Source: Lachnospiraceae bacterium
Lineage (GTDB): Bacteria; Bacillota; Clostridia; Lachnospirales; Lachnospiraceae
DNA length: 64,000 nucleotides
Direction of reading: 5' to 3'
Assembly: GCA_031263035.1 (NCBI GenBank)
Contig: JAISGP010000142.1
Coordinates: 14,224 to 78,223 of the forward strand
Of this stretch, positions 1 to 64,000 are shown piece after piece; the stretch's first letter is position 1, and every line of letters begins with the position of its first letter. The notes beneath the pieces were generated by a model. It was not told the DNA's origin, searched no databases, and saw only the letters and a program-made list of their open reading frames with translations. The translations under genes were made by a program, and so were the position numbers.

Positions 1-2762
1 GGAGTGCCTATCTTACTAAAAATGTTTTAGATCAACTTGTGGATCAAGGTAGATCTGAGAGTGATTTTACAGTAATGTATTCAACTAATTATACATCTGA
101 TGAAAATTCTACAGATTGGCAGAATTATGAAACTCTTATGACAGGTGTAGATACTAGTGATGCTGATGCTGTTAAAGCAAAACTAGCACAGGTTAAAACA
201 GTAAAAGTAGTTTATAACAATGCAATACCTGCAACTACTACTGTAGATACTTTTAATATTGAACTTGGTATGCCTCAAGGTGACGAAGCTAAGGTAGCTC
301 AAGGAAATATAGATTTTTATTCATCATATATTCATTATGCAACACCATCAGTTTCAGGATTTAAAACTAGTGAACCTGTAGCCTTAAAGCTTAACACAGG
401 TATTGTATCTGGAAATGTTTATTTAGATAAAACTAGAAATGGTATAATTGATACAGCAGCTGGTGCAGATAAAGATGACGGAAAAGGCCAAGTAGCAGTA
501 AAAGCTTATAAAACTGGGACCAGTGAACTTCTTGATAGTACAGTTACTGCAAATGATGGAAGTTATTCTTTAATTAATCTATCATCAGATCAAGCTGTAG
601 ACATTAAATTTACTAATCCTAAAACGGTTACATCACCTATGGGATTTGTAACAGATTATGCTTCAAATCATAATACAATTAATGATGGAAATACATGGAT
701 AGTGGCGAATATAACTCCAAATAGGGCAGGAAGTAATAGTGTTAATGCACTTCTTCAAGAACCATATAAAGTTATTTTTGATACAATAGGTAATACATCT
801 GGAAATGCCTCAACTGGTGGAACAATAAGTAATCAATATATTTATAGTGGTAAGAAAATAAGTTCAGTAATTTCACCAACCAAACTAGGACAAACCTTTG
901 AAGGGTGGTTTTATAAACCAACTGACATAGGAGATTACGGTTCTTCTTGGACACCATGGAATGTATCTAGTGATATTGTTGATGGTACTTCAATTGTATC
1001 TGACAATGATAGTGATGGAAATACTCTAACCCTTAGAGCAGGTTATAGTGCAAATAGTTATACAGTTTCTTATGTAATGAATGGCGGTTCATATAACGGA
1101 AGCACTCTTATTCCACCAAGTAATCAATCTGTTTTATGGACAAGTACTGGATTAATTAGTACATTTGCAAAAACAGTAACAAGGGCAGGGTATAAACTTA
1201 CTGGATGGAAGGTAACTACCGGAGGAAATACCACATGGAACAACACTGATAAAATTATTACAATATCAAGTGGAGTTGCATCAGACACAGATAATACTAA
1301 AGTAAAATTTAGTGATGTGGCTTCTTCTGATAGTATAATTGGTATTACACTAACAGCCCAATGGGAGAAAAAAGAATATACGCTTAATGCTTCTGATTTT
1401 TCATTTGGCGTTACCCAGCAATCATCTGTAGATGATACTGATTTATCTCTTCAAGATTTTATTTTCTATGGTAATATTTCTTTAACAGATGAGGATGATA
1501 ATACAATTTCATCATTAAATAATATTTCTATTAAAGAAGCAGATAAAGAGGCCTTAGAAACAGCTATAAGTCAAGGAAAACTTGGAAGATATTCAGTAGA
1601 AATTACCAATACATTTAATAATACAACTAAGACTATAAAAGTTCTTCTTGAAGATGTAGGCGCAAGAAATGAAGATGACAAGGATTTTATTTCAGGTAAT
1701 GGAATTATTCTTGGAAGAGACGAGGAAAATATTTCTGGGAAAGAACTTCTTTATAGAGGAGCAGTTAATGCTAAAACTTCTGATGGTACTGTTATAAGTC
1801 GTTCTGATTTATCTGTTGATGCTACAGATTTAGCTTCATTAAATTCAGCTCTTCAAGATGGTTCTACAGATGAAGTAGATGTAAAAGTAAGTACCATCAA
1901 TGGCACAGTAATTACTATACCTGTCTCAATACGCCAATATGGTAGCGGAGTTTTCCCAACTTATTCTGATGATACTTTAAATGGTCAAATTAGTAAAGGA
2001 ACTATTGGCGGAAGTGATTTTGTCATTTCTAATGACACTACTTTAACTGAAGATTTAGCTAAATCTATGGGACTAGCGATTGGAAGGGATTTATTTGCAA
2101 ATGAATACACTAGTAATGAATTAATTGTAGATGGAAGACAACTTCAGACAATTAATGATGATAATAAGGCAAAGGAATCTGGAGTTTATCCTTTGACATT
2201 TAAGACACCAGAGGGAGAGGCAGCAGTTACGATTAATGTAATTATGTATAATGTTGTAACTCCTGAAAGTAATGATGGTAGATTATTTGCAAATAACTTT
2301 ATTTATAACTTAAAAGAGAAGGCATTAAATCCATTAAACCAAGACTTAGCTAAAGAACTATCTAAGGTTAATGGAGCGAATGGGGATAATGTACCATTTG
2401 CAAATGAGGAAATAACAGTTGATGAAACTTCTTGGAATAATCTGATAGCAGAGTATAATGCGAATAAAACAGGAATTTTTAAGCTTACATTTAATGCACC
2501 AGGAGATTTGAGTATCACAATTAATGTAACCCTTGCTAAAGATAAGGTAGACGTGGATAATCAAGGTGGCGGCGGTAAAATTCCACCTAAGGTTATCTAT
2601 AAAAAGAAGGTAGTTACTAAGACAATAACTAAAAATAATATTATCTACAGAACAATAAGCAAAGTTAAAACAGGAGATTATAATAACATACTTTTAATGA
2701 TAGCTTTATTTGCAGCAGCTTTATCTGTAACTGTAGTTATAGTAAAGAAGAAAAGAAAATAG
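1..2762 (+). CDS. Cell-wall-anchored multi-domain surface protein, 5'-truncated by the window edge
   Basis: The frame is open from base 3 with no upstream stop, so the listed GTG at 39 is probably internal. It has an SdrD-B/Cna-B-like segment (GNVYLDKTRNGIID...DGSYSL), two Listeria-Bacteroides type repeats (GQTFEGWFY, GYKLTGWKV) and repeated Ig-like modules ending in ...TINV. The C-terminus is a sorting-signal layout: VKTGD, a hydrophobic helix, then KKKRK. Confidence 0.8.
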   Translation, partial: SAYLTKNVLDQLVDQGRSESDFTVMYSTNYTSDENSTDWQNYETLMTGVDTSDADAVKAKLAQVKTVKVVYNNAIPATTTVDTFNIELGMPQGDEAKVAQGNIDFYSSYIHYATPSVSGFKTSEPVALKLNTGIVSGNVYLDKTRNGIIDTAAGADKDDGKGQVAVKAYKTGTSELLDSTVTANDGSYSLINLSSDQAVDIKFTNPKTVTSPMGFVTDYASNHNTINDGNTWIVANITPNRAGSNSVNALLQEPYKVIFDTIGNTSGNASTGGTISNQYIYSGKKISSVISPTKLGQTFEGWFYKPTDIGDYGSSWTPWNVSSDIVDGTSIVSDNDSDGNTLTLRAGYSANSYTVSYVMNGGSYNGSTLIPPSNQSVLWTSTGLISTFAKTVTRAGYKLTGWKVTTGGNTTWNNTDKIITISSGVASDTDNTKVKFSDVASSDSIIGITLTAQWEKKEYTLNASDFSFGVTQQSSVDDTDLSLQDFIFYGNISLTDEDDNTISSLNNISIKEADKEALETAISQGKLGRYSVEITNTFNNTTKTIKVLLEDVGARNEDDKDFISGNGIILGRDEENISGKELLYRGAVNAKTSDGTVISRSDLSVDATDLASLNSALQDGSTDEVDVKVSTINGTVITIPVSIRQYGSGVFPTYSDDTLNGQISKGTIGGSDFVISNDTTLTEDLAKSMGLAIGRDLFANEYTSNELIVDGRQLQTINDDNKAKESGVYPLTFKTPEGEAAVTINVIMYNVVTPESNDGRLFANNFIYNLKEKALNPLNQDLAKELSKVNGANGDNVPFANEEITVDETSWNNLIAEYNANKTGIFKLTFNAPGDLSITINVTLAKDKVDVDNQGGGGKIPPKVIYKKKVVTKTITKNNIIYRTISKVKTGDYNNILLMIALFAAALSVTVVIVKKKRK

Positions 2763-2776
2763 AGAGTGAAATAGAA

Positions 2777-2825
2777 GAAAGAACAGGGCGAAATTTGTCC
2801 TGTTCTTTCAGTTTAGTTTTTTTTA
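2777..2825 (+). terminator. Intrinsic terminator after the surface protein gene
   Basis: An 11-bp perfect stem GAAAGAACAGG / CCTGTTCTTTC (2777-2787 / 2799-2809) is followed by a T-rich tract ending in T8. Confidence 0.75.
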
Positions 2826-2850
2826 AAATATCGGATAAGATATTGTGCGT

Positions 2851-4191
2851 TTATAAAAACATAGTCATATACACTGGAATATATACTATATTATCTTCAA
2901 CTTTTAAATCCTTGGTATAAATTATATATTTTTTTCCTAATCGCTTATCAAACTTTTTAGTAAATTTATCTAAAGATGCATGTCTTTTATAAGAGGATGA
3001 TTTTACTTCTATAGGGCAGATTTTTCCATTTCGTTCAATTAAAAAATCTATTTCCATTCTATTTTCTGTATTTTCATTATCACTTCTAGAATAAAAATAT
3101 AGTTTGTCACCATTTGCAACAAGCATTTGTGCTACAATGTTTTCAAAAAACATTCCCTCATTGATTCCTAATCTATGGAATAGTATATTTTTATAAACCC
3201 CCTCATCAACTAGCCTTTTATTAGAAAATGCTTGACTAATAAGTAATCCTGTATCAGCCATATAACATTTTAGTGTTATTCTATCTCTGTATAATCCTAG
3301 TCCTGCATTTGGATCAGAGTTGTTATATCAAACATTTATTATTTTAGCTTCACGTAACCAGGTAAATGCATTTTCATAATTTTTCAATCTTGCATCTTTA
3401 CTTATGCTAGACATTTTAAATTTTTTTTCGTGCCTAGATAATTGAGATGGAATATCGTCAAATATGGACATAACTTTAGTTTCATATCTTTCTGCAAATT
3501 TTACCACATCTGTTCTATATAATTTTAAAATATTTCTTTTTTCTCTATCAACATTTTCAAAATTGTTTGACTCAAGAAATTCAACTACAGCTTGAGGCAT
3601 TCCTCCCACTAACATATACTGTCTAAATAAGTCCATTGCTTTTCTATGAATGATACCAACTGGTTTTCTTTCGTTAAAACATTGTTGCAGATATGGATAT
3701 AACATATCATTTCCAATTGCCCATAAGAATTCTTCAAAATCTAATGGATTCATAGCCATTGAAAGCTCTTCTGAGGGAATAAGAATATCTTTAATATTCT
3801 TATAAATAGAAATCAATGAACCTGTTTCTATGTAATCATATCGTCCATCTTCAACTAGATACTTTATCAATTGACGGGCTTTTGGATATAATTGTATCTC
3901 ATCAAAAATAATAATACTTTGTCTTTCATAAAGATGTTTACCAGTAATGGCTTGAAGTTTTAAAAAAAACTGTTCAAGATTACTACTATTATATTCAAAA
4001 AGATCAATTATTTCAGAATCTATTTTTCCAAAATCTAAGAGAATATAACTTTTGTATTCATTCATGGCAAATTGCTTTACTATGGTACTTTTACCAACTC
4101 TTCTTGCACCTTCAAGCATGATGGCAGTTCTTCCATTCCAATAATTTTTCCATTCTACTAATTCATTATATATTTTTCTTTTTAATATCAT
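2851..4191 (-). pseudogene. AAA+ ATPase with C-terminal DUF4143-like domain, interrupted by a single in-frame TGA
   Basis: ORF 3328..4191 carries a Walker A motif (GARRVGKST) and Walker B-like IIIFDEIQ. ORF 2851..3261 is the usual C-terminal part (CYMADTGLL...IDFLIE...PIEVKS). On the minus strand the reading is ...AKIINV-TGA-YNNSDPNAGLGLYRDRITLKCYMADTG, the same frame throughout. Confidence 0.75.
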
Positions 4192-4286
4192 AAATCATAT
4201 CACCTCAAAATATTATTCTAAAGATTAAAAATGATACATGACCATAAAAACCTTAAAGTTTCCTAAATGTTAGAGAATTTACGATT

Positions 4287-4383
4287 ATATTACACGAATT
4301 TAGCAAATTATTCAAGTAGATTATTCACGAATTTAGCAAATCTTTTGAAAGGATTATTCACGAATTTAGTAAATCTTTTGGGG
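4287..4383. repeat. Three tandem ~32-bp direct repeats with core CACGAATTTAG(C/T)AAAT
   Basis: Read directly. The cores start at 4294, 4326 and 4358. Copies 2 and 3 (GATTATTCACGAATTTAG[C/T]AAATCTTTTG) are nearly identical. Confidence 0.85.
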
Positions 4384-4386
4384 CTC

Positions 4387-4406
4387 TTGTAGCAGATTGT
4401 AGCAGA
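4387..4406. repeat. Tandem 10-bp duplication TTGTAGCAGA x2
   Basis: Read directly: cTTGTAGCAGATTGTAGCAGAtgtg. Confidence 0.8.
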
Positions 4407-4410
4407 TGTG

Positions 4411-4560
4411 AAAAGTAGACACTAAAAAAGTTTTTTTATTGTTTTTATTTTTAAAAGTAGACACGGGCAATTTTTTTTGATATTTTTCTTTTTCAAAAGT
4501 AGACATTTTAATTCTTTTTTGCTCATTTTCTTTTACAAGAGTAGATTTAAAAAACTTTTT
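4411..4560. repeat. Four phased repeats (exact 42-bp period): AAAAGTAGACA core followed by a T-tract
   Basis: The cores start at 4411, 4453, 4495 and 4537 (the last is degenerate, AAGAGTAGA). Each is followed about 8-10 nt later by T6-T8. Confidence 0.8.
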
Positions 4561-4742
4561 CTTATATTACTAATTATAAGATATGATTAAGAATTAAAAA
4601 ATAATTAAAAGTCCTTGGAAATATCAAAATATGTATGAAATATGGCAAAAATCTTGAACATATCAAAAACAAGGCATAGACTATGATTAAAAGAAAAATA
4701 ATTAAGAAAAGCGGAATATTGATAAAAGAGGAGAGAGAAATA

Positions 4743-5021
4743 ATGAGTGACAAAATAAATTCAAGTAGTATAGTGGCAGAAGGTGCAATTAATGAACTTG
4801 TGGGAATTGATGTAAATGATTGTAGAGACAAAACCGTAGATTTTCCTTATTCGGAAGGAATAGCAGGAATGAACAATGGCAGAGGTTTTGCGAATAAAAT
4901 TCTTAAAAGCGTTGGCGAGTTTAGTAAGGCTGTTTTAGAACAGGCTAATAAATTTCCAGAAATTGCTAAAGCTATAGAAAATCGTGATAAGGTTGATAGT
5001 ATTAAATGGGAGAGTAAATAA
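4743..5021 (+). CDS. Small alpha-helical LXG-associated protein (T7SS effector partner, TIGR04197/DUF3130-like)
   Basis: 92 aa with RBS AAAGAGGAGAG upstream of the ATG at 4743. It is the first gene of a coupled operon directly upstream of an LXG protein. The family call is by size, position and helical character only. Confidence 0.55.
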   Translation: MSDKINSSSIVAEGAINELVGIDVNDCRDKTVDFPYSEGIAGMNNGRGFANKILKSVGEFSKAVLEQANKFPEIAKAIENRDKVDSIKWESK

Positions 5022-5383
5022 TGGGATATAATAAAAATGACGAAAAAAGAGATGCCATTAGAAGAGAGATAATAAAAATTGAAGAGAAACAAAGTGATGT
5101 TAGACAATATAAAAGATCTTTTGAAAAAGCTATTTCTAATTTTCATTTGAGATATAAAAGTTTAGCACGTGCAAGTGAAAAAGCAGTATATGATTCTATT
5201 TCTCATGGAAACAAAGGTGCAGCCAATATTCTTGATGTTGATAAAGGAATTAATATTAAAATTGATAGGTTGGTTGATGCACAGTTTCATGAGTTAGATA
5301 GCGGATGTAGAAGAGCAATTAGAAAAATGGAAGATGAAAAAGAAGATTTAATAAGAGAAAGGAATCATTTGCAATGGGAGTAA
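5021..5383 (+). CDS. Small coiled-coil LXG-associated protein (YwqH/DUF5082- or DUF3958-like)
   Basis: 120 aa, charged and heptad-like. Its start overlaps the upstream stop (TAATG) and its end overlaps the LXG gene start by 10 nt. Confidence 0.5.
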   Translation: MGYNKNDEKRDAIRREIIKIEEKQSDVRQYKRSFEKAISNFHLRYKSLARASEKAVYDSISHGNKGAANILDVDKGINIKIDRLVDAQFHELDSGCRRAIRKMEDEKEDLIRERNHLQWE

Positions 5384-6909
5384 AATTTTGTACTGCTGAG
5401 TCAGAAAACTTAATAAAGGCTTTAGAGAATAATATAGATATTGCTGATGGGATTGCAGATAGATTATCATCAGGTTCACAGCATCTTTTAGCTACTATTA
5501 ATTCAGGAGAATTACAAGGTGCAGCATTTATGGCAGGGAAGGGATTATTTGAAGAAGTAATTATTCCAGTAATTAAAAAAATATATAAAGCCACTAAGGA
5601 CATAAAAACAGAGCTAGATGCATATAAAGCAGCACATTCTGTTGCTGCACAAGCTACAATAGGTGGTTATGCTGACCTTGACCAATTAAAGGAACAGTTA
5701 AAAATAAAGAAAAGTCAGCTTGAATTAATAGAAGAACAAATAACACAAAACACATATATTATTACTCAAGCAAATCCATTTTTACGTAAGGAGTTATCTG
5801 GTGTAATAAATCAAAATGTTGGATATGAAAAAACAAAAGCACAATTACAAGCTAATATAAGCGACTATCAAACTAGAATTGATAAGCTGGAATGGTTTGT
5901 GAAGGATGTATCTAGATATTTTTCAGATAGTTTAGTTGTGCTAGATGCAGCAATAAAAGGGGCAACGCAGTTAAGTAAGATAAAAGTTGATTCAAATGGC
6001 AAGTATTATACTGATGGTATAGATATGTCATGGCTTTCAACTATTAAGGATGAAAAAATAACTACAAATGAGAGTTCAGTTAAAGTTTTAGCTGACCAGT
6101 ATGGGCTAAAAACAGAAGATGCAGTGATACTTGCTCTTGCATTCGAAAAGTTTAATAAAAGTGATGATAAGGATGACAAAAAGTTCTTGGCTATGATGAC
6201 TTCTTTGTGTGATGGTTATAGAGATGGCTTAAAAAATAAAGTACAGTGGGGGGCTACAGCTAATATAGCGATGAGTTTAAAAGATGCAGAAGCATATTTT
6301 AAAAAATTAGGTCTTAGTGAAATAGAAGTAAAGAGATTATATAAAGTTATTAATGAACAACATAATAAAGTGTCAAATGCAAGTACTCCAAATAATTTAA
6401 AGAAGCGAGACTTTGCCCATGAAATGGCTACATTAGCAGGTTGTACAAACACTTCAGTTCCTCATAGCATATTAAATGCAGTTATGTTTGGACAAATAAA
6501 AGAATTTGCGGGCTATAAAGGTGATATAGGATCTGGAATATTTGACAGAGATGATATGTTATCAGATACGGACGCAATGAATATATATAATCGTTCAAAG
6601 AAAAATAAGAATAATATTGTTAAGGAATTTGGAAAATACAATAAGGAAATAAGCAAGGGGACAACAAATCGTGCTAAAGAATTTTTACGTAACTTAGGTA
6701 ATGGTAATATTAATGAGGGTAAAAAAAATTTAGCTCTCCAGGTTTATTCATATAATGGTGGAGATGAATATATGGCAAATTTGCCTTTTATTGATTGGTC
6801 GATAGGTGAGGATGATAAAGCAAAAAAGAAAATACACACTTATGTGAATAAAAAAACCAGAAAACTTAAGGAATATATGAGGTTTCTAAATGAAGAAATG
6901 GAAAAATAA
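5374..6909 (+). CDS. LXG-domain polymorphic toxin (T7SS substrate) with unassigned C-terminal toxin domain
   Basis: The N-terminus has the LXG-domain pattern (...INSGELQGAAFMAGKGLFEEVIIPVI...) followed by a long helical region. The C-terminal ~280 aa carries no motif I can assign (it contains KRDFAHEMATLAG and the Asp-rich FDRDDMLSDTDAMN). Confidence 0.7.
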   Translation: MGVKFCTAESENLIKALENNIDIADGIADRLSSGSQHLLATINSGELQGAAFMAGKGLFEEVIIPVIKKIYKATKDIKTELDAYKAAHSVAAQATIGGYADLDQLKEQLKIKKSQLELIEEQITQNTYIITQANPFLRKELSGVINQNVGYEKTKAQLQANISDYQTRIDKLEWFVKDVSRYFSDSLVVLDAAIKGATQLSKIKVDSNGKYYTDGIDMSWLSTIKDEKITTNESSVKVLADQYGLKTEDAVILALAFEKFNKSDDKDDKKFLAMMTSLCDGYRDGLKNKVQWGATANIAMSLKDAEAYFKKLGLSEIEVKRLYKVINEQHNKVSNASTPNNLKKRDFAHEMATLAGCTNTSVPHSILNAVMFGQIKEFAGYKGDIGSGIFDRDDMLSDTDAMNIYNRSKKNKNNIVKEFGKYNKEISKGTTNRAKEFLRNLGNGNINEGKKNLALQVYSYNGGDEYMANLPFIDWSIGEDDKAKKKIHTYVNKKTRKLKEYMRFLNEEMEK

Positions 6910-7429
6910 AAAGATAATAATAATGATTTTAGGATTGATAATCATTGTCATAGGTGTAGTAAGCGTTTACATAAAGTATAATCAAGATTTATCAGCTAAT
7001 TACTTAGTTTTACAAAACATTGATAAGCGATATCCACAAATTATTAAAAAGCTAAAAGATAAAAATCAAATAGTTAAATATGATAATCAAACATTATATA
7101 TAATAAAAGAAAACGTAAAATATGAATTTTGGGACTCGGGATTAAGTACTATAAGCACCCCCGAAGGAATAACGTTATTGGACTTTGAAACAAATAAAAA
7201 TGGCAAAGTTAAAACTTTTGTTGCTTCATTATACAGCGGAATTGATTCATTGAGGGCTAGATATGATTTAAAAACTATGAAACGGCATAAACTATTTTAT
7301 GTATTTGATTTGAGTAAATATGAAGATGAACAAATACATAAACATATTTCAAATATAAAAATGGTTCAGTATGTTAAATCTGGGCAGGTTCTTCAAAATA
7401 AAATAAAAAAAGTACTTGAAGAAAGTTAA
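6890..7429 (+). CDS. Putative cognate immunity protein, N-terminally membrane-anchored
   Basis: 179 aa. It overlaps the toxin 3' end by 20 nt. It has a single N-terminal TM helix (KKIIIMILGLIIIVIGVVSVYI) and then a soluble domain. Its position is typical of an LXG immunity gene. Confidence 0.55.
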   Translation: MKKWKNKKIIIMILGLIIIVIGVVSVYIKYNQDLSANYLVLQNIDKRYPQIIKKLKDKNQIVKYDNQTLYIIKENVKYEFWDSGLSTISTPEGITLLDFETNKNGKVKTFVASLYSGIDSLRARYDLKTMKRHKLFYVFDLSKYEDEQIHKHISNIKMVQYVKSGQVLQNKIKKVLEES

Positions 7430-7450
7430 ATGTTATTATTAAATATATAA

Positions 7451-7483
7451 GAAAGAACAGGGTGTAAATTGCTCTGTTCTTTT
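7451..7483 (+). terminator. Intrinsic terminator after the LXG cassette, a near-copy of the hairpin at 2777
   Basis: Stem GAAAGAACAG / CTGTTCTTT(T), followed by a T-rich 3' flank. Confidence 0.65.
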
Positions 7484-7909
7484 ACGTTATTCACAAAAAT
7501 TCCTATCTTTCTTTTTAAACCCATTAACAATACATATGGAATTGGCTTTTTCGATTGCTTTATTCCTATATGGTGTATACAATATGGTTTTTATATTTAT
7601 TGTGGTTGGATATTATAGAAAAAGGCAAAAAGAGAAAGATGAAGAAAACAAATATATTCATAAAAATAGGTGTTCTAATCGAAAGCATAAATATACTAAT
7701 TTGTAACTAGAAAATTTAAGAAGAGTATAAGTGCTACATAAAAATGGGCTGTGGGATACTCTCTAGGTTTTATTGACAAGCAAGAAAATAGATGTATAAC
7801 GCTACTAAGGGCAAGGCCATAAAATATGACCTTGCCCTTAAGCAACTATTCATAAATCTCATATCATTTTTTTAGGTTTACATAAAACTTGAAACACCCT
7901 CAGTAGATG

Positions 7910-10282
7910 CTAAAACTCCACAATAGTAACTCCGGCATCTCCTTCGCCATATTCTCCTAATTTAAAGCTTTTAACATAAGATAAATGCTTTAGGTAGTTA
8001 TGAATTCCGTTTCTAAGGGCACCTGTTCCTTTACCGTGGACTATTCTTACAGGGCTAAGATGCGCCATATATGCATCATCTAGGTATTTATCTAGAATGG
8101 CGATAGCATCATCTACATTTTTACCGATTACATTTATTTCAGGTCTTACACTTAATGATTTACCCATTCCTTTTGAAGAGGTATTTCTTTTCTTCTCTCG
8201 TTTTAAAGTAAAATCGCTGTTATCAGGTAATATCTCTAAATCATTTATAGGGAATTTGGTTTTTAATATTCCCATTTGAACTTCTACCATATTTTTAGAA
8301 TCTGGCTCTTTATGAACTGTTCCGTTAAGATTCATGCTAAGAACTTTAACATTGGTTCCTACTTTAAAATCTGAGGGCTTATAAGCTTTTTTAGGTTTGG
8401 TAATAGCTTTTGAATTTGTTTTTGAAGCATTTTTTATTTCATTTCTAAGTTTTTCTCTAGCTTCTTCTAAAGATTGAATTGTAACATTATCTGACTTAGC
8501 TTTATTAAAAAGTTTTATCGTATCATCTGCAGTATCTTTGGCATCAGATAAAATCTTTTTAGCTTCTGCTTTAGCTTCAGAGAGAATACGTTCACGTTGT
8601 CTGTCTAAGCTGTTATATTTATCTGCGGCTTGTCTTTCCTTCTTTTGGTATTCAAGCCTTCGTTTATCCCATTCTTCTTGTTCTTTTATAAAAGCAACTC
8701 GCTTAAGTTCAAGTTCAGTCATTAAATCTTCAAGGGATTCGTCTTGTTCTCCAATATGTTCCTTAGCTTGATTAACTATATCATCAGACATTCCAAGTCT
8801 TTTAGCAATTGCAAATGCATTACTTTTTCCGGGAACTCCAATAAGAAGTCTATATGTAGGTCTTAAGGAATTTACATCAAATTCGCAAGAAGCATTTTCA
8901 ACTCCTGCTGTAGTAAGTGCAAATACCTTTAGTTCACTATAGTGAGTTGTAGCCATTGTTCGAATTCCCCTATTATGAAGGCTTTCTAGAATGGAAATTG
9001 CAAGTGCGGCACCTTCAACTGGGTCTGTACCGGCACCAAGTTCATCAAAAAGAACTAAATCATCAGAAGTTACCTTAGAAAGAAAATTTACTATATTTGT
9101 CATATGAGAAGAGAAAGTAGAGAGACTTTGCTCAATACTTTGTTCATCTCCAATATCCGCATATACATTTGCAAATACGGAAAGTTCAGATCTATCAAGA
9201 GCAGGGATATGAAGCCCGGCTTGCCCCATGAGGGTAAATAATCCCACAGTTTTAAGGCTTACAGTTTTACCGCCGGTGTTGGGACCTGTGATTATGAGTA
9301 GGTCAAAGTCTTTGCCTAAATTAATGCTTATAGGTACTACAGTTTTTTTATTGAGTAATGGGTGGCGACCATTTCGAATATTTATACGATGGTCTTTGTT
9401 AAATATTGGAAGGCTACCATTCATATCTATTGCTAGATTTCCTTTTGCAAATACGAAATCTAGATGAGATAGGAGGTCTTCATCTAATTTTAAAATATCC
9501 GTTATTTCGCCGCACTTATTAGAAAGCTGGGCTAAGATTTTTTCGATTTCTTCTTTTTCTTTTATATGAAGTTCTTTTAGTTCGTTGTTTAAGCGAACAA
9601 CTGCAGCTGGTTCAATAAAAAGTGTTGAACCTGTTGAGCTTTGATCATGAAGAAGTCCGGGGACTTTGCTTTTATATTCGGCTTTAACAGGGATAACATA
9701 TCTATCCCCTCTCATAGAAACAATAGCATCTTGAAGATATGAGCGAATAGATCCATTAATCATTTGGTTAAGAGTTGAATGGATTTTATCACTCATGCCA
9801 TTAATGCTTCGTCTGATGCTTTTAAGAGTTCCACTAGCATCGTCACTTATTTCCCCGGGTCCTAAAATGGCAGTGCTTATTTCTCGCTCAACACTAGGCA
9901 CCCCGTCTAAGCCTTCAAAATAGTTATCAAGTATATCGGCTTTTTCTTCAACAGTTTCATGTTTTCCGTAGGATTTAACTGCGGAAGCTATTCTAAGGAT
10001 TTTAGCTATATTTAAAAGCTCTGTATCTATTAAGGAAGCTCCAATATCAAGTCTTTTTATTGATTCTCCTACAGACTTAAAATTGGTAAACCCAGGATTT
10101 CCCTTTTTAACAAGTCTATCAAAGGCAGCTTTAGTTTCTAGTTGGTAGACTTGGATTTCTTCTAAATCTGTACTTGGAAGAAGAGATTTGCAAATGCTTT
10201 TTCCTAAATCTGATGAAGCTTTATCTACTAACATATCTATGATTTTGTTATATTCTAGTTTTTCTAATGTTTTCTTTTCCAT
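7910..10282 (-). CDS. mutS2: Endonuclease MutS2 (MutS domain V ATPase + C-terminal Smr domain)
   Basis: 790 aa with Walker A GPNTGGKTV, DELGAGTDP, and a C-terminal Smr motif (VRIVHGKGTGALR). Confidence 0.93.
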   Translation of the reverse strand: MEKKTLEKLEYNKIIDMLVDKASSDLGKSICKSLLPSTDLEEIQVYQLETKAAFDRLVKKGNPGFTNFKSVGESIKRLDIGASLIDTELLNIAKILRIASAVKSYGKHETVEEKADILDNYFEGLDGVPSVEREISTAILGPGEISDDASGTLKSIRRSINGMSDKIHSTLNQMINGSIRSYLQDAIVSMRGDRYVIPVKAEYKSKVPGLLHDQSSTGSTLFIEPAAVVRLNNELKELHIKEKEEIEKILAQLSNKCGEITDILKLDEDLLSHLDFVFAKGNLAIDMNGSLPIFNKDHRINIRNGRHPLLNKKTVVPISINLGKDFDLLIITGPNTGGKTVSLKTVGLFTLMGQAGLHIPALDRSELSVFANVYADIGDEQSIEQSLSTFSSHMTNIVNFLSKVTSDDLVLFDELGAGTDPVEGAALAISILESLHNRGIRTMATTHYSELKVFALTTAGVENASCEFDVNSLRPTYRLLIGVPGKSNAFAIAKRLGMSDDIVNQAKEHIGEQDESLEDLMTELELKRVAFIKEQEEWDKRRLEYQKKERQAADKYNSLDRQRERILSEAKAEAKKILSDAKDTADDTIKLFNKAKSDNVTIQSLEEAREKLRNEIKNASKTNSKAITKPKKAYKPSDFKVGTNVKVLSMNLNGTVHKEPDSKNMVEVQMGILKTKFPINDLEILPDNSDFTLKREKKRNTSSKGMGKSLSVRPEINVIGKNVDDAIAILDKYLDDAYMAHLSPVRIVHGKGTGALRNGIHNYLKHLSYVKSFKLGEYGEGDAGVTIVEF

Positions 10283-10549
10283 ATTTTTTCTTTCTTTGTT
10301 CGAGTATACAATTAAAATTTTGTGTAGTGTTTTAAATAACCATTTAAATAGAGTATAATATGATACTGTGTTATTATACTCTGTACTTAATTAAAAATAA
10401 ATATGTATTATTTTAAATTTAAAATTAAAGATGGGTAATTCGTATTAAGATAAAGCTTTTCTTGTAAAGTTTATATTTTTTTGGTTGAAGTGACAGTGAT
10501 AATGAGAGTAAAAAATAACAATAATTGTATTTAGAAAGTTAGGTGTACT

Positions 10550-11365
10550 GTGGTTAATATAAAAAATAATAATTTGTCTTTGAGGGAAATAGCTGATTCT
10601 GGACAGTGTTTTCGTATGGAAGAATTAGAAGATGGTAGATTTAGGGTAATAGCTAGAGATAAAATTATTTATTTGCAACAAGAAATGGATAGAATAGATT
10701 TTGATTGTGAAAAGGATGAGTTTGAGAATATCTGGAAGGAATATTTTGATTTAGATACAGACTATGGGAAACTTCTTGAAACAGCTAAATTAGATAAGGA
10801 TAATTATTTGGAAGAAGCTATGGAATTTGGTTCTGGGATTAGAATTCTTCATCAAGATTTATGGGAGATGATAATTACATTTATTATTTCACAGCAAAAT
10901 AATATTAAAAGAATAAAGAAGCTTATTGAGATAATTAGTGAAAAGTATGGAAAAAAATGTACTGACAAATATGGAAACAAGTATTATAGTTTTCCAACTC
11001 CGGAAGAATTGAATAAGGTAAGTATAGAAGAACTTAATGGATGTTCCTTAGGATATAGAAGTAAATATATATTTAAGACTTCAGAAATGATAGTTTCGAA
11101 AGAAGTAGACTTAGATGAAATAAAAAAGATGAATTATAAAGATGCAAGGGAAGAACTTTTAAAGCTTGTTGGAATTGGTAAAAAAGTGGCAGATTGTATT
11201 TGCCTTTTTGCACTTCATCATCTAGAAGCATTTCCTATTGATACCCATATTAAGCAAGTATTTGCAGCTCATTATCCAGATGGTTTTCCATTTGCAAAAT
11301 ATAGTGGATATGAAGGGGTGATTCAGCAATATATCTTTTATTATGATTTACATGGAAATGATTGA
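10550..11365 (+). CDS. HhH-GPD DNA glycosylase, 8-oxoguanine glycosylase (Ogg)-like
   Basis: 271 aa with a helix-hairpin-helix motif (LLKLVGIGKKVADCICLFAL) and catalytic-region FPIDTHI. The start is GTG with AGGTG upstream. Confidence 0.75.
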   Translation: MVNIKNNNLSLREIADSGQCFRMEELEDGRFRVIARDKIIYLQQEMDRIDFDCEKDEFENIWKEYFDLDTDYGKLLETAKLDKDNYLEEAMEFGSGIRILHQDLWEMIITFIISQQNNIKRIKKLIEIISEKYGKKCTDKYGNKYYSFPTPEELNKVSIEELNGCSLGYRSKYIFKTSEMIVSKEVDLDEIKKMNYKDAREELLKLVGIGKKVADCICLFALHHLEAFPIDTHIKQVFAAHYPDGFPFAKYSGYEGVIQQYIFYYDLHGND

Positions 11366-11531
11366 TTAAATATGATATTATAAATTGCAAGTCGTTTAAA
11401 AACGTTCCTTTGAAAAGGGCATGATTTTGAACAAGCGATTTACCGAGAAATCTTTGATTTTTAGGTATTATATTAACCACATGGAACAAAGCGGTTGAAA
11501 CATTATATTGAAATAGAAAGAGAGCAATACA

Positions 11532-12476
11532 ATGACATTTATTGAAGATATAAAAGAGGGAGAGACAATCTCCTCTATTTATTTGGTTAAAACAAAAAGA
11601 CAGTTACAGACTAAAGCCGGAAAAAGTTATGAAGATATAACTCTTCAAGATAAAACAGGCAATCTCAATGGTAAAATTTGGGATCCTAATTCAGGGGCTA
11701 TAGCAGACTTTGATGAAATGGATTTTATTGAAGTTTTCGGACAAGCCAATATGTATAACGGTGGGATGCAATTAAATGTTCGAAGAGTAAGAAAAGTTTT
11801 CCCAGATGAATATAATATTGCAGATTACATGCCTTCATCAGATAAAGATGAAGAAACTATGTATAATGAACTACTTTCATACATTGATGGTATTAAGAAT
11901 GAATATTATAAAAAGGCATTAAAGTATTATTTTGTAGAAAACAAGGAATTTATTGCTAGTTTTAGATCTCATTCAGCAGCTAAAACTGTTCATCATGGAT
12001 TTGCAGGAGGGCTTTTAGAACATACTTTAGCGGTAGTTCGAATTTCAGATTTCTTTGCAAATACTTATGATTTTTTAAATCGAGATTTACTTTTAACTGG
12101 AGCAATCACTCACGACATTGGAAAGACAAGAGAGCTTTCTGATTTCCCATCTAACGATTACACAGATGAGGGAAATCTCATCGGTCATATTGTTATTGGT
12201 GTGGAGATGATTGATGAGGCAGTAAGAAGTATACCTGATTTTCCAGTGGTTCTTGCAAATGAATGGAAGCATCTAATCCTGGCTCATCATGGAGAGCTGG
12301 AATTTGGTTCACCAAAGAGACCTTCTCTTGCAGAGGCGTTTGCACTTAATTTTGCTGATGTTGCTGATAGCAAGTTGCAGACACTTAAAGAATTATTTAA
12401 AGAAAAAAAGGGTGAGGGTTGGTTAGGATATCAGAGACTTTTTGACTCTAATATTAGAAGGACAAGTGAAGAGTAA
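11532..12476 (+). CDS. yhaM: 3'-5' exoribonuclease YhaM-like (OB-fold + HD domain)
   Basis: 314 aa with an N-terminal OB-fold-like region and HD motifs (HHGFAGGLLEHT, THDIGK, LAHHGE). Confidence 0.8.
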   Translation: MTFIEDIKEGETISSIYLVKTKRQLQTKAGKSYEDITLQDKTGNLNGKIWDPNSGAIADFDEMDFIEVFGQANMYNGGMQLNVRRVRKVFPDEYNIADYMPSSDKDEETMYNELLSYIDGIKNEYYKKALKYYFVENKEFIASFRSHSAAKTVHHGFAGGLLEHTLAVVRISDFFANTYDFLNRDLLLTGAITHDIGKTRELSDFPSNDYTDEGNLIGHIVIGVEMIDEAVRSIPDFPVVLANEWKHLILAHHGELEFGSPKRPSLAEAFALNFADVADSKLQTLKELFKEKKGEGWLGYQRLFDSNIRRTSEE

Positions 12477-12477
12477 T

Positions 12478-13959
12478 ATGCAGTATACGAAGAATAATCG
12501 GTTAAAAATAGAGATAGAGGATATTAGCAGTGATGGATCTGGAATTGGTCATGTGGATGGATATACATTATTTGTAAAAGATGCCCTTCCTGGAGACATA
12601 ATAGATGCCAAGATAATTAAACCTAAGAAAAATTATGCATTTGCAAGGATAGAAGAGATAATAAAGCCATCTAAGGATAGAGTTACCCCCAGATGTCCTA
12701 TTTCGAAGCCTTGTGGCGGTTGTCAAATACAGGGATTAGAGTATAATAAGCAATTGGAATTTAAAGAGAATAAGGTGAAAAATAATCTTGTTCGCATAGG
12801 AAGTGTAGAGGAAAGTCTTGTAAATGAAATTACCCTCTCAATTTTAGGGATGGAAGAGCCATTTAGATATAGAAATAAGGCTCAATTTCCCATAGGGGAG
12901 GATAAAGATGGAAACCTTGTGGCAGGATTTTATGCAGGAAGAACTCATTCCATTATTCCTGTAGATGATTGTGTTATTGGAAGTAAAAATAATAAAGAAA
13001 TCCTGCAGATTGTCCTTGATTTTATGGAGAAAAACCATATTTCAGCGTATAACGAAAAGCTTCATGGAGGACTAGTGAGACATGTGCTGATTAGGGAAGG
13101 ATATATTTCTGGTGAAATTATGGTTTGTCTAGTTATCAATGGCAAGACTTTACCTAAGTCAGAAAAACTTATTGAAAGATTAAGCAAAGTTACCGGAATG
13201 ACTAGCATTGTATTAAATATTAATACGGGGAATACAAATGTTATTCTAGGTGATAAAATCAAAGTATTATGGGGAGAACCATATATTACAGATAAAATTG
13301 AAGATTTAACTTTTAGAATTTCACCTCTTGCATTTTATCAAGTTAATCAAGTTCAAACAGAAAAGCTTTATAATAAGGCTTTAGAATTTGCAGGTTTAAC
13401 AGGCAAGGAAATTGTATGGGATATTTATTGTGGAATTGGGACGATTTCCCTTTTCTTAGCTAAAAAAGCTAAGAAGGTTTATGGCATTGAAATTATTCCG
13501 GAAGCAATTGTTGATGCAAATGCAAATGCAAGACTTAATGGTATTTCTAATGTAGAATTTATGGTGGGAGATGCTAAAGAAGTATTGTGTGAAGAAGTAA
13601 CTAAGTTTAATAAAAATACCTTAGGAAAAGATTTGCAAAATTCTCAAAGTATTGAAAATACATATTTAGATGAAGATAAGTCGATTTTACATAAAGAGAA
13701 TAAATGTAATAAAACAGATATTTTTGCAGATGTAATAGTAGTTGATCCTCCAAGAAAAGGTCTAGATGATGTTACAATTCAAACAATGGTTTCAGTAGCT
13801 CCAAAGAAAATAGTCTATGTAAGTTGTGATTCAGCGACTTTAGCACGAGATATAAAGATATTTAGAGAAAATGGATATGAATTAGAGAAAGTTCAGCCGG
13901 TTGACATGTTTCCCCAAACTGTCAGTGTTGAGACATGTGTTCTTTTGTCACGAAAATAG
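12478..13959 (+). CDS. rlmD: 23S rRNA (uracil-C5)-methyltransferase, RlmD/RumA family (TRAM + 4Fe-4S + SAM MTase)
   Basis: It has a TRAM-like N-terminus, the cluster cysteines CPISKPCGGCQ, DIYCGIGT, VVDPPRKG and a catalytic Cys region (VYVSCD). I prefer the ATG at 12478 over the listed 12442 start, which would overlap yhaM by 35 nt. Confidence 0.88.
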   Translation: MQYTKNNRLKIEIEDISSDGSGIGHVDGYTLFVKDALPGDIIDAKIIKPKKNYAFARIEEIIKPSKDRVTPRCPISKPCGGCQIQGLEYNKQLEFKENKVKNNLVRIGSVEESLVNEITLSILGMEEPFRYRNKAQFPIGEDKDGNLVAGFYAGRTHSIIPVDDCVIGSKNNKEILQIVLDFMEKNHISAYNEKLHGGLVRHVLIREGYISGEIMVCLVINGKTLPKSEKLIERLSKVTGMTSIVLNINTGNTNVILGDKIKVLWGEPYITDKIEDLTFRISPLAFYQVNQVQTEKLYNKALEFAGLTGKEIVWDIYCGIGTISLFLAKKAKKVYGIEIIPEAIVDANANARLNGISNVEFMVGDAKEVLCEEVTKFNKNTLGKDLQNSQSIENTYLDEDKSILHKENKCNKTDIFADVIVVDPPRKGLDDVTIQTMVSVAPKKIVYVSCDSATLARDIKIFRENGYELEKVQPVDMFPQTVSVETCVLLSRK

Positions 13960-14017
13960 ATACTTATTTGGGAATGATAAGTGAAGATTAAAATTGAAAT
14001 TAAAGGAGGAAATGACT

Positions 14018-14227
14018 ATGCCATATATTACAGTAGAAGGTGGAGAATTGACAGTAGAACAAAAGGAAATACTAATTTCAAGGTTGACGGAGGTATCATC
14101 AGAAATTATGAATATTCCGCAAGATTTTTTTATGATTACAATAAAAGAGTTATCAGATAAGAATATTGGAATTGGTGGGAAATCTATAGATGCAGTAAAA
14201 GCAGAATATATGAAAAAGAATAAGTAA
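14018..14227 (+). CDS. 4-oxalocrotonate tautomerase family protein
   Basis: MPYITVEG... gives Pro1 after Met removal. AAAGGAGGA lies 7 nt upstream of the ATG at 14018. The product is ~69 aa, typical of the family. Confidence 0.75.
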   Translation: MPYITVEGGELTVEQKEILISRLTEVSSEIMNIPQDFFMITIKELSDKNIGIGGKSIDAVKAEYMKKNK

Positions 14228-14284
14228 ATTGGAAATATATAATTTCTTGATTTTGTTAAAGTTTTTTTGTGGTTGATTGTATAA

Positions 14285-14896
14285 TCAGCCATTTAGTTTA
14301 TCAAATAGAATAATTGAAGAATTGTTTTTGGTATTGATTAATTCCTTTTTTAGAATAATTCTTTGTCTTTGATTTTCTGTGAAATCATTAGTTTCCTTTT
14401 CAAAGACAGAGATACATACAAAAGTTAAATCATCTTTTTGGACTTTATCGTTAGTATGTATTAAAAAAACATAACTATATGGTCGGATATTACTTGTTAT
14501 TATATATTCGGCTTTTATATTGGAGGAAAAAGAATAGAGCATTTGTGGTCTAAAATAAAATAGACTAAAATCATTTTTTATAATTTCATTAATGTTAGAT
14601 AAGACGTTCAATCTAGGTAGTATTTCATTAAAATGTATACTTTTTGATATGTAATCTAAAGTAATCGTGTTTTCTAGAATATTATGTAGTAGTTTATTTG
14701 GTTTTAAATATTTAGGGAAACGAGTATCTGTTAGTTTGTGGAAACCAGCCAAATGATAAAAATCACTTTCATTAAATTTAAGTATAATTTTATTAAGTTG
14801 CCGTTTATATCCATATGTAATAATCAGTTGTTTATTTAATAAAGTGTTCCATTCTTTGGCGGCTTTAATAAGTATATTATTAGCTTGTTTATTCAT
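14285..14896 (-). CDS. PBECR4-like (Barnase-EndoU-ColicinE5/D-RelE fold) predicted nuclease domain protein
   Basis: 203 aa from the ATG at 14896 (RBS AAGAGGTGA). The pattern ...LKFNESDFYHLAGFHKLTD... and the C-terminal ...RQRIILKKELINTK...ILFDKL match my recollection of PBECR4-annotated Firmicute proteins. This was not verified by an HMM. Confidence 0.5.
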   Translation of the reverse strand: MNKQANNILIKAAKEWNTLLNKQLIITYGYKRQLNKIILKFNESDFYHLAGFHKLTDTRFPKYLKPNKLLHNILENTITLDYISKSIHFNEILPRLNVLSNINEIIKNDFSLFYFRPQMLYSFSSNIKAEYIITSNIRPYSYVFLIHTNDKVQKDDLTFVCISVFEKETNDFTENQRQRIILKKELINTKNNSSIILFDKLNG

Positions 14897-14917
14897 TGTC
14901 ACCTCTTGTATGTTTAT

Positions 14918-15080
14918 AAAAAAAGAGCCTTGCGTTAGCAAGACCCTTAAAAGCGTTTTTAATGTCGGTTCGTGGTTATCGCATAACCCATAGTCGGACT
15001 CCGTTGCTAACCCAATACCGACAGGACTAGCAATTTCATAGTCAACGATAGCTACTCTTGGTGCTACCCTATGTCAGTAT
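14918..15080 (-). promoter_or_regulatory. Candidate structured 5' leader / riboswitch-like attenuator (class unknown) upstream of the PBECR-like gene
   Basis: This ~160-nt stretch is visibly richer in G+C than its flanks.
- Helices (plus-strand coordinates): a 7-bp helix 14963-14969/15017-15023 and a 6-bp hairpin 14974-14988.
- Terminator: GGGUCUUGC-UAAC-GCAAGGCUC followed by U7 (14918-14946). Its G-U pairs form only on the minus strand.
- Competing pairing: an 8-bp alternative pairing (15004-15011 with 14934-14941) overlaps the terminator 5' arm.
- Position: the U-run ends about 20 nt before the start codon. Confidence 0.55.
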
Positions 15081-15357
15081 AGTAATATATATTAAGTTTG
15101 AATTCTATAGGCAATTTGCACAAAAATAGAAAATGAAAACATGGGAGGATATTCGTCATGACTTTAAAGAGAATTAGAATATAAAATATAAGAAATTCTT
15201 ATAATATTTTAGAAAAACATGATGAAAATACATGAAGATTTGTTTCTTTCAGTTTAATAAAATGACATGATATAGTCAATAGAGGTTTGTGTGAAATTAA
15301 TATGTTTAGTTAGACTTGCCAATAGGTAGGTCTTTTTTAGTATTAATCAAAAAGGTA

Positions 15358-15386
15358 TTGACATATGATAATTATTGTGTTATTGT
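15358..15386 (+). promoter_or_regulatory. Candidate sigma-A promoter of the ABC exporter operon
   Basis: TTGACA, a 17-nt spacer, then TATTGT with an upstream TGn element. It lies ~120 nt upstream of the ATG at 15506. Confidence 0.4.
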
Positions 15387-15505
15387 ACTAATAACTTAAT
15401 ACAGTAATATGGCAATACAGAAGAAGCGAGGAAGCATTATACTTTATTTGCAAATAGTATAATTAAAGAAAACAGTGTATGAATTAATAAAAGGAGGATG
15501 AAAGA

Positions 15506-16216
15506 ATGGAAGTATTAAAGGTTGATGATGTTCTAAAAACTTATGGAAAGAAAGAATCTCAGTTTATGGCTTTATCAGGGATTAACTTAAGTGTCAAAAA
15601 AGGAGAGAGTTTAGCTATTGTTGGTAAAAGTGGTTCGGGGAAATCCACTTTGATGCATATAATGGCACTACTTGATAAACCGGATAATGGACACATTTTC
15701 GTTAATGGTAAAGATGTGAGAGATATGAAAGCTAAGGATTTAAATATTTTGAGAAATGAAAAGTTTGGATTTGTTTTTCAACAGTTTTTTATGAATCCTA
15801 GAGAGACAGTTTTGGAAAATGTACAGTTACCATTAAAAATAGCAGGCATAGGTAGAAGCGAGAGAAAGAAGCTTGCAATGAAAGCTCTAGAAGCAGTGGA
15901 TTTAGTAGATAAAGCTAAAAATAAAGCAACTGCATTATCAGGTGGTCAAAAGCAAAGAGTATGTATAGCAAGAGCCATTGTGAATAATCCGGAGATTATA
16001 TTTGCAGATGAACCTACAGGAAATTTAGATTCAAAAACAGGTGATAAAGTTGAAAAACTTCTCTTTAAACTTAAAGAAGAAAAAGGTATTACATTGATTA
16101 TAGTTACTCATGATATGGAACTTGCAAATAAATGTGATAGACAGATTGTAATTAGGGATGGACAGATAGTAATGAGAGATGGGCAGATTGTAAATAAGGA
16201 GGGAAAAGTAGCATGA
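15506..16216 (+). CDS. ABC transporter ATP-binding protein (MacB/LolD/FtsE-like)
   Basis: Walker A GKSGSGKST, signature LSGGQKQR and Walker B IIFADEPT. It is followed by an overlapping FtsX-type permease gene. Confidence 0.9.
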   Translation: MEVLKVDDVLKTYGKKESQFMALSGINLSVKKGESLAIVGKSGSGKSTLMHIMALLDKPDNGHIFVNGKDVRDMKAKDLNILRNEKFGFVFQQFFMNPRETVLENVQLPLKIAGIGRSERKKLAMKALEAVDLVDKAKNKATALSGGQKQRVCIARAIVNNPEIIFADEPTGNLDSKTGDKVEKLLFKLKEEKGITLIIVTHDMELANKCDRQIVIRDGQIVMRDGQIVNKEGKVA

Positions 16217-17478
16217 AGATAATCGATTTATTAAGAACAGCAAATAGAAATTTATTAAGTAATAAAAAGCGTACAATTTTAACAGTAATTGCTATTTTCG
16301 TTGGAACTTTTACAATTGCCCTTACTGTTGCAATTAATAATGGAGCTTCTGACTACATTAATGAACAGGTTAAAATGGTAGGTGATATGAATACCATGAT
16401 TATTTCACCTAAAACCACAGCTACTTCATCAGAAGATGGTCCCACAGAATATGTTTCAGAAAAAACTAAGATGGGTGCTGATGTAGTTATAACTAAGGAT
16501 AATCAAAAGAGCATTGCAAATATTAAATATATTAATTCAGTTGAAGCTGTCAAGAATGCACCTATTGACTATATTGAAGGTAAAAATGGTAAAAAATATG
16601 TTTTAGATTCCGGTCATATGGCAGGAATTACCCCTTTAGAAGATGGCGAGCAGTTAGATGAAAAATCATCAGAGCCACAATTGCTTATTTTACCTACATA
16701 TGTAAAAGCTTTAGGATATAAAAATAATAAAGATATTATTGGCAAGAATGTAAGACTACAAGTTAGCTCTAGTGTTACTAAAAAAAGCCAAATAGTTATT
16801 GCGAAAGTTATGGGGGTACGAAGTGAAGGTATAATTAATCCTGGAGTAAATATGTGTAATACTGCTTTAATTGATAAAGCAGTTAGCATAAGTGAAGAAG
16901 GTTTACCTGCAAGTATGAAGAATAATACTTATGGGGTTACTGCCCAGATGAAGGAAAATGTCACAGACAAACAGATACAGTACGTAAAAGATAAATTGGA
17001 TAAAATGGGATATGAGGGAATAACCTTAAAAGACCAAGTAAAAGATATAATGACAGTTTTAGATGCTATAACTATGGTACTTATGATATTTGCAGCTCTT
17101 TCATTATTTGCAGCAAGCTTTGGAATTATTAATACTTTATATATGTCAGTGCAAGATAGAACCAGAGAAATTGGACTTATGAAAGCTTTTGGAATGAGTA
17201 AGAGAAAAATATCATGGCTATTTAGTTTTGAAGCTATATATATTGGATTTTGGGGCTCTCTTATTGGAGTACTAGCTGCCACCGGAGCAGGAAAACTTCT
17301 AAATGCTTTTTCAAAAGCCAATATGAACCTAATGAGTGGATATGATATTACTAAATTCTCTATTCAACCAATACTAATAATTATGGGTGTGATAATGCTA
17401 ATTGCATTTTTAGCAGGTACTTTCCCAGCTAGAAGAGCAAGTAAATTAGATCCAATTAAAGCTTTAAGTTATGAGTAA
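16213..17478 (+). CDS. ABC transporter permease, FtsX/MacB family
   Basis: 421 aa with an N-terminal TM helix, a large extracytoplasmic domain, three C-terminal TM helices and the terminal motif PARRASKLDPIKAL. Confidence 0.88.
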   Translation: MKIIDLLRTANRNLLSNKKRTILTVIAIFVGTFTIALTVAINNGASDYINEQVKMVGDMNTMIISPKTTATSSEDGPTEYVSEKTKMGADVVITKDNQKSIANIKYINSVEAVKNAPIDYIEGKNGKKYVLDSGHMAGITPLEDGEQLDEKSSEPQLLILPTYVKALGYKNNKDIIGKNVRLQVSSSVTKKSQIVIAKVMGVRSEGIINPGVNMCNTALIDKAVSISEEGLPASMKNNTYGVTAQMKENVTDKQIQYVKDKLDKMGYEGITLKDQVKDIMTVLDAITMVLMIFAALSLFAASFGIINTLYMSVQDRTREIGLMKAFGMSKRKISWLFSFEAIYIGFWGSLIGVLAATGAGKLLNAFSKANMNLMSGYDITKFSIQPILIIMGVIMLIAFLAGTFPARRASKLDPIKALSYE

Positions 17479-17597
17479 ACTAAAGAGGGGGTAGAGATAG
17501 TTCAATTTAAAAATTTGATAATTTTAAATTTGATATACAAATGTTGATTGATATAAAAAAATTAGATATTTGGTTGAATATTAATATAGATATATGT

Positions 17598-17640
17598 AAA
17601 AGTAACTTCCTTAATCCTGTAGTTTTAAGGAAGTTACTTT
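17598..17640. terminator. Bidirectional terminator between the ABC permease (+) and the LacI regulator (-)
   Basis: A perfect 16-bp stem AAAGTAACTTCCTTAA / TTAAGGAAGTTACTTT whose A/T-rich ends supply a U-tract on either strand. Confidence 0.75.
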
Positions 17641-17659
17641 AATATTTAATTCATTTATT

Positions 17660-18670
17660 TTACGTTGAAAACCGCTTTACAAGCCGAGTAGATATTCCAA
17701 TTTTTAAAGTTTGAGGAATTGGAGAATTTACTTGGCTTATTAATTGTGTAGCTGCCATTTTTCCCATAAAAGTTCTATTAATATCAATGGTAGTTAAAGA
17801 TGGAGAGATAATTTTAGCTTCAGAAATGTTATCAAATCCAACTATTTTAATATCGTTTGGAATTTTATATCCTCTTAAAGTTAAGGCTTTTATTGCTCCA
17901 ATTGCAATTAAGTCATTATCAGCGAAATAGCAACTGGCAAGTTCATCACCCTGGTCGATTATTTCAAGCATATCTGAAAAAGCTCCATCAATAGAAGGAG
18001 ATACTTCATGAATTATTGATTTAGAAACAGACATTCCATGTTCTTTTATAGCTTTAGTAAATCCGTTTTTCCGCTCCACAAAATTAGGAATACTATAAGA
18101 GGAGCGAATATGCCCAGGTTGTTTATTATTACATCTATCTATTAAATAATTAGTTGCCATATAAGCCCCTTGTACATTATTTATAAGGACAGAGCTACAT
18201 TCTACAGAGTCAAAATAAGTATCTAAAAGAACCATAGGAATGGAAAGCTTTAGAAAAGATTTGCAAATAGAGTCTGTGATTTCTGTGCCCAATAATATAA
18301 TTCCAACACATCCAGTTACTCGTAAATCTTCCATATCTTTTTCTACATCATCTGTTTTTTCATAAATCTGTAAAGTTTTTAATCTATATCCATTTTCCCT
18401 GCAGGCTTCTGCAATTCCATCAGTCAATTCTGAAAATATAGGAGTATATTTTAAAATTGCATTATGTTTTCTGTAGATAATGTAATAAATATCTCCTTCT
18501 TTTTTTCTTTTCATAGAAATCTTAGAAAAATCATAGCCATATTTTTTGGCTTCTTCAAGAATGTATTTTCTTGTTTCAGTACTAACTCCAGCCTTATTGT
18601 TTAAAGCCATAGAAACAGCAGTGGCAGAAATATTTAATTTTTGTGCAAGTTCCTTAGCTGTTATTCCCAT
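17660..18670 (-). CDS. LacI family transcriptional regulator
   Basis: N-terminal HTH (ITAKELAQKLNISATAVSMALNN) plus a periplasmic-binding-protein-like sugar-binding core. I chose the ATG at 18670 (GAGGT 6 nt upstream) rather than 18682. Confidence 0.88.
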   Translation of the reverse strand: MGITAKELAQKLNISATAVSMALNNKAGVSTETRKYILEEAKKYGYDFSKISMKRKKEGDIYYIIYRKHNAILKYTPIFSELTDGIAEACRENGYRLKTLQIYEKTDDVEKDMEDLRVTGCVGIILLGTEITDSICKSFLKLSIPMVLLDTYFDSVECSSVLINNVQGAYMATNYLIDRCNNKQPGHIRSSYSIPNFVERKNGFTKAIKEHGMSVSKSIIHEVSPSIDGAFSDMLEIIDQGDELASCYFADNDLIAIGAIKALTLRGYKIPNDIKIVGFDNISEAKIISPSLTTIDINRTFMGKMAATQLISQVNSPIPQTLKIGISTRLVKRFST

Positions 18671-18971
18671 TTGTAACCTCATCTTTTATTGTTATTTAAA
18701 TATCTATAGTTTTTTTTGAACATTTAATTTAAATAATATGGTCTTTATGTTTTATAGTTCAAATCTTTCGATTAAATATTACTAATTTCAAAGGTATCAT
18801 TAATGATTTCTATAAGATGAATGTTTATATATCTCTTAATTATCTATCTTAATTATATTATATAAAATAAATAATTCAATAATAAAGTTAAAAATAAAGT
18901 AAAATTCACTTTATTTTTTCTTGGAATAAAGTGAAACAAGGCCTACAATCCAATTAAGTTAAGGAGGATGG

Positions 18972-20375
18972 ATGATGAAGAGGATAAAACTTGGATATGC
19001 ACCAACTAGAAGAAGCATCTTTAGTGCACCGGATGCAATAAAATACAGAGGATTAATTGCAAATAGATTAAAAGAATTAAATATTGATTTTGTAGATATT
19101 ACAGATATAAATGAAGAAGGACTTTTATATAATGATGAAGATATGTTTAAAATAGCAGAAAAGTTTAAAAATGAAAAAATAGATGGACTTTTTCTTCCTC
19201 ATTGTAATTTTGGAACAGAATATGAATGTGCTAGATTAGCTAAAGAATTAAATGTTCCAGTACTTTTGTGGGGACCATTAGATGAAAGACCAGAAGCTGA
19301 CGGAACTAGACTTCGTGATACCCAATGCGGTTTATTTGCAACAGGAAAGGTACTTAGAAGATTTAAAATTCCATTTACATACATGACTAATTGTAGATTA
19401 AATGATCCTGTATTCGAAAGAGGACTTAGAGATTTTCTTGCAGTATGTAACGTAGTTAAGACTTTTAACCATATAAGAATTCTTCAAATATCTACAAGAC
19501 CCTTTGATTTTTGGACAACTATGTGTAATGAGGGAGAATTGCTAGAGAAATTTAACATTCAACTTTCTCCTATTCCAATGCCGGAATTAACAGATGAAGT
19601 CAAAAAAGTAAAAGAAGAAAAATATGAAGTAGAACAAGTAATTAAGTATTGCAAGGATAACATGGAAATCTGTGTAACAGAAAAGGAACTTGAAAATGTA
19701 GCTGCTTTAAAAGTTGCTATGAAAAATCTAACTGTTAAATATGGATGTAAAGCAGTAGCAATTCAATGCTGGAATCAACTTCAAAGTGAACTTGGTATAA
19801 TGCCTTGTGCTGCCAATGCTCTTTTAAATGACGAAGGTATTCCTGTTGTTTGTGAAACAGATATTCATGGTGCAATCACAGCATTAATGGTTGAAGCAGC
19901 GGGAATGGATGAAACTAGAAGCTTCTTTGCTGATTGGACAATACGTCATCCTGATATTGCAAATGGAGAATTATTACAACATTGTGGACCATGGCCAATA
20001 TCTATTGCAAAGGATAAACCAAAGCTTACAGTTCCTCTTGCTTTTGATTATCCAGGTAGTATAACGGCAGAAGCTAAACATGGAGATGTATCTTTAGTTC
20101 GATTTGATGGTGATAATGGGGAATATTCGCTTCTTTTAGGACATGCTAAAGGTGTTGATGGACCTAAAGGCATGGGTACATATCTTTGGGTAGAAGTTGA
20201 TAATATAAAAAGGTTGGAAGCTAAAATAGTAGAAGGACCTTACATTCATCATTGTGTGGGAATTCACAAAGATGTAGTTCCAATACTGTATGAAGCTTGC
20301 AAATATATTGGGGTAAAACCAGATTTTTATGATCCTATTGAGGAAGATGTAAAGGCATATTTGAGAGGAGAATGA
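18972..20375 (+). CDS. L-fucose/L-arabinose isomerase family protein (substrate unknown)
   Basis: 467 aa. The N-terminal pattern (KLGYAPTRRSIFS...PHCNFGTE...LLWGP...RLRDTQCG) matches my recollection of COG2407-type aldose-ketose isomerases. It is the first gene of a sugar operon. Confidence 0.6.
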   Translation: MMKRIKLGYAPTRRSIFSAPDAIKYRGLIANRLKELNIDFVDITDINEEGLLYNDEDMFKIAEKFKNEKIDGLFLPHCNFGTEYECARLAKELNVPVLLWGPLDERPEADGTRLRDTQCGLFATGKVLRRFKIPFTYMTNCRLNDPVFERGLRDFLAVCNVVKTFNHIRILQISTRPFDFWTTMCNEGELLEKFNIQLSPIPMPELTDEVKKVKEEKYEVEQVIKYCKDNMEICVTEKELENVAALKVAMKNLTVKYGCKAVAIQCWNQLQSELGIMPCAANALLNDEGIPVVCETDIHGAITALMVEAAGMDETRSFFADWTIRHPDIANGELLQHCGPWPISIAKDKPKLTVPLAFDYPGSITAEAKHGDVSLVRFDGDNGEYSLLLGHAKGVDGPKGMGTYLWVEVDNIKRLEAKIVEGPYIHHCVGIHKDVVPILYEACKYIGVKPDFYDPIEEDVKAYLRGE

Positions 20376-21202
20376 TTATGGGTGAGTTAGAAAAGTTAGC
20401 ATATGATTTGCGAAAAGATACTGTAGATATGATTGTATCTGGAAAAGCTGGTCATATTGGCGGAGATATGAGTGTTATGGAAATTTTGGTTGAATTGTAT
20501 TTTGATCAGATGAATATATCTCCTGAAAATAAGGATGATCCAAATAGAGATTTATTTGTTTTAAGTAAGGGACATTCTGTAGAAAGTTATTATTCAGTTT
20601 TGGCAAAAAAGGGATTTTTTGATATTAAAGAAGCTATAGATACTTTTAGCAAATTCGGTTCAAAGTACATAGGGCATCCAAATAATAAAATCCCAGGAAT
20701 TGAAATGAATTCAGGTTCTTTAGGTCATGGATTACCTGTAGGAGTTGGAATGGCGTTAGCTTCTAAGATGGATAATAGAAAAAATAGAGTTTACGTTGTG
20801 ATGGGAGATGGAGAATTAGCAGAGGGCTCTGTATGGGAAGGTGCTATGTCAGCATCTCAATATAAATTAGATAATCTTTGTGCAGTAGTTGATAGAAATA
20901 GATTACAGATTTCCGGAACAACAGAAGAAGTAATGGGACAAGATGATTTGCATGATAGATTTAGAAGTTTTGGATGGAATGTAATTGATGTGGAAGATGG
21001 TAATAGTATAGAGCAACTTAAAATGGCTTTTGATAAAGCTAAAAGTGTAGTGGGTAAGCCTACTGTTTTAATTGCAAATACTGTTAAAGGTAAAGGTTCT
21101 TCTGTTATGGAAAATAATGTATCTTGGCATCATCATGTACCGACAGAAGAGGAGTATAGTCAAATTATCAAAGATTTTCAAATTCGAAAGGAGGTATTTT
21201 AA
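20372..21202 (+). CDS. Transketolase, N-terminal (TPP-binding) subunit
   Basis: 276 aa with GHIGG, SKGH, GSLGHGL and GDGELAEG motifs, the split-transketolase subunit A pattern. The start overlaps the upstream stop (ATGA). Confidence 0.88.
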   Translation: MIMGELEKLAYDLRKDTVDMIVSGKAGHIGGDMSVMEILVELYFDQMNISPENKDDPNRDLFVLSKGHSVESYYSVLAKKGFFDIKEAIDTFSKFGSKYIGHPNNKIPGIEMNSGSLGHGLPVGVGMALASKMDNRKNRVYVVMGDGELAEGSVWEGAMSASQYKLDNLCAVVDRNRLQISGTTEEVMGQDDLHDRFRSFGWNVIDVEDGNSIEQLKMAFDKAKSVVGKPTVLIANTVKGKGSSVMENNVSWHHHVPTEEEYSQIIKDFQIRKEVF

Positions 21203-21203
21203 A

Positions 21204-22136
21204 ATGGCTAATATTGCAAATAAAAAGGCTATTTGTGACCTACTTCTAGAAAAAGCTAAAACAGATAAAGATATAGTAGTTTTGTGTAGCGATTCAAGAG
21301 GTTCAGCTTCCCTTGCTCCTTTTTTTGAAGAGTTTCCACAACAATCAGTTGAAACAGGAATTGCCGAGCAAGATTTAGTAGGAATATCAGCAGGTCTTGC
21401 CAAATGCGGTAAGAAACCATTTGCAGCATCTCCGGCAAGCTTTATTACTACAAGAAGTTATGAGCAATGTAAGGTAGATGTGGCATATTCAAATACAAAT
21501 GTAACATTAATCGGAATAAGTGGCGGAGTAAGTTATGGAGCACTTGGAATGAGTCATCATTCAGCACAGGATATTGCAGCAATGGCAGCAATTCCAGGTA
21601 TGAGAGTTTACTTTCCAAGTGACCATTTTCAAACTACTAAATTAATGGAAGCATTACTTAAAGATGAAAAACCTTCATATGTTAGAGTAGGTAGAAATGC
21701 TGTTCCTGAAATTTATTCAGAAGATAATTGTACATTTGAAATAGATAAGGCTAATATACTTAGTGAAGGTAAGGATGTTGCAATTATCGCTTGCGGTGAA
21801 ATGGTATATGAAGCTTTAGAAGCAGCAAAGGCTTTAAAGGAAGAGGGTATTTTGGCTACAGTGGTTGATATGTATTGTTTAAAACCTTTAGATGAAGATA
21901 CAATAATTAAAGTAACGAAAGATGTAAAAGCAGTCATTACAATAGAAGAACATTCTCCTTATGGAGGACTTGGTTCTATGGTAAGTCAGGTAGTTGGTGA
22001 AAATAATCCTAAATTAGTTGTAAATATGAGTTTACCAGATGCACCTGTTATTACTGGAACTTCTAGTGAAGTATTTGATTATTATGGATTAAATAAAGAG
22101 GGTATTGTAAAAAAGGTAAAAGAAATTATAAAATAA
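21204..22136 (+). CDS. Transketolase, C-terminal (pyrimidine-binding) subunit
   Basis: MANIANKKA... with GIAEQD and the C-terminal domain. AGGAGGT lies upstream of the ATG at 21204. The listed 21072 start would overlap subunit A by 130 nt and adds junk sequence. Confidence 0.88.
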   Translation: MANIANKKAICDLLLEKAKTDKDIVVLCSDSRGSASLAPFFEEFPQQSVETGIAEQDLVGISAGLAKCGKKPFAASPASFITTRSYEQCKVDVAYSNTNVTLIGISGGVSYGALGMSHHSAQDIAAMAAIPGMRVYFPSDHFQTTKLMEALLKDEKPSYVRVGRNAVPEIYSEDNCTFEIDKANILSEGKDVAIIACGEMVYEALEAAKALKEEGILATVVDMYCLKPLDEDTIIKVTKDVKAVITIEEHSPYGGLGSMVSQVVGENNPKLVVNMSLPDAPVITGTSSEVFDYYGLNKEGIVKKVKEIIK

Positions 22137-22148
22137 AGAGGTAGTACA

Positions 22149-23633
22149 GTGGTAGAAAATTACATAGTCAGTATAGACCAAAGTACTCAAGGAACGAAAG
22201 CACTATTATTTAATTTAGAAGGAAAATTAATTAATAGAAGGGATATTCTTCATAAGCAGATAATTAATGATAAAGGCTGGGTATCTCATGATCCTATGGA
22301 AATCTACAATAATACAGTTCAGGTTATTAAAAATCTAGTTGAGGCTTCTAAGATAAATAAAGATAATATAATAGGCTTAGGAATTAGTAATCAAAGAGAA
22401 ACATCTTTAGCATGGAATAGAAAGACAGGAAAGCCTTTAGGAGATGCCATTGTTTGGCAGTGTAGCAGAGCAAGAGATATTTGCGAAAAGGTTGAAAAAC
22501 TAGGAGTTGCTGATGAAATTGGGGAAAAGACAGGACTTAGGTTATCCCCATATTTTCCTGCAGCTAAAATAGGATGGCTATTAGAAAATATATCAGGTGC
22601 AAAGGAATTATCTGAAAAGGGCAACATATGTCATGGAACTATTGACACATGGCTAGTATATAAACTAACAAATGGAACATCCTATAAAACTGATTACTCT
22701 AATGCATCACGAACTCAATTGTTTAATATTTTTGATTTAAAATGGGATGAAGATATATGTGAGTATTTCGGTATTAATATAAAGAATTTACCGGAAGTTT
22801 GCTATTCAGACTCTATATTTGGAGAGACTGATTTAGAAGGTTTCTTTAATAAACCTATACCCATAGCAGGAGTTATAGGAGATTCTCATGGAGCTCTTTT
22901 TGGACAAGGTTGTATAGAAAAAGGGATGATAAAGGCAACATATGGTACAGGTTCATCTATAATGATGAATATAGGGGATAAGCCCATTCTTAGTACTCAT
23001 GGAGTAGTTACATCTCTCGCATGGGGGATTAATGGTAAGATTAATTATGTTCTAGAGGGGAATATTAATTATACAGGAGCCGTTATAACTTGGCTTAAAA
23101 ATGAAGTTGAACTTATCTCTAATCCTAGTCAAACGGCTAAATTATGTTATAAAGCAAAAACAGATGATGACCTATATTTAATTCCAGCTTTTACAGGTCT
23201 TGGTGCACCTTATTGGGATAGTTATGCTAAGGGTGCATTAATAGGTATTACTAGAACCACAGGTAAAGCAGAAATAGTTAGAGCCGGAGTTGAGTGTATT
23301 GCCTACCAGATAAATGATATAGTAGAAGCCATGAGTGAGGATGCAGGTATTCCTTTTAAAGAACTAAGAGTTGACGGAGGTCCAACGCGAAATAAATATT
23401 TAATGCAATTTCAAAGTGATATTTTAGGTAAAGAAGTAAAAGTTCCCGGAGCAGAAGAACTTTCCGGTATCGGAGCAGCCTATGTAGCCGGATTTAGCCT
23501 TAAAGTTTTTGACGAAACTATATTTGCAAATATGAAGCGTAAAAACTATATACCGGAAATGGATAGAAAGACTGCAAATAAAAAAATAGCAGGTTGGAAA
23601 GATGCTGTTAGAAGCGTTTTAAGTAAAAAATAA
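22149..23633 (+). CDS. FGGY-family carbohydrate kinase (glycerol-kinase-like)
   Basis: 494 aa with IDQSTQGTK, GISNQRETSLAWN, IVWQC and the C-terminal GGPTRN motif. Confidence 0.85.
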   Translation: MVENYIVSIDQSTQGTKALLFNLEGKLINRRDILHKQIINDKGWVSHDPMEIYNNTVQVIKNLVEASKINKDNIIGLGISNQRETSLAWNRKTGKPLGDAIVWQCSRARDICEKVEKLGVADEIGEKTGLRLSPYFPAAKIGWLLENISGAKELSEKGNICHGTIDTWLVYKLTNGTSYKTDYSNASRTQLFNIFDLKWDEDICEYFGINIKNLPEVCYSDSIFGETDLEGFFNKPIPIAGVIGDSHGALFGQGCIEKGMIKATYGTGSSIMMNIGDKPILSTHGVVTSLAWGINGKINYVLEGNINYTGAVITWLKNEVELISNPSQTAKLCYKAKTDDDLYLIPAFTGLGAPYWDSYAKGALIGITRTTGKAEIVRAGVECIAYQINDIVEAMSEDAGIPFKELRVDGGPTRNKYLMQFQSDILGKEVKVPGAEELSGIGAAYVAGFSLKVFDETIFANMKRKNYIPEMDRKTANKKIAGWKDAVRSVLSKK

Positions 23634-23723
23634 AAGGGTACAATATTTATATTAATTTGAGATCCACGGAGAGGGAATTCTTCGGTGTGTCATACAACTA
23701 ACAATTTTTAAGGAGGAAACAAA

Positions 23724-24737
23724 ATGAAAAGAAAAGTTTTAAGCATTTTATTATGCGCTGCTATGGTAGTTACTATGGCTGTTGGATGTGGTAAGAAAGA
23801 TACCTCATCTTCTGAGAAAAAGGAAACAAAAACAGAAACTAAGACAAAAGACGAAGTTTTACCAGGTGGAGGTTCTAAGATTATTTATGTAATTACTCCA
23901 TCTACTTCAAACACATTCTTTGAAACAGAAGCTAAAATTTGTACAGCTGAAGCTAAAAAATTAGGCTACACAGTTAAAGCTATGTCTCATGACGACGACG
24001 CAACTAAACAAATGCAACAATTTGAATCTGCAATTGATGATAAAGCTGCAGCAATCATTTGCGATAATGCAGGAGCAGATGCAACAATTGAAGCTGTAAA
24101 AGCAGCAAGAAAAGCTGGCATTCCAACTTTCCTAATTGATAGAGAAATTAATGAAGAGGGTGTAGCAATTTCTCAAATCGTTGCAAATAACTATCAGGGT
24201 GCTAAAGGTGTAGCTGAAGTATTTGTAAAAGCAATGGGAGAAAAAGGAAACTATGTTGAACTTCTTGGAAAAGAATCTGATACAAATGCAGGTGTTCGTT
24301 CTTCAGCATTCCATGAAGTAATTGATCAGTATAAGAATATGAAGATGGTTGCTCAACAAGCAGCTAACTGGGAACAAACAGAAGCATATGATAAGATGGG
24401 TACAATTCTTCAATCTCATCCAAATATTGATGGAGTAATCTGTGGAAACGATACAATGCTTTGTGGTGCTGTAGCTGCATTAGAAGATGCCGGACTTGCA
24501 GGTATTCCAGTAATCGGTGTTGATGGTTCAGATGATGCAAGAGATCTTATTTTACAAGGTAAGGCAACAGCAACAGCACTTCAACAAGCTGCTGAGATTT
24601 CAAGAATGGCAGTTAAACAAGCTGATGATTATTTAAAGAATGGTAAAACAGGTTTAGATGAAAAACAATTAGTTGATTGTATAGTAATTACTAAAGATAA
24701 TGCAAGTAAACTAAAAGCATTTGATTTATCTAAATAA
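23724..24737 (+). CDS. Sugar ABC transporter substrate-binding lipoprotein (RbsB/PBP1 type)
   Basis: It has a lipobox (MAVGCG) and a Ser/Thr/Lys-rich linker. The type I periplasmic-binding fold pattern includes LIDR, GNDTM and GVDGS. Confidence 0.88.
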   Translation: MKRKVLSILLCAAMVVTMAVGCGKKDTSSSEKKETKTETKTKDEVLPGGGSKIIYVITPSTSNTFFETEAKICTAEAKKLGYTVKAMSHDDDATKQMQQFESAIDDKAAAIICDNAGADATIEAVKAARKAGIPTFLIDREINEEGVAISQIVANNYQGAKGVAEVFVKAMGEKGNYVELLGKESDTNAGVRSSAFHEVIDQYKNMKMVAQQAANWEQTEAYDKMGTILQSHPNIDGVICGNDTMLCGAVAALEDAGLAGIPVIGVDGSDDARDLILQGKATATALQQAAEISRMAVKQADDYLKNGKTGLDEKQLVDCIVITKDNASKLKAFDLSK

Positions 24738-24749
24738 TTACTTCCTTTG

Positions 24750-24787
24750 GAATGGAGCAAGTCACTAAATGGTGATATGCTCCATTC
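24750..24787 (+). terminator. Intra-operon hairpin (partial terminator / mRNA stabiliser) after the SBP gene
   Basis: Stem GAATGGAGCA / TGCTCCATTC (10 bp) followed by TTT then an A-run. The U-tract is weak, so read-through is likely. Confidence 0.45.
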
Positions 24788-24862
24788 TTTAAAAAATAAA
24801 AACTCAGAAAAAGTTTTTAAATATTATCCTTAAATAATTGTATAGTTTTAAAGGAGAATGCT

Positions 24863-25501
24863 ATGAAAAAAAAGATAATGTCATTATTTTTAGTAATGGT
24901 TTTATTTGCTAGTATGATGACTGGATGTATAAAAGTAGTTAAAACTGGAGAAGAAGGAAAACTTACAGGGGAAACTAAGTTTAACCCTGGTGATGATGTA
25001 TCCAAATTTTGGGAGTCAGAAGCAATTCCTGAATTAGAAAAAAAGGCAATTGATATTAATACATTTATTAAGGAATCTAATGGTGACTTTAAGTCTTTAG
25101 CTAAAAAATATGGAAAATATTCAATGGGTACATCAGGAGAATTAAACTATGTTGTAAAGGGAACCGGTACTGTAACAGAGGTGAATACCTCAAGTATGGC
25201 AGGATTTATGACAGTTAAATTAAATGATTATACTGGGAATGTTAAGATAATGTTGCAAATAGGCTCAGTAATTACCGGATCTTCAGTTAGAGATTCCCTA
25301 AGCTTTATTAAATATGGGGATTATACAAATCAACAAGAATTTGCAGCGATTAGTCAAAGTATAAATTCCTTAATTCAGAAGAAAGTAGTTAGTCCAAAAA
25401 CGGCAGCTGACTATAAGGGAAAAGAAATTAGCTTTGTAGGATGTTTCACAGCTTCTGATAATAGTCAGATGCTTATAACACCAGTTATGATTAAAGAGTA
25501 A
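24863..25501 (+). CDS. DUF2291-like lipoprotein associated with ribose-type ABC importers
   Basis: 212 aa with the lipobox MMTGC. It sits between the SBP and ATPase genes, as is typical for DUF2291. The family call is from context and recollection. Confidence 0.5.
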   Translation: MKKKIMSLFLVMVLFASMMTGCIKVVKTGEEGKLTGETKFNPGDDVSKFWESEAIPELEKKAIDINTFIKESNGDFKSLAKKYGKYSMGTSGELNYVVKGTGTVTEVNTSSMAGFMTVKLNDYTGNVKIMLQIGSVITGSSVRDSLSFIKYGDYTNQQEFAAISQSINSLIQKKVVSPKTAADYKGKEISFVGCFTASDNSQMLITPVMIKE

Positions 25502-25515
25502 AGAGGGAGGAACCT

Positions 25516-27066
25516 ATGGATAAGGATGTAGTATTACACGCAGAAGCAATAGATAAAATATATCCTGGAACCAAGGCCTTAGATAATGTTTCTTATGATG
25601 TTATAAAGGGAAAAGTTAATGTTTTAATAGGAGAAAATGGTGCCGGAAAATCTACTTTAATGAAAATTATTGCCGGTATTGAGCAACCTTCTTCCGGAAA
25701 GCTTTATATGGGAGATGAAGAGATTTCCTTTAAAAATACTACTGAAGCTAGGGCACGTGGTATTGGAATAATTCATCAAGAGCTTAGTCTTTTTCCTAAT
25801 TTAACTGTGTATCAGAATATATTTATGGGTAGAGAGTGTACTAAAGGGTTTAAGATAGATAATAAAACTCATATTGCAGAAACTAAAAGGGTACTTGCTA
25901 AACTAGAACATATTATTAATCCAAATACCTTAGTTGGAGAACTAAGAGTTGGACAACAGCAGATGATTGAGATAGCAAGAAATTTTCTTCAAGATGATTT
26001 GAAAATATTAATTATGGATGAGCCTACTTCTTCTTTAAGTCAAAATGAAGTAAAGGTATTATTTAAGCTAATGCGAGAGTTTACTGATGCTGGAATTGCT
26101 ATTGTATACATATCTCACAGATTAGAAGAGATTATGGAAATAGGAGATAATGTTACAATTCTCCGAGATGGCAAATATGTGGCTTCAGGTGAAGTAAAGG
26201 ATATAAGTGTTCCTTGGATAGTTAAACAAATGGTAGGTTCGGAAAAGTCATATCCCAAAAGAGAAAGAGGAATAGATTGGGATAAACAAGAAACTGTACT
26301 TGAAGTAAAAGATTTAACTCTGCCTAAAAGTGGTGGAGGATACTTACTAAATAAAGTTAATTTTGATTTGAAAAAAGGTGAAATACTTGGAATATATGGA
26401 CTGATGGGTGCAGGAAGAACTGAAGTATTTGAGTGTTTAATGGGACTTCGACCTGAACATACAGGAACTATAATTAAAAATGGTAAGGAGCTTCAAATTA
26501 AAAACATTAATACTCAAATTGCAAATGGATTTGCAATGGTTCCGGAAGATAGACAAAGTGAAGGTTTAGTTCAAACTTTAAGTATAGGGAAAAACATTTC
26601 TTTGTCTAGTATTGATAAATATACAAAATTTGGTTTTCTAGATAAAAAAGCTGAAAATAATGCTGTAGACCAAGAAATAAAGGATATTATGATTAAAGTT
26701 GCAGATAAGAATTTGCCAATACTTTCTTTATCTGGAGGAAATCAGCAAAAGGTTGTAATAGCTAAAGGAGTACTTACTAATCCGGAGATTTTACTTTTAG
26801 ATGAACCAAGTAGAGGTATAGATATAGGAGCTAAAACTGAAGTTTTTGATATTATAAATCAGTATGCAGCCTTAGGTCTTTCAATAATAGTAATTTCTTC
26901 AGAATTAAAAGAGATTGTTTCTATAGCTGATAGAGTAATAGTTCTTTCAAATGGCATTAAAACTGGAGAGTTTAACCATGAAGAGATAAAGGAAGATGAA
27001 TTGGTTCTTTCATCATATAAAGGTCATAATGCAGTTGAAAAAGAAGAAGTAGAGGAGATGAGATAA
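25516..27066 (+). CDS. Sugar ABC transporter ATP-binding protein (tandem ABC domains, RbsA/MglA type)
   Basis: 516 aa with two ATPase cassettes (GENGAGKST and GLMGAGRTE; LSGGNQQKV). Confidence 0.92.
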   Translation: MDKDVVLHAEAIDKIYPGTKALDNVSYDVIKGKVNVLIGENGAGKSTLMKIIAGIEQPSSGKLYMGDEEISFKNTTEARARGIGIIHQELSLFPNLTVYQNIFMGRECTKGFKIDNKTHIAETKRVLAKLEHIINPNTLVGELRVGQQQMIEIARNFLQDDLKILIMDEPTSSLSQNEVKVLFKLMREFTDAGIAIVYISHRLEEIMEIGDNVTILRDGKYVASGEVKDISVPWIVKQMVGSEKSYPKRERGIDWDKQETVLEVKDLTLPKSGGGYLLNKVNFDLKKGEILGIYGLMGAGRTEVFECLMGLRPEHTGTIIKNGKELQIKNINTQIANGFAMVPEDRQSEGLVQTLSIGKNISLSSIDKYTKFGFLDKKAENNAVDQEIKDIMIKVADKNLPILSLSGGNQQKVVIAKGVLTNPEILLLDEPSRGIDIGAKTEVFDIINQYAALGLSIIVISSELKEIVSIADRVIVLSNGIKTGEFNHEEIKEDELVLSSYKGHNAVEKEEVEEMR

Positions 27067-28103
27067 TGTTAAAAAAACAAAAAAATATGAATTGGGTGAT
27101 GACTTTATTAAAAGGAAGAACTTTTTTAATTCTTGCAGTTCTTGTAGTATTTTTTAGTTTCGCCTCACCTAACTTTTTTACAATTAATACTGGACTTACA
27201 GTTGCTAAGCATGTGGCTCTTTATGGTATCATGGGTATTGGAATGACATTTGTTATTATTACCGGTGGAATTGATTTATCTGTTGGTGCAGTAGCTGGAT
27301 TTGCAGGAATGATTGCAGGAGGACTTATAAATGAAGGACTTAAGATAGGTTTTCTTGGAATTACAATATATTTTAGCGTACCTTGGGTTATTTTAATTTC
27401 AGCACTTTGCGGAGTGTTAATTGGCTGGTTAAATGGTATAATAATAACTAAATTTAGAGTTGCACCTTTTATTGCCACCTTAGGTACTATGAATGTGGCA
27501 AGAGGTCTTGCTAATCTTCGTTCAAACGGAGCAACTTTTTCAAATATTGTTGGTAAAAAACCTCTTGGAAATACAGGATTTGATATATTAGGACAAAGCT
27601 TTTTAGGTATTCCTGCAGGTGTAATTATTTTAATTATCATTGCTATAATTGCAGCAATATTACTTAAATCAACATCTTTTGGATGGCATATATTTGCAAT
27701 AGGCGGAAATGAAAAAGCAGCGAAACTTTCCGGAGTTAAGGTTGCTAAAGATACAACAATTGTTTATATGTTTTCAGGACTTTGTTCTGCTATTGTAGGA
27801 ATGATTGCAGCAGCACAGTTAGTTGCTTCCCATCCAGCTACAGGTGAAGGCTGGGAAATGAATGCAATCTCTGCAGCAGTTCTTGGCGGTACTTCTATGG
27901 CAGGTGGTATCGGTTCAGTTGGTGGAACAATTATTGGTGCTTTTATAATTGGTGTTATTAATGATGGTATGACTATGTGTGGTGTATCAGAGTTTTGGCA
28001 AAAGGTTATAAAGGGTATAGTTGTTATTGCGGCAGTTGTTGTAGACCAATTCCAAAGAAATCTTCAAGCTAAGATAGCACTTCAAGCTAGAAATGCACAG
28101 TAA
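27066..28103 (+). CDS. Sugar ABC transporter permease (RbsC/BPD type)
   Basis: 345 aa and polytopic, with an RbsC-like pattern (TGGIDLSVGA, GGNEKAAKLSG). Confidence 0.9.
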   Translation: MLKKQKNMNWVMTLLKGRTFLILAVLVVFFSFASPNFFTINTGLTVAKHVALYGIMGIGMTFVIITGGIDLSVGAVAGFAGMIAGGLINEGLKIGFLGITIYFSVPWVILISALCGVLIGWLNGIIITKFRVAPFIATLGTMNVARGLANLRSNGATFSNIVGKKPLGNTGFDILGQSFLGIPAGVIILIIIAIIAAILLKSTSFGWHIFAIGGNEKAAKLSGVKVAKDTTIVYMFSGLCSAIVGMIAAAQLVASHPATGEGWEMNAISAAVLGGTSMAGGIGSVGGTIIGAFIIGVINDGMTMCGVSEFWQKVIKGIVVIAAVVVDQFQRNLQAKIALQARNAQ

Positions 28104-28207
28104 ATAGTTTTGTATTTTTGAAAAACTTGAAGATTATAGTTTTAAATATCTGAAATATATAATTAATTCTATAAGGTTACAGTTATAGTAGAGAATGGAG
28201 TTTTTAT

Positions 28208-29092
28208 TTGAAAGTATTAAATTATGGTTCGTTAAATTATGATTATTTGTATACAGTAGATCATATTGTTGCTGAAGGTGAAACTGAAAGTTCAAAAAGA
28301 CTTAGTATTCATACTGGAGGAAAAGGATTAAATCAATCTATTGCCTTAGCAAAAGCAGGTGTTTTAGTCTATCATGGAGGAATGGTAGGAAGTGATGGTA
28401 ATGAATTACTAGACATTTGCGAAAAATATGGTGTTGATATTACTAATATAAAAATGGTGTCTGATAAAAGCGGTCATGCTATAATTCAGGTGGATGCAGA
28501 GGCTCATAATTGTATTTTGCTGTACGGAGGAGCTAATAGGCAGCAGACTAAAGAACATATTGATCAAGTTTTAGGCGGATTTTCTAAAGGAGATATATTG
28601 CTTCTTCAAAATGAAGTAAATGAACTGAAATATATTTTAGATATGGCTCATAGCATAGGTATGACTATAATTTTAAATCCTTCTCCTTATGATGAGGCAA
28701 TAGATGCTTGTGATTTGAATAAGGTAGATATTTTTATATTAAATGAAATTGAAGGACAGATGATGACTGGATATAATGAGCCAGAGGAGATACTTGCTAA
28801 GCTTCAAAGAAAATATCCTAAGGCAAAAGTTGTTTTGACTTTAGGAAAAAACGGTGCAATATATCAGGATGGTAATCAAAGGGTTAGTCAAAGTATTTTT
28901 AAGACGGACCCAGTTGATACAACAGCAGCAGGAGATACTTTTACAGGGTATTTTATTGCAGGGTATATAGAAGGATTAGCTGTTTCGGATAATCTAAAAA
29001 GAAGTGCTATGGCTTCTAGTATTACAGTCTCTAGATGGGGTGCAGCAGGGTCAATACCTACTAAAGAAGAGTTAGAAGCTTTTAGGTTTTAA
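28208..29092 (+). CDS. PfkB-family sugar kinase, ribokinase-like
   Basis: GGKGLNQS and DTTAAGDTFTG motifs. The start is TTG. Confidence 0.8.
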   Translation: MKVLNYGSLNYDYLYTVDHIVAEGETESSKRLSIHTGGKGLNQSIALAKAGVLVYHGGMVGSDGNELLDICEKYGVDITNIKMVSDKSGHAIIQVDAEAHNCILLYGGANRQQTKEHIDQVLGGFSKGDILLLQNEVNELKYILDMAHSIGMTIILNPSPYDEAIDACDLNKVDIFILNEIEGQMMTGYNEPEEILAKLQRKYPKAKVVLTLGKNGAIYQDGNQRVSQSIFKTDPVDTTAAGDTFTGYFIAGYIEGLAVSDNLKRSAMASSITVSRWGAAGSIPTKEELEAFRF

Positions 29093-29665
29093 GGGTTTCA
29101 TAATTTAAATCTTTTATAAAAACAGAAATTATTATAAAAAGAGTTAGAAAGCATATTTACTAATAAGATAAAAAGATTTAGAAAATATATTGAATTATAT
29201 TAAGCATATAGTTAAAAGTAACTTCCATTATTTTAGGTTTTACCATTAAGTAATGGAGGTTATTTTTATGCTTGACAGTTTTTGCTCAAATTAATTAGGA
29301 AAATTTAAAAAAGAAATTTAATTCCATTATGCTTTTCATCTGAGGATTTTAATTGAAATTTCTTTCATTATTTATAATTTGACTTTTGAACAAATAAACA
29401 AAAAATGACCTTTATTTTATAGCCAAAACATGATATTCTTCATTGGTGTCTAATAAAACAGGTATTTGCTAATAAATAATATTTAGAAGTTTTATTATCT
29501 TAATGTTATCTAATACACAATTATAACAAATAAGTTGTTTTAGTTAAGAATTTATAATCATTTTGGAAAATATGTTTATAATAAAATTATTTTTTCACAA
29601 CATATACACCATATTAAGGTGTTAATATGGACTACTTTGAAGTAGAATTTGCAAAAGGAGGAAAA

Positions 29666-29797
29666 ATGAAAAATAAAAAAGATATTTTGATATTTATCGG
29701 AAAGACATTGTTTTTCACTGTTGTAATCCTTGGATTATTATATTTGTATCATTACACAAGTTCAACAGGTGGAGGATTTATATATAACGAGTTTTAA
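29666..29797 (+). CDS. dltX: DltX, small membrane protein of the D-alanylation operon (below the ORF-track cutoff)
   Basis: 43 aa: MKNKKDILIFIGKTLFFTVVILGLLYLYHYTSSTGGGFIYNEF. It has one TM helix and the conserved C-terminal FxYN(Q/E)F motif. AAAGGAGGA precedes the start. It lies upstream of dltA. Confidence 0.75.
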   Translation: MKNKKDILIFIGKTLFFTVVILGLLYLYHYTSSTGGGFIYNEF

Positions 29798-29920
29798 TTA
29801 GAGATATTGATTAATTTTTATGAAATAAAAGGGAACATATAAGTAGTAAAACTACTTGCAGATATTTTTTAGAGAGTTAATAGAGAATTTGAAATATATT
29901 ACAAGTTTGGGGACTTATAG

Positions 29921-31438
29921 ATGAGTATTATAAAAAGATTAGAAGAGATAGTAAAACAAAAAGGCGAAGTAATTGCCTTTATTGATAAAGATAAAGAATG
30001 GACTTTTAAGAAGTTATGGAGTGACAGTCAGGAGATTAGAAAGAAAATTTCAAATGTACCAGAAGGACCAATTCTTGTCTATGGTGCAAATGACTATAGA
30101 ATGTTAACAGGCTTTATTGGAACAAGTATGGCAGGACATCCATACGTACCAATGGACTCTCATTCTCCATTTGAGAGAGTGAAGATGGTTATAGAAGCCT
30201 GTAACCCAAGTGCAATTATTATTACTCAAGAGGAAGATAGAGAAGAATATCTGAATCTATTTGATGATAATAATTCTTTTTATTTACAGGATTTTGACTT
30301 TAATGTTAATCATGAAAAGGCTAATTTATCAAAAGAAGTAGTAGGTGATGAAACCTATTATATTATATATACTTCCGGAACCACAGGAGTTCCTAAGGGG
30401 GTTGCTGTAAGTCACAACAACCTTGAAACATTTTCAGATTGGATGATAGATGATTTTGATGAAATAGATGATAATAAAGTTTTATCTCAAGCACCTTATG
30501 TATTTGACCTTTCTATTTTTAGCTTATATCCAACTCTTTTAAGAGGGGGAACCATTGTAAGTTTATCTAAAGAAGAGATTTCCAATTTTAAATTACTATT
30601 TGAGAGACTTAATAGTTCAGAAATCAACACATGGGTAAGTACTCCAAGTTTTGTGGATATTTGTCTTTTAGATCCAAGCTTTACGGCTGCTAATCATTCA
30701 GGGTTAAAGCAGTTTATTTTCTGCGGAGAAAAATTAGAAGCTAGTACTGCTAAAAAGCTTTTAGATAAATTTCCGGAAGCTTCTGTATGGAATACTTATG
30801 GTCCTACTGAAGCAACAGGTGCTATAAGTAGTGTTAAGATTACTGATGATATAGTGAAAAATTACGATAATCTTCCTATTGGTAAGGCTAAAAGTGGCGT
30901 GGAGATTAGAATACAAGATACCGATACAAAGGAATTTGTAGAAGATGGTAATTCTGGAGAAATCATTATAGTTGGTAATTCTGTTGCCAATGGTTACTAT
31001 AAAAATGAAGAGAAAACTCATGAAGCCTTTTTCACTATTGACGGTACAAGAGCATATCATACTGGAGATGCTGGATTTATAGATGAAGACGGACAATTAA
31101 ATTACGTAGGACGTATTGATTTTCAGATTAAACTTAATGGATTTAGAATTGAGTTAGGGGATATTGAGAACAATCTTGCAGCAATAGATGAAGTAGACAA
31201 GGCAGTTGTACTACCAAAGACTAATAAAGGCAATAAAGTAACAGGTCTTGTGGCAGTTATTTCAGCAGAATGTGATGAAGACGAGAAAACTTTTACTAAA
31301 TATATTAAAAAAGAACTGTCTAAACGAGTAACAGATTATATGATTCCATCAAAGTATGTATATATGGATACTTTTCCTTTAAATCAAAATGGAAAGATTG
31401 ACAGAAAGAAAATTAAGGAAGAGGTGCTAGGATTATGA
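29921..31438 (+). CDS. dltA: D-alanine--D-alanyl carrier protein ligase
   Basis: Adenylation-domain motifs YIIYTSGTTGVPKG and YHTGD. Operon context with dltB/C/D. Confidence 0.92.
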   Translation: MSIIKRLEEIVKQKGEVIAFIDKDKEWTFKKLWSDSQEIRKKISNVPEGPILVYGANDYRMLTGFIGTSMAGHPYVPMDSHSPFERVKMVIEACNPSAIIITQEEDREEYLNLFDDNNSFYLQDFDFNVNHEKANLSKEVVGDETYYIIYTSGTTGVPKGVAVSHNNLETFSDWMIDDFDEIDDNKVLSQAPYVFDLSIFSLYPTLLRGGTIVSLSKEEISNFKLLFERLNSSEINTWVSTPSFVDICLLDPSFTAANHSGLKQFIFCGEKLEASTAKKLLDKFPEASVWNTYGPTEATGAISSVKITDDIVKNYDNLPIGKAKSGVEIRIQDTDTKEFVEDGNSGEIIIVGNSVANGYYKNEEKTHEAFFTIDGTRAYHTGDAGFIDEDGQLNYVGRIDFQIKLNGFRIELGDIENNLAAIDEVDKAVVLPKTNKGNKVTGLVAVISAECDEDEKTFTKYIKKELSKRVTDYMIPSKYVYMDTFPLNQNGKIDRKKIKEEVLGL

Positions 31439-32649
31439 TACCTTATGAAAGTCCAAGATATTTTATACCCCTAATTGTAGCCATTATTCCATTAATTATA
31501 GCTCACCTTAAAGGCAAAAAATGGATGGGCTATCAGGCAGTTTTTACATTTGCATTTTTATGGCTTACCTTTGGCGGACCTAATATAAGAAGTGGAATAG
31601 CATTATTATGTTATGGAGTGTGGCAGGTACTTATCGTAAAAGGATACGAGTACTATCGCATTACCCTAAAGAAAAACACCACACATATTTTTATTATAAG
31701 CATTTTATTATCTTTAGTTCCATTGTTTTGCGTAAAGTTAACTCCATTTATTATTCATAAACCTTCCCTATTTGGTTTTCTAGGAATAAGTTATCTTACA
31801 TTTAAGTCTATAAATGTTATTATGGAGATTAGAGATGGAGCACTTAAAGAAGTAAAATTATTACATTTTATATACTTTATGTATTTCTTCCCTACTATTT
31901 CAAGTGGACCTATTGATAGATATAGAAGATTTGCAAATGATATGGATGAAAGCTTTGCAAATAAAGACTATATTAATATGTTAGGTAAAGGTTTTACCTG
32001 CATATTCATAGGTTTATTTTACAAATTTATTGTAGGATATTTAATTGATATTTATGCCCTTCATCCATTTGCAATAGAAGCTACTAAATATCCAGTTATT
32101 TTTAACTTATTAAAGGTTATGTACAGTTATGGATTGTATCTATTCTTTGATTTTGCCGGTTATTCTATGTTTGCAGTAGGGGTAAGTTACATAATGGGAT
32201 ATGAAATCCCTAAGAACTTTAATTTGCCATTTATTTCTAAAAACATAAAAGATTTTTGGAATCGTTGGCATATGAGTTTGAGTTTTTGGTTTAGGGATTT
32301 TGTATACATGAGGCTTGTATACTTTATTGTTAAGAAAAGAGTAATTAAAAATAGGAATGTAATAAGTAATATTTCTTATTTTGGATTATTTCTTTTAATG
32401 GGAGCATGGCATGGATTAACATGGTATTATCTAGCCTATGGTGCTTATCATGCAGTTTTAATGTGTGTTACAGATGCATGGATTAGATGGAAGAAAAAGC
32501 ATAAAGGTTTAGTTCCTACGGGAAAAGCCATTGATGTAATTAATATTGTTCTTACTTTCCATGCAGTAATGTTTAGTTTCTTGATTTTTTCAGGAATTTT
32601 TGATTTTATTATAAAATATCCGGTGACTAAAATACTGCCTAGTTGGTAG
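31435..32649 (+). CDS. dltB: D-alanyl-lipoteichoic acid biosynthesis protein DltB (MBOAT)
   Basis: Polytopic, with the MBOAT region FWNRWHMSLSFWFRDFVY and the later AWHG motif. Confidence 0.92.
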   Translation: MIPYESPRYFIPLIVAIIPLIIAHLKGKKWMGYQAVFTFAFLWLTFGGPNIRSGIALLCYGVWQVLIVKGYEYYRITLKKNTTHIFIISILLSLVPLFCVKLTPFIIHKPSLFGFLGISYLTFKSINVIMEIRDGALKEVKLLHFIYFMYFFPTISSGPIDRYRRFANDMDESFANKDYINMLGKGFTCIFIGLFYKFIVGYLIDIYALHPFAIEATKYPVIFNLLKVMYSYGLYLFFDFAGYSMFAVGVSYIMGYEIPKNFNLPFISKNIKDFWNRWHMSLSFWFRDFVYMRLVYFIVKKRVIKNRNVISNISYFGLFLLMGAWHGLTWYYLAYGAYHAVLMCVTDAWIRWKKKHKGLVPTGKAIDVINIVLTFHAVMFSFLIFSGIFDFIIKYPVTKILPSW

Positions 32650-32682
32650 GATATTTACTTATATAAAGGAATGAGGTTTAAC

Positions 32683-32781
32683 ATGTTTAAAGGTTATATT
32701 AAGTTTAAAATTACTATGATTATAATATCAGTAATTGTACTTATAGGAGTTGTAGGAGCAACATTAATTTTTGGTATATAG
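32683..32781 (+). CDS. Unannotated 32-aa single-TM micro-ORF between dltB and dltC
   Basis: MFKGYIKFKITMIIISVIVLIGVVGATLIFGI. GAGGT lies 5 nt upstream. The ORF neatly fills the dltB-dltC gap. Confidence 0.45.
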   Translation: MFKGYIKFKITMIIISVIVLIGVVGATLIFGI

Positions 32782-32796
32782 AAGGGAGAGCGTATA

Positions 32797-33033
32797 ATGA
32801 AAGAAAGAGTTTTTGATGTAATTGAAAGAGTTTCCGGTATGGATGATTTCCGTGAAGATGAAAATATGGATCTTTTTGAAGCCGGTATTTTAGATTCAAT
32901 GGGAGCAATTATGTTAATCGTTGATCTTGAAGAGGAATTTGGGGTTTCTCTTCCTCCATCTGAAATGGATAGAGAAGATTGGAATACAGCTGCCAAAATA
33001 GTAGATCGCATTGAGGAAAAGGTTAATGAATAA
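32797..33033 (+). CDS. dltC: D-alanyl carrier protein
   Basis: 78 aa with the phosphopantetheine attachment motif LDSMG. Confidence 0.93.
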   Translation: MKERVFDVIERVSGMDDFREDENMDLFEAGILDSMGAIMLIVDLEEEFGVSLPPSEMDREDWNTAAKIVDRIEEKVNE

Positions 33034-34330
33034 AAAGAAATTATGGAAAGCAATAGGACCTGTCATTTGTGCAATGATACTTGTCCTAGTTTTACTTGTA
33101 TCTCCATTAAATTATGTGAAACGTTATTCAAAAAAAGAATTAGATACATATGCCGCTAGTCAGTCTCTTCAAGTATTTTTAGGAACACCAATTAAAAGTC
33201 AGGCATTTGCAAATAAAAAATATTTGCCTATTATGGGATCAAGCGAATTAAGTCGTTTTGATTCATTTCATCCAAGTGTAATTGCAAAAAAATACAATAG
33301 GGACTACACACCATTTTTAATTGGTACTGCCGGAACCCAAAGTTTAACACATTATTTTTACTTAAATTCTATTGAAAAAGAAATGAAAAATAGAAAAATA
33401 GTATTTATTATTAGTCCACAATGGTTTATTCGCAAATATGATAGAAAAACCAAAACTATAACCAGAGATGGAATAGATAAATACGCATTTTATCAGTTCG
33501 TTTCTTCAGAAGATATTTGCAAATGGGCATTAAGTGCTGATCCTAAATTAGAGACTACGAAGGTTACAGCTAAAAGGCTTTTATCTTTTCCTAGTATTGA
33601 TGATTCAGAGTTTAAACGTCCAATATTAGAAAGTCTTGCAAATGGTCAAAAACCCGGTGGTCTTACAAAAGCTATTATGGATGTACAATTTCAAATATAT
33701 AGTGGAGAAGATAGGTTTTATTCAAAATTTAGTAAGCCTATTGTTGGCAGAAAGTTTAAGAAAAAGGAAAGAGTTCTTCCTAATATCTACAATGCTCAGC
33801 TATTAAAAGAAATAGCAGAAGAAGAAGGCAAAAGAGAATCAAGAAATAATAACTTTGATATAAATAATACATTTTATAATTTGAAAATTAGACCTAAGTT
33901 TTCTAAATTAAAAGGTGCATTTAGAAGAACTAGTTATTTGACTAGTGCCGAGTATACAGATTTTCAACTTCTATTAAATGAATTTGCTAAATTAAATGAT
34001 GATGTTATGTTTGTAATTCCTCCTGTTAATACTAAGTGGACAAAATACACTGGTCTTAGAAAGGATATGCTTCAGACTTTTTCTAAGAAGATTACAGAGC
34101 AACTTAGAAGTCAAGGATTTAATAACATTGTTGATTATACAGATAAAGGTGGTGTGCCTTATTTCCTAAATGATACAATTCATATTGGAAAAGTTGGTTG
34201 GATTACCTTTGACGGAGATCTTCAGAACTTCTTAAATAGAAATGATAAACATACATATAAAATAAATAATAAAAAATACCTAACTAAAGAATGGGCAATT
34301 GATACTTATGGTTATGGTAAAAAGAAGTAA
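33026..34330 (+). CDS. dltD: D-alanyl-lipoteichoic acid biosynthesis protein DltD
   Basis: N-terminal TM anchor and the SGNH-like GSSE motif (LPIMGSSELS). The ATG at 33026 overlaps the dltC stop (a TTG at 33011 is also possible). Confidence 0.88.
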   Translation: MNKKKLWKAIGPVICAMILVLVLLVSPLNYVKRYSKKELDTYAASQSLQVFLGTPIKSQAFANKKYLPIMGSSELSRFDSFHPSVIAKKYNRDYTPFLIGTAGTQSLTHYFYLNSIEKEMKNRKIVFIISPQWFIRKYDRKTKTITRDGIDKYAFYQFVSSEDICKWALSADPKLETTKVTAKRLLSFPSIDDSEFKRPILESLANGQKPGGLTKAIMDVQFQIYSGEDRFYSKFSKPIVGRKFKKKERVLPNIYNAQLLKEIAEEEGKRESRNNNFDINNTFYNLKIRPKFSKLKGAFRRTSYLTSAEYTDFQLLLNEFAKLNDDVMFVIPPVNTKWTKYTGLRKDMLQTFSKKITEQLRSQGFNNIVDYTDKGGVPYFLNDTIHIGKVGWITFDGDLQNFLNRNDKHTYKINNKKYLTKEWAIDTYGYGKKK

Positions 34331-34350
34331 TTAAATAAGATAAAAAGAAG

Positions 34351-34391
34351 CTGACCTTAGATGTTAAATAGCATTTTAAGGTCAGTTTTTT
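34351..34391 (+). terminator. Intrinsic terminator after dltD (also faces convergent gdh)
   Basis: Stem CTGACCTTA / TAAGGTCAG followed by T6. Confidence 0.7.
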
Positions 34392-34531
34392 AGCGGATAT
34401 AGGTTATTAATATATGAGTATATGTAAAGTTATATTAAAAATATATTGTTTTAAAAATGAAAAAAGCCGCAGATAAATATCTACAGCTTTTAGGGATGTA
34501 TACGAATGTAAAATCATAAGGGGTTTTGATT

Positions 34532-35794
34532 TTACGGGAAGATGCCTCTGATTTTTTTTGCTTCAACAAGTTTCTTAAGTGCAACACAGTATGCTGCATT
34601 TCTATAAGTGATTTTATGTTCATCTTGAAAATTAAAAACAGTATTAAAGGCACTTACCATTACGTGGCTTAATCTATTATTAACTTCCTCTTCATCCCAG
34701 AATAGAGATTGAAGATTTTGAGCCCACTCAAAATATGAAACAACTACACCACCTGCATTTGCAAGTATATCAGGAATAAGTGTAATGCCTCTTTCTTCTA
34801 AGATTCTATCAGCTTGGCTAGTAGTTGGACCATTTGCAGCTTCAACAATTAAAGAAGCATTTATTTTATTTGCATTATCCTCTGTGATTTGATTTTCAAG
34901 GGCAGCTGGGATAAGCACATCAGTTTTTAATTCTAATAATTCTTCATTTGAAATATATGTAATGCCTTCATCTTTATAATTTTTAAGAAGGTTTCCGTGA
35001 GTTTTAAGGTAATCTAAGATTTTAGGAATATTAAGTCCCTTAGGGTTGTAAATACCACAAGAAACGTCACTTACAGCTATTACTTTCATACCCATTTTAG
35101 AAAGGTATTTTGCTGTTATAGAGCCTACGTTACCCATACCTTGTATTGTTACACTGGATGTTTTCATATCCATATTCATTTTATTCATGATTTCTCTGGT
35201 GATTATAGCTACTCCACGTCCAGTAGCATCACCTCTTCCTAGAGAGCCACCAATATCAATAGGTTTACCTGTTACTACGCCTGGAACTGCATGACCTTTT
35301 AACATACTGTATGTATCCATAATCCAGCCCATTACTTCACCGTTTGTGTTAACATCTGGAGCTGGAATATCTTGTTCCGGTCCAATAAGAGGTGCAATCA
35401 TTGCTGTATATCTACGTGTAAGTCTTTGAAGTTCTGCACAGGATAATTCATCTGGATTGACTTTTACGCCTCCTTTAGCACCACCATAAGGGATACCTAC
35501 AACAGCACATTTAAATGTCATCCAAGCTGCTAGTGCTTTAACCTCATTTTCATCTACATTCTGGTGAAATCTTATACCACCTTTACATGGACCTCTTGAG
35601 CTTGAATGTTGGATTCTATATCCTTCAAACATTTTAACAGTTCCATTATCCATTCTTACTGGAAATGATACTTTTAGTTCTCTTTCTGGGTACATTGTTG
35701 CAGCATAATCGCTTTCTTCTAATCCTAAAACAGATGCGGCACTTTTTATTGTGTTTATTACATTTGTATAAGGGTTATATGCTTCTCTTGCCAT
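34532..35794 (-). CDS. gdhA: Glutamate dehydrogenase (Glu/Leu/Phe/Val dehydrogenase family)
   Basis: 420 aa with the catalytic motif region CKGGIRFH...GIPYGGAKGG and the Rossmann motif QGMGNVG. Confidence 0.9.
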   Translation of the reverse strand: MAREAYNPYTNVINTIKSAASVLGLEESDYAATMYPERELKVSFPVRMDNGTVKMFEGYRIQHSSSRGPCKGGIRFHQNVDENEVKALAAWMTFKCAVVGIPYGGAKGGVKVNPDELSCAELQRLTRRYTAMIAPLIGPEQDIPAPDVNTNGEVMGWIMDTYSMLKGHAVPGVVTGKPIDIGGSLGRGDATGRGVAIITREIMNKMNMDMKTSSVTIQGMGNVGSITAKYLSKMGMKVIAVSDVSCGIYNPKGLNIPKILDYLKTHGNLLKNYKDEGITYISNEELLELKTDVLIPAALENQITEDNANKINASLIVEAANGPTTSQADRILEERGITLIPDILANAGGVVVSYFEWAQNLQSLFWDEEEVNNRLSHVMVSAFNTVFNFQDEHKITYRNAAYCVALKKLVEAKKIRGIFP

Positions 35795-35928
35795 TTGAAA
35801 TACTTCCTTTCTGTCTTTGATTTTAGTAACAAATCATTATTTCATTGACTAATGAGAAGTATAGAACTATAATTTGATAGAATCAAATATAAATAAAGTT
35901 ACAAATGTTATTTATTGGGAGTTATATC

Positions 35929-36867
35929 ATGTTTGAGAATAAAGAGTATATTTTTGAGATATATAAGACTAGAAGTTTTTCTAAGGCGGCAGAGAATTTA
36001 TATATTTCTCAACCATCGTTAAGCCTTACCGTTAAGAGGATTGAGAGGTCTTTGGGTACACAGCTTTTTGATAGAAGTAGTAATCCCATAGCCATGACTG
36101 ATAGTGGCTTGGAGTATATTAAATGTGCCCAGAAATTAATGGATATTGAGAATGAATACGGGAATTATATAAATGAACTTGAAAATCTCCAAAGAGGCAC
36201 TCTTACCATAGGGGCTAGTAATTTTTTTACTTCTTACATCTTGCCTAAATTCATCGCAATTTTTTTATCTGAATATCCAGGTATTGAATTAAATGTTATA
36301 GAAGCTGATGCAAATACTCTTGAAAAAAAGCTATTTTCTGGAGAATTAGATATGATAGTTGAAAATATGGAGATGGACGATAAGATTTATAAAAAGCTTA
36401 AATTTTATCGAGAAAGATTGCTTCTTGCTGTTCCTAAAAAGTTTTTATGTAATGAAGGTATTTCTGCAAAGGCATTAAGTGCTATGGATATTAAGAAAAA
36501 TATACATAAAGATAAAACTATGAGTACTATAGATTTTAATGAATTAGGTGATACACCATTTCTTTTGCTTAGATTTGGCAATAATACCAGAGAACTTTCA
36601 GATAAAATTTTTAAAGAGCAAGGCTTTAAACCAAATGCTATTCTTGAATTAGATCAATTAGCCACTGCTTATTATTTAGCTTCTCATGAACTAGGAGCAA
36701 CTCTTGTTAGTGATACAATTGTTAAAGAAACGTTACCAGATGACAGATTGGTTTATTATAAATTAGATAGCAAATTAGCCACTCGTCAAAATTATTTCTT
36801 CTACAAACAAGGAAAATACGTAAGCAAGGCAATGGAGAAATTCCTAGAAATTGCTTTGAAAAAATAG
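35929..36867 (+). CDS. LysR family transcriptional regulator
   Basis: HTH (FSKAAENLYISQPSLSLTVKRIE) plus a substrate-binding domain. It is divergent from gdh. I prefer the ATG at 35929. Confidence 0.88.
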   Translation: MFENKEYIFEIYKTRSFSKAAENLYISQPSLSLTVKRIERSLGTQLFDRSSNPIAMTDSGLEYIKCAQKLMDIENEYGNYINELENLQRGTLTIGASNFFTSYILPKFIAIFLSEYPGIELNVIEADANTLEKKLFSGELDMIVENMEMDDKIYKKLKFYRERLLLAVPKKFLCNEGISAKALSAMDIKKNIHKDKTMSTIDFNELGDTPFLLLRFGNNTRELSDKIFKEQGFKPNAILELDQLATAYYLASHELGATLVSDTIVKETLPDDRLVYYKLDSKLATRQNYFFYKQGKYVSKAMEKFLEIALKK

Positions 36868-36975
36868 AAAATATACTGAAGTGATATAAAGTAAATAAGA
36901 GAATATAAAAACTTGAAAAAGTGACAAAATCAAGTAAAATAAGGTAAAATTTATAGAGAGTAAATTATAAAAAAT

Positions 36976-37015
36976 CCCACCCAACTTAGAAATGAAAGTT
37001 TCTATGTTGGGTGGG
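36976..37015. terminator. Bidirectional terminator between the LysR gene (+) and the Mga-like regulator (-)
   Basis: CCCACCCAAC / GTTGGGTGGG (10 bp, extendable through TAGAAA/TTTCTA), flanked by an A-run and TTT. Confidence 0.75.
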
Positions 37016-37029
37016 TTTACATATGGAGA

Positions 37030-38490
37030 TTAATTTATAAATACGCCGTCTAACTGTTTACAAATAAAGGCTTCCAAAGTTGTGAAATTACTGATATTTG
37101 AAACTGATGATAAATTAAAGAATGGTGTGCTTTTACAAATATCAGGTGGTATCCAATCAGAAATTACTGCGTCAGGTAGTTCTCCCCCTAATTGGGATAT
37201 TGAGAGAACATCAATAGGAAATAATGAAACAGATTTAATAACCCATATCATTTGCTCTCTTTGTAGTGGGCTTGCCTTTGATTGTAGTAAAATTCGTAGT
37301 TTTGGCTTGTGTTCTTTAAATATAGTGGTTAATAATAAACCATAAATATTTCTTACAATTGGAAAACGCTCTATCATTTTAGCTGCTTCGGGAAACCTTG
37401 CTACAAAAATATTAAGAGTTTCATGTATTATTCGATAATCTTTTGGTAAAAGTAATTTTAATTTTTCGTCAAAATTTTGAACACCAAAAATAGGAGAGGG
37501 ACCTTTATATAAATTGGCAAGCTTATTAAAATAATATAGGTTTATTTTAATATAATTGATCTCATTTTTTTGTAGAGTAAAATCAAATTCTCTACCTAGT
37601 AATTCAACGAAACTATCTGCTATGTCATCAGTATGATAGACTATGTCCACATTGTTTTTTTCGTAGTCTAGTGGTATTGGAGAAATTGTGCAGAATAGTA
37701 GATATAGGTTTTCACATTCTACTTGTTCAGTGCCTGGTTCTGTACAATATTTTAATACCCCAGCTTCTTTTACTTCTCTATAAAAATCATCATATGAGAT
37801 TAAGGGATGGTTTTCTATAAAAAACTCTTCTCTTAACCGTATAAAATGTTTGTTTTGAGTACGCTTTAAAAGGATAAAAACTGATAAATTAAATCGTTGC
37901 ATACTGAAATAATCTATGTCAGGATTTATTCGTAAAAGCATTTTGGTAACATTTTGGATTACCGGTAAATTTAAATAAGAATCACATAAACTTAGTTCCC
38001 AAAAAAGTGCATTATAGAAATATCGAACTTGTAATTCTCGCCCTTTTATGGTTTCTTTTGAATGAAAACTAAGGTTTAATTCGTAATCCTTCATAAGTTT
38101 TCTAAGTCCGGCTACATGCTTTTGAAAAACACTTCTACTTACACATAAGTCATAAGATAAATCGGTTCCATTTGAATCTTCATTTAAAAAAAGACTTTTA
38201 ATTATTTTGTATTTTACAGAATCCTCAATCATTATATGAAGTAATTCAGATGGATGAGGAGGATTAGGATACCTTTCTTTTAATATATGCTTATTATAGG
38301 AAAAATGTGGCTTTTCCTGTTGTTTATCATAGTTAATCAATTCTGTGATTAATCTATTTACGGCTCGTCTATCAATATTTAATTTTTCGGAGAGTTTTAT
38401 ATATGAAATCTCTTTATTAGGAGTTTTATAAAGCTCTTCAACAATTCTTAACATATAGGATTGATTTTTTTCTAAAAAAACTTCTTTCAT
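37030..38490 (-). CDS. Mga/RofA-like stand-alone HTH virulence-type regulator (paralog 1)
   Basis: 486 aa with an N-terminal winged-HTH-like segment (ISYIKLSEKLNIDRRAVNRLITEL). Its size and its position divergent from a pilus operon are typical of RofA/Mga/EbpR-type regulators. It has the same length as ORF 48785..50245 and about half of positions are identical by eye. Confidence 0.6.
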   Translation of the reverse strand: MKEVFLEKNQSYMLRIVEELYKTPNKEISYIKLSEKLNIDRRAVNRLITELINYDKQQEKPHFSYNKHILKERYPNPPHPSELLHIMIEDSVKYKIIKSLFLNEDSNGTDLSYDLCVSRSVFQKHVAGLRKLMKDYELNLSFHSKETIKGRELQVRYFYNALFWELSLCDSYLNLPVIQNVTKMLLRINPDIDYFSMQRFNLSVFILLKRTQNKHFIRLREEFFIENHPLISYDDFYREVKEAGVLKYCTEPGTEQVECENLYLLFCTISPIPLDYEKNNVDIVYHTDDIADSFVELLGREFDFTLQKNEINYIKINLYYFNKLANLYKGPSPIFGVQNFDEKLKLLLPKDYRIIHETLNIFVARFPEAAKMIERFPIVRNIYGLLLTTIFKEHKPKLRILLQSKASPLQREQMIWVIKSVSLFPIDVLSISQLGGELPDAVISDWIPPDICKSTPFFNLSSVSNISNFTTLEAFICKQLDGVFIN

Positions 38491-38910
38491 TTTTTGTTCC
38501 CCTTTTATTAAAAATATTTATACAATAATGTTTATGTTTTGTATTGTATACAATGATGCAAATTTACTTAAATTGTTTCAAAACACTCAAAAGATAAAAA
38601 TGTAAATTTTCCTCCTTTCTTCATAAATCTTAGTTATCTTTTGTAAATGTTTGAACGGGAATAATTTTTAAAATGTAATAAAACTATTCCAAAAATTCTA
38701 AAATTTTTATAGAGAAAATATAAATATAATATACAAACCATTATAGCATTATGGAAAATTTCATTTTATTTTAATATGTCATACACATAACATTTGCAAA
38801 GCAAACCAAATGTGCATATCCAAAATTCGTAAAACTTCGAGAGATTTTTGTTATAGAATGTAACTAAATCAATTAAGTTAAATATTGCTTTGATATTTTA
38901 CATTTTTCGA

Positions 38911-38958
38911 AAAACCTATAATGTAGGTTGCATATTGCGATGAGACATTATAGGTTTT
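38911..38958 (+). promoter_or_regulatory. 14-bp perfect inverted repeat in the leader of the tip adhesin gene
   Basis: AAAACCTATAATGT, a 20-nt spacer, then ACATTATAGGTTTT, ending 38 nt before the ATG at 38996. It could be an RNA hairpin followed by UUUU or a protein operator. Confidence 0.5.
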
Positions 38959-38995
38959 GAATATAAATGGTTGTTGAGTAAGAAAGGTGGAAGTT

Positions 38996-41900
38996 ATGAA
39001 ATATTATGGGAAGATAAAAAGATGGCTATGTATATTGACGATTTTAGCTGTTTTTTTAGTACCGGTTTTTAATAGCTTAATACCAATGTCTAGAGCTGAA
39101 GAGAGTACTTCAGAAGAACAGATTAAGAGTAATACTGGTAAGAAAGAAAAGACTGAGGATGTAAGTGAAGAGAAAAATCAAACTAAGGTGGAACCTTCTG
39201 GGGATGCTACTAGTGATGTTATTGGTGAAGATAAAGAAGAAGCCGTCACTAAGGATGATACTTCAGATGAATCCACTGATGATAAGAATAATACAGAATA
39301 TACCGGTGGTGAGAAAAAATCTACTAATGCAGATGAAGAAGAGGCCTTTGATAAACATAGTTTAGGTAGAACACCATCTCTTCCTCGTCCAAGACGTTCT
39401 ATAACCGGAACATGGTCTGGAAATGGAAGTGAGACTACACCCTATGAAATCAGTACACCTGATGATTTAAAAGCTTTATCAGATGATGTTGCAAGTGGAG
39501 AAACATTTGCAGGTAAGTATTTTATCGTAACTGCTGATTTGGATTTAAGTGGGTATACTTCTTGGGTGCCTATAGGTTCAAGCAGAAGAGAACTTATTTT
39601 TGATCATTCTATTGATGATAATGATCCTTTGGTTGTAGATAATAATAATACTATGAGTGATCCTTTTGAAGGGAATTTTGATGGAAATAATAAAACAATT
39701 ACAGGATTAACTATTAATAAGCCAACAACGAATGGTGCAGCATCTGATTATAATGGATTATTTGGATTTCTCCATAATGGTTCAATATCTAATGTGATTA
39801 TAAGTGGTGCTAATATTCAAGGGCAGTCAGGAACTGGAGTTCTCTTAGGATATGGAAGGGATAATGTTACAGTAAGTAATTGCCATGTATTAAATTCAAC
39901 AGTGAATTCAACACAAGTTAATAGTAATTATGGAACAGCTGCTTTAATTGGAGAGCTAAAGTATTATGGAAACACTTCTGGTCCTGCAGTAGTTAGTGTT
40001 ACTAATAGTACGGTGGAAAACACTACAGTTAATAGTAAGAACGGTGCCGGAAGAAATGGAATTCTTATAGGTCAGATGTCAGCATACTTTTCAAACAGTA
40101 TGACAACACTACCTACAATTAATTCTAAAGTTACAATAAAAGATTGTGATGTTATTAATTCAAGTTTAGACAGTACTGTTTATTATATAGGCGGTATTGT
40201 AGGCTGCATGGATTATAGAGAAAGCAATAGTAATGAAGTAACTATAGATAACTGTGATGTATCTGGTGGAGGAACTAATCATATCAGATGTGGCTCATAT
40301 TATATGGGAGGAGCTATTGGATTTATTTGGTGTCAAGGGGTTGAAGGAATAGATCAATGTACTAATAATACTTTTTTAATTCAAGGATGTGATGTTAGTG
40401 GAATGGAAATATCCAATGATAACTATGAAGTTGGAGGACTTATAGGATTTTTGGATATACATCGAAACGCTGATGGTAATACCTATACCTTAAAGAATAA
40501 TACAGTAAATAATTGCAATATCTTTAGTACAGGAAGTTTTAATGTAGGAGGATTAATAGGATTATATTATACATATTTTGCAAATGATAATACTGTAAAT
40601 ATAGAGCAGTGTTTCGTAAATGATTGTACTATGTATAGTACGGCTAATTATAATGTAGGCGGATTTGTTGGACATTATCTTATAGATAGTTCTCAAAATA
40701 ATGTAGAGAATATTATTAATTCTGGAGTAAGAAGGTCTACTATTTCTCAAAATACAAATAATAGAGGTGGATTTATTGGGAGACTTGAATTAATAAATAA
40801 TGTAAATGGCACAGTGTGTACAATAAAGAACACTTATGCAGATGCTAAAGTTAATGGCACAGTTCGAGTAGGAGGGTTAATTGGATATTTATATAATCCA
40901 TCAACTTCCGGTGTAGTTCAAATAATAAATTGTTACACAATGGGCAGCGTAACTGCAACTGCAACTGCAGGCTACGCAGGTGGATTGATTGGATATTGTG
41001 GTGATAATGGTAAAAGTACAATAAAAAATTCCTATTCTATTTCTAGTACAAGTGCATCAACTAGTGGAGGATTGATTGGGTATAATGGAAATGCTTCAAC
41101 CCAAATATCTAATTGTTATGCAGCAGGTTTTATGAGTGGAACATCAACTACACGTGGAGGATTTGTTGGTGGTGGATTAAAAAATGCAACTACTTTTACT
41201 AATTGCTTTTATGATACTACAACTACAGGACGAACAGCGTCTCAAGCTTTTGGTAATGCTGCCCAAGCTGGTATTACAGGAGTGTCTACAGGATATGAAT
41301 TAAACAAAGCCCCTGGCATGACCAATATTGAAACCTTTAGTTCTTGGAATATAAAAAGCAATTTTGGTGGTGCTTCAAAAGGTCAAGGTACAGATGATAA
41401 TCCTTGGTATATAGATGATAAGATTACATACCCATATTTATATTATCAATATGATGGTTATTCTAAGGATGATGTTAATTACCAGTTAAGCAATGCTAAA
41501 TATAGCTTTGATGATGGTACCGTAACAGACAAGGCAATTACCCCAAGGCGAGCAGATTATTTTATAAGTAATGCAGATAATAATGAAAAGATAAGCTATA
41601 CAGTGAAGACTGCAGGTGCAGCAGCAGTTTTTTATCCATATACGTTAGAGAGTTACAACTTTGGTCAAAATGAAAGCCTTAGAGTTCCATCTGGTACCGG
41701 AAGTTTTACAGTAACGAGTAAAACCACACCATACTCTTTAGGTGGAATATCTAAAACAGATATAGTTGGATTTGATCCGCTACCTTATGCAGAGAAAACT
41801 TCTGACAGAGCCAAGTATGTGGCAGGCACTACATCTACTTACACGAAACGTGGAGATTTAATCACATATACAGTTTCCATTTATAACCCAAGCACTATTT

Positions 41901-43279
41901 ACAAATGGGTAGATGTAACCTTAAATGATCCATTTCCGGAAGGGGTTACATTGGTAGATTATTTATACAATGGAACTAAATACAATGTAAAAGTAGCGGT
42001 AGGAGATGGTACGCCGGTGATTGTGCCAAAGAATACGGCAGAAGGCAACGAACCATATTACTATACATATACTAAAGCAACGACATCAAGTGGAGTTGAT
42101 GGTCCATTAAATGTATATCTTGGTGATATGCCTATTGCTTCTGAAAATGCTAATGGGGAACTGGAACCTTATAAAGTAACAGTTACATTTACTGCAATTA
42201 TTGATAGAAGAGCAGTAAGTAAATTCCCGTTAGATAATGCTCAGAATAAGATAGATAATGGAGATAATATTAGAAATATTGGTACAGTATCCGGCACTAT
42301 TAAAGAAAATGCAAGTGGTGAAGGTGCTTTTGATTATAGTACTAAATATGATGACAATGATACAGATCCTGTTTATGACACATATAAGGTAAGTTACATT
42401 GGTAATGGTGGAAAAACAGCAGTAGGAGATACTAGATATAACTATTATTATCTCTATGACCAGAGTAGTACTGTTAAAGATAATGATGGTAACCCATTCT
42501 TATTTAAAAGACTTTACTATACATATCTTGACAAATGGGATAGCAGACCAGATTTTGTAGAAGGTAGCACCAAGGAGTATCAAATTGGAGATACATTAGC
42601 TCTTACTAATAATCTAAATCCAATTAATAGTGCAAATAGAACAGACACAGATAATGCAGATGATATAAATGATGATTATTATGCAGCTACAGATTTTAAG
42701 CTCTATGCACCTTGGAAGGAAGATAAAGGCTCAATAAAGATTATTAAAAAGAGTGAAGATGGTGATTTTCTAGATGGAGCTAAGTTCTTATTAGAGAAAA
42801 AAGATGGTGATAATTGGATACCTATAAAATGGGATAGTACATCTTCGAGTTGGATTAATCTTCCAAGTGGTGAAACTTATTCTGGAGAAACCGCCGGAAG
42901 TGGCGGAGAATTAACCTTCGGTAAAGAAGAAACAGATAACACTCTTAAATTTGGAGTTTATCGTATTACGGAAGTAGGAGCTAAAGAAGGTTATCAGTTA
43001 CTTAAAGATCCACTTATAGTCACACTACCTTATGAGAAGGCATCTAGCACGGATCCAAATGATAGCTGGAACACTACATATGTAAATGATAATGGAGAGA
43101 CTATGTACTCTTATTACAATCTTACATATACAGTTACCAATGTTGGAGCATTTGAATTACCTAAAGCAGGGAATAAAAACGTCTTTCCATTTTTGGAGGT
43201 AGGTTTATTTATTGCATTTCTTGGAATAGCCATTCAGGCAAGGCGATATAGAAGAGCTAAAAGAGGGAGGAAGCCTTAA
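38996..43279 (+). CDS. Large sortase-anchored adhesin (probable pilus tip subunit) with GLUG-type repeat beta-helix-like region and Cna-B/SpaA-type domains
   Basis: - N-terminus: signal peptide followed by an acidic low-complexity linker.
- Repeat region: about 20 repeats containing GG(L/F)(I/V)G(Y/F).
- DUF11-like segment: GDLITYTVSIYN...TLNDPFPEGVTLVD.
- One Listeria-Bacteroides type repeat: YKVSYIGNGG.
- C-terminal Cna-B-like domain: GSIKIIKKSEDG...YRITEVGAKEGY.
- Sorting signal: LPKAG, a TM helix, then RRYRRAKRGRK. Confidence 0.75.
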   Translation: MKYYGKIKRWLCILTILAVFLVPVFNSLIPMSRAEESTSEEQIKSNTGKKEKTEDVSEEKNQTKVEPSGDATSDVIGEDKEEAVTKDDTSDESTDDKNNTEYTGGEKKSTNADEEEAFDKHSLGRTPSLPRPRRSITGTWSGNGSETTPYEISTPDDLKALSDDVASGETFAGKYFIVTADLDLSGYTSWVPIGSSRRELIFDHSIDDNDPLVVDNNNTMSDPFEGNFDGNNKTITGLTINKPTTNGAASDYNGLFGFLHNGSISNVIISGANIQGQSGTGVLLGYGRDNVTVSNCHVLNSTVNSTQVNSNYGTAALIGELKYYGNTSGPAVVSVTNSTVENTTVNSKNGAGRNGILIGQMSAYFSNSMTTLPTINSKVTIKDCDVINSSLDSTVYYIGGIVGCMDYRESNSNEVTIDNCDVSGGGTNHIRCGSYYMGGAIGFIWCQGVEGIDQCTNNTFLIQGCDVSGMEISNDNYEVGGLIGFLDIHRNADGNTYTLKNNTVNNCNIFSTGSFNVGGLIGLYYTYFANDNTVNIEQCFVNDCTMYSTANYNVGGFVGHYLIDSSQNNVENIINSGVRRSTISQNTNNRGGFIGRLELINNVNGTVCTIKNTYADAKVNGTVRVGGLIGYLYNPSTSGVVQIINCYTMGSVTATATAGYAGGLIGYCGDNGKSTIKNSYSISSTSASTSGGLIGYNGNASTQISNCYAAGFMSGTSTTRGGFVGGGLKNATTFTNCFYDTTTTGRTASQAFGNAAQAGITGVSTGYELNKAPGMTNIETFSSWNIKSNFGGASKGQGTDDNPWYIDDKITYPYLYYQYDGYSKDDVNYQLSNAKYSFDDGTVTDKAITPRRADYFISNADNNEKISYTVKTAGAAAVFYPYTLESYNFGQNESLRVPSGTGSFTVTSKTTPYSLGGISKTDIVGFDPLPYAEKTSDRAKYVAGTTSTYTKRGDLITYTVSIYNPSTIYKWVDVTLNDPFPEGVTLVDYLYNGTKYNVKVAVGDGTPVIVPKNTAEGNEPYYYTYTKATTSSGVDGPLNVYLGDMPIASENANGELEPYKVTVTFTAIIDRRAVSKFPLDNAQNKIDNGDNIRNIGTVSGTIKENASGEGAFDYSTKYDDNDTDPVYDTYKVSYIGNGGKTAVGDTRYNYYYLYDQSSTVKDNDGNPFLFKRLYYTYLDKWDSRPDFVEGSTKEYQIGDTLALTNNLNPINSANRTDTDNADDINDDYYAATDFKLYAPWKEDKGSIKIIKKSEDGDFLDGAKFLLEKKDGDNWIPIKWDSTSSSWINLPSGETYSGETAGSGGELTFGKEETDNTLKFGVYRITEVGAKEGYQLLKDPLIVTLPYEKASSTDPNDSWNTTYVNDNGETMYSYYNLTYTVTNVGAFELPKAGNKNVFPFLEVGLFIAFLGIAIQARRYRRAKRGRKP

Positions 43280-43514
43280 TGTTAAGACTTTTATAGATTA
43301 AATTATTCGAAACTTAATTTTAATAATTTAGCGATGACTGAAAAGCTATAGATATTTATATTAAGTTATCTATAAAAAACGTATAAGCCTATTATATAAA
43401 AAATATAATATTTAATTACCAAATCGTTGTAGAGATATATAACATTTCGTGGAATATATTTTTACTTCAGATAAATTTAAAAAGAAAAAAATTCACTTTG
43501 AAAAGGAGAATAGT

Positions 43515-45044
43515 ATGAAACATTTAAAATTTAAAAGAATAATTAGTTTATTCTTTGCATTAGTCCTTATAGTAGGAATGATGCCTAAAGTTAGTAAAGC
43601 AGCTCCAACAATTGATACTACAAAAACGGGTAGCTTAACCATCAACAAAACAGATGAAGCACAGCAACCAGTAGCAGGGGCAGGTTTTACCATTTATAAG
43701 GTTGCAGATTTAAAGCAAGATGGTGGAACTATGAGTTATGATACTACAGGTTATACTCATGGAGTTATTGTAACAGGCGATACTACAGCGGCTGCCTTTG
43801 ATACTGCATTGTCACAAAATAAGCTTACAGCAGTTGGTAGTGAAGAAAAGACAGAGCTTCCTTCAGGACAAGTTAAATTTAGTAATTTAAGCCTTGGTAT
43901 TTATCTTGTAAAAGAAACTACCATACCAGCTCACACAATTGCAAGTAATAATTTCCTTGTAAGTATACCTATGACAGACCCAACTAATCATGATAGTTGG
44001 ACATATGATGTAGTTGCAGATCCTAAGAATGCGGTATTTACCGGTGGTATTACTAAGGAAATAACAAGTTCTACAACAGCAGAGACAGGGACAAATTCAT
44101 ATACTGCTAATGTAGGAGAACAGGTAACATATAAGATTACAGTTACCATGCCTAATGATTTCTATGGAACAAGCCAGTTTAAGAAAAACTATAATATGTT
44201 TAAAGTTATAGATATTCCATCTACAGGTTTGAAAATTGATATGACTTCTGTTACAGCAAAAGTCGGAACAACTAATGTAGGAACTATAACTACAGGTACA
44301 CCACAATTTGGAACTACTGCGGCAAGTACTACAGATGGTTTCACAGTTGATTTATTAAATTCCGAAGGAACTGCACCACAAAATGCTGCAATTGTAGCTG
44401 GTGCTACAGTAGAGATTACATATAATGCGACTATTACTAAGGATGCTGTTGGACAGGCTGGTGTAACCAATGCTGCTCATATCCTTTATGATACTCCAGG
44501 GTCAGATAAACCTGGTGATATAACACCAGATCCAAGTACACCAACACCAACTATTCATACATATAGTCACGCAGTTCTAAAAACAGACGATAAAAATAAT
44601 GCCCTTAATGGAGCAGAATTTGTTGTTAAATTAAATAATAATAAATATTTACAATTAAATACTGCAGGTGATGGATGGAATGAAGTAGATGCTGCTTCTG
44701 ATGCAACAACATTTACATCTGGTAGTTCTTATCCATTAGCTTCATATACTGCAGATGGTTATTTTGATATTATCGGTGTTAAGGGTGGAGACCATCAATT
44801 AATAGAGACTAAAGCACCAGCTGGTTATACATTGCTTACTGCACCAGTAAGTATAACTTTTGACGATACTTCTACTACAACTCAAGGAACTAATCATGGA
44901 CATACAACTACAGTTGTAAATGCTAAGAGCTTCTACTTCCCAACAACAGGTGGTAAGGGTATTATCATATTTATTGGTGGTGGAGCACTATTAATAGCTT
45001 TAGGAATATTTGTATATTCTAGAAAACGCAAAATACAAAAATAG
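43515..45044 (+). CDS. Major (backbone) pilin, SpaA/FctA-like
   Basis: It has a signal peptide from the ATG at 43515 (RBS AAAGGAGAA) and a Cna-B-type N-domain (GSLTINKTDE...GAGFTIYKV). The pilin-motif-like sequence is WTYDVVADPKN and the E-box is HQLIETKAPAGY. The sorting signal is FPTTGG followed by a TM helix and SRKRK. Confidence 0.8.
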   Translation: MKHLKFKRIISLFFALVLIVGMMPKVSKAAPTIDTTKTGSLTINKTDEAQQPVAGAGFTIYKVADLKQDGGTMSYDTTGYTHGVIVTGDTTAAAFDTALSQNKLTAVGSEEKTELPSGQVKFSNLSLGIYLVKETTIPAHTIASNNFLVSIPMTDPTNHDSWTYDVVADPKNAVFTGGITKEITSSTTAETGTNSYTANVGEQVTYKITVTMPNDFYGTSQFKKNYNMFKVIDIPSTGLKIDMTSVTAKVGTTNVGTITTGTPQFGTTAASTTDGFTVDLLNSEGTAPQNAAIVAGATVEITYNATITKDAVGQAGVTNAAHILYDTPGSDKPGDITPDPSTPTPTIHTYSHAVLKTDDKNNALNGAEFVVKLNNNKYLQLNTAGDGWNEVDAASDATTFTSGSSYPLASYTADGYFDIIGVKGGDHQLIETKAPAGYTLLTAPVSITFDDTSTTTQGTNHGHTTTVVNAKSFYFPTTGGKGIIIFIGGGALLIALGIFVYSRKRKIQK

Positions 45045-45120
45045 TATTTGCAATTAAATTAGAGGAAAATAGTTTATTTTGATAGTAATTTTTCATATAA
45101 AGTAGTACCTCAAAAAATCG

Positions 45121-45148
45121 GATATAGGAGGGTAAAAACTCCTATATC
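45121..45148 (+). terminator. Hairpin after the major pilin gene (possible partial terminator setting subunit stoichiometry)
   Basis: GATATAGGAG / CTCCTATATC (10 bp perfect) with no strong U-tract. Confidence 0.35.
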
Positions 45149-45173
45149 TATTAAAAAGGGGATAGAAAAATAG

Positions 45174-46028
45174 ATGAGAAAACACTTCTTAAATATTTTG
45201 ACTGTTTTGATTATTTTAGCAGGAATAGCCTTAATGTTTTATCCCTTTTTTTCAGAATGGTATAGTAATGTACACCATGCAAAAGTTATAAAAACATATA
45301 ATCAAAAAGTTGAAAGTAAAACAGAGAAAGAGTTAGATGCTGAAAGAAAAAAAGCTGAGGAGTACAATAGAAATCTTCTGGGAAAAGTAATCCTTACAGA
45401 CCCTTTTGATCCAAAGAATAAAATAGAAGATACAGGTGATTATAGTTCTATTTTAAATGTAGATGGAAATGGGATGATGGGAGATATACGTATTCCAAGT
45501 ATTGATGTAAATCTTCCAATATATCATGGCACTACAAGTGATATATTGGCAAAGGGAGTGGGACATCTTGAGTATACTTCTTTTCCGGTAGGTGGTAAGT
45601 CCACCCATACAGTTTTATCTGCGCATACTGGAATACCTTCAGCAGAATTATTTACTAACCTTGATAAAGTTAAGATTGGGGATATATTTTATCTAGATGT
45701 TTTGGACAAAACATTGGCTTATAAGGTTGACCAGATAAAGGTGGTTTTGCCAACTGACACCTCTGATTTAAGGATAGTTCGCAATAAGGATTATGCAACA
45801 CTAGTTACATGTACACCCTATGGTATTAATTCTCATAGACTTTTGGTTAGAGGAATTAGAACTAAGTATGTAAAAGCAAAGGATAAGGATACAAGTTACA
45901 ATCTTGTGAATAGTCTACGACTTAGACTTTTGATTATCTGTATAGTGTCTCTATTTCTTGTGATTTTAATTCTTTATCTATTATATAGACGAAGAAAAAA
46001 GAAGGAAGATAATCAAAACCATAATTGA
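45174..46028 (+). CDS. srtC: Class C (pilin-polymerising) sortase 1
   Basis: N-terminal and C-terminal TM anchors, lid motif DPF, catalytic HTG...TLVTCTPYGINSHRLLVRG. Confidence 0.9.
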   Translation: MRKHFLNILTVLIILAGIALMFYPFFSEWYSNVHHAKVIKTYNQKVESKTEKELDAERKKAEEYNRNLLGKVILTDPFDPKNKIEDTGDYSSILNVDGNGMMGDIRIPSIDVNLPIYHGTTSDILAKGVGHLEYTSFPVGGKSTHTVLSAHTGIPSAELFTNLDKVKIGDIFYLDVLDKTLAYKVDQIKVVLPTDTSDLRIVRNKDYATLVTCTPYGINSHRLLVRGIRTKYVKAKDKDTSYNLVNSLRLRLLIICIVSLFLVILILYLLYRRRKKKEDNQNHN

Positions 46029-46173
46029 TGGAAAACATACAGATGATAATTAAAGAAAAGAATATTTTATGTATTTAATACCTAATTCTGAAAAAGAATA
46101 AGAAAGAAATTTATCTAATAGAATAAAACAATAAGGTAAAAAAGTTTTTTAAAAGTAAGAAGAGGAATGTATT

Positions 46174-47496
46174 ATGAAGAAAGTAATAACAACGTTAATT
46201 GGAATATTTTGTATATTGAGTTTTTCATTTTCGGCTAGTGCAGCTAAAGCGGGGGTAAATTTAGAATATAAAAATTCATTTCAAAATGAAAAAAATAGCG
46301 TTGTTAAAACAGCAAATGGTGATAATGAAAAGCCAGAGGCATTAGGTATAGACCAGTTTATAAGACCATCTTCTCATGAAGATTATAATTTTACAAATGG
46401 TTTAAAAGCTAAGCATATGTCCGTTTCACCGGAAGAAAAATTTGGCTATACAATTACATCTTATTATCCTATGGAAATTGGTGCCACCACAGATGAAACT
46501 TATGTTATTACAGATAAGATAAATCCATTTGTAAAGTGTTATGAAGATACTATAAATGTATATTCGGCTGTAGAAAAAACATCGCCGGTTTTAGAAAGCT
46601 ATTTGCTAAGTTCTGGGAAAGATTATCAAGTAGCATTTAATAGTGAAGATAACAGTCTTTCTGTTAGTTTAACACATGAAGGTATGGTATTACTTGGTAA
46701 TAGATATATAAATAATGGGGAAAGCTTTGTAATAGTTAAATTTGATTGTAGTTTAAGAGAGAATGCAACTCAAGGTATTGGTTTATATAGTCATGCAAGC
46801 GTTGTATATCAAGGACATGATATGACTTCTCATGCAGAAACAGATCCGGCAATACTAAGCAGTAGAAATTCGAAAATGAACAACAACATTTCACAATTGG
46901 AATTTTCGAGTTTATCAAATAATAATCAAATTTTAAGAAATAATAAAGAAAATCAGATTGAATTAGTTGATGATGAAACTAGTACACCTATAAGAAAATA
47001 TGAGGCAAGTGTTCCTGATGAACCTGAAATTCATACAGGTCAGATTGTTGTTTTTAAATATGATGCAAATAATAAAACTAAAGCTTTAAGTGGAGCAAGT
47101 TTTGGACTTGCAACAAGTAAAGAAAATGCTAATGCAGGGAAATTTATTAAAACCGGACAAACTGATGGAAATGGTAAAATAGTCTTTAAAAATTTGCACT
47201 ATGGTAATGTAGGGGATGCTTTTAATGAAGATACTGCAGGTTCCTTTTGGTTAGTGGAAACTAAAGCTCCGTCAGGATATGTTGTATTAGATAAGCCTGT
47301 TGAGGTTAAATTTAAATATCAAAGAGCAAATGATGGAGAATATTTTATAGGTAAAATTAACGTTTATAATCAGCATAAATCAAGTTCTCCTTTTGTAAAA
47401 ACAGGGGATAGAGTTAGATTAATATTTGCCATAGTTCTTTTAGTAGCTTCTCTTACCTTAATTTTTGGAGCATTAAAAAGAAGGAAAAGTAAATAA
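46174..47496 (+). CDS. Minor/basal pilin with non-canonical sorting signal
   Basis: Signal peptide, a C-terminal Cna-B-like domain (GQIVVFKYDANN...GASFGL), the E-box FWLVETKAPSGY, and the sorting signal PFVKTGD followed by a TM helix and KRRKSK. Confidence 0.7.
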   Translation: MKKVITTLIGIFCILSFSFSASAAKAGVNLEYKNSFQNEKNSVVKTANGDNEKPEALGIDQFIRPSSHEDYNFTNGLKAKHMSVSPEEKFGYTITSYYPMEIGATTDETYVITDKINPFVKCYEDTINVYSAVEKTSPVLESYLLSSGKDYQVAFNSEDNSLSVSLTHEGMVLLGNRYINNGESFVIVKFDCSLRENATQGIGLYSHASVVYQGHDMTSHAETDPAILSSRNSKMNNNISQLEFSSLSNNNQILRNNKENQIELVDDETSTPIRKYEASVPDEPEIHTGQIVVFKYDANNKTKALSGASFGLATSKENANAGKFIKTGQTDGNGKIVFKNLHYGNVGDAFNEDTAGSFWLVETKAPSGYVVLDKPVEVKFKYQRANDGEYFIGKINVYNQHKSSSPFVKTGDRVRLIFAIVLLVASLTLIFGALKRRKSK

Positions 47497-47596
47497 TTTA
47501 ACTTTATTTAGATATTGCTATAGAGCTATTAATATGTTTTGCAAATAGTTGTATTTCCATATGAAAATAAAACAAAGGGTAGTTGGAATAGTATAG

Positions 47597-48475
47597 ATGA
47601 AAGATAAAAACAAGAAAGGCTTGATGTTAAACGTAATAGTGATATTACTTGTTTTGGCTGGATTTTCTCTTTTGCTTTATCCATTTGTAAAGTTTTGGAC
47701 AGCTAATCGTAAGACTACTTATGCAATTGAAGAGTATGATAAAACTTACGAGAAAATGAATAAAGAAAAGATAGAAAAAGAGTGGGAAAAGGCTAAGATT
47801 TATAATAAAAATCTTAAGACTGGCACTATTGCGGATCCATTTACAGTTAATCCTACAACAGTTCTTGATGATTATTATAAGGTGCTGGATATTGGAGAAA
47901 ATGGTATGATGGGATATATAAGAATACCTAAAATCAATTTGCGATTGCCTATATACCATGGTACTAGCGAAAGTGTGTTGGATAAAGGAATTGGGCATTT
48001 AAAAGGTACTCATTTGCCGGTAGGAGGGGCATCTACCCATTCAGTTTTAAGCGGACATGCTGGGCTTCGCTCAGCGGTTCTTTTTACTAATTTAACAGAG
48101 TTAAAAGAAGGCGACGAGTTTTATATTAATATTTTGGATAAAACTCTAGCTTATCGAATAGATAAGATTTCTGTAGTATTGCCTGATGATATGAGTGGGA
48201 TTAAACCTATTCCTGGGCGAGATTTGGTGACTCTTGTAACATGTACACCCTATGGAATTAATAGTCACAGGCTGTTAGTTAGGGGAACAAGAGTTAAATA
48301 TACTCCAGAGGGATTAAAGAAAAAAATAGCAGATACTAAGGTAGAAATTAATTGGATGACCAAGGTTTTAATTGGAGCAGCAATATGCTTTGCTTTGATT
48401 ATATTATATTTATTATATCGATTTATCAAGAAAATAAAGAAGAAGAGAGTAAAAGATAATTCTGAAAAAAACTAA
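47597..48475 (+). CDS. srtC: Class C (pilin-polymerising) sortase 2
   Basis: Same architecture as 45174..46028: DPF lid, TLVTCTPYGINSHRLLVRG and a C-terminal TM anchor. Confidence 0.9.
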   Translation: MKDKNKKGLMLNVIVILLVLAGFSLLLYPFVKFWTANRKTTYAIEEYDKTYEKMNKEKIEKEWEKAKIYNKNLKTGTIADPFTVNPTTVLDDYYKVLDIGENGMMGYIRIPKINLRLPIYHGTSESVLDKGIGHLKGTHLPVGGASTHSVLSGHAGLRSAVLFTNLTELKEGDEFYINILDKTLAYRIDKISVVLPDDMSGIKPIPGRDLVTLVTCTPYGINSHRLLVRGTRVKYTPEGLKKKIADTKVEINWMTKVLIGAAICFALIILYLLYRFIKKIKKKRVKDNSEKN

Positions 48476-48728
48476 ATTTTATAGTAGAGTAGTAGATTTC
48501 TTTGAACTAGTTATAGATTATTTTTAAATGCTTACATATTTAGTTGAAGGTTTTATTTCTTATATTATGAGAAGTAAACTTCTCATATTGAAGACTATCG
48601 TCTTCAATTATTTTGCTAAAGCAAAATTAATATAATAGCTCAAAATCATAGATTTTTCGCTAAATTACTTGTAAAAATATATACGTCTTTCAGACGAACA
48701 TATTTTTACGACCTATAATTTATATTCA

Positions 48729-48762
48729 AAAGAGGATGAACATTTGGGTGTTCATCCTCTTT
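48729..48762 (-). terminator. Terminator of regulator paralog 2
   Basis: 14-bp stem AAAGAGGATGAACA / TGTTCATCCTCTTT directly downstream (minus strand) of the stop at 48785, with U residues at the 3' end. Confidence 0.65.
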
Positions 48763-48784
48763 ACTTTATTGGAAATATTTTATT

Positions 48785-50245
48785 TTAGTTTGTGAATTTT
48801 TCATCTACTAAGCTACAAAGGAAGAATTCTAGCTTAGTAAAGTTACTGTTATTAGTTACAGTAGAAAGATTGAAAAATGGAATATTATGGTATTGCTCAG
48901 GTGGAATCCAATCTGACATTATGGCATCTGGCATAGCTTTATCAGATTCTGCCATTGAGATTATTTCAACTGGAAACATAGATGTAGAAGTGATTATCCA
49001 TTCTAGTTGTTCAAGTTGAAGAGGACTAACCTTAGTTTGTAAAAGTAATTTTATTACTGGTTTATGCTGTTTGAAAATTGCTGCAAGTAGAAGAACATAA
49101 ATATAATAAAGTGGTGGAAATCTATCAACTAGTTCCTTTACCTTATGATTTTTTGCAAGGTGTACATTAATTAACTCAAGTATTCTATTAAAGTCTTTTG
49201 GCATTATAGTCTTAATTTTACTTGCTAGATTTTGAGCACCAAAGATTTGAGCATTACCTTTTATTGTATTTGCCATATTGTGCAAATAATATAAATTATA
49301 TTTTAGGTAATTAATTTCACTTGTAGTAAATCTAAAAGGTAGTTCTTTTCTTGCTAATTCAATAAAGTTTTCTATGATTTGATCAGAGTGTGTAGTTATT
49401 TCTTCTTGTGAATCATCATTTACAAGAGGTATTGCAACTATACTGCAGTATACAAAATATAAATGTCTGGCTTCCGATTTTTCTATATTTTCATTTGTAC
49501 AATATTTGTAAATTCCTGTTTCTTTTGTAAGCATGTAGAACTCTCTAAAAGAAATAGTAGGGTGATCTTCAATATCATACTTTGGCGAATTCTTTACAAA
49601 ATGTTTTTTCTCAGTTCGTTTTTCTGTAATATATGCAGAAAGAAGAAATCTCTGTAACGTAAAGAAATCAATATTTGGATTAGTTTGTACCATAAAAGCT
49701 GAAATGTCTTTTATTATGGTTGACTCATTGTAAATAGAGTTTATATCTAATTCCCATAATAATGAGTGGAAGAAGAAACGAATTAAAACTTCATCTCCTT
49801 TCATTATTTCTTTTGAATAAAAACTAAAGTCAATATTGAATGAACGCATAAGTTTACGAAGGGCAGCAACATGCTTTTGGAAAATACTTCTACTTACGCC
49901 TAGATCATATGACATATCTGTTCCATTGCAAGTCTCATTCCAAAAAATATTTTTAATGATTTTGTACTTAATAGTATCTTTTATCATTACGTGCAATAAC
50001 TCAGATGGATGAGGTGGAAAATCATATAATTCCGATAAAATATGATTTTCATACTTAAAATGTGGTTTTTCTTGTTTGCTATCATAGTCTACAAGTTCTT
50101 CTATTAGTCTATTTGCAACACGCTTATCAATATCTAAAATTTCTGACAGTTCTTTGTAAGAAATTTCATTGTTTTGGCTTTTATATAATTCTTCTACGAT
50201 TCTAATTATATAAAGCTGGTTTTTTTCTAAAAATACTTCTTTCAT
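48785..50245 (-). CDS. Mga/RofA-like stand-alone HTH regulator (paralog 2)
   Basis: 486 aa and collinear with ORF 37030..38490 (MKEVFLEKNQ.Y..RIVEELYK..., PPHPSELLH, NGTD.SYDL.VSRS.FQKHVA.LRKLM, PDA..SDWIPP). It is divergent from the operon starting at 50769. Confidence 0.6.
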   Translation of the reverse strand: MKEVFLEKNQLYIIRIVEELYKSQNNEISYKELSEILDIDKRVANRLIEELVDYDSKQEKPHFKYENHILSELYDFPPHPSELLHVMIKDTIKYKIIKNIFWNETCNGTDMSYDLGVSRSIFQKHVAALRKLMRSFNIDFSFYSKEIMKGDEVLIRFFFHSLLWELDINSIYNESTIIKDISAFMVQTNPNIDFFTLQRFLLSAYITEKRTEKKHFVKNSPKYDIEDHPTISFREFYMLTKETGIYKYCTNENIEKSEARHLYFVYCSIVAIPLVNDDSQEEITTHSDQIIENFIELARKELPFRFTTSEINYLKYNLYYLHNMANTIKGNAQIFGAQNLASKIKTIMPKDFNRILELINVHLAKNHKVKELVDRFPPLYYIYVLLLAAIFKQHKPVIKLLLQTKVSPLQLEQLEWIITSTSMFPVEIISMAESDKAMPDAIMSDWIPPEQYHNIPFFNLSTVTNNSNFTKLEFFLCSLVDEKFTN

Positions 50246-50570
50246 GAATGCTTCTCCTTAATTGTTGATTTAAAATCTGTATGATTATATTTTAATTTTT
50301 TAGTTTTTCCAAAGATGAAACAGATTTACTGAATTAATTAGATAAAAATACAATATATGTGTGTTCGTTAAACATTTTGGCTTCATACACACTGAGGAAA
50401 GTATATTATAGAAAATTCAAAAATGTGTGTCCTCCTTATAATATAAAATTAATATTTTGAAAATAAAAACTATTATAGCACCTTAATTTTTTTTATTTAT
50501 CTTAAATCTGCACGAATAATAATAAATGCACACAAACCTCATGAAAAAAAGAGGATTTGTACAAAATAAT

Positions 50571-50720
50571 TAAATGTGAATAAAATACCATAAAACTATA
50601 TGAAAATCATTCATATTTAAATAAACGCAATCTAGTTCATTGTGAGATAATACTAAAAACATCAAATGTTTATATTTTTTAAATGTGAATAAAATCCATA
50701 AATAAAGTGTGAAAGAAAAT
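50571..50720 (+). repeat. Direct repeats TAAATGTGAATAAAAT(A)CCATAAA (x2, starts 109 bp apart) plus a degenerate third copy
   Basis: The copies are at 50571-50594 and 50680-50702, with the degenerate AAAGTGTGAAAGAAAAT at 50704-50720. All lie in the regulator/operon divergent intergenic region, 50-200 nt upstream of the ATG at 50769. Confidence 0.75.
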
Positions 50721-50768
50721 TATCACACAGATATTGTAATTATACACTGATGAAAGGAGTCTTATAAT

Positions 50769-52181
50769 ATGAAAAGAAATGGCAGGATGTTTATATACAT
50801 TGTACTATGTTTTATTTTGGCAATAGGTAGTTTTTTGGGAGCTAATTCATTTAGAAAGAAAATTCAGTATAGAGAAAACGGAGTTGCAGAATATAAAGTT
50901 AAGTTAAAAGAAAATCCATATTATGATACAGATATTTTAAGCAAGAATATGTATTATATTGCGGGTCTTGTAGATTATATAGATTTAAATTTTCTATATG
51001 GACTACGTTCAGATAGTGAAATCGATTATAAAAGTAATTATTCTCTTGAAACCAATTTGATTATCGCTGAAGAAGGAAAGCCAGATAATGTTATTTATAC
51101 TAAAAAAGAAGATTTAGCTAAAAATAAAACTCAAGATGAAAATGGCGTGGAAAGTTTCGCTATAGAACAACAGGCTAAAATTAAATTTAACGATTATAGT
51201 AAAAAGGCAAAAGAATTTATTTCCAAATACGGCATTACTGCAAAGGGATTTTTAAGAGTATCTCTTCAAGTTGATACAGATGGTAATTATTCTAATACAA
51301 GTAGAAAGATTAATGCATCTGGAGTGATTACAGCAGAGATACCATTAACAGAACCATTGTTTAATATAACAACTAAGTCAGGAATAGATATTCCGGGAAC
51401 TAAATCTCATCAAGTTATGGAAACACCATTAAGTGAAGGAATTAGAATTGCTAGCTATGTTTTCTTAGGTGTTGGAGTTTTATTAGGAATTATATGGTTA
51501 GTATCTTTATCTAAAAAACGTCAAGATATGACTGACTATGAGAGAGAAAAAGATCAAATCTTCCATAATTATGACAAGATGATTGTAAGAGCTAAAAGTG
51601 ATTTGGATCTATCTTTAGAAAAAGAATTAATTGAAGTGGAAACTTTTGAGGAGTTGTTAGGAATAAGTGATAGAAGTGGTAATCCAGTTTTGTTTTTAGA
51701 AAAACAAAATGATGAAATGGAAAGAACTGGTAAATTCATTGTAAGAATAGATGATGAATGTTATGAATATGAAATAATTGGTTCAGATAAAAGGGAAATA
51801 CCATTTAATTATGTAGATAAGGGAAGAAAAGATAAAGAGTATATAGAAGATAATTTCCAAAAAGAAATTTCTAATACAGTTAAATATGAAGAAGAACCTT
51901 ATAAAGTTGTTTCTAATAAAGAAGAACCTGTAAAAACAGAGATACTTAAAGAAGAGAGTTCAACTGGAGAAGCGACAATCTACGGTATTTCTCCAAAAGA
52001 ACTTCCGGAAGAACTACAAAAGCAGTTAAACGCTATTCTTCCATCAGTGAAAGAATATAGTAGAAAGAAGAAAGAGCAGAGAAATATATCTTCTGAAAAG
52101 AAGAGGATGCTAATGGAGGAATTATCTAAGCTTAATAATATGTATTCAAAAATTCTAGAGAGTGTGGATCAAAATGAGTAG
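50769..52181 (+). CDS. Bitopic membrane protein, DUF5305-like (accessory protein of SipW/TasA-type clusters)
   Basis: 470 aa. The order is an N-terminal TM helix, a ~200-aa extracytoplasmic domain, a second TM helix (ASYVFLGVGVLLGIIWLVSL), then a ~220-aa charged cytoplasmic domain. The DUF5305 assignment is from recollection of architecture and context only. Confidence 0.4.
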   Translation: MKRNGRMFIYIVLCFILAIGSFLGANSFRKKIQYRENGVAEYKVKLKENPYYDTDILSKNMYYIAGLVDYIDLNFLYGLRSDSEIDYKSNYSLETNLIIAEEGKPDNVIYTKKEDLAKNKTQDENGVESFAIEQQAKIKFNDYSKKAKEFISKYGITAKGFLRVSLQVDTDGNYSNTSRKINASGVITAEIPLTEPLFNITTKSGIDIPGTKSHQVMETPLSEGIRIASYVFLGVGVLLGIIWLVSLSKKRQDMTDYEREKDQIFHNYDKMIVRAKSDLDLSLEKELIEVETFEELLGISDRSGNPVLFLEKQNDEMERTGKFIVRIDDECYEYEIIGSDKREIPFNYVDKGRKDKEYIEDNFQKEISNTVKYEEEPYKVVSNKEEPVKTEILKEESSTGEATIYGISPKELPEELQKQLNAILPSVKEYSRKKKEQRNISSEKKRMLMEELSKLNNMYSKILESVDQNE

Positions 52182-52800
52182 GTATAGATATGCTGCTGGA
52201 CATTCGATGAGAATAAGAAAAGATAAAAAAACAATTGTGATAATAATTGTTGCATGTATATTATTTCTTTTATCTTTATCAACCATATTAGGTAGTTTAG
52301 GATATTCCGCTTCTGGAGGAGATTTAAAGATACTAAGTTCAGGAACAATACGTCCAGTACCAGAGCTTACTGTATTTGTAGGTTCAGGCCGTGAAGGATG
52401 GCCTTTTGGTGGATGTACAATGGCACCTAGTAGTGGTATTAAAATTACTTCAATGAGTGCAGATATGAATTATGTATATATCGGTGGAAGTAGATTTAAT
52501 AATACACCAAGTAGATTATATACCGGTTGTTATTTAAGAATTAAAAATGTTGGAAATATTAATTATAAATTTACTGGGGTAACTCTTTTAAATGCAGGAA
52601 CATTAGATGTGAATAAATGTAGTATTAAGTTACTAACTGGTAGTTTTCCTTCACCAGGTGTTGGAACCTTCGTTACGGAAAATGTAGTTTTAAAACCAAA
52701 TGAGTATCAGGTTATATATATTAATATAGATATTAATGATGTGTCACCACCTAATAGTGATGTAAAATTTTTAGTTCGAATAGATGGTTACAGGGCATAG
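52174..52800 (+). CDS. Secreted/signal-anchored protein, possible TasA-superfamily minor subunit
   Basis: The ATG at 52174 overlaps the upstream stop (ATGAGTAG). It has a basic N-terminus plus hydrophobic helix (KKTIVIIIVACILFLLSLSTILGSLGYSASGG). The beta-rich body contains YLRIKNVGNINYKF, which resembles the F.V.N.G. strand pattern of TasA/camelysin-like proteins. Confidence 0.4.
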   Translation: MSRYRYAAGHSMRIRKDKKTIVIIIVACILFLLSLSTILGSLGYSASGGDLKILSSGTIRPVPELTVFVGSGREGWPFGGCTMAPSSGIKITSMSADMNYVYIGGSRFNNTPSRLYTGCYLRIKNVGNINYKFTGVTLLNAGTLDVNKCSIKLLTGSFPSPGVGTFVTENVVLKPNEYQVIYINIDINDVSPPNSDVKFLVRIDGYRA

Positions 52801-53003
52801 TTTTATAATTGTGACAAGAAGAAAATTACTCTTCTGTTAAGAAGTATTGATTTAGTAAGTAAGTGATTGCTAAACCCATTTTGAAATGGGATGGTAGGTT
52901 AGACGATATAAAAGTTTTAATTTTATACCAGAGGTTTAGAGGTGTGGACTTCTACTGAAGAAGTTTTCATAAATTTAAAAATAGTTTTAAGGAGAAAAAA
53001 GAG

Positions 53004-53687
53004 ATGACAAAAGAAAGAAGAAACAAAAGGGTAGCAATTGTAGTTTTGTTAGTATTGGTTATGGGGCTTACAGTAGCATTTTCACTATATGAAACAGCTC
53101 TTAAAATTAATGCAACAGGTACAGTTAATGGTTCAGCTGATTGGGATTTAGAAATGACTAAAGGTGCATTTTATGATTATGATTTCCAAGCAGGTTCTAC
53201 TACAGTATATAACACTGGTGCAGATAATTCATCAGCTGTTAGTATAGCTGGAGATGGAATTCATAGTCATGCAAATGAAGGTATTACTATGAGTGGACTT
53301 TCATTTACACTTTCAAAACCGGGAGATAGTGTAAGTTATCGTTTTACTGTAAAAAATTATTCTCTTAATTATGCTGCAAAGTTATCAAAGGATCCAATAT
53401 TTGACATGGGTTCAGATAATAAAGGCAAAGATAATAAAACAGCTCTTATTATACCAACACTTAAAGTCGTAAGTGGAGGCGGTACAGATTATCGTAGCGG
53501 TACAGATGTAGCAGCTGCTGATACTATAGGTAAGGCAACAGGAAATACTGGTTCAGTAACTCCAAGTACTGTAGACATGGAACTTACATTTACATACAAT
53601 CCAGCTATTACATCATCAAATGCTTTAGACGATGAAATTACATTAACTAATCTTGGCGTTACATTAAAATATGAGCAAGTTGTATAA
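53004..53687 (+). CDS. Secreted protein, TasA/camelysin-superfamily-like (candidate major fibre subunit)
   Basis: It has a strong RBS (AAGGAGAAAAAAGAG-ATG) and sits after its own 200-bp upstream spacer. The N-terminal signal is KRVAIVVLLVLVMGLTVAFSLYE, comparable to the SipW-type G-T-x-A-x-F-x-D region. It also contains LSKPGDSVSYRFTVKNYS, which resembles the TasA LKPGD......F.F.N.GS pattern. Confidence 0.45.
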   Translation: MTKERRNKRVAIVVLLVLVMGLTVAFSLYETALKINATGTVNGSADWDLEMTKGAFYDYDFQAGSTTVYNTGADNSSAVSIAGDGIHSHANEGITMSGLSFTLSKPGDSVSYRFTVKNYSLNYAAKLSKDPIFDMGSDNKGKDNKTALIIPTLKVVSGGGTDYRSGTDVAAADTIGKATGNTGSVTPSTVDMELTFTYNPAITSSNALDDEITLTNLGVTLKYEQVV

Positions 53688-53790
53688 TTTAATTTGGCTT
53701 TAGTAAGATAGAAAGTATGTGCTTTTAGAGCTAGGGTGTATGCCTTAGCTCTTTAGTGTATATATTGTTTTTTGAAAGGAAGTATTTGAA

Positions 53791-54942
53791 GTGAAAAAAG
53801 CTGAATATGGAAAAGTTACATTAGGATGTATTGCTCTTATGGGAACATTTTTCATATCTTATTTAGAATTATATCCTTTAGGTGATTATATTCATCCTAT
53901 AGTTATGGCTGTTTTAGCCATAATATATATGTTGTTTTTTCAATACAAAAAAGCAAATAGCAGGTATTTTATGTCTATGATACAGGACATAATTATCTTT
54001 ATTTGTATTTATGAATTAATTACTTATATTGCAGGAATATTTACTAGCTTTTATGCTAATCCATTAAATGGTGATTATCAAGGGATTGTCATAAAGTTAA
54101 TTATAGAAAGCATATATATAGTAGCCTATGAATTCATTCGATATGTTCTTATAAAAAAGTCAGGAAATTCTTTTTGGCTATATTTATTAATTATCTTTAC
54201 ATTTATTACTGCAGATATTTGGGCTATTCTTCCAGAATATAATCCTAATCGTTTATCAAATTGGATTTATATTGCTTTGTTTGCTATAATTCCCGGATTT
54301 GCAAATAATTCACTACTTACATATATATCCCTGAAGACTGGTCCATTGCCTTGTATCTTGTATTCTGGTATACTTCTTTTTGTGAAGATAATAATTCCTT
54401 ATCATCCGGATTTTGGAATGTATATTGGTGGTATAATATCCATAGTTGCACCTTTATTGTTTTTGCTCGCATTGTATGAGATAGATAAAAAGAAAGATAG
54501 AAGCTCTTTATACTATACATCCCCAACTGTAAAGATAGTTGAAAGAACTACATTAGGGGTTTTAGTAGCGGTTATTGTAGTTATAGTTAGTTTAACCTCT
54601 AATGCTTTTAGATATGGAACTTTAACTATAGGGTCTGGAAGCATGACAGGAACTATCAATAAAGGTGATGTTGTTCTTGTAAAACACCTTAAGGAAAAAG
54701 AAAAATTAAATCTTCAAGAAGGGGAGATAATTGCTTTTCATGAAGATGGGGTTATTATTGTACATAGAATAATTAGAATTACTGATATGCAGGATGGAAC
54801 CCATTATTTCTTTACTAAAGGAGATTTTAATAATGCTGAAGATGGAAGACCTATTGTAGAGAAAGATATAATTGGTACAGTTAGTCAAAGAATTCCTTAT
54901 CTTGGTTGGCCTACAGTGCTAGTAAATGAATTGTTGCATTAA
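53791..54942 (+). CDS. Fusion protein: N-terminal polytopic membrane domain (~260 aa, about 7-8 TM) + C-terminal SipW/ER-type signal peptidase I (S26B)
   Basis: The C-terminal 120 aa carries SGSMTGTI (Ser nucleophile box), GDVVLVK, VHRII (His box) and TKGDFNNAEDG. The N-terminal part is hydrophobic with no motif I can assign. The start is GTG with AAAGGAAG upstream. Confidence 0.65.
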   Translation: MKKAEYGKVTLGCIALMGTFFISYLELYPLGDYIHPIVMAVLAIIYMLFFQYKKANSRYFMSMIQDIIIFICIYELITYIAGIFTSFYANPLNGDYQGIVIKLIIESIYIVAYEFIRYVLIKKSGNSFWLYLLIIFTFITADIWAILPEYNPNRLSNWIYIALFAIIPGFANNSLLTYISLKTGPLPCILYSGILLFVKIIIPYHPDFGMYIGGIISIVAPLLFLLALYEIDKKKDRSSLYYTSPTVKIVERTTLGVLVAVIVVIVSLTSNAFRYGTLTIGSGSMTGTINKGDVVLVKHLKEKEKLNLQEGEIIAFHEDGVIIVHRIIRITDMQDGTHYFFTKGDFNNAEDGRPIVEKDIIGTVSQRIPYLGWPTVLVNELLH

Positions 54943-55217
54943 AACAACAAATTTCTTTGATAGGTGTATACACTTAAGAAGTATCTTGTGCCTTAACTGT
55001 AGCACAAGAGTTTCATAGGAAAGTTTCACAACATACTCATAGTTATAAGAAAAATAGAGTTGCTTTTTTATTCCCTAGATGTTATCATATTAGGGCGTAA
55101 GTAAAAGGCGCTCTTTTTTTATTATGCAAAAAAGCCTAAAACGCCCAATACCCTGGATGTTTTTGCAAGATAGAAAAGGTCCATATTTGCGTAAAATAAA
55201 TAAGCGAGGTGAATGTT

Positions 55218-55367
55218 GTGCGTACAAGAATTACTTTAGCATGTACAGAATGCAAACAACGTAATTACAACACTACAAAGAACAAGAAAGACCACCCAGA
55301 GCGTGTGGAAACTAAGAAGTATTGTAAGTTTTGCAAATCTCATACCATGCATAAGGAAACAAAATAG
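55218..55367 (+). CDS. rpmG: 50S ribosomal protein L33 (below the ORF-track cutoff)
   Basis: [49 protein letters not shown], 49 aa, with a GTG start preceded by GAGGTG. It holds the canonical position upstream of secE-nusG. Confidence 0.9.
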
Positions 55368-55395
55368 TCGCGTAATCTTTTAAGGAGTGATTATA

Positions 55396-55590
55396 ATGGG
55401 AAATGAAAGCGAAAAGAAACAGAGTTGGTTTGAAGGTGTATCTAAAGAGTTTAAGAGAATTAATTGGGCTCCAAGAAACCTTGTAATTAAACAATCAATA
55501 GCTGTTGTATCAGTATCTGTTGTTTTAGGTGTTATTATAACTGTTGTAGATTTCCTAATCCAACATGGAGTAGATATCCTAGTAAAATAA
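55396..55590 (+). CDS. secE: Preprotein translocase subunit SecE
   Basis: 64 aa with the F..V..E.K...W motif and a single TM helix. AAGGAG lies 9 nt upstream of the ATG at 55396. Confidence 0.88.
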   Translation: MGNESEKKQSWFEGVSKEFKRINWAPRNLVIKQSIAVVSVSVVLGVIITVVDFLIQHGVDILVK

Positions 55591-55718
55591 TGTCTTTATA
55601 TTATATCTAGACTTTATTTTGATGGATTAATTTTAGGTCTAGAAAGATTGTATTTGAAGTACATTAGTATTTCATCAGTAGTATAAGAAAAGATGTTGAA
55701 AAATTACAAGGAGAAACC

Positions 55719-56255
55719 ATGTCAGAAGGAAGAGGAAAGTGGTATGTAGCTCATACATACTCTGGTTATGAAAACAAAGTAAAAGTAGATATTGAAAAAA
55801 GTGTACTTAATCGTCACTTGGAAGAACAGATTTTTGAAGTCCGTGTTCCAATGGAAGATGTTGTTGAAATTAAAAACGGACAGAAAAAACATGTGCAAAG
55901 AAAAATCTTTCCAGGATATGTACTTGTTCATATGATTATGAATGATGATACATGGTATGTAATCCGAAATACAAGAGGTGTTACAGGTTTTGTAGGCCCT
56001 GGTTCTAAACCGGTTGCTCTTACAGAACGTGAGATGGCAAATCTTGGAATTGGCGGAGAAGGTACTGTTGAAAAAATCAAGATTGATTTTGCAGAAGGCG
56101 ACGTTGTAAACGTTGTAGCAGGACCATGGAAAGATACTTCTGGTGTAGTTACTCATATTAATATACCTAAACAGATAGTTACTATTACTGTTGAGTTATT
56201 TGGTAGAGAAACACCAGTTGAGATTAATTTTGCAGAAGTAAGAAAACTAAGTTAA
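55719..56255 (+). CDS. nusG: Transcription termination/antitermination factor NusG
   Basis: KWYVAHTYSGYENKV... with NGN and KOW domains, in conserved synteny. Confidence 0.95.
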   Translation: MSEGRGKWYVAHTYSGYENKVKVDIEKSVLNRHLEEQIFEVRVPMEDVVEIKNGQKKHVQRKIFPGYVLVHMIMNDDTWYVIRNTRGVTGFVGPGSKPVALTEREMANLGIGGEGTVEKIKIDFAEGDVVNVVAGPWKDTSGVVTHINIPKQIVTITVELFGRETPVEINFAEVRKLS

Positions 56256-56257
56256 TA

Positions 56258-56297
56258 AAAAGTGGGAGAATTAAATTTCGTAGGTACCACAAGGAGG
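56258..56297 (+). promoter_or_regulatory. Structured leader motif overlapping the rplK Shine-Dalgarno (candidate L1-binding rRNA mimic), copy 1
   Basis: AAAGTGGGAGAA-(7 nt)-ATTTCGTAGGTACCAC-AAGGAGG, with GTGG...CCAC closing a helix. It is nearly identical to the copy at 56747. Confidence 0.5.
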
Positions 56298-56306
56298 TAA
56301 TTTAAA

Positions 56307-56732
56307 ATGGCAAAAAAAGTAACAGGTTATATCAAATTACAGATTCCTGCAGGAAAGGCTACTCCAGCTCCACCAGTTGGACCAGCTCTTGGACAACATG
56401 GTGTTAACATTGTTGAATTTACAAAACAATTTAATGCTAAAACAGCCGATCAAGGGGATCTTATTATCCCAGTAGTAATCACAGTTTACAGTGACAGAAG
56501 CTTTAGCTTCATTACAAAAACTCCACCAGCAGCAGTTCTTATTAAGAAAGCTTGTAACATTAAGAGTGGTTCAGGTGTTCCTAACAGAACTAAGGTTGCT
56601 AAGATTTCTAAAGACAAAGTTAGAGAAATCGCTGAAACTAAAATGCCTGATTTAAATGCAGCTAACATTGAAACTGCTATGAGTATGATAGCAGGAACAT
56701 GTCGTAGCATGGGTGTTACAGTAGAAGAATAG
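56307..56732 (+). CDS. rplK: 50S ribosomal protein L11
   Basis: [35 protein letters not shown]... Confidence 0.97.
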
Positions 56733-56746
56733 ATTATAGCATATAG

Positions 56747-56790
56747 AAAGTGGGAGAAGTTATATGATTTCGTAGGTACCACTAAGGAGG
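56747..56790 (+). promoter_or_regulatory. Structured leader motif overlapping the rplA Shine-Dalgarno, copy 2
   Basis: AAAGTGGGAGAA-(11 nt)-ATTTCGTAGGTACCAC-TAAGGAGG. Confidence 0.5.
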
Positions 56791-56799
56791 TTATTTATA

Positions 56800-57492
56800 A
56801 TGAAACATGGAAAGAAATATTTAGAAGCTGCTAAAGCAATTGATCGTACAACTTTATATGATACAGTAGATGCTATTTCTTTAGTAAAGAAATCAGCAAC
56901 TGCTAAATTTGATGAGACAATTGAAGCACATATCCGTACAGGACTTGATGGAAGACATGCTGACCAACAGATTCGTGGTGCTGTTGTTCTTCCTCATGGA
57001 ACAGGTAAAGTAACTCGTATTCTTGTATTTGCTAAAGATGCTAAAGCTGAAGAAGCTAAAGCAGCCGGTGCAGATTATGTTGGAGGCGAGGAACTTATTC
57101 CTAAAATTCAAAAAGAAAACTGGTTTGAATTTGACGTAGTAGTAGCTACTCCTGATATGATGGGTGTTGTTGGACGTCTTGGTCGTGTACTTGGACCAAA
57201 AGGACTTATGCCAAACCCTAAAGCAGGTACAGTAACAATGGATGTTACTAAAGCTGTTAACGACATTAAAGCCGGTAAGATTGAATATCGTCTTGATAAG
57301 ACTAACATTGTTCACGTTCCAGTTGGAAAAGCTTCATTTTCTGAAGATCAATTAAAAGATAACTTTAATACTCTTATGGATGCTATTCTAAAAGCTAAAC
57401 CAGCAGTATTAAAGGGAACATACTTAAAGAGTATTACTCTTACATCTACAATGGGACCTGGAGTAAAGGTTAATCCATTAAAGTTAGGATAG
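56800..57492 (+). CDS. rplA: 50S ribosomal protein L1
   Basis: [20 protein letters not shown]...; 230 aa. Confidence 0.97.
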
Positions 57493-57556
57493 AGTAGAAC
57501 TCCCCGTTTCTAGTCATAGCTTATTGCAAATAGATTAGAAAAATTTAAAATTATTA

Positions 57557-57586
57557 TTGACATTTGTTATATGTAGATGTTAATAT
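57557..57586 (+). promoter_or_regulatory. Sigma-A promoter of the rplJL operon
   Basis: TTGACA (57557-57562), 17-18 nt spacer, then TTAATA/TAATAT. Confidence 0.6.
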
Positions 57587-57589
57587 ACA

Positions 57590-57712
57590 TAACGATATTA
57601 ACTGCCTAAGACAGCAAGGGAAGGTAACTTCGTAAGAGCATGTATTTGCCCCTCGCCGAGGACGTAATTAAAATAATAATTACACCCCATGTCTTAATGG
57701 CATGGGGTTTTA
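57590..57712 (+). promoter_or_regulatory. Ribosomal protein L10 leader (autoregulatory attenuator) with intrinsic terminator
   Basis: A G+C-enriched structured segment (GCCTAAGACAGCAAGGGAAGG...GCCCCTCGCCGAGGACG) ends in CCCCATG / CATGGGG followed by TTTT (57684-57711), ~50 nt upstream of rplJ. This matches the layout of the Firmicute L10 leader. Confidence 0.65.
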
Positions 57713-57761
57713 TATTTATATAAGGCAGTGAATAAAAAATCTTAAAAGGAGGAAAATATTC

Positions 57762-58385
57762 ATGGCAAAAGTTGAATTAAAACAACCTATTGTTGCTAAA
57801 ATTCAAGAAGAAGTTAAAGATGCAGAATCAGTTGTTCTTGTAGATTACCGTGGAATTTCAGTTGCTGATGACACAAAGCTTCGTAAAGAACTTCGTGAAT
57901 CAGGAGTTGTTTACAGAGTTTATAAGAATACAATGATGAAGAGAGCATTTGAGGGAACTGATTTTGCTCAATTAGATCCACATCTTGACGGACCATCAGC
58001 AGTTGCTATTTCAAAAGAAGATGCAACAGCACCAGCAAGAATCTTAGCTAAATATGCTAAAGATGGCAGTGCTTTAGAATTTAAGGCAGGAGTTGTTGAA
58101 GGAACACTTTACGATGATAAAGGTCTTGTAGAGCTTTCTAAAGTTCCTACAAAAGACGAGTTACTTTCAAAATTACTTGGAAGTATCAAATCACCTATTT
58201 CAAACTTGGCTCGTGTGCTTAGTCAAATCGCTGAGAATGGCGGAGCTACAGAAGCTAAAGAAGAAGTAAAGGCAGAGGAACCAGCTACTGAGGAACCTAA
58301 GGCAGAAGAGCCAGTTGCTGAAGAAGCTAAGGCAGAAGAGCCAGCTGTAGAAGAAGCTAAAGCGGAAGAACCAGCAGCAGAGTAA
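57762..58385 (+). CDS. rplJ: 50S ribosomal protein L10 with an unusual ~45-aa acidic (K/V)AEEP-repeat C-terminal extension
   Basis: It has a canonical L10 body up to ...LARVLSQIAENGG. It then continues ATEAKEEVKAEEPATEEPKAEEPVAEEAKAEEPAVEEAKAEEPAAE. Confidence 0.93.
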   Translation: MAKVELKQPIVAKIQEEVKDAESVVLVDYRGISVADDTKLRKELRESGVVYRVYKNTMMKRAFEGTDFAQLDPHLDGPSAVAISKEDATAPARILAKYAKDGSALEFKAGVVEGTLYDDKGLVELSKVPTKDELLSKLLGSIKSPISNLARVLSQIAENGGATEAKEEVKAEEPATEEPKAEEPVAEEAKAEEPAVEEAKAEEPAAE

Positions 58386-58514
58386 TCTAAAATCATAAAC
58401 TAAATGCTTCAATTAAGCATTTTAAGATTTTATAGGACGTAACTCTTGTAACCGTTATACTAAAGAATGAAGCAAGAGAATAAAAATTAAAAGAATAATA
58501 AGGAGAATAAAACA

Positions 58515-58889
58515 ATGGCAAAATTAACAACAGCAGAATTTATTGATGCTATTAAAGAACTTACAGTTTTAGAATTAAATGACCTTGTTAAGGCATGTGA
58601 AGAAGAATTTGGTGTATCTGCAGCAGCAGGTGTAGCAGTAGTTGCAGCAGGTGGCGGTGCAGAAGCAGCAGCTGAAAAAGATGAGTTTGATGTAGAACTT
58701 ACAGCAGCTGGAGCATCTAAAGTTAAAGTTATCAAAGTAGTTCGTGAAATCACAGGACTTGGACTTAAAGAAGCTAAAGATTTAGTTGATGGAGCTCCAA
58801 AGGTAGTTAAAGAAGCAGTTGCTAAAGCAGAAGCTGAAGAAATCAAAAAGAAATTAGAAGAGCAAGGTGCTGAAGTTACATTAAAGTAA
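58515..58889 (+). CDS. rplL: 50S ribosomal protein L7/L12
   Basis: [25 protein letters not shown]..., Ala-rich hinge, C-terminal domain. Confidence 0.97.
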
Positions 58890-58931
58890 TTTTACTTCTA
58901 AAAAATAAATATTGATTACTTGAAAAAGTAA

Positions 58932-58961
58932 TTGACAAGAATAAAGATTTTGTGTTATAGT
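58932..58961 (+). promoter_or_regulatory. Candidate promoter upstream of rpoB (extended -10)
   Basis: TTGACA (58932-58937), 18-nt spacer, then TGtTATAGT. Confidence 0.5.
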
Positions 58962-59015
58962 ATACGTTGCACTATTGTGGGACAAGTGCGTCCAGCAGTA
59001 GCTAACTATATTATA

Positions 59016-59040
59016 ATGCAAAGTCTTTTTTTGCATTTTA
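59016..59040 (+). terminator. Leader hairpin + U-tract (attenuator) in the rpoB 5' UTR
   Basis: ATGCAAA / TTTGCAT 7-bp stem followed by TTTATTT. It lies 25 nt upstream of the rpoB start. Confidence 0.4.
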
Positions 59041-59066
59041 TTTCAACGAAGGAGAGATACATCTAT

Positions 59067-62000
59067 ATGGAGAAGAACAGAATTTATCCAGTAAAAAGTG
59101 GTGTTACATCCAAGACACGTATGAGTTATGCAAGGACAAAAGAAGTATTAGAAGTTCCTAATCTTCTTGAAACTCAATTAGCATCATATGATTGGTTTGT
59201 AAAAGAAGGCCTGGGGGAAATTTTACAAGATATTTCGCCTATCCAAGACCACAGTGGAAATTTAAGCCTAGATTTCATCGACTTCAAGCTTTATAAGGAC
59301 GACTACAAGTATAATATCGAAGAGTGTAAAGACAGAGATGCTACATTTGCAGCTCCACTTCGAGTTAAAGTACGTCTTTTTAATAAAGAAAAAGATGAAG
59401 TAACTGAACATGAAATATTTATGGGTGATATGCCACTTATGACAAGTACGGGGACATTTGTTATAAATGGCGCTGAGCGTGTTATTGTAAGTCAATTAGT
59501 TCGATCTCCTGGAATTTATTATACAATTTCTCATGATAAACTTGGTACAGAGTTATTTTCTAACCAAGTAATTCCTAATCGTGGAGCTTGGTTAGAGTAT
59601 GAAACTGACTCTAATGGTGTTTTTTATGTACGTGTAGATAGACAAAGAAAAGTACCTATTTCTGTGTTTATTCGTGCTCTTGGAGTAGGAACTAATCAAG
59701 AGATTATAGATATGTTTGGTGAAGAACCAAAGATTTATGCTAGTTTTGAAAAGGATACAACAACTAATCATGCAGAAGGTATCCTTGAATTATATAGAAA
59801 ATTACGTCCTGATGATCGTCTTACAGTAGAAAGTGCTGAAAGTCTTTTATCTAGTACATTTTTTGACCCTAAGCGCTATGATATGGCGAAGGTTGGACGT
59901 TTTAAATACAATAAAAAGCTTTCTTTCCGTGAAAGACTTACAGGTCATACTTTGGCAGATAAGGTTATTTCATATACAACAGGAGAGCTTATATGTGATG
60001 CAGGAACTGTTATAACAAGTGAAATGGCAGATGAAATTCAAAATAATGCTGTTCCTTATGTTTATTTAGCAGTTACACATAATGGTGAAGAAAGAAGAGT
60101 TAAAATTCTATCTAATATGATGGTTGAGATTTCTTCTGTTCTTGATATTACTGAAGAAGAGAAAGAAAAACTAGGTATAACTGAACTAGTTTATTATCCA
60201 GTACTTTCAGGTATTATAGATGCAGCTGAAGGTGACATGGATGTTATTAAAGATAGAATTAAAAAAGATATTAGAGATCTTATTCCTAAACATATTACGT
60301 TAGAAGATATTTATGCTTCTATTAACTATAATATTCATCTTGAATATGGTATAGGAACAGATGATGATATTGACCACCTTGGAAATCGTCGTATTCGTGC
60401 AGTTGGAGAACTTCTTCAAAATCAATATAGAATCGGATTTGCAAGAATGGAAAGAGTAGTTAGAGAACGTATGACTACTCAAAATATTGAGGAAGTAACA
60501 GCTCAAAGTTTAATTAATATTAAACCTGTAACAGCTGCTGTTAAAGAGTTCTTTGGTTCATCTCAATTATCACAATTCATGGATCAGAACAACCCTCTTG
60601 CAGAGCTTACTAATAAACGTCGTCTTTCAGCTTTAGGTCCTGGTGGTCTTTCTAGAGATAGAGCCGGATTCGAGGTTCGTGACGTTCACTATTCTCACTA
60701 TGGAAGAATGTGTCCAATTGAGACCCCTGAAGGTCCAAACATCGGACTTATTAACTCACTTGCTACGTATGCAAGAATTAATAAATATGGATTTATTGAG
60801 GCACCATATCGTATTATAGATAAGACTGACCCTGAAAATCCAAGAGTAACTAACGAATATCAATACCTAACAGCTGATGAGGAAGAGAATTATCACGTTG
60901 CTCAAGCTTCTGAACCACTAGACGAAGAAGGACATTTCCTTCATAAAAACGTATCTGGTCGTTATAAAGATGAAACACAAGAATACGAACGCTCAAGATT
61001 TGAATACATGGATGTGAGCCCAATGATGGCATTTTCAGTTGCTACAGCTCTTATTCCATTCCTTCAAAATGACGATGCTAACCGTGCTCTAATGGGATCA
61101 AACATGCAACGTCAGGCAGTACCTCTTATGCTTACAGAAGCTCCTGTTGTTGGTACAGGTTTAGAGCATAAAGCTGCAGTTGACTCTGGTGTATGTATAG
61201 TTGCTGCAAATGATGGTGTAGTTGAATATGTAAGTGCTCGTGAGATTTCTATTAGAGAAGAAGATGGAAATCTTAGAAAATATAAAGTTTCTAAATTCCA
61301 AAGAAGTAACCAAAGTAACTGTTATAATCAACGTCCAATTGTATATAAAGGACAAGAAGTTAAAGCCGGTGATGTAATTGCTGATGGAGCTTCTACTAAA
61401 GACGGAGAATTAGCTCTTGGAAAGAATCCACTTATTGGATTCATGACTTGGGAAGGTTATAACTATGAAGATGCGGTTCTTCTTAGTGAAAGATTAGTAC
61501 AAGATGATGTTTATACATCAATTCATATAGAAGAGTATGAAACAGAAAGCCGTGATACTAAACTTGGAGCAGAGGAAATAACTAACGATATTCCAGGTGT
61601 AGGCGATGATGCTCTTAAAAATCTTGGAGAAGACGGAATTATCCGTATTGGTGCGGAAGTACGTTCAGGAGATATTCTTGTAGGTAAAGTTACTCCAAAA
61701 GGTGAAACTGAACTTACAGCTGAAGAAAGACTTCTTCGCGCGATATTTGGTGAAAAGGCTCGTGAGGTTAGAGATACATCTCTTAAAGTACCTCATGGAG
61801 AATATGGTGTAATTATTGATACTAAAGTATTTACCAGAGATAATGCTGATTTACCACCAGGTGTAAATAAAAGTGTTAGAGTTCTCATTGCTCAAAAGAG
61901 AAAGATTCAAGTTGGAGATAAGATGGCTGGTCGTCATGGTAACAAGGGTGTTGTTTCTCGTGTATTACCAGTAGAAGATATGCCTTTCTTAGAGAATGGA

Positions 62001-62930
62001 CGTCCATTAGACATAGTACTTAACCCTCTTGGTGTACCTTCTCGTATGAACATTGGTCAGATTCTTGAGACACACCTTAGTCTTGCTGCCAGAGCTTTAG
62101 GATTTAACATTACAACCCCAGTATTTAATGGTGCAAATGAAAATGATATTCAAGATACTCTTGAACTTGCAAATGACTATGTAAATACAACTTGGGAAGA
62201 ATTTGAAGAAAAATATAAAGAAACATTACGTCCAGAGGTTATGGAATATCTTGAAACTCATCAAGATCATAAAGCACTTTGGAAGGGCGTTAACATAAGA
62301 AGAGATGGTAAAGTTATTCTTCGTGATGGTAGAACAGGAGAAGAATTTGACTCACCTGTAACAATCGGTCATATGCATTACCTTAAACTTCATCATCTTG
62401 TTGATGATAAGATCCATGCAAGAAGTACTGGTCCTTATTCACTTGTTACTCAGCAACCACTAGGTGGTAAAGCTCAGTTTGGTGGACAACGTTTTGGAGA
62501 GATGGAAGTTTGGGCACTTGAAGCTTATGGTGCATCTTATACTCTTCAAGAAATTCTTACAATGAAATCAGATGATATTGTAGGACGTGTTAAAACATAT
62601 GAGGCTATTATTAAAGGAGATAATATTCCAGAGCCAGGAATTCCTGAAAGTTTCAAGGTTCTTCTTAAAGAGTTACAAGCTCTTGCCCTTGATATATCTG
62701 TACTTAAAGATGGTCATGAAGTTGAAATCAAAGAAAATGTTGATATGGGCAATACTTCTTTCAATCGTATTATTGAAGGAGATTCTCGTAGAGAATATGA
62801 TAACGATTTCAATAAGAGTGGTTATATGCAACAAGAATGGAATAATGACGAGCTTACAGATGTAGAAGAGGATGCGGAAGATTCTTATGATGAAAATGAG
62901 AATCTTATGGATGAAATGGACGAAGAATAG
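59067..62930 (+). CDS. rpoB: DNA-directed RNA polymerase subunit beta
   Basis: [10 protein letters not shown]...[16 protein letters not shown]... with RBS AAGGAGAG. The listed start at 58932 coincides with the promoter hexamer and adds 45 non-homologous residues. The C-terminus has an acidic tail. Confidence 0.97.

Positions 62931-64000
<1,070 letters not shown>

Follow-up and report, generated by a model that had tools for sequence, protein, structure and literature searches.

A group of four overlapping genes in a window of Lachnospiraceae DNA (by window we mean the whole 64-kb stretch analysed) very probably constitutes a complete cassette of the lapC1-lapC2-telC-immunity type, the kind that encodes an LXG polymorphic toxin of type VIIb secretion (T7SSb). 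The closest guide to its working is TelC of Streptococcus intermedius B196, a T7SSb-exported LXG lipid II phosphatase whose toxin-domain structure is available as PDB 5UKH. By analogy with that system, the N-terminal LXG helical domain of the 511-aa ORF3 product would bind the co-translated products of ORF1 (Lap1/TIGR04197) and ORF2 (in the Lap2 position), and a T7SSb with its genes in another part of the genome would recognise the resulting pre-secretion complex; LapC1 and LapC2 are both needed for TelC export (PMC9600955). The exported C-terminal domain, a putative Ca2+-dependent phosphatase of the TelC family, would then attack a neighbouring Gram-positive cell from the outer side of its membrane and cut the undecaprenyl-phosphate bond of lipid II and of undecaprenyl pyrophosphate. 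Peptidoglycan synthesis would thereby be blocked, and teichoic-acid synthesis probably as well. ORF4, anchored in the membrane of the producer and with its alpha/beta domain turned towards the wall, would bind and block toxin delivered by sister cells; TipC, the immunity protein of TelC, is built from an N-terminal transmembrane (TM) segment and an inhibitory domain placed in the inner wall zone (PMC6193138).

Successive genes of the cassette overlap by exactly 1, 10 and 20 nt in the ORF list of the window, in agreement with the translational coupling reported in a preliminary description of this DNA, and the layout proposed there, with a pair of small helical partners, a toxin of the LXG type and an immunity protein anchored in the membrane, is upheld by the analyses below (Table 1). 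The start codon chosen for ORF1 lies just downstream of a strong Shine-Dalgarno sequence, AAGAGGAGAGAGAAATAATG, and is also the one used in the NCBI record for this protein (MDR1018823.1, 92 aa). We found 138 homologues of the toxin, with E-values reaching 2e-125 at best, and the same four-gene order in at least 10 other loci (within the set L002-L018); the 10-nt overlap of the second small gene with the toxin gene is repeated in homologous loci. Because the toxin has homologues and both the gene order and this overlap recur, the sequence evidence indicates that all four ORFs are genuine genes and not chance ORFs. The GC content of the cassette is like that of the surrounding DNA. The adjoining AAA_14/DUF4143 gene contains an in-frame stop.

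Table 1. Coordinates of the cassette genes and of the domains and motifs assigned within them.
Feature	Position	Strand	Remarks
ORF1, Lap1-type targeting factor (TIGR04197/DUF3130-like)	4743-5021	+	92 aa, helical; NCBI name; alternative start 4683 gives 112 aa
ORF2, protein in Lap2 position	5021-5383	+	120 aa, predicted helical; C-terminal LIxERNxLxWE conserved
ORF3 (toxin)	5374-6909	+	511 aa
LXG-type N-terminal secretion domain	5374-5985	+	ORF3 residues 1-204; transitive evidence
LxG motif L47-Q48-G49	5512-5520	+	L47 and G49 invariant
TelC-family (prok-TelC lipocone) toxin domain	5986-6909	+	ORF3 residues 205-511; profile matches to 5UKH
DFAHE motif	6409-6423	+	D346 and H349 invariant
Asp-rich motif FDRDDMLSDTDAMN	6541-6582	+	ORF3 residues 390-403
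ORF4, presumed cognate immunity protein	6890-7429	+	179 aa; TM at residues ~9-30; outward alpha/beta domain

The preliminary description had tied its reading to an LXG HMM hit. The Pfam LXG model (PF04740) yielded no match to the window toxin at E <= 1, which by the letter of that condition would overturn the reading, but kinship with LXG proteins was recovered through an intermediate: residues 1-231 are 48% identical to the streptococcal protein P0108, which scores 32.8 bits on PF04740 against a threshold of 26.5. Weak PF04740 tags also occur on other homologues of the toxin. Approximately 100 streptococcal proteins share this N-terminus and carry differing C-termini (EndoU, Ntox44, PF24691 and others), and similarity to P0108 breaks at about residue 231, the pattern expected for polymorphic toxins. 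In the AlphaFold2 model the N-terminus is built of long helical hairpins, with the LxG motif seated between helices 7-43 and 50-94, and a Foldseek search with the toxin model retrieved TelA-LXG (8GMH) at a probability of 0.94-0.97 and a non-significant E-value. We take the N-terminus to be an LXG domain by evidence that is transitive only.

Searches with curated models had also been proposed for the two small proteins. For ORF1, TIGR04197 and DUF3130 (PF11328) gave no match at E <= 1 in local Pfam/NCBIfam scans, yet the name that NCBI assigns to exactly this protein is 'TIGR04197 family type VII secretion effector'. Homologues 47-54% identical to it match TIGR04197/DUF3130 below threshold (E ~0.02) over the full model length, and a more distant protein from locus L004 scores E = 4e-22. 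ORF1 shares 53% identity with its counterpart in L018, a homologous cassette linked to essC, and 54% with the one in Streptococcus sp. A12. Two motifs characterise Lap1 proteins, FxxxD and DxxTxxxGN (PMC9600955). At the position of the FxxxD export motif ORF1 reads I78-E-N-R-D82 (IENRD), with an invariant Asp and a Phe-to-Ile replacement that extends throughout its subfamily, streptococcal member included; the DxxTxxxGN motif is degenerate, with Gly alone retained.

ORF2 fits a putative Lap2 in position, size and conservation: all homologous loci keep a counterpart there, with the same overlap into the toxin gene, and the L018 protein is related to it at 25% identity (E = 6e-16). DUF3958 (PF13125) found no direct match in ORF2 at E <= 1; the L004 equivalent passes (1.2e-8), and those of L003 and L005 give faint signals (0.1 and 1.1, respectively). 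Comparison of the ORF2 family with the DUF3958 cluster by hhalign was uninformative, the DUF3958 side having no diversity, and profiles of ORF1 and ORF2 searched against the PDB returned no LapD or LapA match, only coiled-coil noise. Since P0108 passes PF04740 and NCBI names ORF1 as TIGR04197, the missing curated-model matches probably reflect weak models and not absent domains.

The C-terminal domain of the toxin, described as unassigned in the preliminary description, belongs with TelC. Pfam and NCBIfam scans gave residues 230-511 no family, and a single-sequence search of the window toxin against the PDB did not match 5UKH; only profiles reach this structure. A broad family profile (A1) matched 5UKH at E = 4.7e-39, the intermediate sequence P0024 at 2.7e-36, and a profile built from the window's own four-sequence subfamily at 1.5e-10 over the catalytic core. 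DFAHE and the Asp-rich motif of the window toxin align with DFTH and DDYKADLDSVN of 5UKH, and it is these profile matches, with their aligned active-site motifs, on which the assignment to TelC is based. Across the toxin family alignment, DFAHE and the Asp-rich pattern DDxxSDxDxxN are unchanging, and all 18 aligned sequences carry D346, H349, D384, D394, D398, D400, N403 and R433. The prok-TelC signature consists of a His and two Asp residues set six positions apart (PMC12419801), and the spacing from D394 to D400 matches this TelC-specific feature. In TelC, residues of the Asp-rich motif bind the active-site calcium, and their mutation abolishes toxicity (PMC5555719). The AlphaFold2 model of the toxin domain, with high pLDDT, is all-alpha but for a single beta-hairpin near residues 204-212, the arrangement described for TelC. 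A Foldseek search with the model of the whole toxin returned nothing significant, and 5UKH was absent from the top 50.

Judged from its sequence, the domain is a divergent TelC homologue that has kept all family-invariant residues. The window subfamily is ~25-30% identical to TelC across the toxin domain and does not have the long insert that streptococcal TelC carries between the QH helix and DFAHE. The Asp-rich stretch pointed out in the preliminary description is thus the counterpart of a conserved TelC motif, and its suggestion that the toxin probably acts on the cell envelope holds; TelC, invoked there only as a precedent for such a target, turns out to be an actual homologue. As a separate observation, the sole precomputed label on the C-terminal part of the toxin is a weak PF27189 match (label 'YkzU').

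ORF4 is the presumed cognate immunity protein, a role assigned by analogy with S. intermedius. The single N-terminal TM anchor described earlier for the 179-aa protein was confirmed by both sequence and model: the N-terminus reads MKKWKNKK and then continues through ~20 hydrophobic residues, and the AlphaFold2 model (pLDDT 82.9) consists of a TM helix (helix 3-35), one helix, seven strands and two helices. The predicted topology is N-in/C-out, with positive charges inside and the domain extracytoplasmic. Several homologues carry a lipobox (L-x-S-C) and are lipoproteins; an extracytoplasmic anchor is common to ORF4 and all its relatives. These homologues were found only downstream of TelC toxins of the same subfamily, in L002, L004, L008, L010, L013 and, weakly, L016, and toxin subfamily and immunity family co-vary across loci.

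The comparison with TipC in the preliminary description stands as an analogy, but ORF4 falls outside the TipC family (PF28027) by sequence. Membership of that family was considered and rejected: hhalign put the probability of a match between the ORF4 family and TipC at 0.2%, neither ORF4 nor its profile matched the TipC structure 6DHX (which a genuine TipC matches at 1.6e-8), and all-against-all phmmer kept the two families as separate groups. A search of 5.8 billion proteins and 1.84 billion cluster representatives with ORF4 returned only itself and three or four relatives, a 12-sequence family profile returned five proteins and no connection to TipC, and sequence searches of Pfam and the PDB gave nothing significant. 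Foldseek with the ORF4 model also gave no significant match, with 6DHX outside the top 50, a weak negative given that the same method missed 5UKH for the toxin. The ORF4 family, a constant companion of this TelC subfamily, is, at the level of sequence, a small unannotated family distinct from TipC, whose homologues have been reported only in Lactobacillales (PMC6193138).

A different substrate is one way to account for this divergence. The toxin might act not on lipid II but on another polyprenyl-pyrophosphate-linked envelope precursor (intermediates of teichoic acid, capsule or exopolysaccharide, or C55-PP only), with an altered toxin surface that calls for a different immunity family. The low identity to TelC, undetectable pairwise against 5UKH, the missing insert before DFAHE and an immunity family unrelated to TipC would all be in keeping with such a shift, as would the proposal that lipocone toxins may act on other lipid-carrier linkages (PMC12419801). 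However, every family-invariant catalytic position is retained, TelC itself already takes both lipid II and C55-PP, and the immunity proteins of polymorphic toxins commonly diverge while the toxin substrate stays unchanged. We consider a changed substrate unlikely.

The export step in the proposed mechanism depends on a T7SSb located outside the window. No T7SS core gene turned up in the ORFs scanned, which comprised most of those of at least 100 aa in the window upstream of its NusG/ribosomal-protein/RpoB-like end (55.7-64 kb), and the earlier designation of the cassette as an orphan, with no essC, esaA, essB or esxA, holds for this stretch of DNA. In L018, essC, a YwqH-like gene, DUF4176 and an Ntox15 LXG toxin immediately precede a homologous cassette. 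Related cassettes are carried on integrative elements in some loci. Others form islands of low GC content within high-GC actinobacterial genomes, those of Leifsonia (sp. P73, NZ_CP194931) and 'Streptomyces sp. L7' (NZ_CP194644), and one of the toxin genes there is split. The hosts of the window's TelC subfamily range over Clostridia, termite-associated Bacilli and Actinobacteria.

A second alternative is that the cassette is a stranded relic, gained horizontally by a genome that has no T7SSb, its toxin never exported and its immunity gene useful, at most, against the toxins of neighbours. The mobility of related cassettes, the lack of ess genes in the 64 kb and the in-frame stop in the neighbouring AAA_14/DUF4143 gene would agree with decay of this kind. 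Set against them are four intact ORFs with preserved coupling overlaps, Shine-Dalgarno sequence and catalytic residues, and a GC content that does not depart from the surroundings; moreover, LXG cassettes often lie far from ess loci, the TelC locus tags (SIR_1486-1491) themselves marking a dedicated telC cluster. A relic appears quite unlikely. Least credible is the reading that would follow from the unassigned domain of the preliminary description, an LXG toxin with a C-terminal domain of no known toxin family and with a new activity. It could appeal to the silence of Pfam and NCBIfam on residues 230-511 beyond the weak PF27189 label, and is made extremely improbable by the two profile matches to 5UKH with aligned active-site motifs and by the match of P0024.

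Collectively, our results place a complete TelC-type cassette as the preferred reading and allow a locus left 'hypothetical' by curated domain models to be assigned to a known cell-wall-targeting toxin. Counting against this reading are the silence of the curated models on the window proteins, the altered Lap1 motifs of ORF1, the tentative tie of ORF2 to DUF3958, the missing sequence relation between ORF4 and TipC, a toxin that reaches 5UKH through profiles and not pairwise, the failure of Foldseek to list 5UKH, and the lack of T7SSb core genes among the scanned ORFs. The toxin system was already known, and we describe no new toxin and no new mechanism; the new points are modest, namely an immunity family other than TipC, a Lachnospiraceae host and copies in Actinobacteria. 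On sequence grounds, TelC-type toxins now appear in a Lachnospiraceae MAG, in MAGs of Clostridium and Ruminococcus and in actinobacterial islands gained by horizontal transfer. An unannotated membrane/lipoprotein family takes the place of TipC as the probable immunity partner in one TelC subfamily, and should help both annotation and work on how the TelC fold is recognised by immunity proteins. One could go further and propose that the ORF4 family arose independently as a second immunity fold against TelC-type toxins and that its partner TelC subfamily has spread across phyla; if the Actinobacteria hosts have no T7SSb, the LXG/Lap1/Lap2 cassette there would need another type of T7SS or would be kept for its immunity genes alone. 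This further proposal we regard as speculative and rather unlikely.

Among known systems, TelC-TipC with LapC1 and LapC2 of S. intermedius B196 (SIR_1491-1488) is the closest, sharing the gene order Lap1, Lap2, LXG toxin and anchored immunity protein, a homologous toxin domain in which DFxH and DDxxxDxDxxN are conserved in both, and a boundary between LXG and toxin domains at about residue 200-230. The modelled ORF4 has the same element count as TipC2 (three helices and seven strands), together with an N-terminal TM segment and an outward alpha/beta domain. The differences lie in a toxin domain that forms a separate, shorter subfamily, in an immunity protein unrelated by sequence, in the IxxxD of ORF1 in place of the family FxxxD, and in the host, here a Lachnospiraceae MAG (Clostridia). 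The TelD-LapD1-LapD2 and TelA-LapA3/LapA4 (8GMH) cassettes likewise combine an LXG helical domain, which in TelA resembles the fold predicted here, with small helical partners encoded immediately upstream; they differ in having other toxin domains and mostly other immunity proteins, and TelA uses a different partner pair.

In a broader parallel, prok-TelC of the lipocone superfamily (Burroughs et al., eLife 2025, PMC12419801) shares with the window toxin a soluble helical domain and the His, Asp and Asp+6 signature, and likewise forms the toxic tip in polymorphic toxins of T7SS (WXG/LXG). [quoted passage not shown]

The locus is a complete and apparently intact TelC-type LXG toxin cassette of four genes, ORF1 to ORF4, encoding a Lap1-type protein, a protein in the Lap2 position, the toxin and a presumed immunity protein. 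The preliminary description had reported four coupled ORFs with successive overlaps of 1, 10 and 20 nt; the ORF list confirms these coordinates, and the proposed architecture of small partners, LXG-type toxin and membrane-anchored immunity protein stands. These are genes, not chance ORFs: a sequence search returned 138 homologues of the toxin protein, whose own database entry, LBM02_09010 from a Lachnospiraceae MAG, is labelled hypothetical; all retrieved loci share the exact four-gene order (L002/L003, L004, L005, L006/L007, L008/L009, L010-L012, L013, L017, L018), and a 10-nt overlap of the toxin gene with the second small gene turns up repeatedly among homologous loci. The ORF1 start at 4743 (92 aa) has a strong Shine-Dalgarno sequence upstream and was also chosen by NCBI; the JGI call is the 112-aa form.

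Features of the cassette and its surroundings (window positions)
Feature	Position	Strand	Basis or content
AAA_14 + DUF4143 ATPase gene	2851-4191	-	single in-frame TGA (...KIINV*YNNSDP...), split into 287- and 136-aa ORFs
Tandem direct repeats	4293-4545		two sets, 550-nt intergenic region
ORF1	4683/4743-5021	+	ORF list
ORF2	5021-5383	+	120 aa, ORF list
ORF3 (toxin)	5374-6909	+	511 aa, ORF list
ORF4	6890-7429	+	179 aa, ORF list
Small ORF	7536-7706	+	56 aa, one hydrophobic segment
PBECR4 protein	14285-14941	-	218 aa
dlt-type cluster	29921-34330		AMP-binding enzyme and MBOAT protein (DltA- and DltB-like), DltD
Sortase-dependent pilus cluster	37030-50245		1430-aa SpaA-domain protein, pilin backbone protein, two sortases, another SpaA-domain protein; between two Mga-like regulators
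Ribosomal-protein/RpoB-like end	55.7-64 kb		ORF layout only
Two sortase-pilin clusters			
LPXTG surface protein			
MutS2, OGG-type DNA glycosylase			
HD-domain protein, RNA methyltransferase			precomputed Pfam tags on identical contig L001
Sugar ABC transport, transketolase			

The toxin domain, previously called unassigned, belongs to TelC. Local Pfam and NCBIfam scans gave no family for residues 230-511, and the toxin as a single-sequence PDB query found nothing for this domain. A profile of 18 full-length homologues matched the TelC toxin domain of Streptococcus intermedius (crystal structure 5UKH_A) at E = 4.7e-39 (profile positions 215-454); a profile of the window toxin's own narrow subfamily (4 sequences) matched the catalytic core at E = 1.5e-10; and the homologous protein P0024 provided an intermediate (window toxin to P0024, E = 1.2e-61; P0024 to 5UKH_A, E = 2.7e-36). 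By HMM comparison, homology of the domain to 5UKH is certain. TelC acts as a Ca2+-dependent phosphatase on lipid II. Its conserved Asp-rich motif includes residues that bind a calcium ion in the proposed active site, and toxicity is lost when these residues are mutated (PMC5555719). The Asp-rich stretch noted earlier, FDRDDMLSDTDAMN, is present and aligns with this motif, IGEDDYKADLDSVN in TelC. Invariant across the 18-sequence alignment are D346, H349 (DFAHE), G383, D384, D394, D398, D400, N403 and R433; D394 and D400 lie six residues apart in the window toxin, and an Asp six residues downstream is a feature unique to TelC families, beside a conserved His and Asp (lipocone paper, PMC12419801). 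Structure prediction had been suggested in the preliminary description. In the AlphaFold2 model (mean pLDDT 83) the toxin domain is all-helical save one beta-hairpin (~204-212), in agreement with the published description of TelC, but 5UKH was absent from the top 50 Foldseek PDB hits for this model (m3feb8efdcd78, window 5374-6909). Since Foldseek missed a certain homologue, its negatives, including that of ORF4 against TipC2, are given little weight here.

Several lines point to an LXG domain at the toxin N-terminus. The HMM check proposed for it gave a divided answer: PF04740, the Pfam LXG family, does not match the window protein, but residues 1-231 share 48% identity with P0108 of S. cristatus, which passes Pfam LXG (32.8 bits versus a threshold of 26.5). 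L47-x-G49 is invariant and occupies, in the model, the turn that joins two long helices, and Foldseek paired the toxin with TelA-LXG (8GMH) at a probability of 0.94-0.97 and a non-significant E-value of 0.3-0.6. This N-terminus is common to ~100 streptococcal proteins with other C-termini (for example EndoU, Ntox44 and PF24691), a polymorphic-toxin pattern with a breakpoint at ~residue 231.

NCBI names ORF1 "TIGR04197 family type VII secretion effector"; in our own scans, ORF1 itself gave no match, its 47-54% identical homologues gave full-length matches below threshold, and the more distant L004 equivalent matched strongly (4e-22). At the Lap1 export motif FxxxD (PMC9600955), ORF1 reads IENRD, the Asp being invariant and Ile replacing Phe throughout the subfamily; the DxxTxxxGN motif is degenerate. 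ORF2 matched no family in Pfam and NCBIfam scans, and DUF3958 was passed solely by its L004 counterpart; position, size and a conserved C-terminal LIxERNxLxWE are kept in all loci. As described previously, no T7SS core genes were found in the window, the 55.7-64 kb end being judged from ORF layout only. For this cassette type, the best available link to a T7SSb is L018, where essC (1486 aa), a YwqH-like gene, DUF4176 and an Ntox15 LXG toxin immediately precede the cassette (partners 53% identical to ORF1 and 25% to ORF2).

GC content gives no sign of recent acquisition. Upstream of the cassette lie three 33-nt repeat units (core CACGAATTTAGCAAAT; 3 observed versus 0.01 expected by chance) and three 42-nt units (core AAAAGTAGACA), whose spacing by ~3 and ~4 turns of the helix points to putative arrays of regulator binding sites. 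The in-frame stop in the ATPase gene probably reflects either a sequencing error or a nonsense mutation that made it a pseudogene. Just downstream of the immunity gene, the 56-aa ORF, which the public assembly calls as a gene, matched no family. About 7 kb from the cassette, a protein matching PBECR4 (phage-Barnase-EndoU-ColicinE5/D-RelE-like nuclease 4; E = 3.5e-26) may represent another toxin-like gene.

One genome-collection profile scan placed toxin relatives in Clostridium and Ruminococcus MAGs, Leifsonia sp. P73 and 'Streptomyces sp. L7'. The latter two (L013 4717-8029; L014) carry the whole Lap1-Lap2-LXG/TelC cassette, including two immunity genes that encode lipoproteins, as a 57-63% GC island inside 70-75% GC actinobacterial chromosomes, which points to horizontal transfer across phyla; the L013 toxin frame is split (5399-5989 and 5923-6912). 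In one termite-associated Bacilli genome (L004 2681-10521) and in Streptococcus sp. A12 (L006 136-8067), the cassette adjoins genes for an integrase, a Rep protein and an HTH regulator and so appears to be carried by a small integrative element. The Clostridium and Ruminococcus MAGs (L015 3548-6529; L016 43-3092) have the same TelC subfamily domain on different N-terminal domains, preceded by three small ORFs, one weakly matching WXG100, in L015 and by a CdiA_C-type toxin fragment in L016, with a lipoprotein downstream in both.

In ORF4 a hydrophobic helix comes after the initial MKKWKNKK, which under the positive-inside rule predicts an N-in/C-out topology; because it has no Cys, ORF4 is not a lipoprotein. 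It is very rare: a search of 1.84 billion cluster representatives gave 3-4 relatives. It clusters only with proteins whose genes follow those of toxins from the same TelC subfamily (L002, L004, L008, L010, L013; L016 weakly), and several of these proteins are lipobox-bearing lipoproteins. In other TelC subfamilies the toxin is accompanied by TipC (L006, L007) or by further unlinked membrane proteins (L005, L017, L018). The mode of anchoring varies, but the outward-facing location is constant, which supports a toxin acting outside the membrane and upholds the envelope target proposed earlier.

By homology, ORF1 and ORF2 would target the toxin to T7SSb, the exported lipid II / C55-PP phosphatase would act from outside the target cell, and membrane-anchored ORF4 would block incoming toxin; we infer the whole mechanism in this way. 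Modestly new are a divergent TelC subfamily, its cross-phylum spread, a clostridial host for a TelC-type cassette, and an immunity family distinct in sequence from TipC, which is the sole immunity protein reported so far for lipocone/TelC-type toxins (PMC12419801). The ORF4 Foldseek search, with the same method that missed 5UKH, gave no significant neighbour. At sequence level ORF4 is not a TipC: hhalign gave a probability of 0.2%, and neither ORF4 nor its profile matched 6DHX (TipC2), which a genuine TipC matches at 1.6e-8. The ORF4 model (pLDDT 82.9) comprises a TM helix, one helix, seven strands and two helices, the same count of elements as the three helices and seven strands of the TipC2 soluble domain (PMC6193138); judged from the TipC sequence only, the order of elements may also be the same.

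Follow-up and report, generated by a model that had tools for sequence, protein, structure and literature searches.

A drum RNA gene adjoining a predicted PBECR4 ribonuclease gene: a conserved bacterial RNA-protein module with a possible toxin-antitoxin-like function

The locus and its features

The window, that is, the whole stretch of 64,000 nucleotides of Lachnospiraceae DNA that was analyzed, holds on its minus strand a candidate promoter, a structured RNA that ends in an intrinsic terminator, and a gene for a protein of the PBECR4 family (Table 1), which has a convergent tautomerase gene and a divergent ABC transporter as neighbors. The first-pass annotation of this sequence had taken the RNA for an unclassified leader with terminator/antiterminator logic in front of a nuclease-fold gene, and all the sequence features that it described are present on this strand where it had placed them. 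Among them is the contrast in base composition, with a G+C content of 0.41-0.44 over 14900-15049 versus 0.19-0.30 in the flanks.

Table 1. Features of the drum-PBECR4 locus, in positions of the window.
Feature	Position	Strand	Basis and remarks
Candidate sigma-70 promoter: TTGCCT (15114-15109), 17-nt spacer, TATATA (15091-15086)	15086-15114	-	Sequence; weak
5' hairpin P0: GGUAGC ... GCUAUC	15047-15068	-	Precedes the Rfam-defined core
drum RNA core	14948-15044	-	Rfam RF02958 alignment; the variable 17-nt hairpin of the family is absent here
Long hairpin P2: 15033-15024 with 15013-15004 (10 bp)	15004-15033	-	Rfam alignment and covariation; the 3' arm holds GUUAGCAA
Pseudoknot: P2 loop GUCGGU (15022-15017) with ACCGAC (14969-14964), 6 bp	14964-15022	-	Covariation
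Helix P3: GCG (14982-14980) with CGC (14955-14953), 3 bp	14953-14982	-	Rfam consensus and covariation
Intrinsic terminator: 11-bp stem (14948-14923), loop UAAC, U7 (14924-14918)	14918-14948	-	Terminator scan
RBS of the PBECR4 gene: AAGAGGUG	14900-14907	-	Sequence; RBS at the same position in homologues
PBECR4 gene, 203 aa, predicted metal-independent RNase of BECR fold	14285-14896	-	PF18813

The promoter proposed in that annotation does exist as a sequence, but it is weak: each hexamer matches the consensus at four of six positions and the -10 element lacks the final T, which is the reason why a consensus scan did not list it. The exact promoter site within this AT-rich stretch is uncertain. 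Transcription is expected to start near 15080-15072, because the promoters of homologous RNAs lie at the equivalent place and mostly end 10 nt before the 5' hairpin.

The 9-bp core of the terminator stem, GGGUCUUGC (14946-14938) paired with GCAAGGCUC (14933-14925), includes the two G-U pairs and is followed by the U7 tract that had been noticed before, and the terminator scan extends it to 11 pairs. This hairpin alone folds with -14.4 kcal/mol, and the 1.4 kb scanned holds three terminator-like sites, versus 0.4 expected from shuffled sequences. The distance of ~20 nt that had been given between terminator and RBS was slightly off, as ~11 nt separate the end of the U-tract from the RBS and 21 nt separate it from the ATG (14896).

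On the opposite strand, a terminator-like hairpin with a T-run (15312-15333, +) and promoter-like sites (15153-15187, +) were also observed. These signals (15150-15340, +) precede the ABC-transporter ATPase gene (15506) by ~170 nt and may mark either a small transcript or a leader of the divergent operon; an Rfam E-value scan of 14700-15500 gave no match for them. Much further along the window, positions 57587-57723 (+) hold a ribosomal protein L10 leader (RF00557, 66.9 bits), which is an ordinary element.

The PBECR4 protein

The protein encoded downstream of the RNA scores 93.5 bits against PF18813 in Pfam (cut-off 27, E = 2.8e-26), which bears out the earlier description of a gene of the PBECR type and places it in the PBECR4 family. 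The same sequence is recorded as a hypothetical protein in a Lachnospiraceae MAG; the nearest relatives are ~40% identical, and the family comprises 564 cluster representatives at E <= 1e-3. Residues H48 and R95 do not vary, and 14 of 15 diverse relatives have Ser or Thr at position 163. These conserved His, Arg, and Ser/Thr residues fit the active site that was predicted for the PBECR domain by Iyer et al. (2017).

The nuclease activity of this protein is a prediction derived solely from its Pfam family. When the AlphaFold model (pLDDT 82.7) was compared with the PDB by Foldseek, no significant match was obtained, and a search of PDB chains by sequence found nothing with PBECR4. Among the specialized collections, PADLOC gave no match to the protein, NCBIfam only a sub-threshold one, and PHROGs a match to a family with no assigned function. 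A tblastn search of GenBank phage genomes retrieved no PBECR4 relatives, although the drum-PBECR4 module is carried by IMG/VR contigs.

The RNA is a member of the drum family

The Rfam scan proposed in the first-pass annotation was run on the whole 64-kb window (Rfam 15), and it assigned the element to a known family, drum (RF02958), so that the label "unclassified" no longer holds. The match covers the full length of the model (positions 1-112 of 112) with 62 bits, above the gathering score of 43, and with an E-value of 3.3e-9, while typical relatives reach ~90-105 bits. For the element itself, drum was the only match, with no riboswitch or T-box reported. Every defining feature of drum that can be tested is found in the window: the score, the helices and the pseudoknot, the terminator, and the adjoining protein gene. 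What had been taken for a leader is a gene for the drum RNA. Its family was known before, and for this window the result amounts to a correction, from a new riboswitch to an existing Rfam family.

The drum RNA was described as one of four highly conserved motifs with Rho-independent terminators at the 3' end, seldom located in 5' UTRs and linked to a protein gene close by, which may have either orientation (Weinberg et al. 2017, PMC5737381; Nucleic Acids Res 45:10811). In that work it was judged an improbable riboswitch, and its high conservation was read as a hint of a sophisticated biochemical function; the main text of the paper does not name the partner protein. Since the element of the window is drum, a motif that is followed by such a terminator, the terminator of the first-pass annotation is the RNA gene's own. 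Drum has been a well-conserved orphan bacterial RNA since 2017: a literature search, including the main text of Weinberg et al. (2017), retrieved no paper giving it a function or linking it to PBECR4.

Conserved structure in homologous RNAs

The structure was studied in an alignment of 34 non-redundant RNAs running from promoter to RBS, the window copy included, and a consensus was also computed with RNAalifold. The order is promoter, 5' hairpin P0, pseudoknotted drum core, terminator, RBS, and PBECR4, with a core made of helices P1, P2, P3, and P4 and of a pseudoknot in which the P2 loop pairs with a strand further downstream. In the window, three of the four base pairs of P1 are formed, and this helix, like P2, P3, and the pseudoknot, covaries across the 34 RNAs. 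When P0, the pseudoknot, and the terminator are included, the structure consists of 50 pairs, for which 88.6% of the alignment cells are paired, versus 29-43% when the partners are slid by 1-3 columns. Compensatory change is observed in 44 of these 50 pairs, and none of 500 shuffles reaches the observed values. The covariation that the first-pass annotation had suggested looking for in homologous leaders is therefore found, and the strand-specific structured RNA is real.

The individual elements show the same behavior. Hairpin P0 is kept as GGAUAGC..GCUAUC in the homologues, with seven of eight pairs changing on both sides and 88% of cells paired. Compensatory change affects eight of nine pairs in the main P2 helix and all three pairs of P3, where 96% of cells are paired. 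All six pairs of the pseudoknot covary, as illustrated by combinations such as UCAAG/CUUGA, GCCAG/CUGGC, and GUCAGG/CCUGAC. A terminator occurs at the equivalent position of the aligned homologues, with covariation in nine of ten pairs; at least six of the eight bases after the stem are T in 25 of the 34 RNAs, and a spacer of roughly 10-20 nt leads from the terminator to the RBS. By contrast with this comparison, the fold of the single 169-nt RNA barely beats shuffled sequences (z = -1.81) and misses the consensus structure because of the pseudoknot. The evidence for the predicted structure is thus the comparison of homologues, not the single-sequence fold. No conserved small ORF inside the RNA was apparent by eye in the aligned sequences.

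Within the terminator, the inner stem CCUUGC...GCAAGG (alignment columns 195-200 / 211-216; window 14944-14938 / 14933-14927) is kept in most homologues, unlike the outer pairs, which covary freely. A second pairing or a role as a -35 element was considered for this sequence, with no consistent partner found and no promoter role shown, and shared descent is as likely an explanation for the conserved stem.

A near-consensus promoter, TTGACn-16/17-(TG)TATAAT, precedes P0 in 30 of the 34 RNAs. In none of them does a promoter-like site occur from the beginning of the terminator to the start codon. For this reason, a second candidate read by eye in the window, TTGCTA-17-TATAAA, which would hide a promoter for PBECR4 in the terminator and U-tract, is not relied on.

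The antiterminator of the first-pass annotation deserves separate treatment. The complementarity on which it was based does exist in this copy: every base of GUUAGCAA (15011-15004) is complementary to its counterpart in UUGCUAAC (14941-14934), a complement of at least 8 nt arises in only 1.7% of shuffles, and the fold forced into this pairing lies 3.9 kcal/mol above the minimum-energy fold. Nevertheless, the proposed antiterminator arm is the 3' arm of the long hairpin P2 of drum, and the alternative pairing would have to open this covarying helix, which counts against it. In the 33 remaining RNAs, the 5' arm and loop of the terminator have a best complement of 4-8 nt, which falls in scattered columns of the alignment, and in most of them complements to the 5' arm are at the level expected from shuffles. 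A conserved antiterminator was thus rejected.

Linkage between drum and PBECR4

The association of both genes was examined in two directions. Starting from the protein, 65 PBECR4 loci, taken from one genome per GTDB species, were each scanned with Rfam. A drum RNA above the gathering score was located directly upstream and on the same strand in 48 of them, the match mostly ending ~50-55 nt before the protein match; the order of RNA, terminator, and PBECR gene described in the first-pass annotation is accordingly conserved among relatives, as it is in the 34 aligned RNAs. In five further loci (L050, L052, L054, L055, and L063), from Peptostreptococcaceae, Romboutsia, Terrisporobacter, and Clostridium, drum follows the gene immediately but is encoded on the other strand. 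Two Selenomonas loci (L053 and L059) hold a diverged drum-like RNA with the same layout as the majority, and in four the contig offers no upstream DNA. The remaining six are fragmentary or weak protein matches (L048, L060, L064, and L065) and two loci with no drum match, L051, which was scanned at the gathering threshold only, and L062, whose contig ends at the expected site of drum. The tandem layout also extends to plasmids of Enterococcus and Streptococcus suis, whose PBECR4 proteins are ~30% identical to that of the window and are preceded directly by drum, ending ~40-60 nt before the coding sequence.

Starting from the RNA, a DNA pattern of the drum core was searched for with no protein information. 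It was found in 36 IMG/VR contigs, with PBECR4 directly downstream in 24 of the 33 that had room for it, and in at least 120 metagenome contigs. After three chance matches in high-G+C coding DNA and 13 matches with no downstream room had been dropped, 104 of the metagenome matches listed remained, of which 67 are in tandem with PBECR4 and 12 convergent with it (79 in all). The ~25 others among the matches listed include apparent deletions of the partner gene, an insertion of the IS200 type, and replacement by other genes. Altogether, about a quarter of the drum copies in IMG/VR and among the metagenome matches listed have no PBECR4 nearby. Some partners are in decay: in five loci (L026, L033, L040, L041, and L042), a frameshifted or truncated PBECR4 stands beside an intact drum. 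No intact close PBECR4 lacking drum was found.

The convergent arrangement is characteristic of two clades, one from Peptostreptococcaceae (e.g., L050) and one from the gut (e.g., L119), in which drum comes with a separate promoter and with a terminator located where the gene ends. The gene of L050 matches PBECR4 at 77.7 bits; the RNA there shows a TG-extended promoter of its own, and the RNA's terminator and the gene overlap at the 3' end of the latter. Against PF18813, a convergent ORF from the metagenomes reaches 108.6 bits, the stop codon of this ORF being directly adjacent to the terminator of drum. An RNA encoded on the opposite strand and convergent with the gene in two clades cannot be an obligate 5' leader, and these arrangements point to an action in trans.

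According to these data, drum is nearly always encoded beside a predicted PBECR4 ribonuclease, and this adjacency spans Clostridia, Bacilli, Negativicutes, and a Treponema MAG. There is little doubt that the drum RNA gene of the window and PBECR4 form a conserved module. As drum has its own promoter and terminator and PBECR4 adjoins it, this looks more like a pair of RNA and protein partners than like a riboswitch.

Genomic settings and copies of drum on their own

The module has been found on plasmids, in one case next to an AbiH gene, at the ends of prophages, where a serine recombinase and an endolysin flank it, and as an insert of ~0.9 kb between housekeeping genes. No conserved protein partner beside PBECR4 is present in the loci examined. 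The window and L009, a locus of another Lachnospiraceae MAG and the only one of the 65 with the same neighbors, share an RlmCD-type methyltransferase gene and an HD/OB-fold gene adjoining drum-PBECR4 (window 11532-13959; L009 5035-7382). The products of these neighbors are 53% and 51% identical between the two loci, and those of PBECR4 41%. The common neighbors suggest that the module has long resided at one chromosomal site.

Seven related IMG/VR phage contigs from metagenome 3300045988 (L066, L071, L076, L077, L086, L090, and L092) carry drum alone. In them, the RNA, with its terminator, directly follows lysis-type genes, a cassette coding for an M23/GH25-like lysin and for small membrane proteins, and PBECR4 is absent from the locus. 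This solo drum is convergent with a gene for a 207-aa acidic protein, for which Pfam gave no match. The drum region is identical in three of the seven contigs, and the differences among the distinct copies mostly keep the pairing of P2. The closest PBECR4-linked drums are mostly of the Faecalibacterium type, with modest similarity.

Other genes were also observed after drum copies with an intact promoter and terminator, namely an AAA_21/AAA_15 ATPase and a 247-aa ORF in L094 (IMG/VR), and a transposase insertion of the IS200 type in L067, L152, L168, and L217.

Other orphan RNAs were noticed in the neighborhood of the module. Less than 2 kb upstream of drum-PBECR4, L009 holds a DUF3800-XI RNA (1890-1937, +) between AlbA_2/Schlafen and AbiEi genes, and L029 a skipping-rope RNA (2491-2574, +); orphan RNAs tied to particular proteins seem to cluster. 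The Salmonella Dublin plasmid pSD853_7.9 (L107) lacks drum and encodes a Bacillus-plasmid RNA (RF01691, 59.5 bits; 1121-1174, -) on the opposite strand, with 285 nt between it and the distant PBECR4 gene that lies downstream. Such distant clades of PBECR4 may have other orphan RNAs as partners, as DUF3800 genes have 11 motifs.

Proposed mechanism: drum as an RNA antitoxin for PBECR4

In type III toxin-antitoxin systems, one promoter precedes a non-coding RNA, an intrinsic terminator, and an endoribonuclease gene that is made by read-through. Their antitoxin RNAs fold into pseudoknots, the systems reside on plasmids and prophages, and phages carry mimics of the antitoxins. The known antitoxins are tandem repeats of roughly 36 nt, and the toxins are ToxN-like.

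By analogy with them, a promoter near 15086-15114 would drive a small RNA of ~155-165 nt comprising P0, the pseudoknotted drum core, and the terminator hairpin, and most transcripts would stop at the intrinsic terminator near 14918. PBECR4, located 21 nt beyond and presumably devoid of its own promoter, would be made only by read-through of the terminator, given that a promoter-like site between terminator and start codon is missing from all 34 RNAs. With the protein coming only from read-through, the RNA would be in large excess over it in the cell. The drum RNA would act in trans on PBECR4, binding this predicted RNase toxin and neutralizing it.

We infer the toxicity of PBECR4, its binding by the RNA, and its neutralization from the layout, which matches that of type III systems, from the location of the module on plasmids, at prophage ends, and in small inserts between housekeeping genes, and from the lack of a conserved protein partner. 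The same reading is favored by the decayed PBECR4 genes beside intact drum, with no intact close PBECR4 found apart from the RNA, and by the phage contigs that carry drum alone. Counting against it are the lack of tandem repeats and of a ToxN-like protein, the absence of PBECR4 from PADLOC, the quarter or so of drum copies (among the matches listed) with no PBECR4, and, in the window, a weak promoter and a drum that is one hairpin short. In sum, the full mechanism, neutralization included, is a tentative proposal whose chances fall just short of even. Somewhat less probable is that drum-PBECR4 represents an unrecognized class of RNA-protein toxin-antitoxin or abortive-infection systems, in which a single pseudoknotted RNA of ~160 nt neutralizes an RNase of BECR fold and the drums found alone in phages are antitoxin mimics used for escape.

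The main rival is that drum is an RNA cofactor of a ribonucleoprotein, an obligatory scaffold that activates or targets the PBECR4 nuclease in the way that omega RNAs do for IscB/TnpB. This would agree with the tight linkage kept in several orientations, with the presence of drum beside every intact close PBECR4, and with the high conservation of its unpaired regions, which Weinberg et al. (2017, PMC5737381) read as pointing to a sophisticated biochemical function. However, the alignment contains no hypervariable segment resembling a guide, the variable parts being paired stems, and the intact drums that phage contigs carry alone would be useless in the absence of the protein. Antitoxin logic, moreover, predicts a terminator by which the protein is kept scarce compared with the RNA. 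The asymmetry by which decayed PBECR4 genes stand beside intact drum, with no intact close PBECR4 found lacking it, fits equally well an RNA cofactor that the protein needs. On balance, a role as cofactor is unlikely.

A function in cis is less probable still. PBECR4 could bind drum on its own nascent transcript and alter termination or translation, a feedback like that of ribosomal-protein leaders. The commonest arrangement, with RNA, terminator, and gene in one unit and no internal promoter, would suit such a leader, as would the small energy cost of the alternative pairing in the window copy. But cis feedback could not operate in the two convergent clades, the homologues share no alternative structure, and drums occur alone; this leaves the responsive leader as an improbable explanation.

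The reading favored in the first-pass annotation was a riboswitch or attenuator sensing a ligand or a tRNA, with mutually exclusive terminator and antiterminator controlling the nuclease gene. A highly structured RNA upstream of a gene, an 8-nt complementarity rarely reached by shuffles, and an alternative fold of only slightly higher energy made it attractive. Nevertheless, the lack of conservation of the antiterminator among the 33 homologues, its need to open P2, and the convergent and solo arrangements argue against it, the position relative to a 5' UTR being inconsistent: drum is convergent with the gene in the five opposite-strand loci of the protein survey and in at least 12 metagenome loci, and copies exist on their own. 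Moreover, nuclease toxin genes are not usual targets of riboswitches, and Rfam gives no match to the element other than drum. Together with the judgement of Weinberg et al. (2017, PMC5737381) that drum is an improbable riboswitch, this makes such regulation very hard to sustain.

Just as little credit can be given to drum being an independent small RNA with targets elsewhere, brought next to PBECR4 by shared mobile elements: about a quarter of the copies (among the matches listed) have no PBECR4 nearby and both partners occur on plasmids and prophages, but an adjacency of tens of nucleotides is kept at ~30% protein identity, across Clostridia, Bacilli, Negativicutes, and the Treponema MAG, and through changes of orientation, and the pairs of the window and L009 lie between housekeeping genes with no recognizable mobile element.

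Significance and comparison with known systems

The work names a partner for drum, the predicted RNase PBECR4, in an explicit and testable pairing. It also provides a fixed layout of promoter, RNA, terminator, and gene, together with convergent variants, phage copies on their own, and decayed protein genes beside intact RNA. Should PBECR4 prove toxic and drum rescue cells in trans, RNA-antitoxin systems would come to include a further toxin fold and an antitoxin RNA of a new kind, and modules frequently met with in human-gut Clostridia and on plasmids of Enterococcus would be given a function.

With the drum family as defined, the RNA of the window shares the helices and the conserved unpaired nucleotides UGAA, GGAG, GGGUU, ACCAC, and AAAACGC, the 3' Rho-independent terminator, and the proximity of an associated protein gene. 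It differs from the Rfam model in that the latter includes neither P0 nor the terminator, both of which are present in the window RNA. The partner is identified here as PF18813 PBECR4.

Riboswitches and attenuators resemble the drum module in the succession of structured RNA, intrinsic terminator, and gene. In contrast to them, drum has neither a conserved antiterminator nor a known ligand class, its place is not always a 5' UTR, and it does not always share its strand with the gene.

Closer parallels are found in the DUF3800-I to -XI and skipping-rope RNAs (Weinberg et al. 2017), which are likewise conserved and structured, in some cases with terminators, and associated with one protein family in either orientation, but have other structures and other partner proteins. 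The omega RNAs of IscB/TnpB (OMEGA) also are structured non-coding RNAs immediately beside a small nuclease gene. However, no guide segment is evident in drum and the module has no transposon ends; furthermore, the OMEGA nuclease is a RuvC DNA nuclease, while PBECR4 is a predicted RNase of ~200 aa.

The type III systems (ToxIN, AbiQ/antiQ, CptIN, and TenpIN) share with drum-PBECR4 the order of promoter, RNA, terminator, and RNase gene, the pseudoknots, and the location on plasmids and prophages. In fact, a terminator between RNA and gene and a single upstream promoter are what the aligned RNAs show (promoter upstream in 30/34, internal in 0/34). The differences lie in the components. The drum RNA is a single unit of ~160 nt with a complex fold, not a repeat array, and Tandem Repeats Finder detected no array of the canonical antitoxin type in 14918-15125. 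PBECR4 falls outside the ToxN, CptN, and TenpN families, as Pfam gives PF18813 only, with no match to ToxN/AbiQ, CptN, or TenpN, and PADLOC gives no match. In some drum clades, moreover, the RNA is convergent with the gene. On this comparison, drum-PBECR4 would work like a type III toxin-antitoxin system while standing apart from the known families.

Follow-up and report, generated by a model that had tools for sequence, protein, structure and literature searches.

Described fibre systems related to the locus

AbpX-like fibre systems are represented by AbpX of Pyrodictium abyssi and have homologues in Bacillota and Chloroflexota (bioRxiv 10.64898/2026.01.04.697558, January 2026 preprint). Bacterial and archaeal AbpX loci encode major and minor subunits, tip proteins, a ten-helix signal peptidase I (SPase I) and a DUF5305 accessory protein, and in the bacterial AbpX-like loci LPXTG proteins and sortases are found nearby (bioRxiv 10.64898/2026.01.04.697558). 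Another example is the haloarchaeal Tafi pili, which involve the peptidase TafD, the DUF5305 protein TafG and subunits of 150-200 aa (PMC11821415, PMC12337348). In these systems DUF5305 has been read as a signal-peptidase accessory and not as a TapA-like assembly factor (bioRxiv 10.64898/2026.01.04.697558; PMC12337348; PMC11821415).

Organisation of the operon and comparison with known systems

The window analysed here is a stretch of 64,000 nt from a gut Lachnospiraceae bacterium. Within it, ORF calls place four co-directional genes at 50769-54942, as an earlier sequence-only reading had proposed (Table 1). We estimate a probability of about 0.7 that this operon encodes a non-covalent, Sec-dependent surface fibre of the TasA superfamily, nearest to the AbpX-like branch, and also the machinery that processes it.

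Table 1. Features of the probable fibre operon and of the adjacent pilus region (positions in the window).
Feature	Position	Strand	Remarks
Paralogous regulator	37030-38490	-	Mga HTH
Sortase pilus island	38987-48475	+	Pfam domains
Mga/AcpB-EbpR-like regulator	48785-50245	-	Divergent, upstream of operon; PF05043
Control region	50246-50768	+	523 bp, AT-rich
DUF5305 membrane protein	50769-52181	+	470 aa; PF17231
Protein A	52162/52174/52207-52800	+	Start ambiguous; beta-rich, basic, orphan
Protein B	53004-53687	+	227 aa; probably TasA superfamily, AbpX-like
Long hairpin, then U6	53714-53773	+	Between gene B and peptidase gene
Polytopic signal peptidase I	53791-54942	+	383 aa; about 9 TM helices (1-275), S26 domain (276-383)

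As judged from gene content, the architecture matches that of bacterial AbpX-like loci and archaeal Tafi loci. With the former it shares a small acidic subunit (here B) that carries a Sec signal and, at its N-terminus, a strand of the donor type, a gene for a second, minor subunit, a dedicated signal peptidase I (about ten membrane helices there, about nine here), a DUF5305 protein with two helices, one domain outside the cell and one in the cytoplasm, and LPXTG proteins and sortases close by. The combination of a polytopic peptidase with DUF5305 is a published hallmark of AbpX-type loci and no peculiarity of the present operon. On the other hand, the regulator is here of the Mga/EbpR type, whereas histidine kinase, c-di-GMP or Spo0A-type regulators are found there; the second subunit (A) is an orphan of basic pI; and no LPXTG protein bearing a B-like module is present in the window. 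AbpX and B also differ in composition (Asp plus Glu about 15% and 11.6%, respectively), and the AbpX hallmark is found in part, since, counted from the predicted cleavage site, mature position 2 of B is aromatic but the acidic residue falls at position 3 instead of 4.

The tapA-sipW-tasA operon of Bacillus subtilis likewise has an ER-type signal peptidase gene beside a TasA-superfamily subunit, and its TasA fibre forms by donor-strand exchange. However, SipW lacks the nine-helix domain (the peptidase studied here scores 67 against the Bacillus SipW equivalog model, whose cutoff is 190), and the Bacillus operon has no DUF5305. The haloarchaeal Tafi and related archaeal clusters also form a conserved group in which two or three small subunits accompany a signal peptidase and a DUF5305 protein. 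Tafi subunits are, however, mostly Tat-exported, the archaeal subunits belong to the DUF1102/TafE type and not to the B family, and TafD has four helices and another domain order.

Protein B, the probable major subunit

Protein B has a signal peptide at residues 1-28, with predicted cleavage between AFS and LY, followed by a putative donor strand, LYETALKINATGTV, and a beta-sandwich with the PGD motif KPGDSVSYRFTVKNYS; the mature protein has a pI of 4.5. Sequence comparison and structural modelling suggest that B is probably the major subunit of a fibre, of the TasA superfamily and AbpX-like. Protein B has no Pfam match of its own and directly matches no other family; at E<=0.1 it reaches neither Peptidase_M73 nor TIGR04088. 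It does not reach the TasA models either, in contrast with the subunit of the Bacillus operon. An exhaustive search recovered 124 distant relatives, and a profile built from 103 of them, compared with the PDB (177,635 sequences), matched AbpX first and over nearly the full length (9sj2_C, E=0.0025, a weak sequence link), with a second AbpX entry at 0.042 and TasA (5of1 and 8aur) within the top eight. Some relatives reach known families, namely Peptidase_M73 in 10 of 103 (best 1.4e-6) and the NCBIfam TasA model in 2 of 40. The TasA link of the B family is statistically modest, and an hhalign comparison with the single TasA sequence covers the PGD motif only (27% probability).

Camelysin metalloprotease was the original annotation of Peptidase_M73, and the weak matches of those ten relatives to the Pfam 'Camelysin metallo-endopeptidase' family could be taken to mean that B is a secreted, camelysin-like metalloprotease instead of a structural protein. 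This is highly improbable, as the sequence of B contains neither HExxH nor another metal-site motif, and the solved members of the superfamily, TasA (8aur) and AbpX, are fibre subunits.

The AF2 model of B is a beta-sandwich (pLDDT 77.5) in which no place is assigned to the N-terminal strand (pLDDT 52-64), as expected of a donor strand in a monomer. Foldseek ranks the TasA fibre first (8aur_A, probability 0.90, E=0.01, TM about 0.3); weak matches to chaperone-usher pilins, which likewise use donor strands, come next. No structural match was obtained at E<0.001, and AbpX structures were absent from the top 50. The placement in the TasA superfamily is supported for the B family by the profile, the transitive Pfam matches and the best structural match, but is not demonstrable for the body of A.

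Conservation within the family is uneven: among 52 members, mean column identity is 0.68-0.79 in the signal and the post-cleavage strand and 0.28-0.34 in the body. An alternating hydrophobic strand, with a conservation of 0.68, lies directly past the site at which cleavage is predicted. The pattern agrees with processing by a dedicated peptidase and with a strand obliged to fit a conserved groove.

A different reading is that A and B are surface or secreted beta-sandwich proteins that do not polymerise, sorted by the dedicated peptidase and DUF5305 protein without any fibre; they might be adhesins that act as monomers, variable surface antigens, or proteins whose N-terminal helix stays uncleaved and serves as an anchor. 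In its favour, B-family copies are numerous and scattered in single genomes of gut Bacilli: the loci fetched from one assembly contain up to 10-11 ORFs of the family but one or two peptidase/DUF5305 pairs only, a pattern typical of families of variable surface proteins. Relatives of B also match generic Ig-like beta-sandwich repeats sharing the PGD motif (DUF7507 in 15 of 103, DUF11 in 7 of 103), and the structural similarity of B to TasA is not significant. We nevertheless regard this reading as rather unlikely, since the top PDB profile matches are fibre proteins, the conserved strand contrasts with the variable body and is unplaced in the monomer model, the fusions of this N-terminal module to LRR adhesins resemble tip subunits, and the locus has the architecture of the experimentally solved AbpX and Tafi systems.

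Protein A, a candidate minor subunit

Protein A comprises 208 aa from 52174, the start in the public annotation, or 197 aa from the ATG at 52207. It has a signal of the cognate type, related to that of B, and an N-terminal strand, GYSASGGDLKILSSGTI; the mature protein has a pI of about 9.0. It belongs to no Pfam or NCBIfam family, does not directly match Peptidase_M73 or TIGR04088 at E<=0.1, and has no relatives besides itself in an index of 5.8 billion proteins. Its signal and first strand align with B and with class-2 LRR adhesins of related loci, and the hhalign probability against the B family falls from 82% to 10-17% when the signal is removed. From these alignments, the common ground of A with the B, AbpX and TasA families would be the signal and first strand only, body homology to B being weak and not demonstrable. 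The PGD strand motif, which had been ascribed to both small proteins, is indeed present in B; in A it is not found literally, and only a looser Y.R.KNVGN stretch occurs. Protein A may be a minor subunit, a tip or a nucleator. It has no relation to the accessory subunit TapA, whose donor-strand-like N-terminus offers a possible analogy.

The probable processing machinery

The C-terminal domain of the peptidase matches TIGR02228 (sigpep_I_arch) at 3.2e-23 (82.4 bits, cutoff 51.85), and its scores lie above the S26/S24 cutoffs of Pfam as well; the first 250 aa of the protein form the polytopic part. Its catalytic set (Ser284, His325-Arg326 and Asp345/Asn347/Asp351) is invariant in 13 homologues, and so are residues Y33, Y74, E114, R117, D142 and N173 of the membrane domain, for which no Pfam family was found. 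Family-averaged hydropathy and the positive-inside rule predict nine helices, which would place the catalytic domain outside the cell. Both the ER/archaeal type and the fusion to a polytopic part, recognised in the sequence-only reading, are confirmed.

The 470-aa protein matches Pfam DUF5305 at 2.1e-18 (67 bits, cutoff 29), an identity that had been guessed beforehand and that agrees with the earlier statement that the accessory protein is unrelated to TapA. Hydropathy predicts an N-in protein with helices at about 7-29 and 224-250, hence an outside domain of about 195 aa (about 30-223) and a cytoplasmic domain of about 220 aa (251-470). The two large domains of the proposed bitopic protein were thus recovered, with two helices instead of one. 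The protein presumably assists the signal peptidase as an accessory subunit.

A B-like gene, a 380-aa polytopic peptidase and a directly adjoining DUF5305 homologue are clustered in 11 loci from uncultured gut Bacilli, and in a twelfth locus, whose contig ends just past the peptidase, the B-like gene also lies beside it. In several of these loci an LRR adhesin with the cognate signal comes next.

Regulation and the neighbouring pilus island

The neighbouring island encodes a 1430-aa LPXTG adhesin, a 531-aa backbone pilin (GramPos_pilinD1/BB, SpaA and LPXTG), a sortase C, a 440-aa pilin and a second sortase C; both sortases match PF04203, and besides the backbone pilin two proteins of the island carry SpaA domains. 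With its regulator, the island has the layout of the Enterococcus ebpR-ebpABC-srtC locus, including an AcpB/EbpR-type regulator. The regulator of the fibre operon matches the Mga HTH (PF05043, 1.1e-12, above cutoff) and, under the cutoff of 130, the AcpB/EbpR/MafR model NF053736 (2.6e-21, 76.5 bits). The Mga HTH is present in both regulators, which are 51% identical over all 486 residues without gaps and hence paralogous, as had been noticed. The Enterococcus system, however, builds a covalent sortase pilus, and cross-talk between the fibre operon and the covalent pilus would have adjacency and regulator paralogy as its sole basis.

SipA/LepA of the streptococcal FCT region is a catalytically inactive chaperone of the bacterial P-type. 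By analogy, it had been suggested that the peptidase-like protein serves the sortase pilus, which would make A and B accessory pilus proteins. The operon does lie directly beside the island, and the regulators are paralogous, but this reading is very improbable: the peptidase is of the ER/archaeal type with invariant Ser, His and Asp, the operon has a regulator and promoter region of its own, and the island pilins carry ordinary signal peptides, no protein of 37030-48475 being matched by the B-family profile. Moreover, no sortase or pilin was found within about 7 kb of the trio in the 11 other loci, and its conservation in distant genomes without nearby pilus genes argues against such a role.

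From its position, the divergent regulator is presumed to be an activator of the operon. Within the control region, TAAATGTGAATAAAAT occurs twice without mismatch (50571-50586 and 50680-50695, with a spacing of 109 bp), and a -35/-10 pair close to the consensus lies at 50741-50768. Allowing up to 2 mismatches, the window contains no further copy of this 16-mer, and at least two matches to it arose in 16 of 100 shuffles; the repeat is a candidate regulator site, not an established one. Downstream of gene B, the RNA of 53685-53795 folds at -30.4 kcal/mol (z = -4.15), a value reached in 0 of 200 shuffles, and a consensus terminator scan did not flag the hairpin. It is probably a partial terminator or an mRNA-stabilising 3' structure that would keep B in excess over the peptidase.

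A proposed model for fibre assembly

In the favoured reading, that of a non-covalent fibre, the EbpR/Mga-like regulator would activate a promoter in the intergenic region, and A and B would be synthesised with the family-specific signal peptide seen in their sequences. The peptidase, together with the DUF5305 protein, would then cleave both, as suggested by the catalytic residues, the Ala-x-Ser site and the synteny. In B, cleavage after Ala-Phe-Ser28 would release the amphipathic N-terminal beta-strand, which, by homology to TasA and AbpX, may enter the open beta-sandwich groove of the next subunit, and repetition of this step would build the fibre. Acidic B would be the major subunit, with the hairpin and U-tract limiting read-through into the peptidase gene. 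More speculatively, basic A may be a minor subunit at one fibre end (cap, tip or nucleator), in a role like that of TapA for TasA or of the LRR tip proteins in related loci. Loci of this type were described already in 2025-2026, and the present one is a new, very divergent example.

Organization of the Operon and the DUF5305 Protein

The contig carrying the operon has a low GC content (about 30%) and belongs, in the public record, to a Lachnospiraceae metagenome-assembled genome (MAG). The four genes at 50769-54942, which the sequence-only reading had described as an operon, were accurately placed (see table), and the start region of gene 2 overlaps the end of gene 1. On the 3' side lies the rpmG–secE–nusG–rplKAJL–rpoB cluster with an L10 leader, as expected for ribosomal genes; another Rfam match, to the 'drum' sRNA, is found elsewhere in the window. 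Within the whole operon, neither a riboswitch nor any other known RNA was detected with Rfam, even at E<=1.

Features of the operon, of its surroundings and of related loci in other genomes
Feature	Position	Strand	Remarks
Gene 1, DUF5305 protein, 470 aa	starts 50769	+	Pfam match
Gene 2, protein A	starts 52162, 52174 or 52207	+	Ambiguous start; 52174 in the public annotation
Gene 3, protein B, 227 aa	53004-53687	+	203-nt spacer on its 5' side; strong ribosome-binding site
Gene 4, signal peptidase, 383 aa	53791-54942	+	Polytopic N-terminal 250 aa and C-terminal catalytic domain
Membrane domain of the peptidase, residues 1-250	53791-54540		No Pfam family
Copies of TAAATGTGAATAAAAT	50571-50586 and 50680-50695		109 bp apart
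Hairpin followed by U6	53714-53773		Between the genes of B and the peptidase
Paralogous regulator	37030-38490		Heads the sortase pilus island
Pilus-island protein, 1430 aa	38987-43279		Only a C-terminal SpaA domain recognized by Pfam
L10 leader, RF00557	57587-57723	+	66.9 bits; upstream of rplJ
'drum' sRNA match	14948-15044	-	62 bits, E=3.3e-9; over the gathering score
LRR proteins directly 3' of DUF5305	L025:13048-14672, L011:15374-17584, L026:13362-15362		Cognate signal and N-terminal module
Multi-copy loci	L011:9986-17584, L049:3349-8715		In L049, five short paralogues are clustered around the peptidase

The guess that gene 1 encodes a DUF5305 protein is borne out by a match to PF17231 (E=2.1e-18, 67 bits, cutoff 29). 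This protein had been regarded as bitopic, with a single helix; hydropathy predicts two hydrophobic helices (residues 7-29 and 224-250), with ~195 aa in the outside domain and ~220 aa in the cytoplasmic one. The same topology, outside domain, two helices and cytoplasmic domain, has been described for the AbpX-type loci, a group of bacterial and archaeal clusters (bioRxiv 10.64898/2026.01.04.697558).

Protein B and the TasA Superfamily

The two small proteins had been assigned to the TasA superfamily on a PGD-type strand motif supposed to occur in both, which in its literal form is absent from A. Neither of them matches a TasA model directly, nor any Pfam or NCBIfam family at E<=0.1, and phmmer searches of the PDB returned nothing relevant. 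A word-indexed search with protein B retrieved only itself, from the source MAG. With an exhaustive HMMER search, 124 distant relatives of B were obtained, about 25-35% identical and mostly of ~200 aa, sharing the N-terminus MEKERKIKxLSLVALIVAVLGLTVAFAALSQTLTINGTATV and a KPGDxVxYTFxVxNxGxIxAxL block. A profile of 103 relatives ranked AbpX (9sj2_C) first among 177,635 PDB sequences (E=0.0025, almost full length); another AbpX entry (9rhp_A) followed with E=0.042, and TasA (5of1, E=0.5; 8aur, E=0.94) was found twice in the top eight. A smaller, 40-member profile also placed AbpX first. In addition, 10 of the 103 relatives match PF12389 (Peptidase_M73; best E=1.4e-6) and 2 of the 40 match the NCBIfam TasA model. 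The profile-level link to the solved TasA and AbpX members is found for B only and is modest in strength. The alignment by hhalign of the B family with a single TasA sequence (residues 28-261 of which are 100% identical to 8aur_A) is limited to the PGD motif, and the generic DUF7507 and DUF11 repeats, which share this motif, are also matched by B relatives.

Structure prediction may point in the same direction. Modeled with AlphaFold2 (AF2) without its signal peptide and from a deeper alignment, mature B (pLDDT 77.5, pTM 0.75) is an all-beta sandwich. In a Foldseek search of the PDB, this model is closest to the TasA fiber 8aur_A (probability 0.90, E=0.01, TM 0.29-0.32), and weak matches to chaperone-usher pilins come next; no PDB match fell below 1e-3. 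In an earlier model that included the signal helix, TasA had been only a weak match at rank 3 (E=0.066), so that it moved to rank 1 while staying above 1e-3. The first ~20 residues of mature B were left unplaced. Polymerization by N-terminal donor-strand complementation is a prediction to which indirect signs point: the strand after the predicted cleavage site is unplaced in the modeled monomer and is well conserved in the family (see below). Mature B is acidic (pI 4.5, 11.6% Asp+Glu); if cleavage occurs as predicted between AFS and LYET, it has Tyr2 and Glu3, the acid not being at position 4. No single line linking B to the TasA superfamily is strong alone; taken together with the gene context, the sequence and structure lines make its membership probable, at roughly 80-85%. 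The TasA-like character proposed for both small proteins is thus probable for B, through the family profile and the PF12389 matches of its relatives; a direct family match was found for neither protein, and the body of A shows no clear homology to the B family.

Related Loci in Other Genomes

One genome per species was scanned with B-family patterns, for which a broad alignment (A1) proved too diverse and a tighter subset (A2) was used. B-like genes turned up in 57 loci, nearly all of which belong to MAGs of uncultured gut 'Bacilli' or 'Tenericutes', to Clostridium sp. CAG:594 or to Candidatus Aphodocola. A first scan, with the single DUF5305 protein as query, had found nothing. The order B-like gene, 380-aa polytopic peptidase and DUF5305 gene is kept in 11 loci, and in a twelfth (L032) the contig stops ~500 nt past the peptidase, a partial ORF there having no DUF5305 match. 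In these loci, conservation extends over both peptidase halves (E down to 5e-49). The contigs of two B relatives are too short for gene context. The source lineage itself is barely sampled: beyond the source MAG's own proteins, word-index searches with B, A and DUF5305 yielded a single, 25%-identical DUF5305 protein.

In six of these loci, the gene after DUF5305 encodes a protein with a related signal (LSVGYSALNEELKISGEA); five of these proteins have 541-736 aa, and all three of the five that were scanned contain DUF285/BspA-type leucine-rich repeat (LRR) domains. The same fusion of module and LRR occurs in larger database relatives of B (P0004, P0088, P0100 and P0105; ~520-740 aa overall). 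From their domain composition, the LRR proteins resemble tip adhesins of this putative fiber system. Elsewhere, B-like copies are scattered: the fetched loci of a single assembly contain as many as 10-11 such ORFs and only one or two peptidase/DUF5305 pairs. Two multi-copy loci are listed in the table. These multiplied copies bear a nearly invariant signal peptide, MEKERKIKxLSLVALIVAVLGLTVAFAALSQTLTINGTA. Among 52 members, mean column identity is 0.74-0.79 in the signal peptide, 0.68 in the alternating hydrophobic strand past the predicted Ala-x-Ala site, and 0.28-0.34 in the body. Such a gradient suggests that the signal serves a dedicated recognition and that the strand behind it would have to fit a conserved groove.

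In six loci of gut Bacilli MAGs (L039, L045, L008, L017, L035 and L050), a sortase of ~205 aa is separated by 1.5-2.5 kb from a B-like paralogue. Its neighborhood is conserved and of housekeeping type, with an adjoining ~625-aa acidic protein and, judged by eye, obg-like GTPase and guanylate-kinase-like genes nearby; a simple pattern search found no LPXTG protein in it. A linkage of sortases to the B family in related genomes is probably coincidental, the sortases standing near some paralogues and outside the core loci.

The Signal Peptidase

The C-terminal domain of the gene 4 product scores 82.4 bits (cutoff 51.85) with TIGR02228, the archaeal/ER-type signal peptidase I, and the protein scores 67 bits, below the cutoff of 190, with the Bacillus SipW equivalog NF046067. 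Judged by these profiles, it is the same type of enzyme as SipW, is not its orthologue, and has an extra nine-helix domain. Across 13 homologues (the window's own and 12 from other genomes), Ser284 (in GSGSM), His325-Arg326 and Asp345/Asn347/Asp351 are invariant, as are the motifs SM (Ser284-Met285), VHR (His325) and GD.N...D. Ser, His and Asp form the catalytic set of the ER and archaeal enzymes, and because this set is invariant, gene 4 is taken to encode a real peptidase. The sequence-only reading had offered an alternative, in which the protein would serve pilus assembly in the manner of SipA/LepA. A pilus island does lie nearby; for such an inactive chaperone, a P-type fold lacking the catalytic residues would be expected within a pilus operon, and here the protein is of ER type, retains those residues and belongs to an operon with its own regulator. 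Since neither sortase nor pilin genes occur in the 12 core loci, where homologues of the peptidase are found, the SipA/LepA reading is removed and a genuine peptidase is preferred.

Family-averaged hydropathy and the positive-inside rule predict nine helices ahead of the catalytic domain, which would therefore lie outside the cell, and a short hydrophobic C-terminal segment after it. AbpX-type loci are described as having a signal peptidase I of their own with about ten membrane helices, to which the protein corresponds. Because polar residues of the membrane domain (Y33, Y74, E114, R117, D142 and N173) are invariant across the 13 homologues, which come from distant taxa, their conservation suggests that this domain does more than anchor the enzyme.

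Protein A

Protein A is an orphan, its word-index search having retrieved only the source MAG's own protein. Over the signal and first strand (GYSASGGDLKILSSGTIRPV) it aligns with B; the alignment with the class-2 LRR adhesins is somewhat better there. In full-length hhalign comparisons, A matched the B family with 82% probability, which dropped to 10-17% when the signal was removed; for this reason A is not accepted as a B-family member. Protein A is basic (pI 9.0), in contrast to the acidic mature B. The peptidase that would process B probably acts on A as well, and A is a candidate for a minor, end or nucleator subunit.

Regulation and the Neighboring Pilus Island

The divergent regulator upstream of the operon (486 aa, with an Mga HTH) is 51% identical, without gaps, to the paralogous regulator that heads a classical sortase pilus island comprising a backbone pilin, two class-C-like sortases and LPXTG proteins. 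Both regulators match PF05043 (Mga HTH; 48.8 and 60.2 bits, cutoff 21.1). With NF053736 (AcpB/EbpR/MafR; cutoff 130), the operon regulator scores 76.5 bits over residues 6-421 and its paralogue 103.4 bits over residues 6-419, so that by profile they belong to the Mga domain family and stay below the threshold of the AcpB/EbpR/MafR subfamily. Repeated GG(L/F)(I/V)G-type motifs are frequent in the first ~1200 residues of the 1430-aa protein of the pilus island, a stretch for which Pfam gave no match at E<=0.01.

The two exact copies of TAAATGTGAATAAAAT in the 523-bp upstream region are candidate sites at which the Mga/EbpR-like regulator would bind. The rest of the window contains no further copy, even with 2 mismatches allowed, but the statistical support is weak, two or more matches arising in 16 of 100 shuffles. 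No repeat is common to both regulator-controlled promoter regions. The hairpin between the genes of B and the peptidase (-30.4 kcal/mol, z = -4.15, none of 200 shuffles folding as well), missed by a consensus terminator scan, is likely a partial terminator keeping the subunit in excess.

Biological Meaning

In Bacillus and several archaea, fibers of the TasA superfamily serve as scaffolds for biofilms and attachment. The main claim of the sequence-only reading is supported: a SipW-type peptidase accompanies TasA-like secreted proteins, which probably form a second, non-covalent fiber. The operon is not an orthologue of tapA–sipW–tasA, and in its architecture it fits the AbpX-type template feature by feature. 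In bacteria, AbpX-type loci often have sortases and LPXTG or SLH anchors in their vicinity (bioRxiv 10.64898/2026.01.04.697558). In the haloarchaeal Tafi pili, the peptidase–DUF5305 pair (TafD/TafG) goes with 150-200-aa subunits, and a strand-donation filament has been solved (PMC12337348, PMC11821415). Compared with this template, the operon has as its own a very divergent subunit family without a Pfam model, the orphan protein A, an Mga/EbpR-type regulator and the duplicated-regulator arrangement with a sortase pilus. A broader picture, which we consider rather unlikely as a whole, would make the B family, the nine-helix peptidase and DUF5305 a sorting and assembly system based on a dedicated signal peptide and its cognate peptidase, captured in this Lachnospiraceae genome beside a sortase pilus with a duplicated EbpR-like regulator, the covalent and non-covalent fibers being switched by the sister regulators. 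In this picture, the conserved membrane domain, through its invariant E114, R117, D142 and N173, would be a platform coupling cleavage to strand exchange, and a single enzyme pair would act on many scattered paralogues and LRR tip adhesins, yielding variable, heteropolymeric fibers in uncultured gut Bacilli.

The architecture of the locus is already published and opens no new category; the interest that remains is in the unannotated, multiplied subunit family and in the conserved nine-helix domain. The locus extends the AbpX-type version, with polytopic peptidase and DUF5305, to a gut Lachnospiraceae bacterium and to a large, highly multiplied subunit family of uncultured gut Bacilli, whose genes are sometimes fused to BspA-type LRR adhesin domains. 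The pairing with a sortase pilus under sister regulators makes a tractable case for studying the choice of a cell between two fiber types. The locus and its relatives in gut Bacilli point to a widespread, so far unexamined surface fiber of gut commensals that could matter for colonization.
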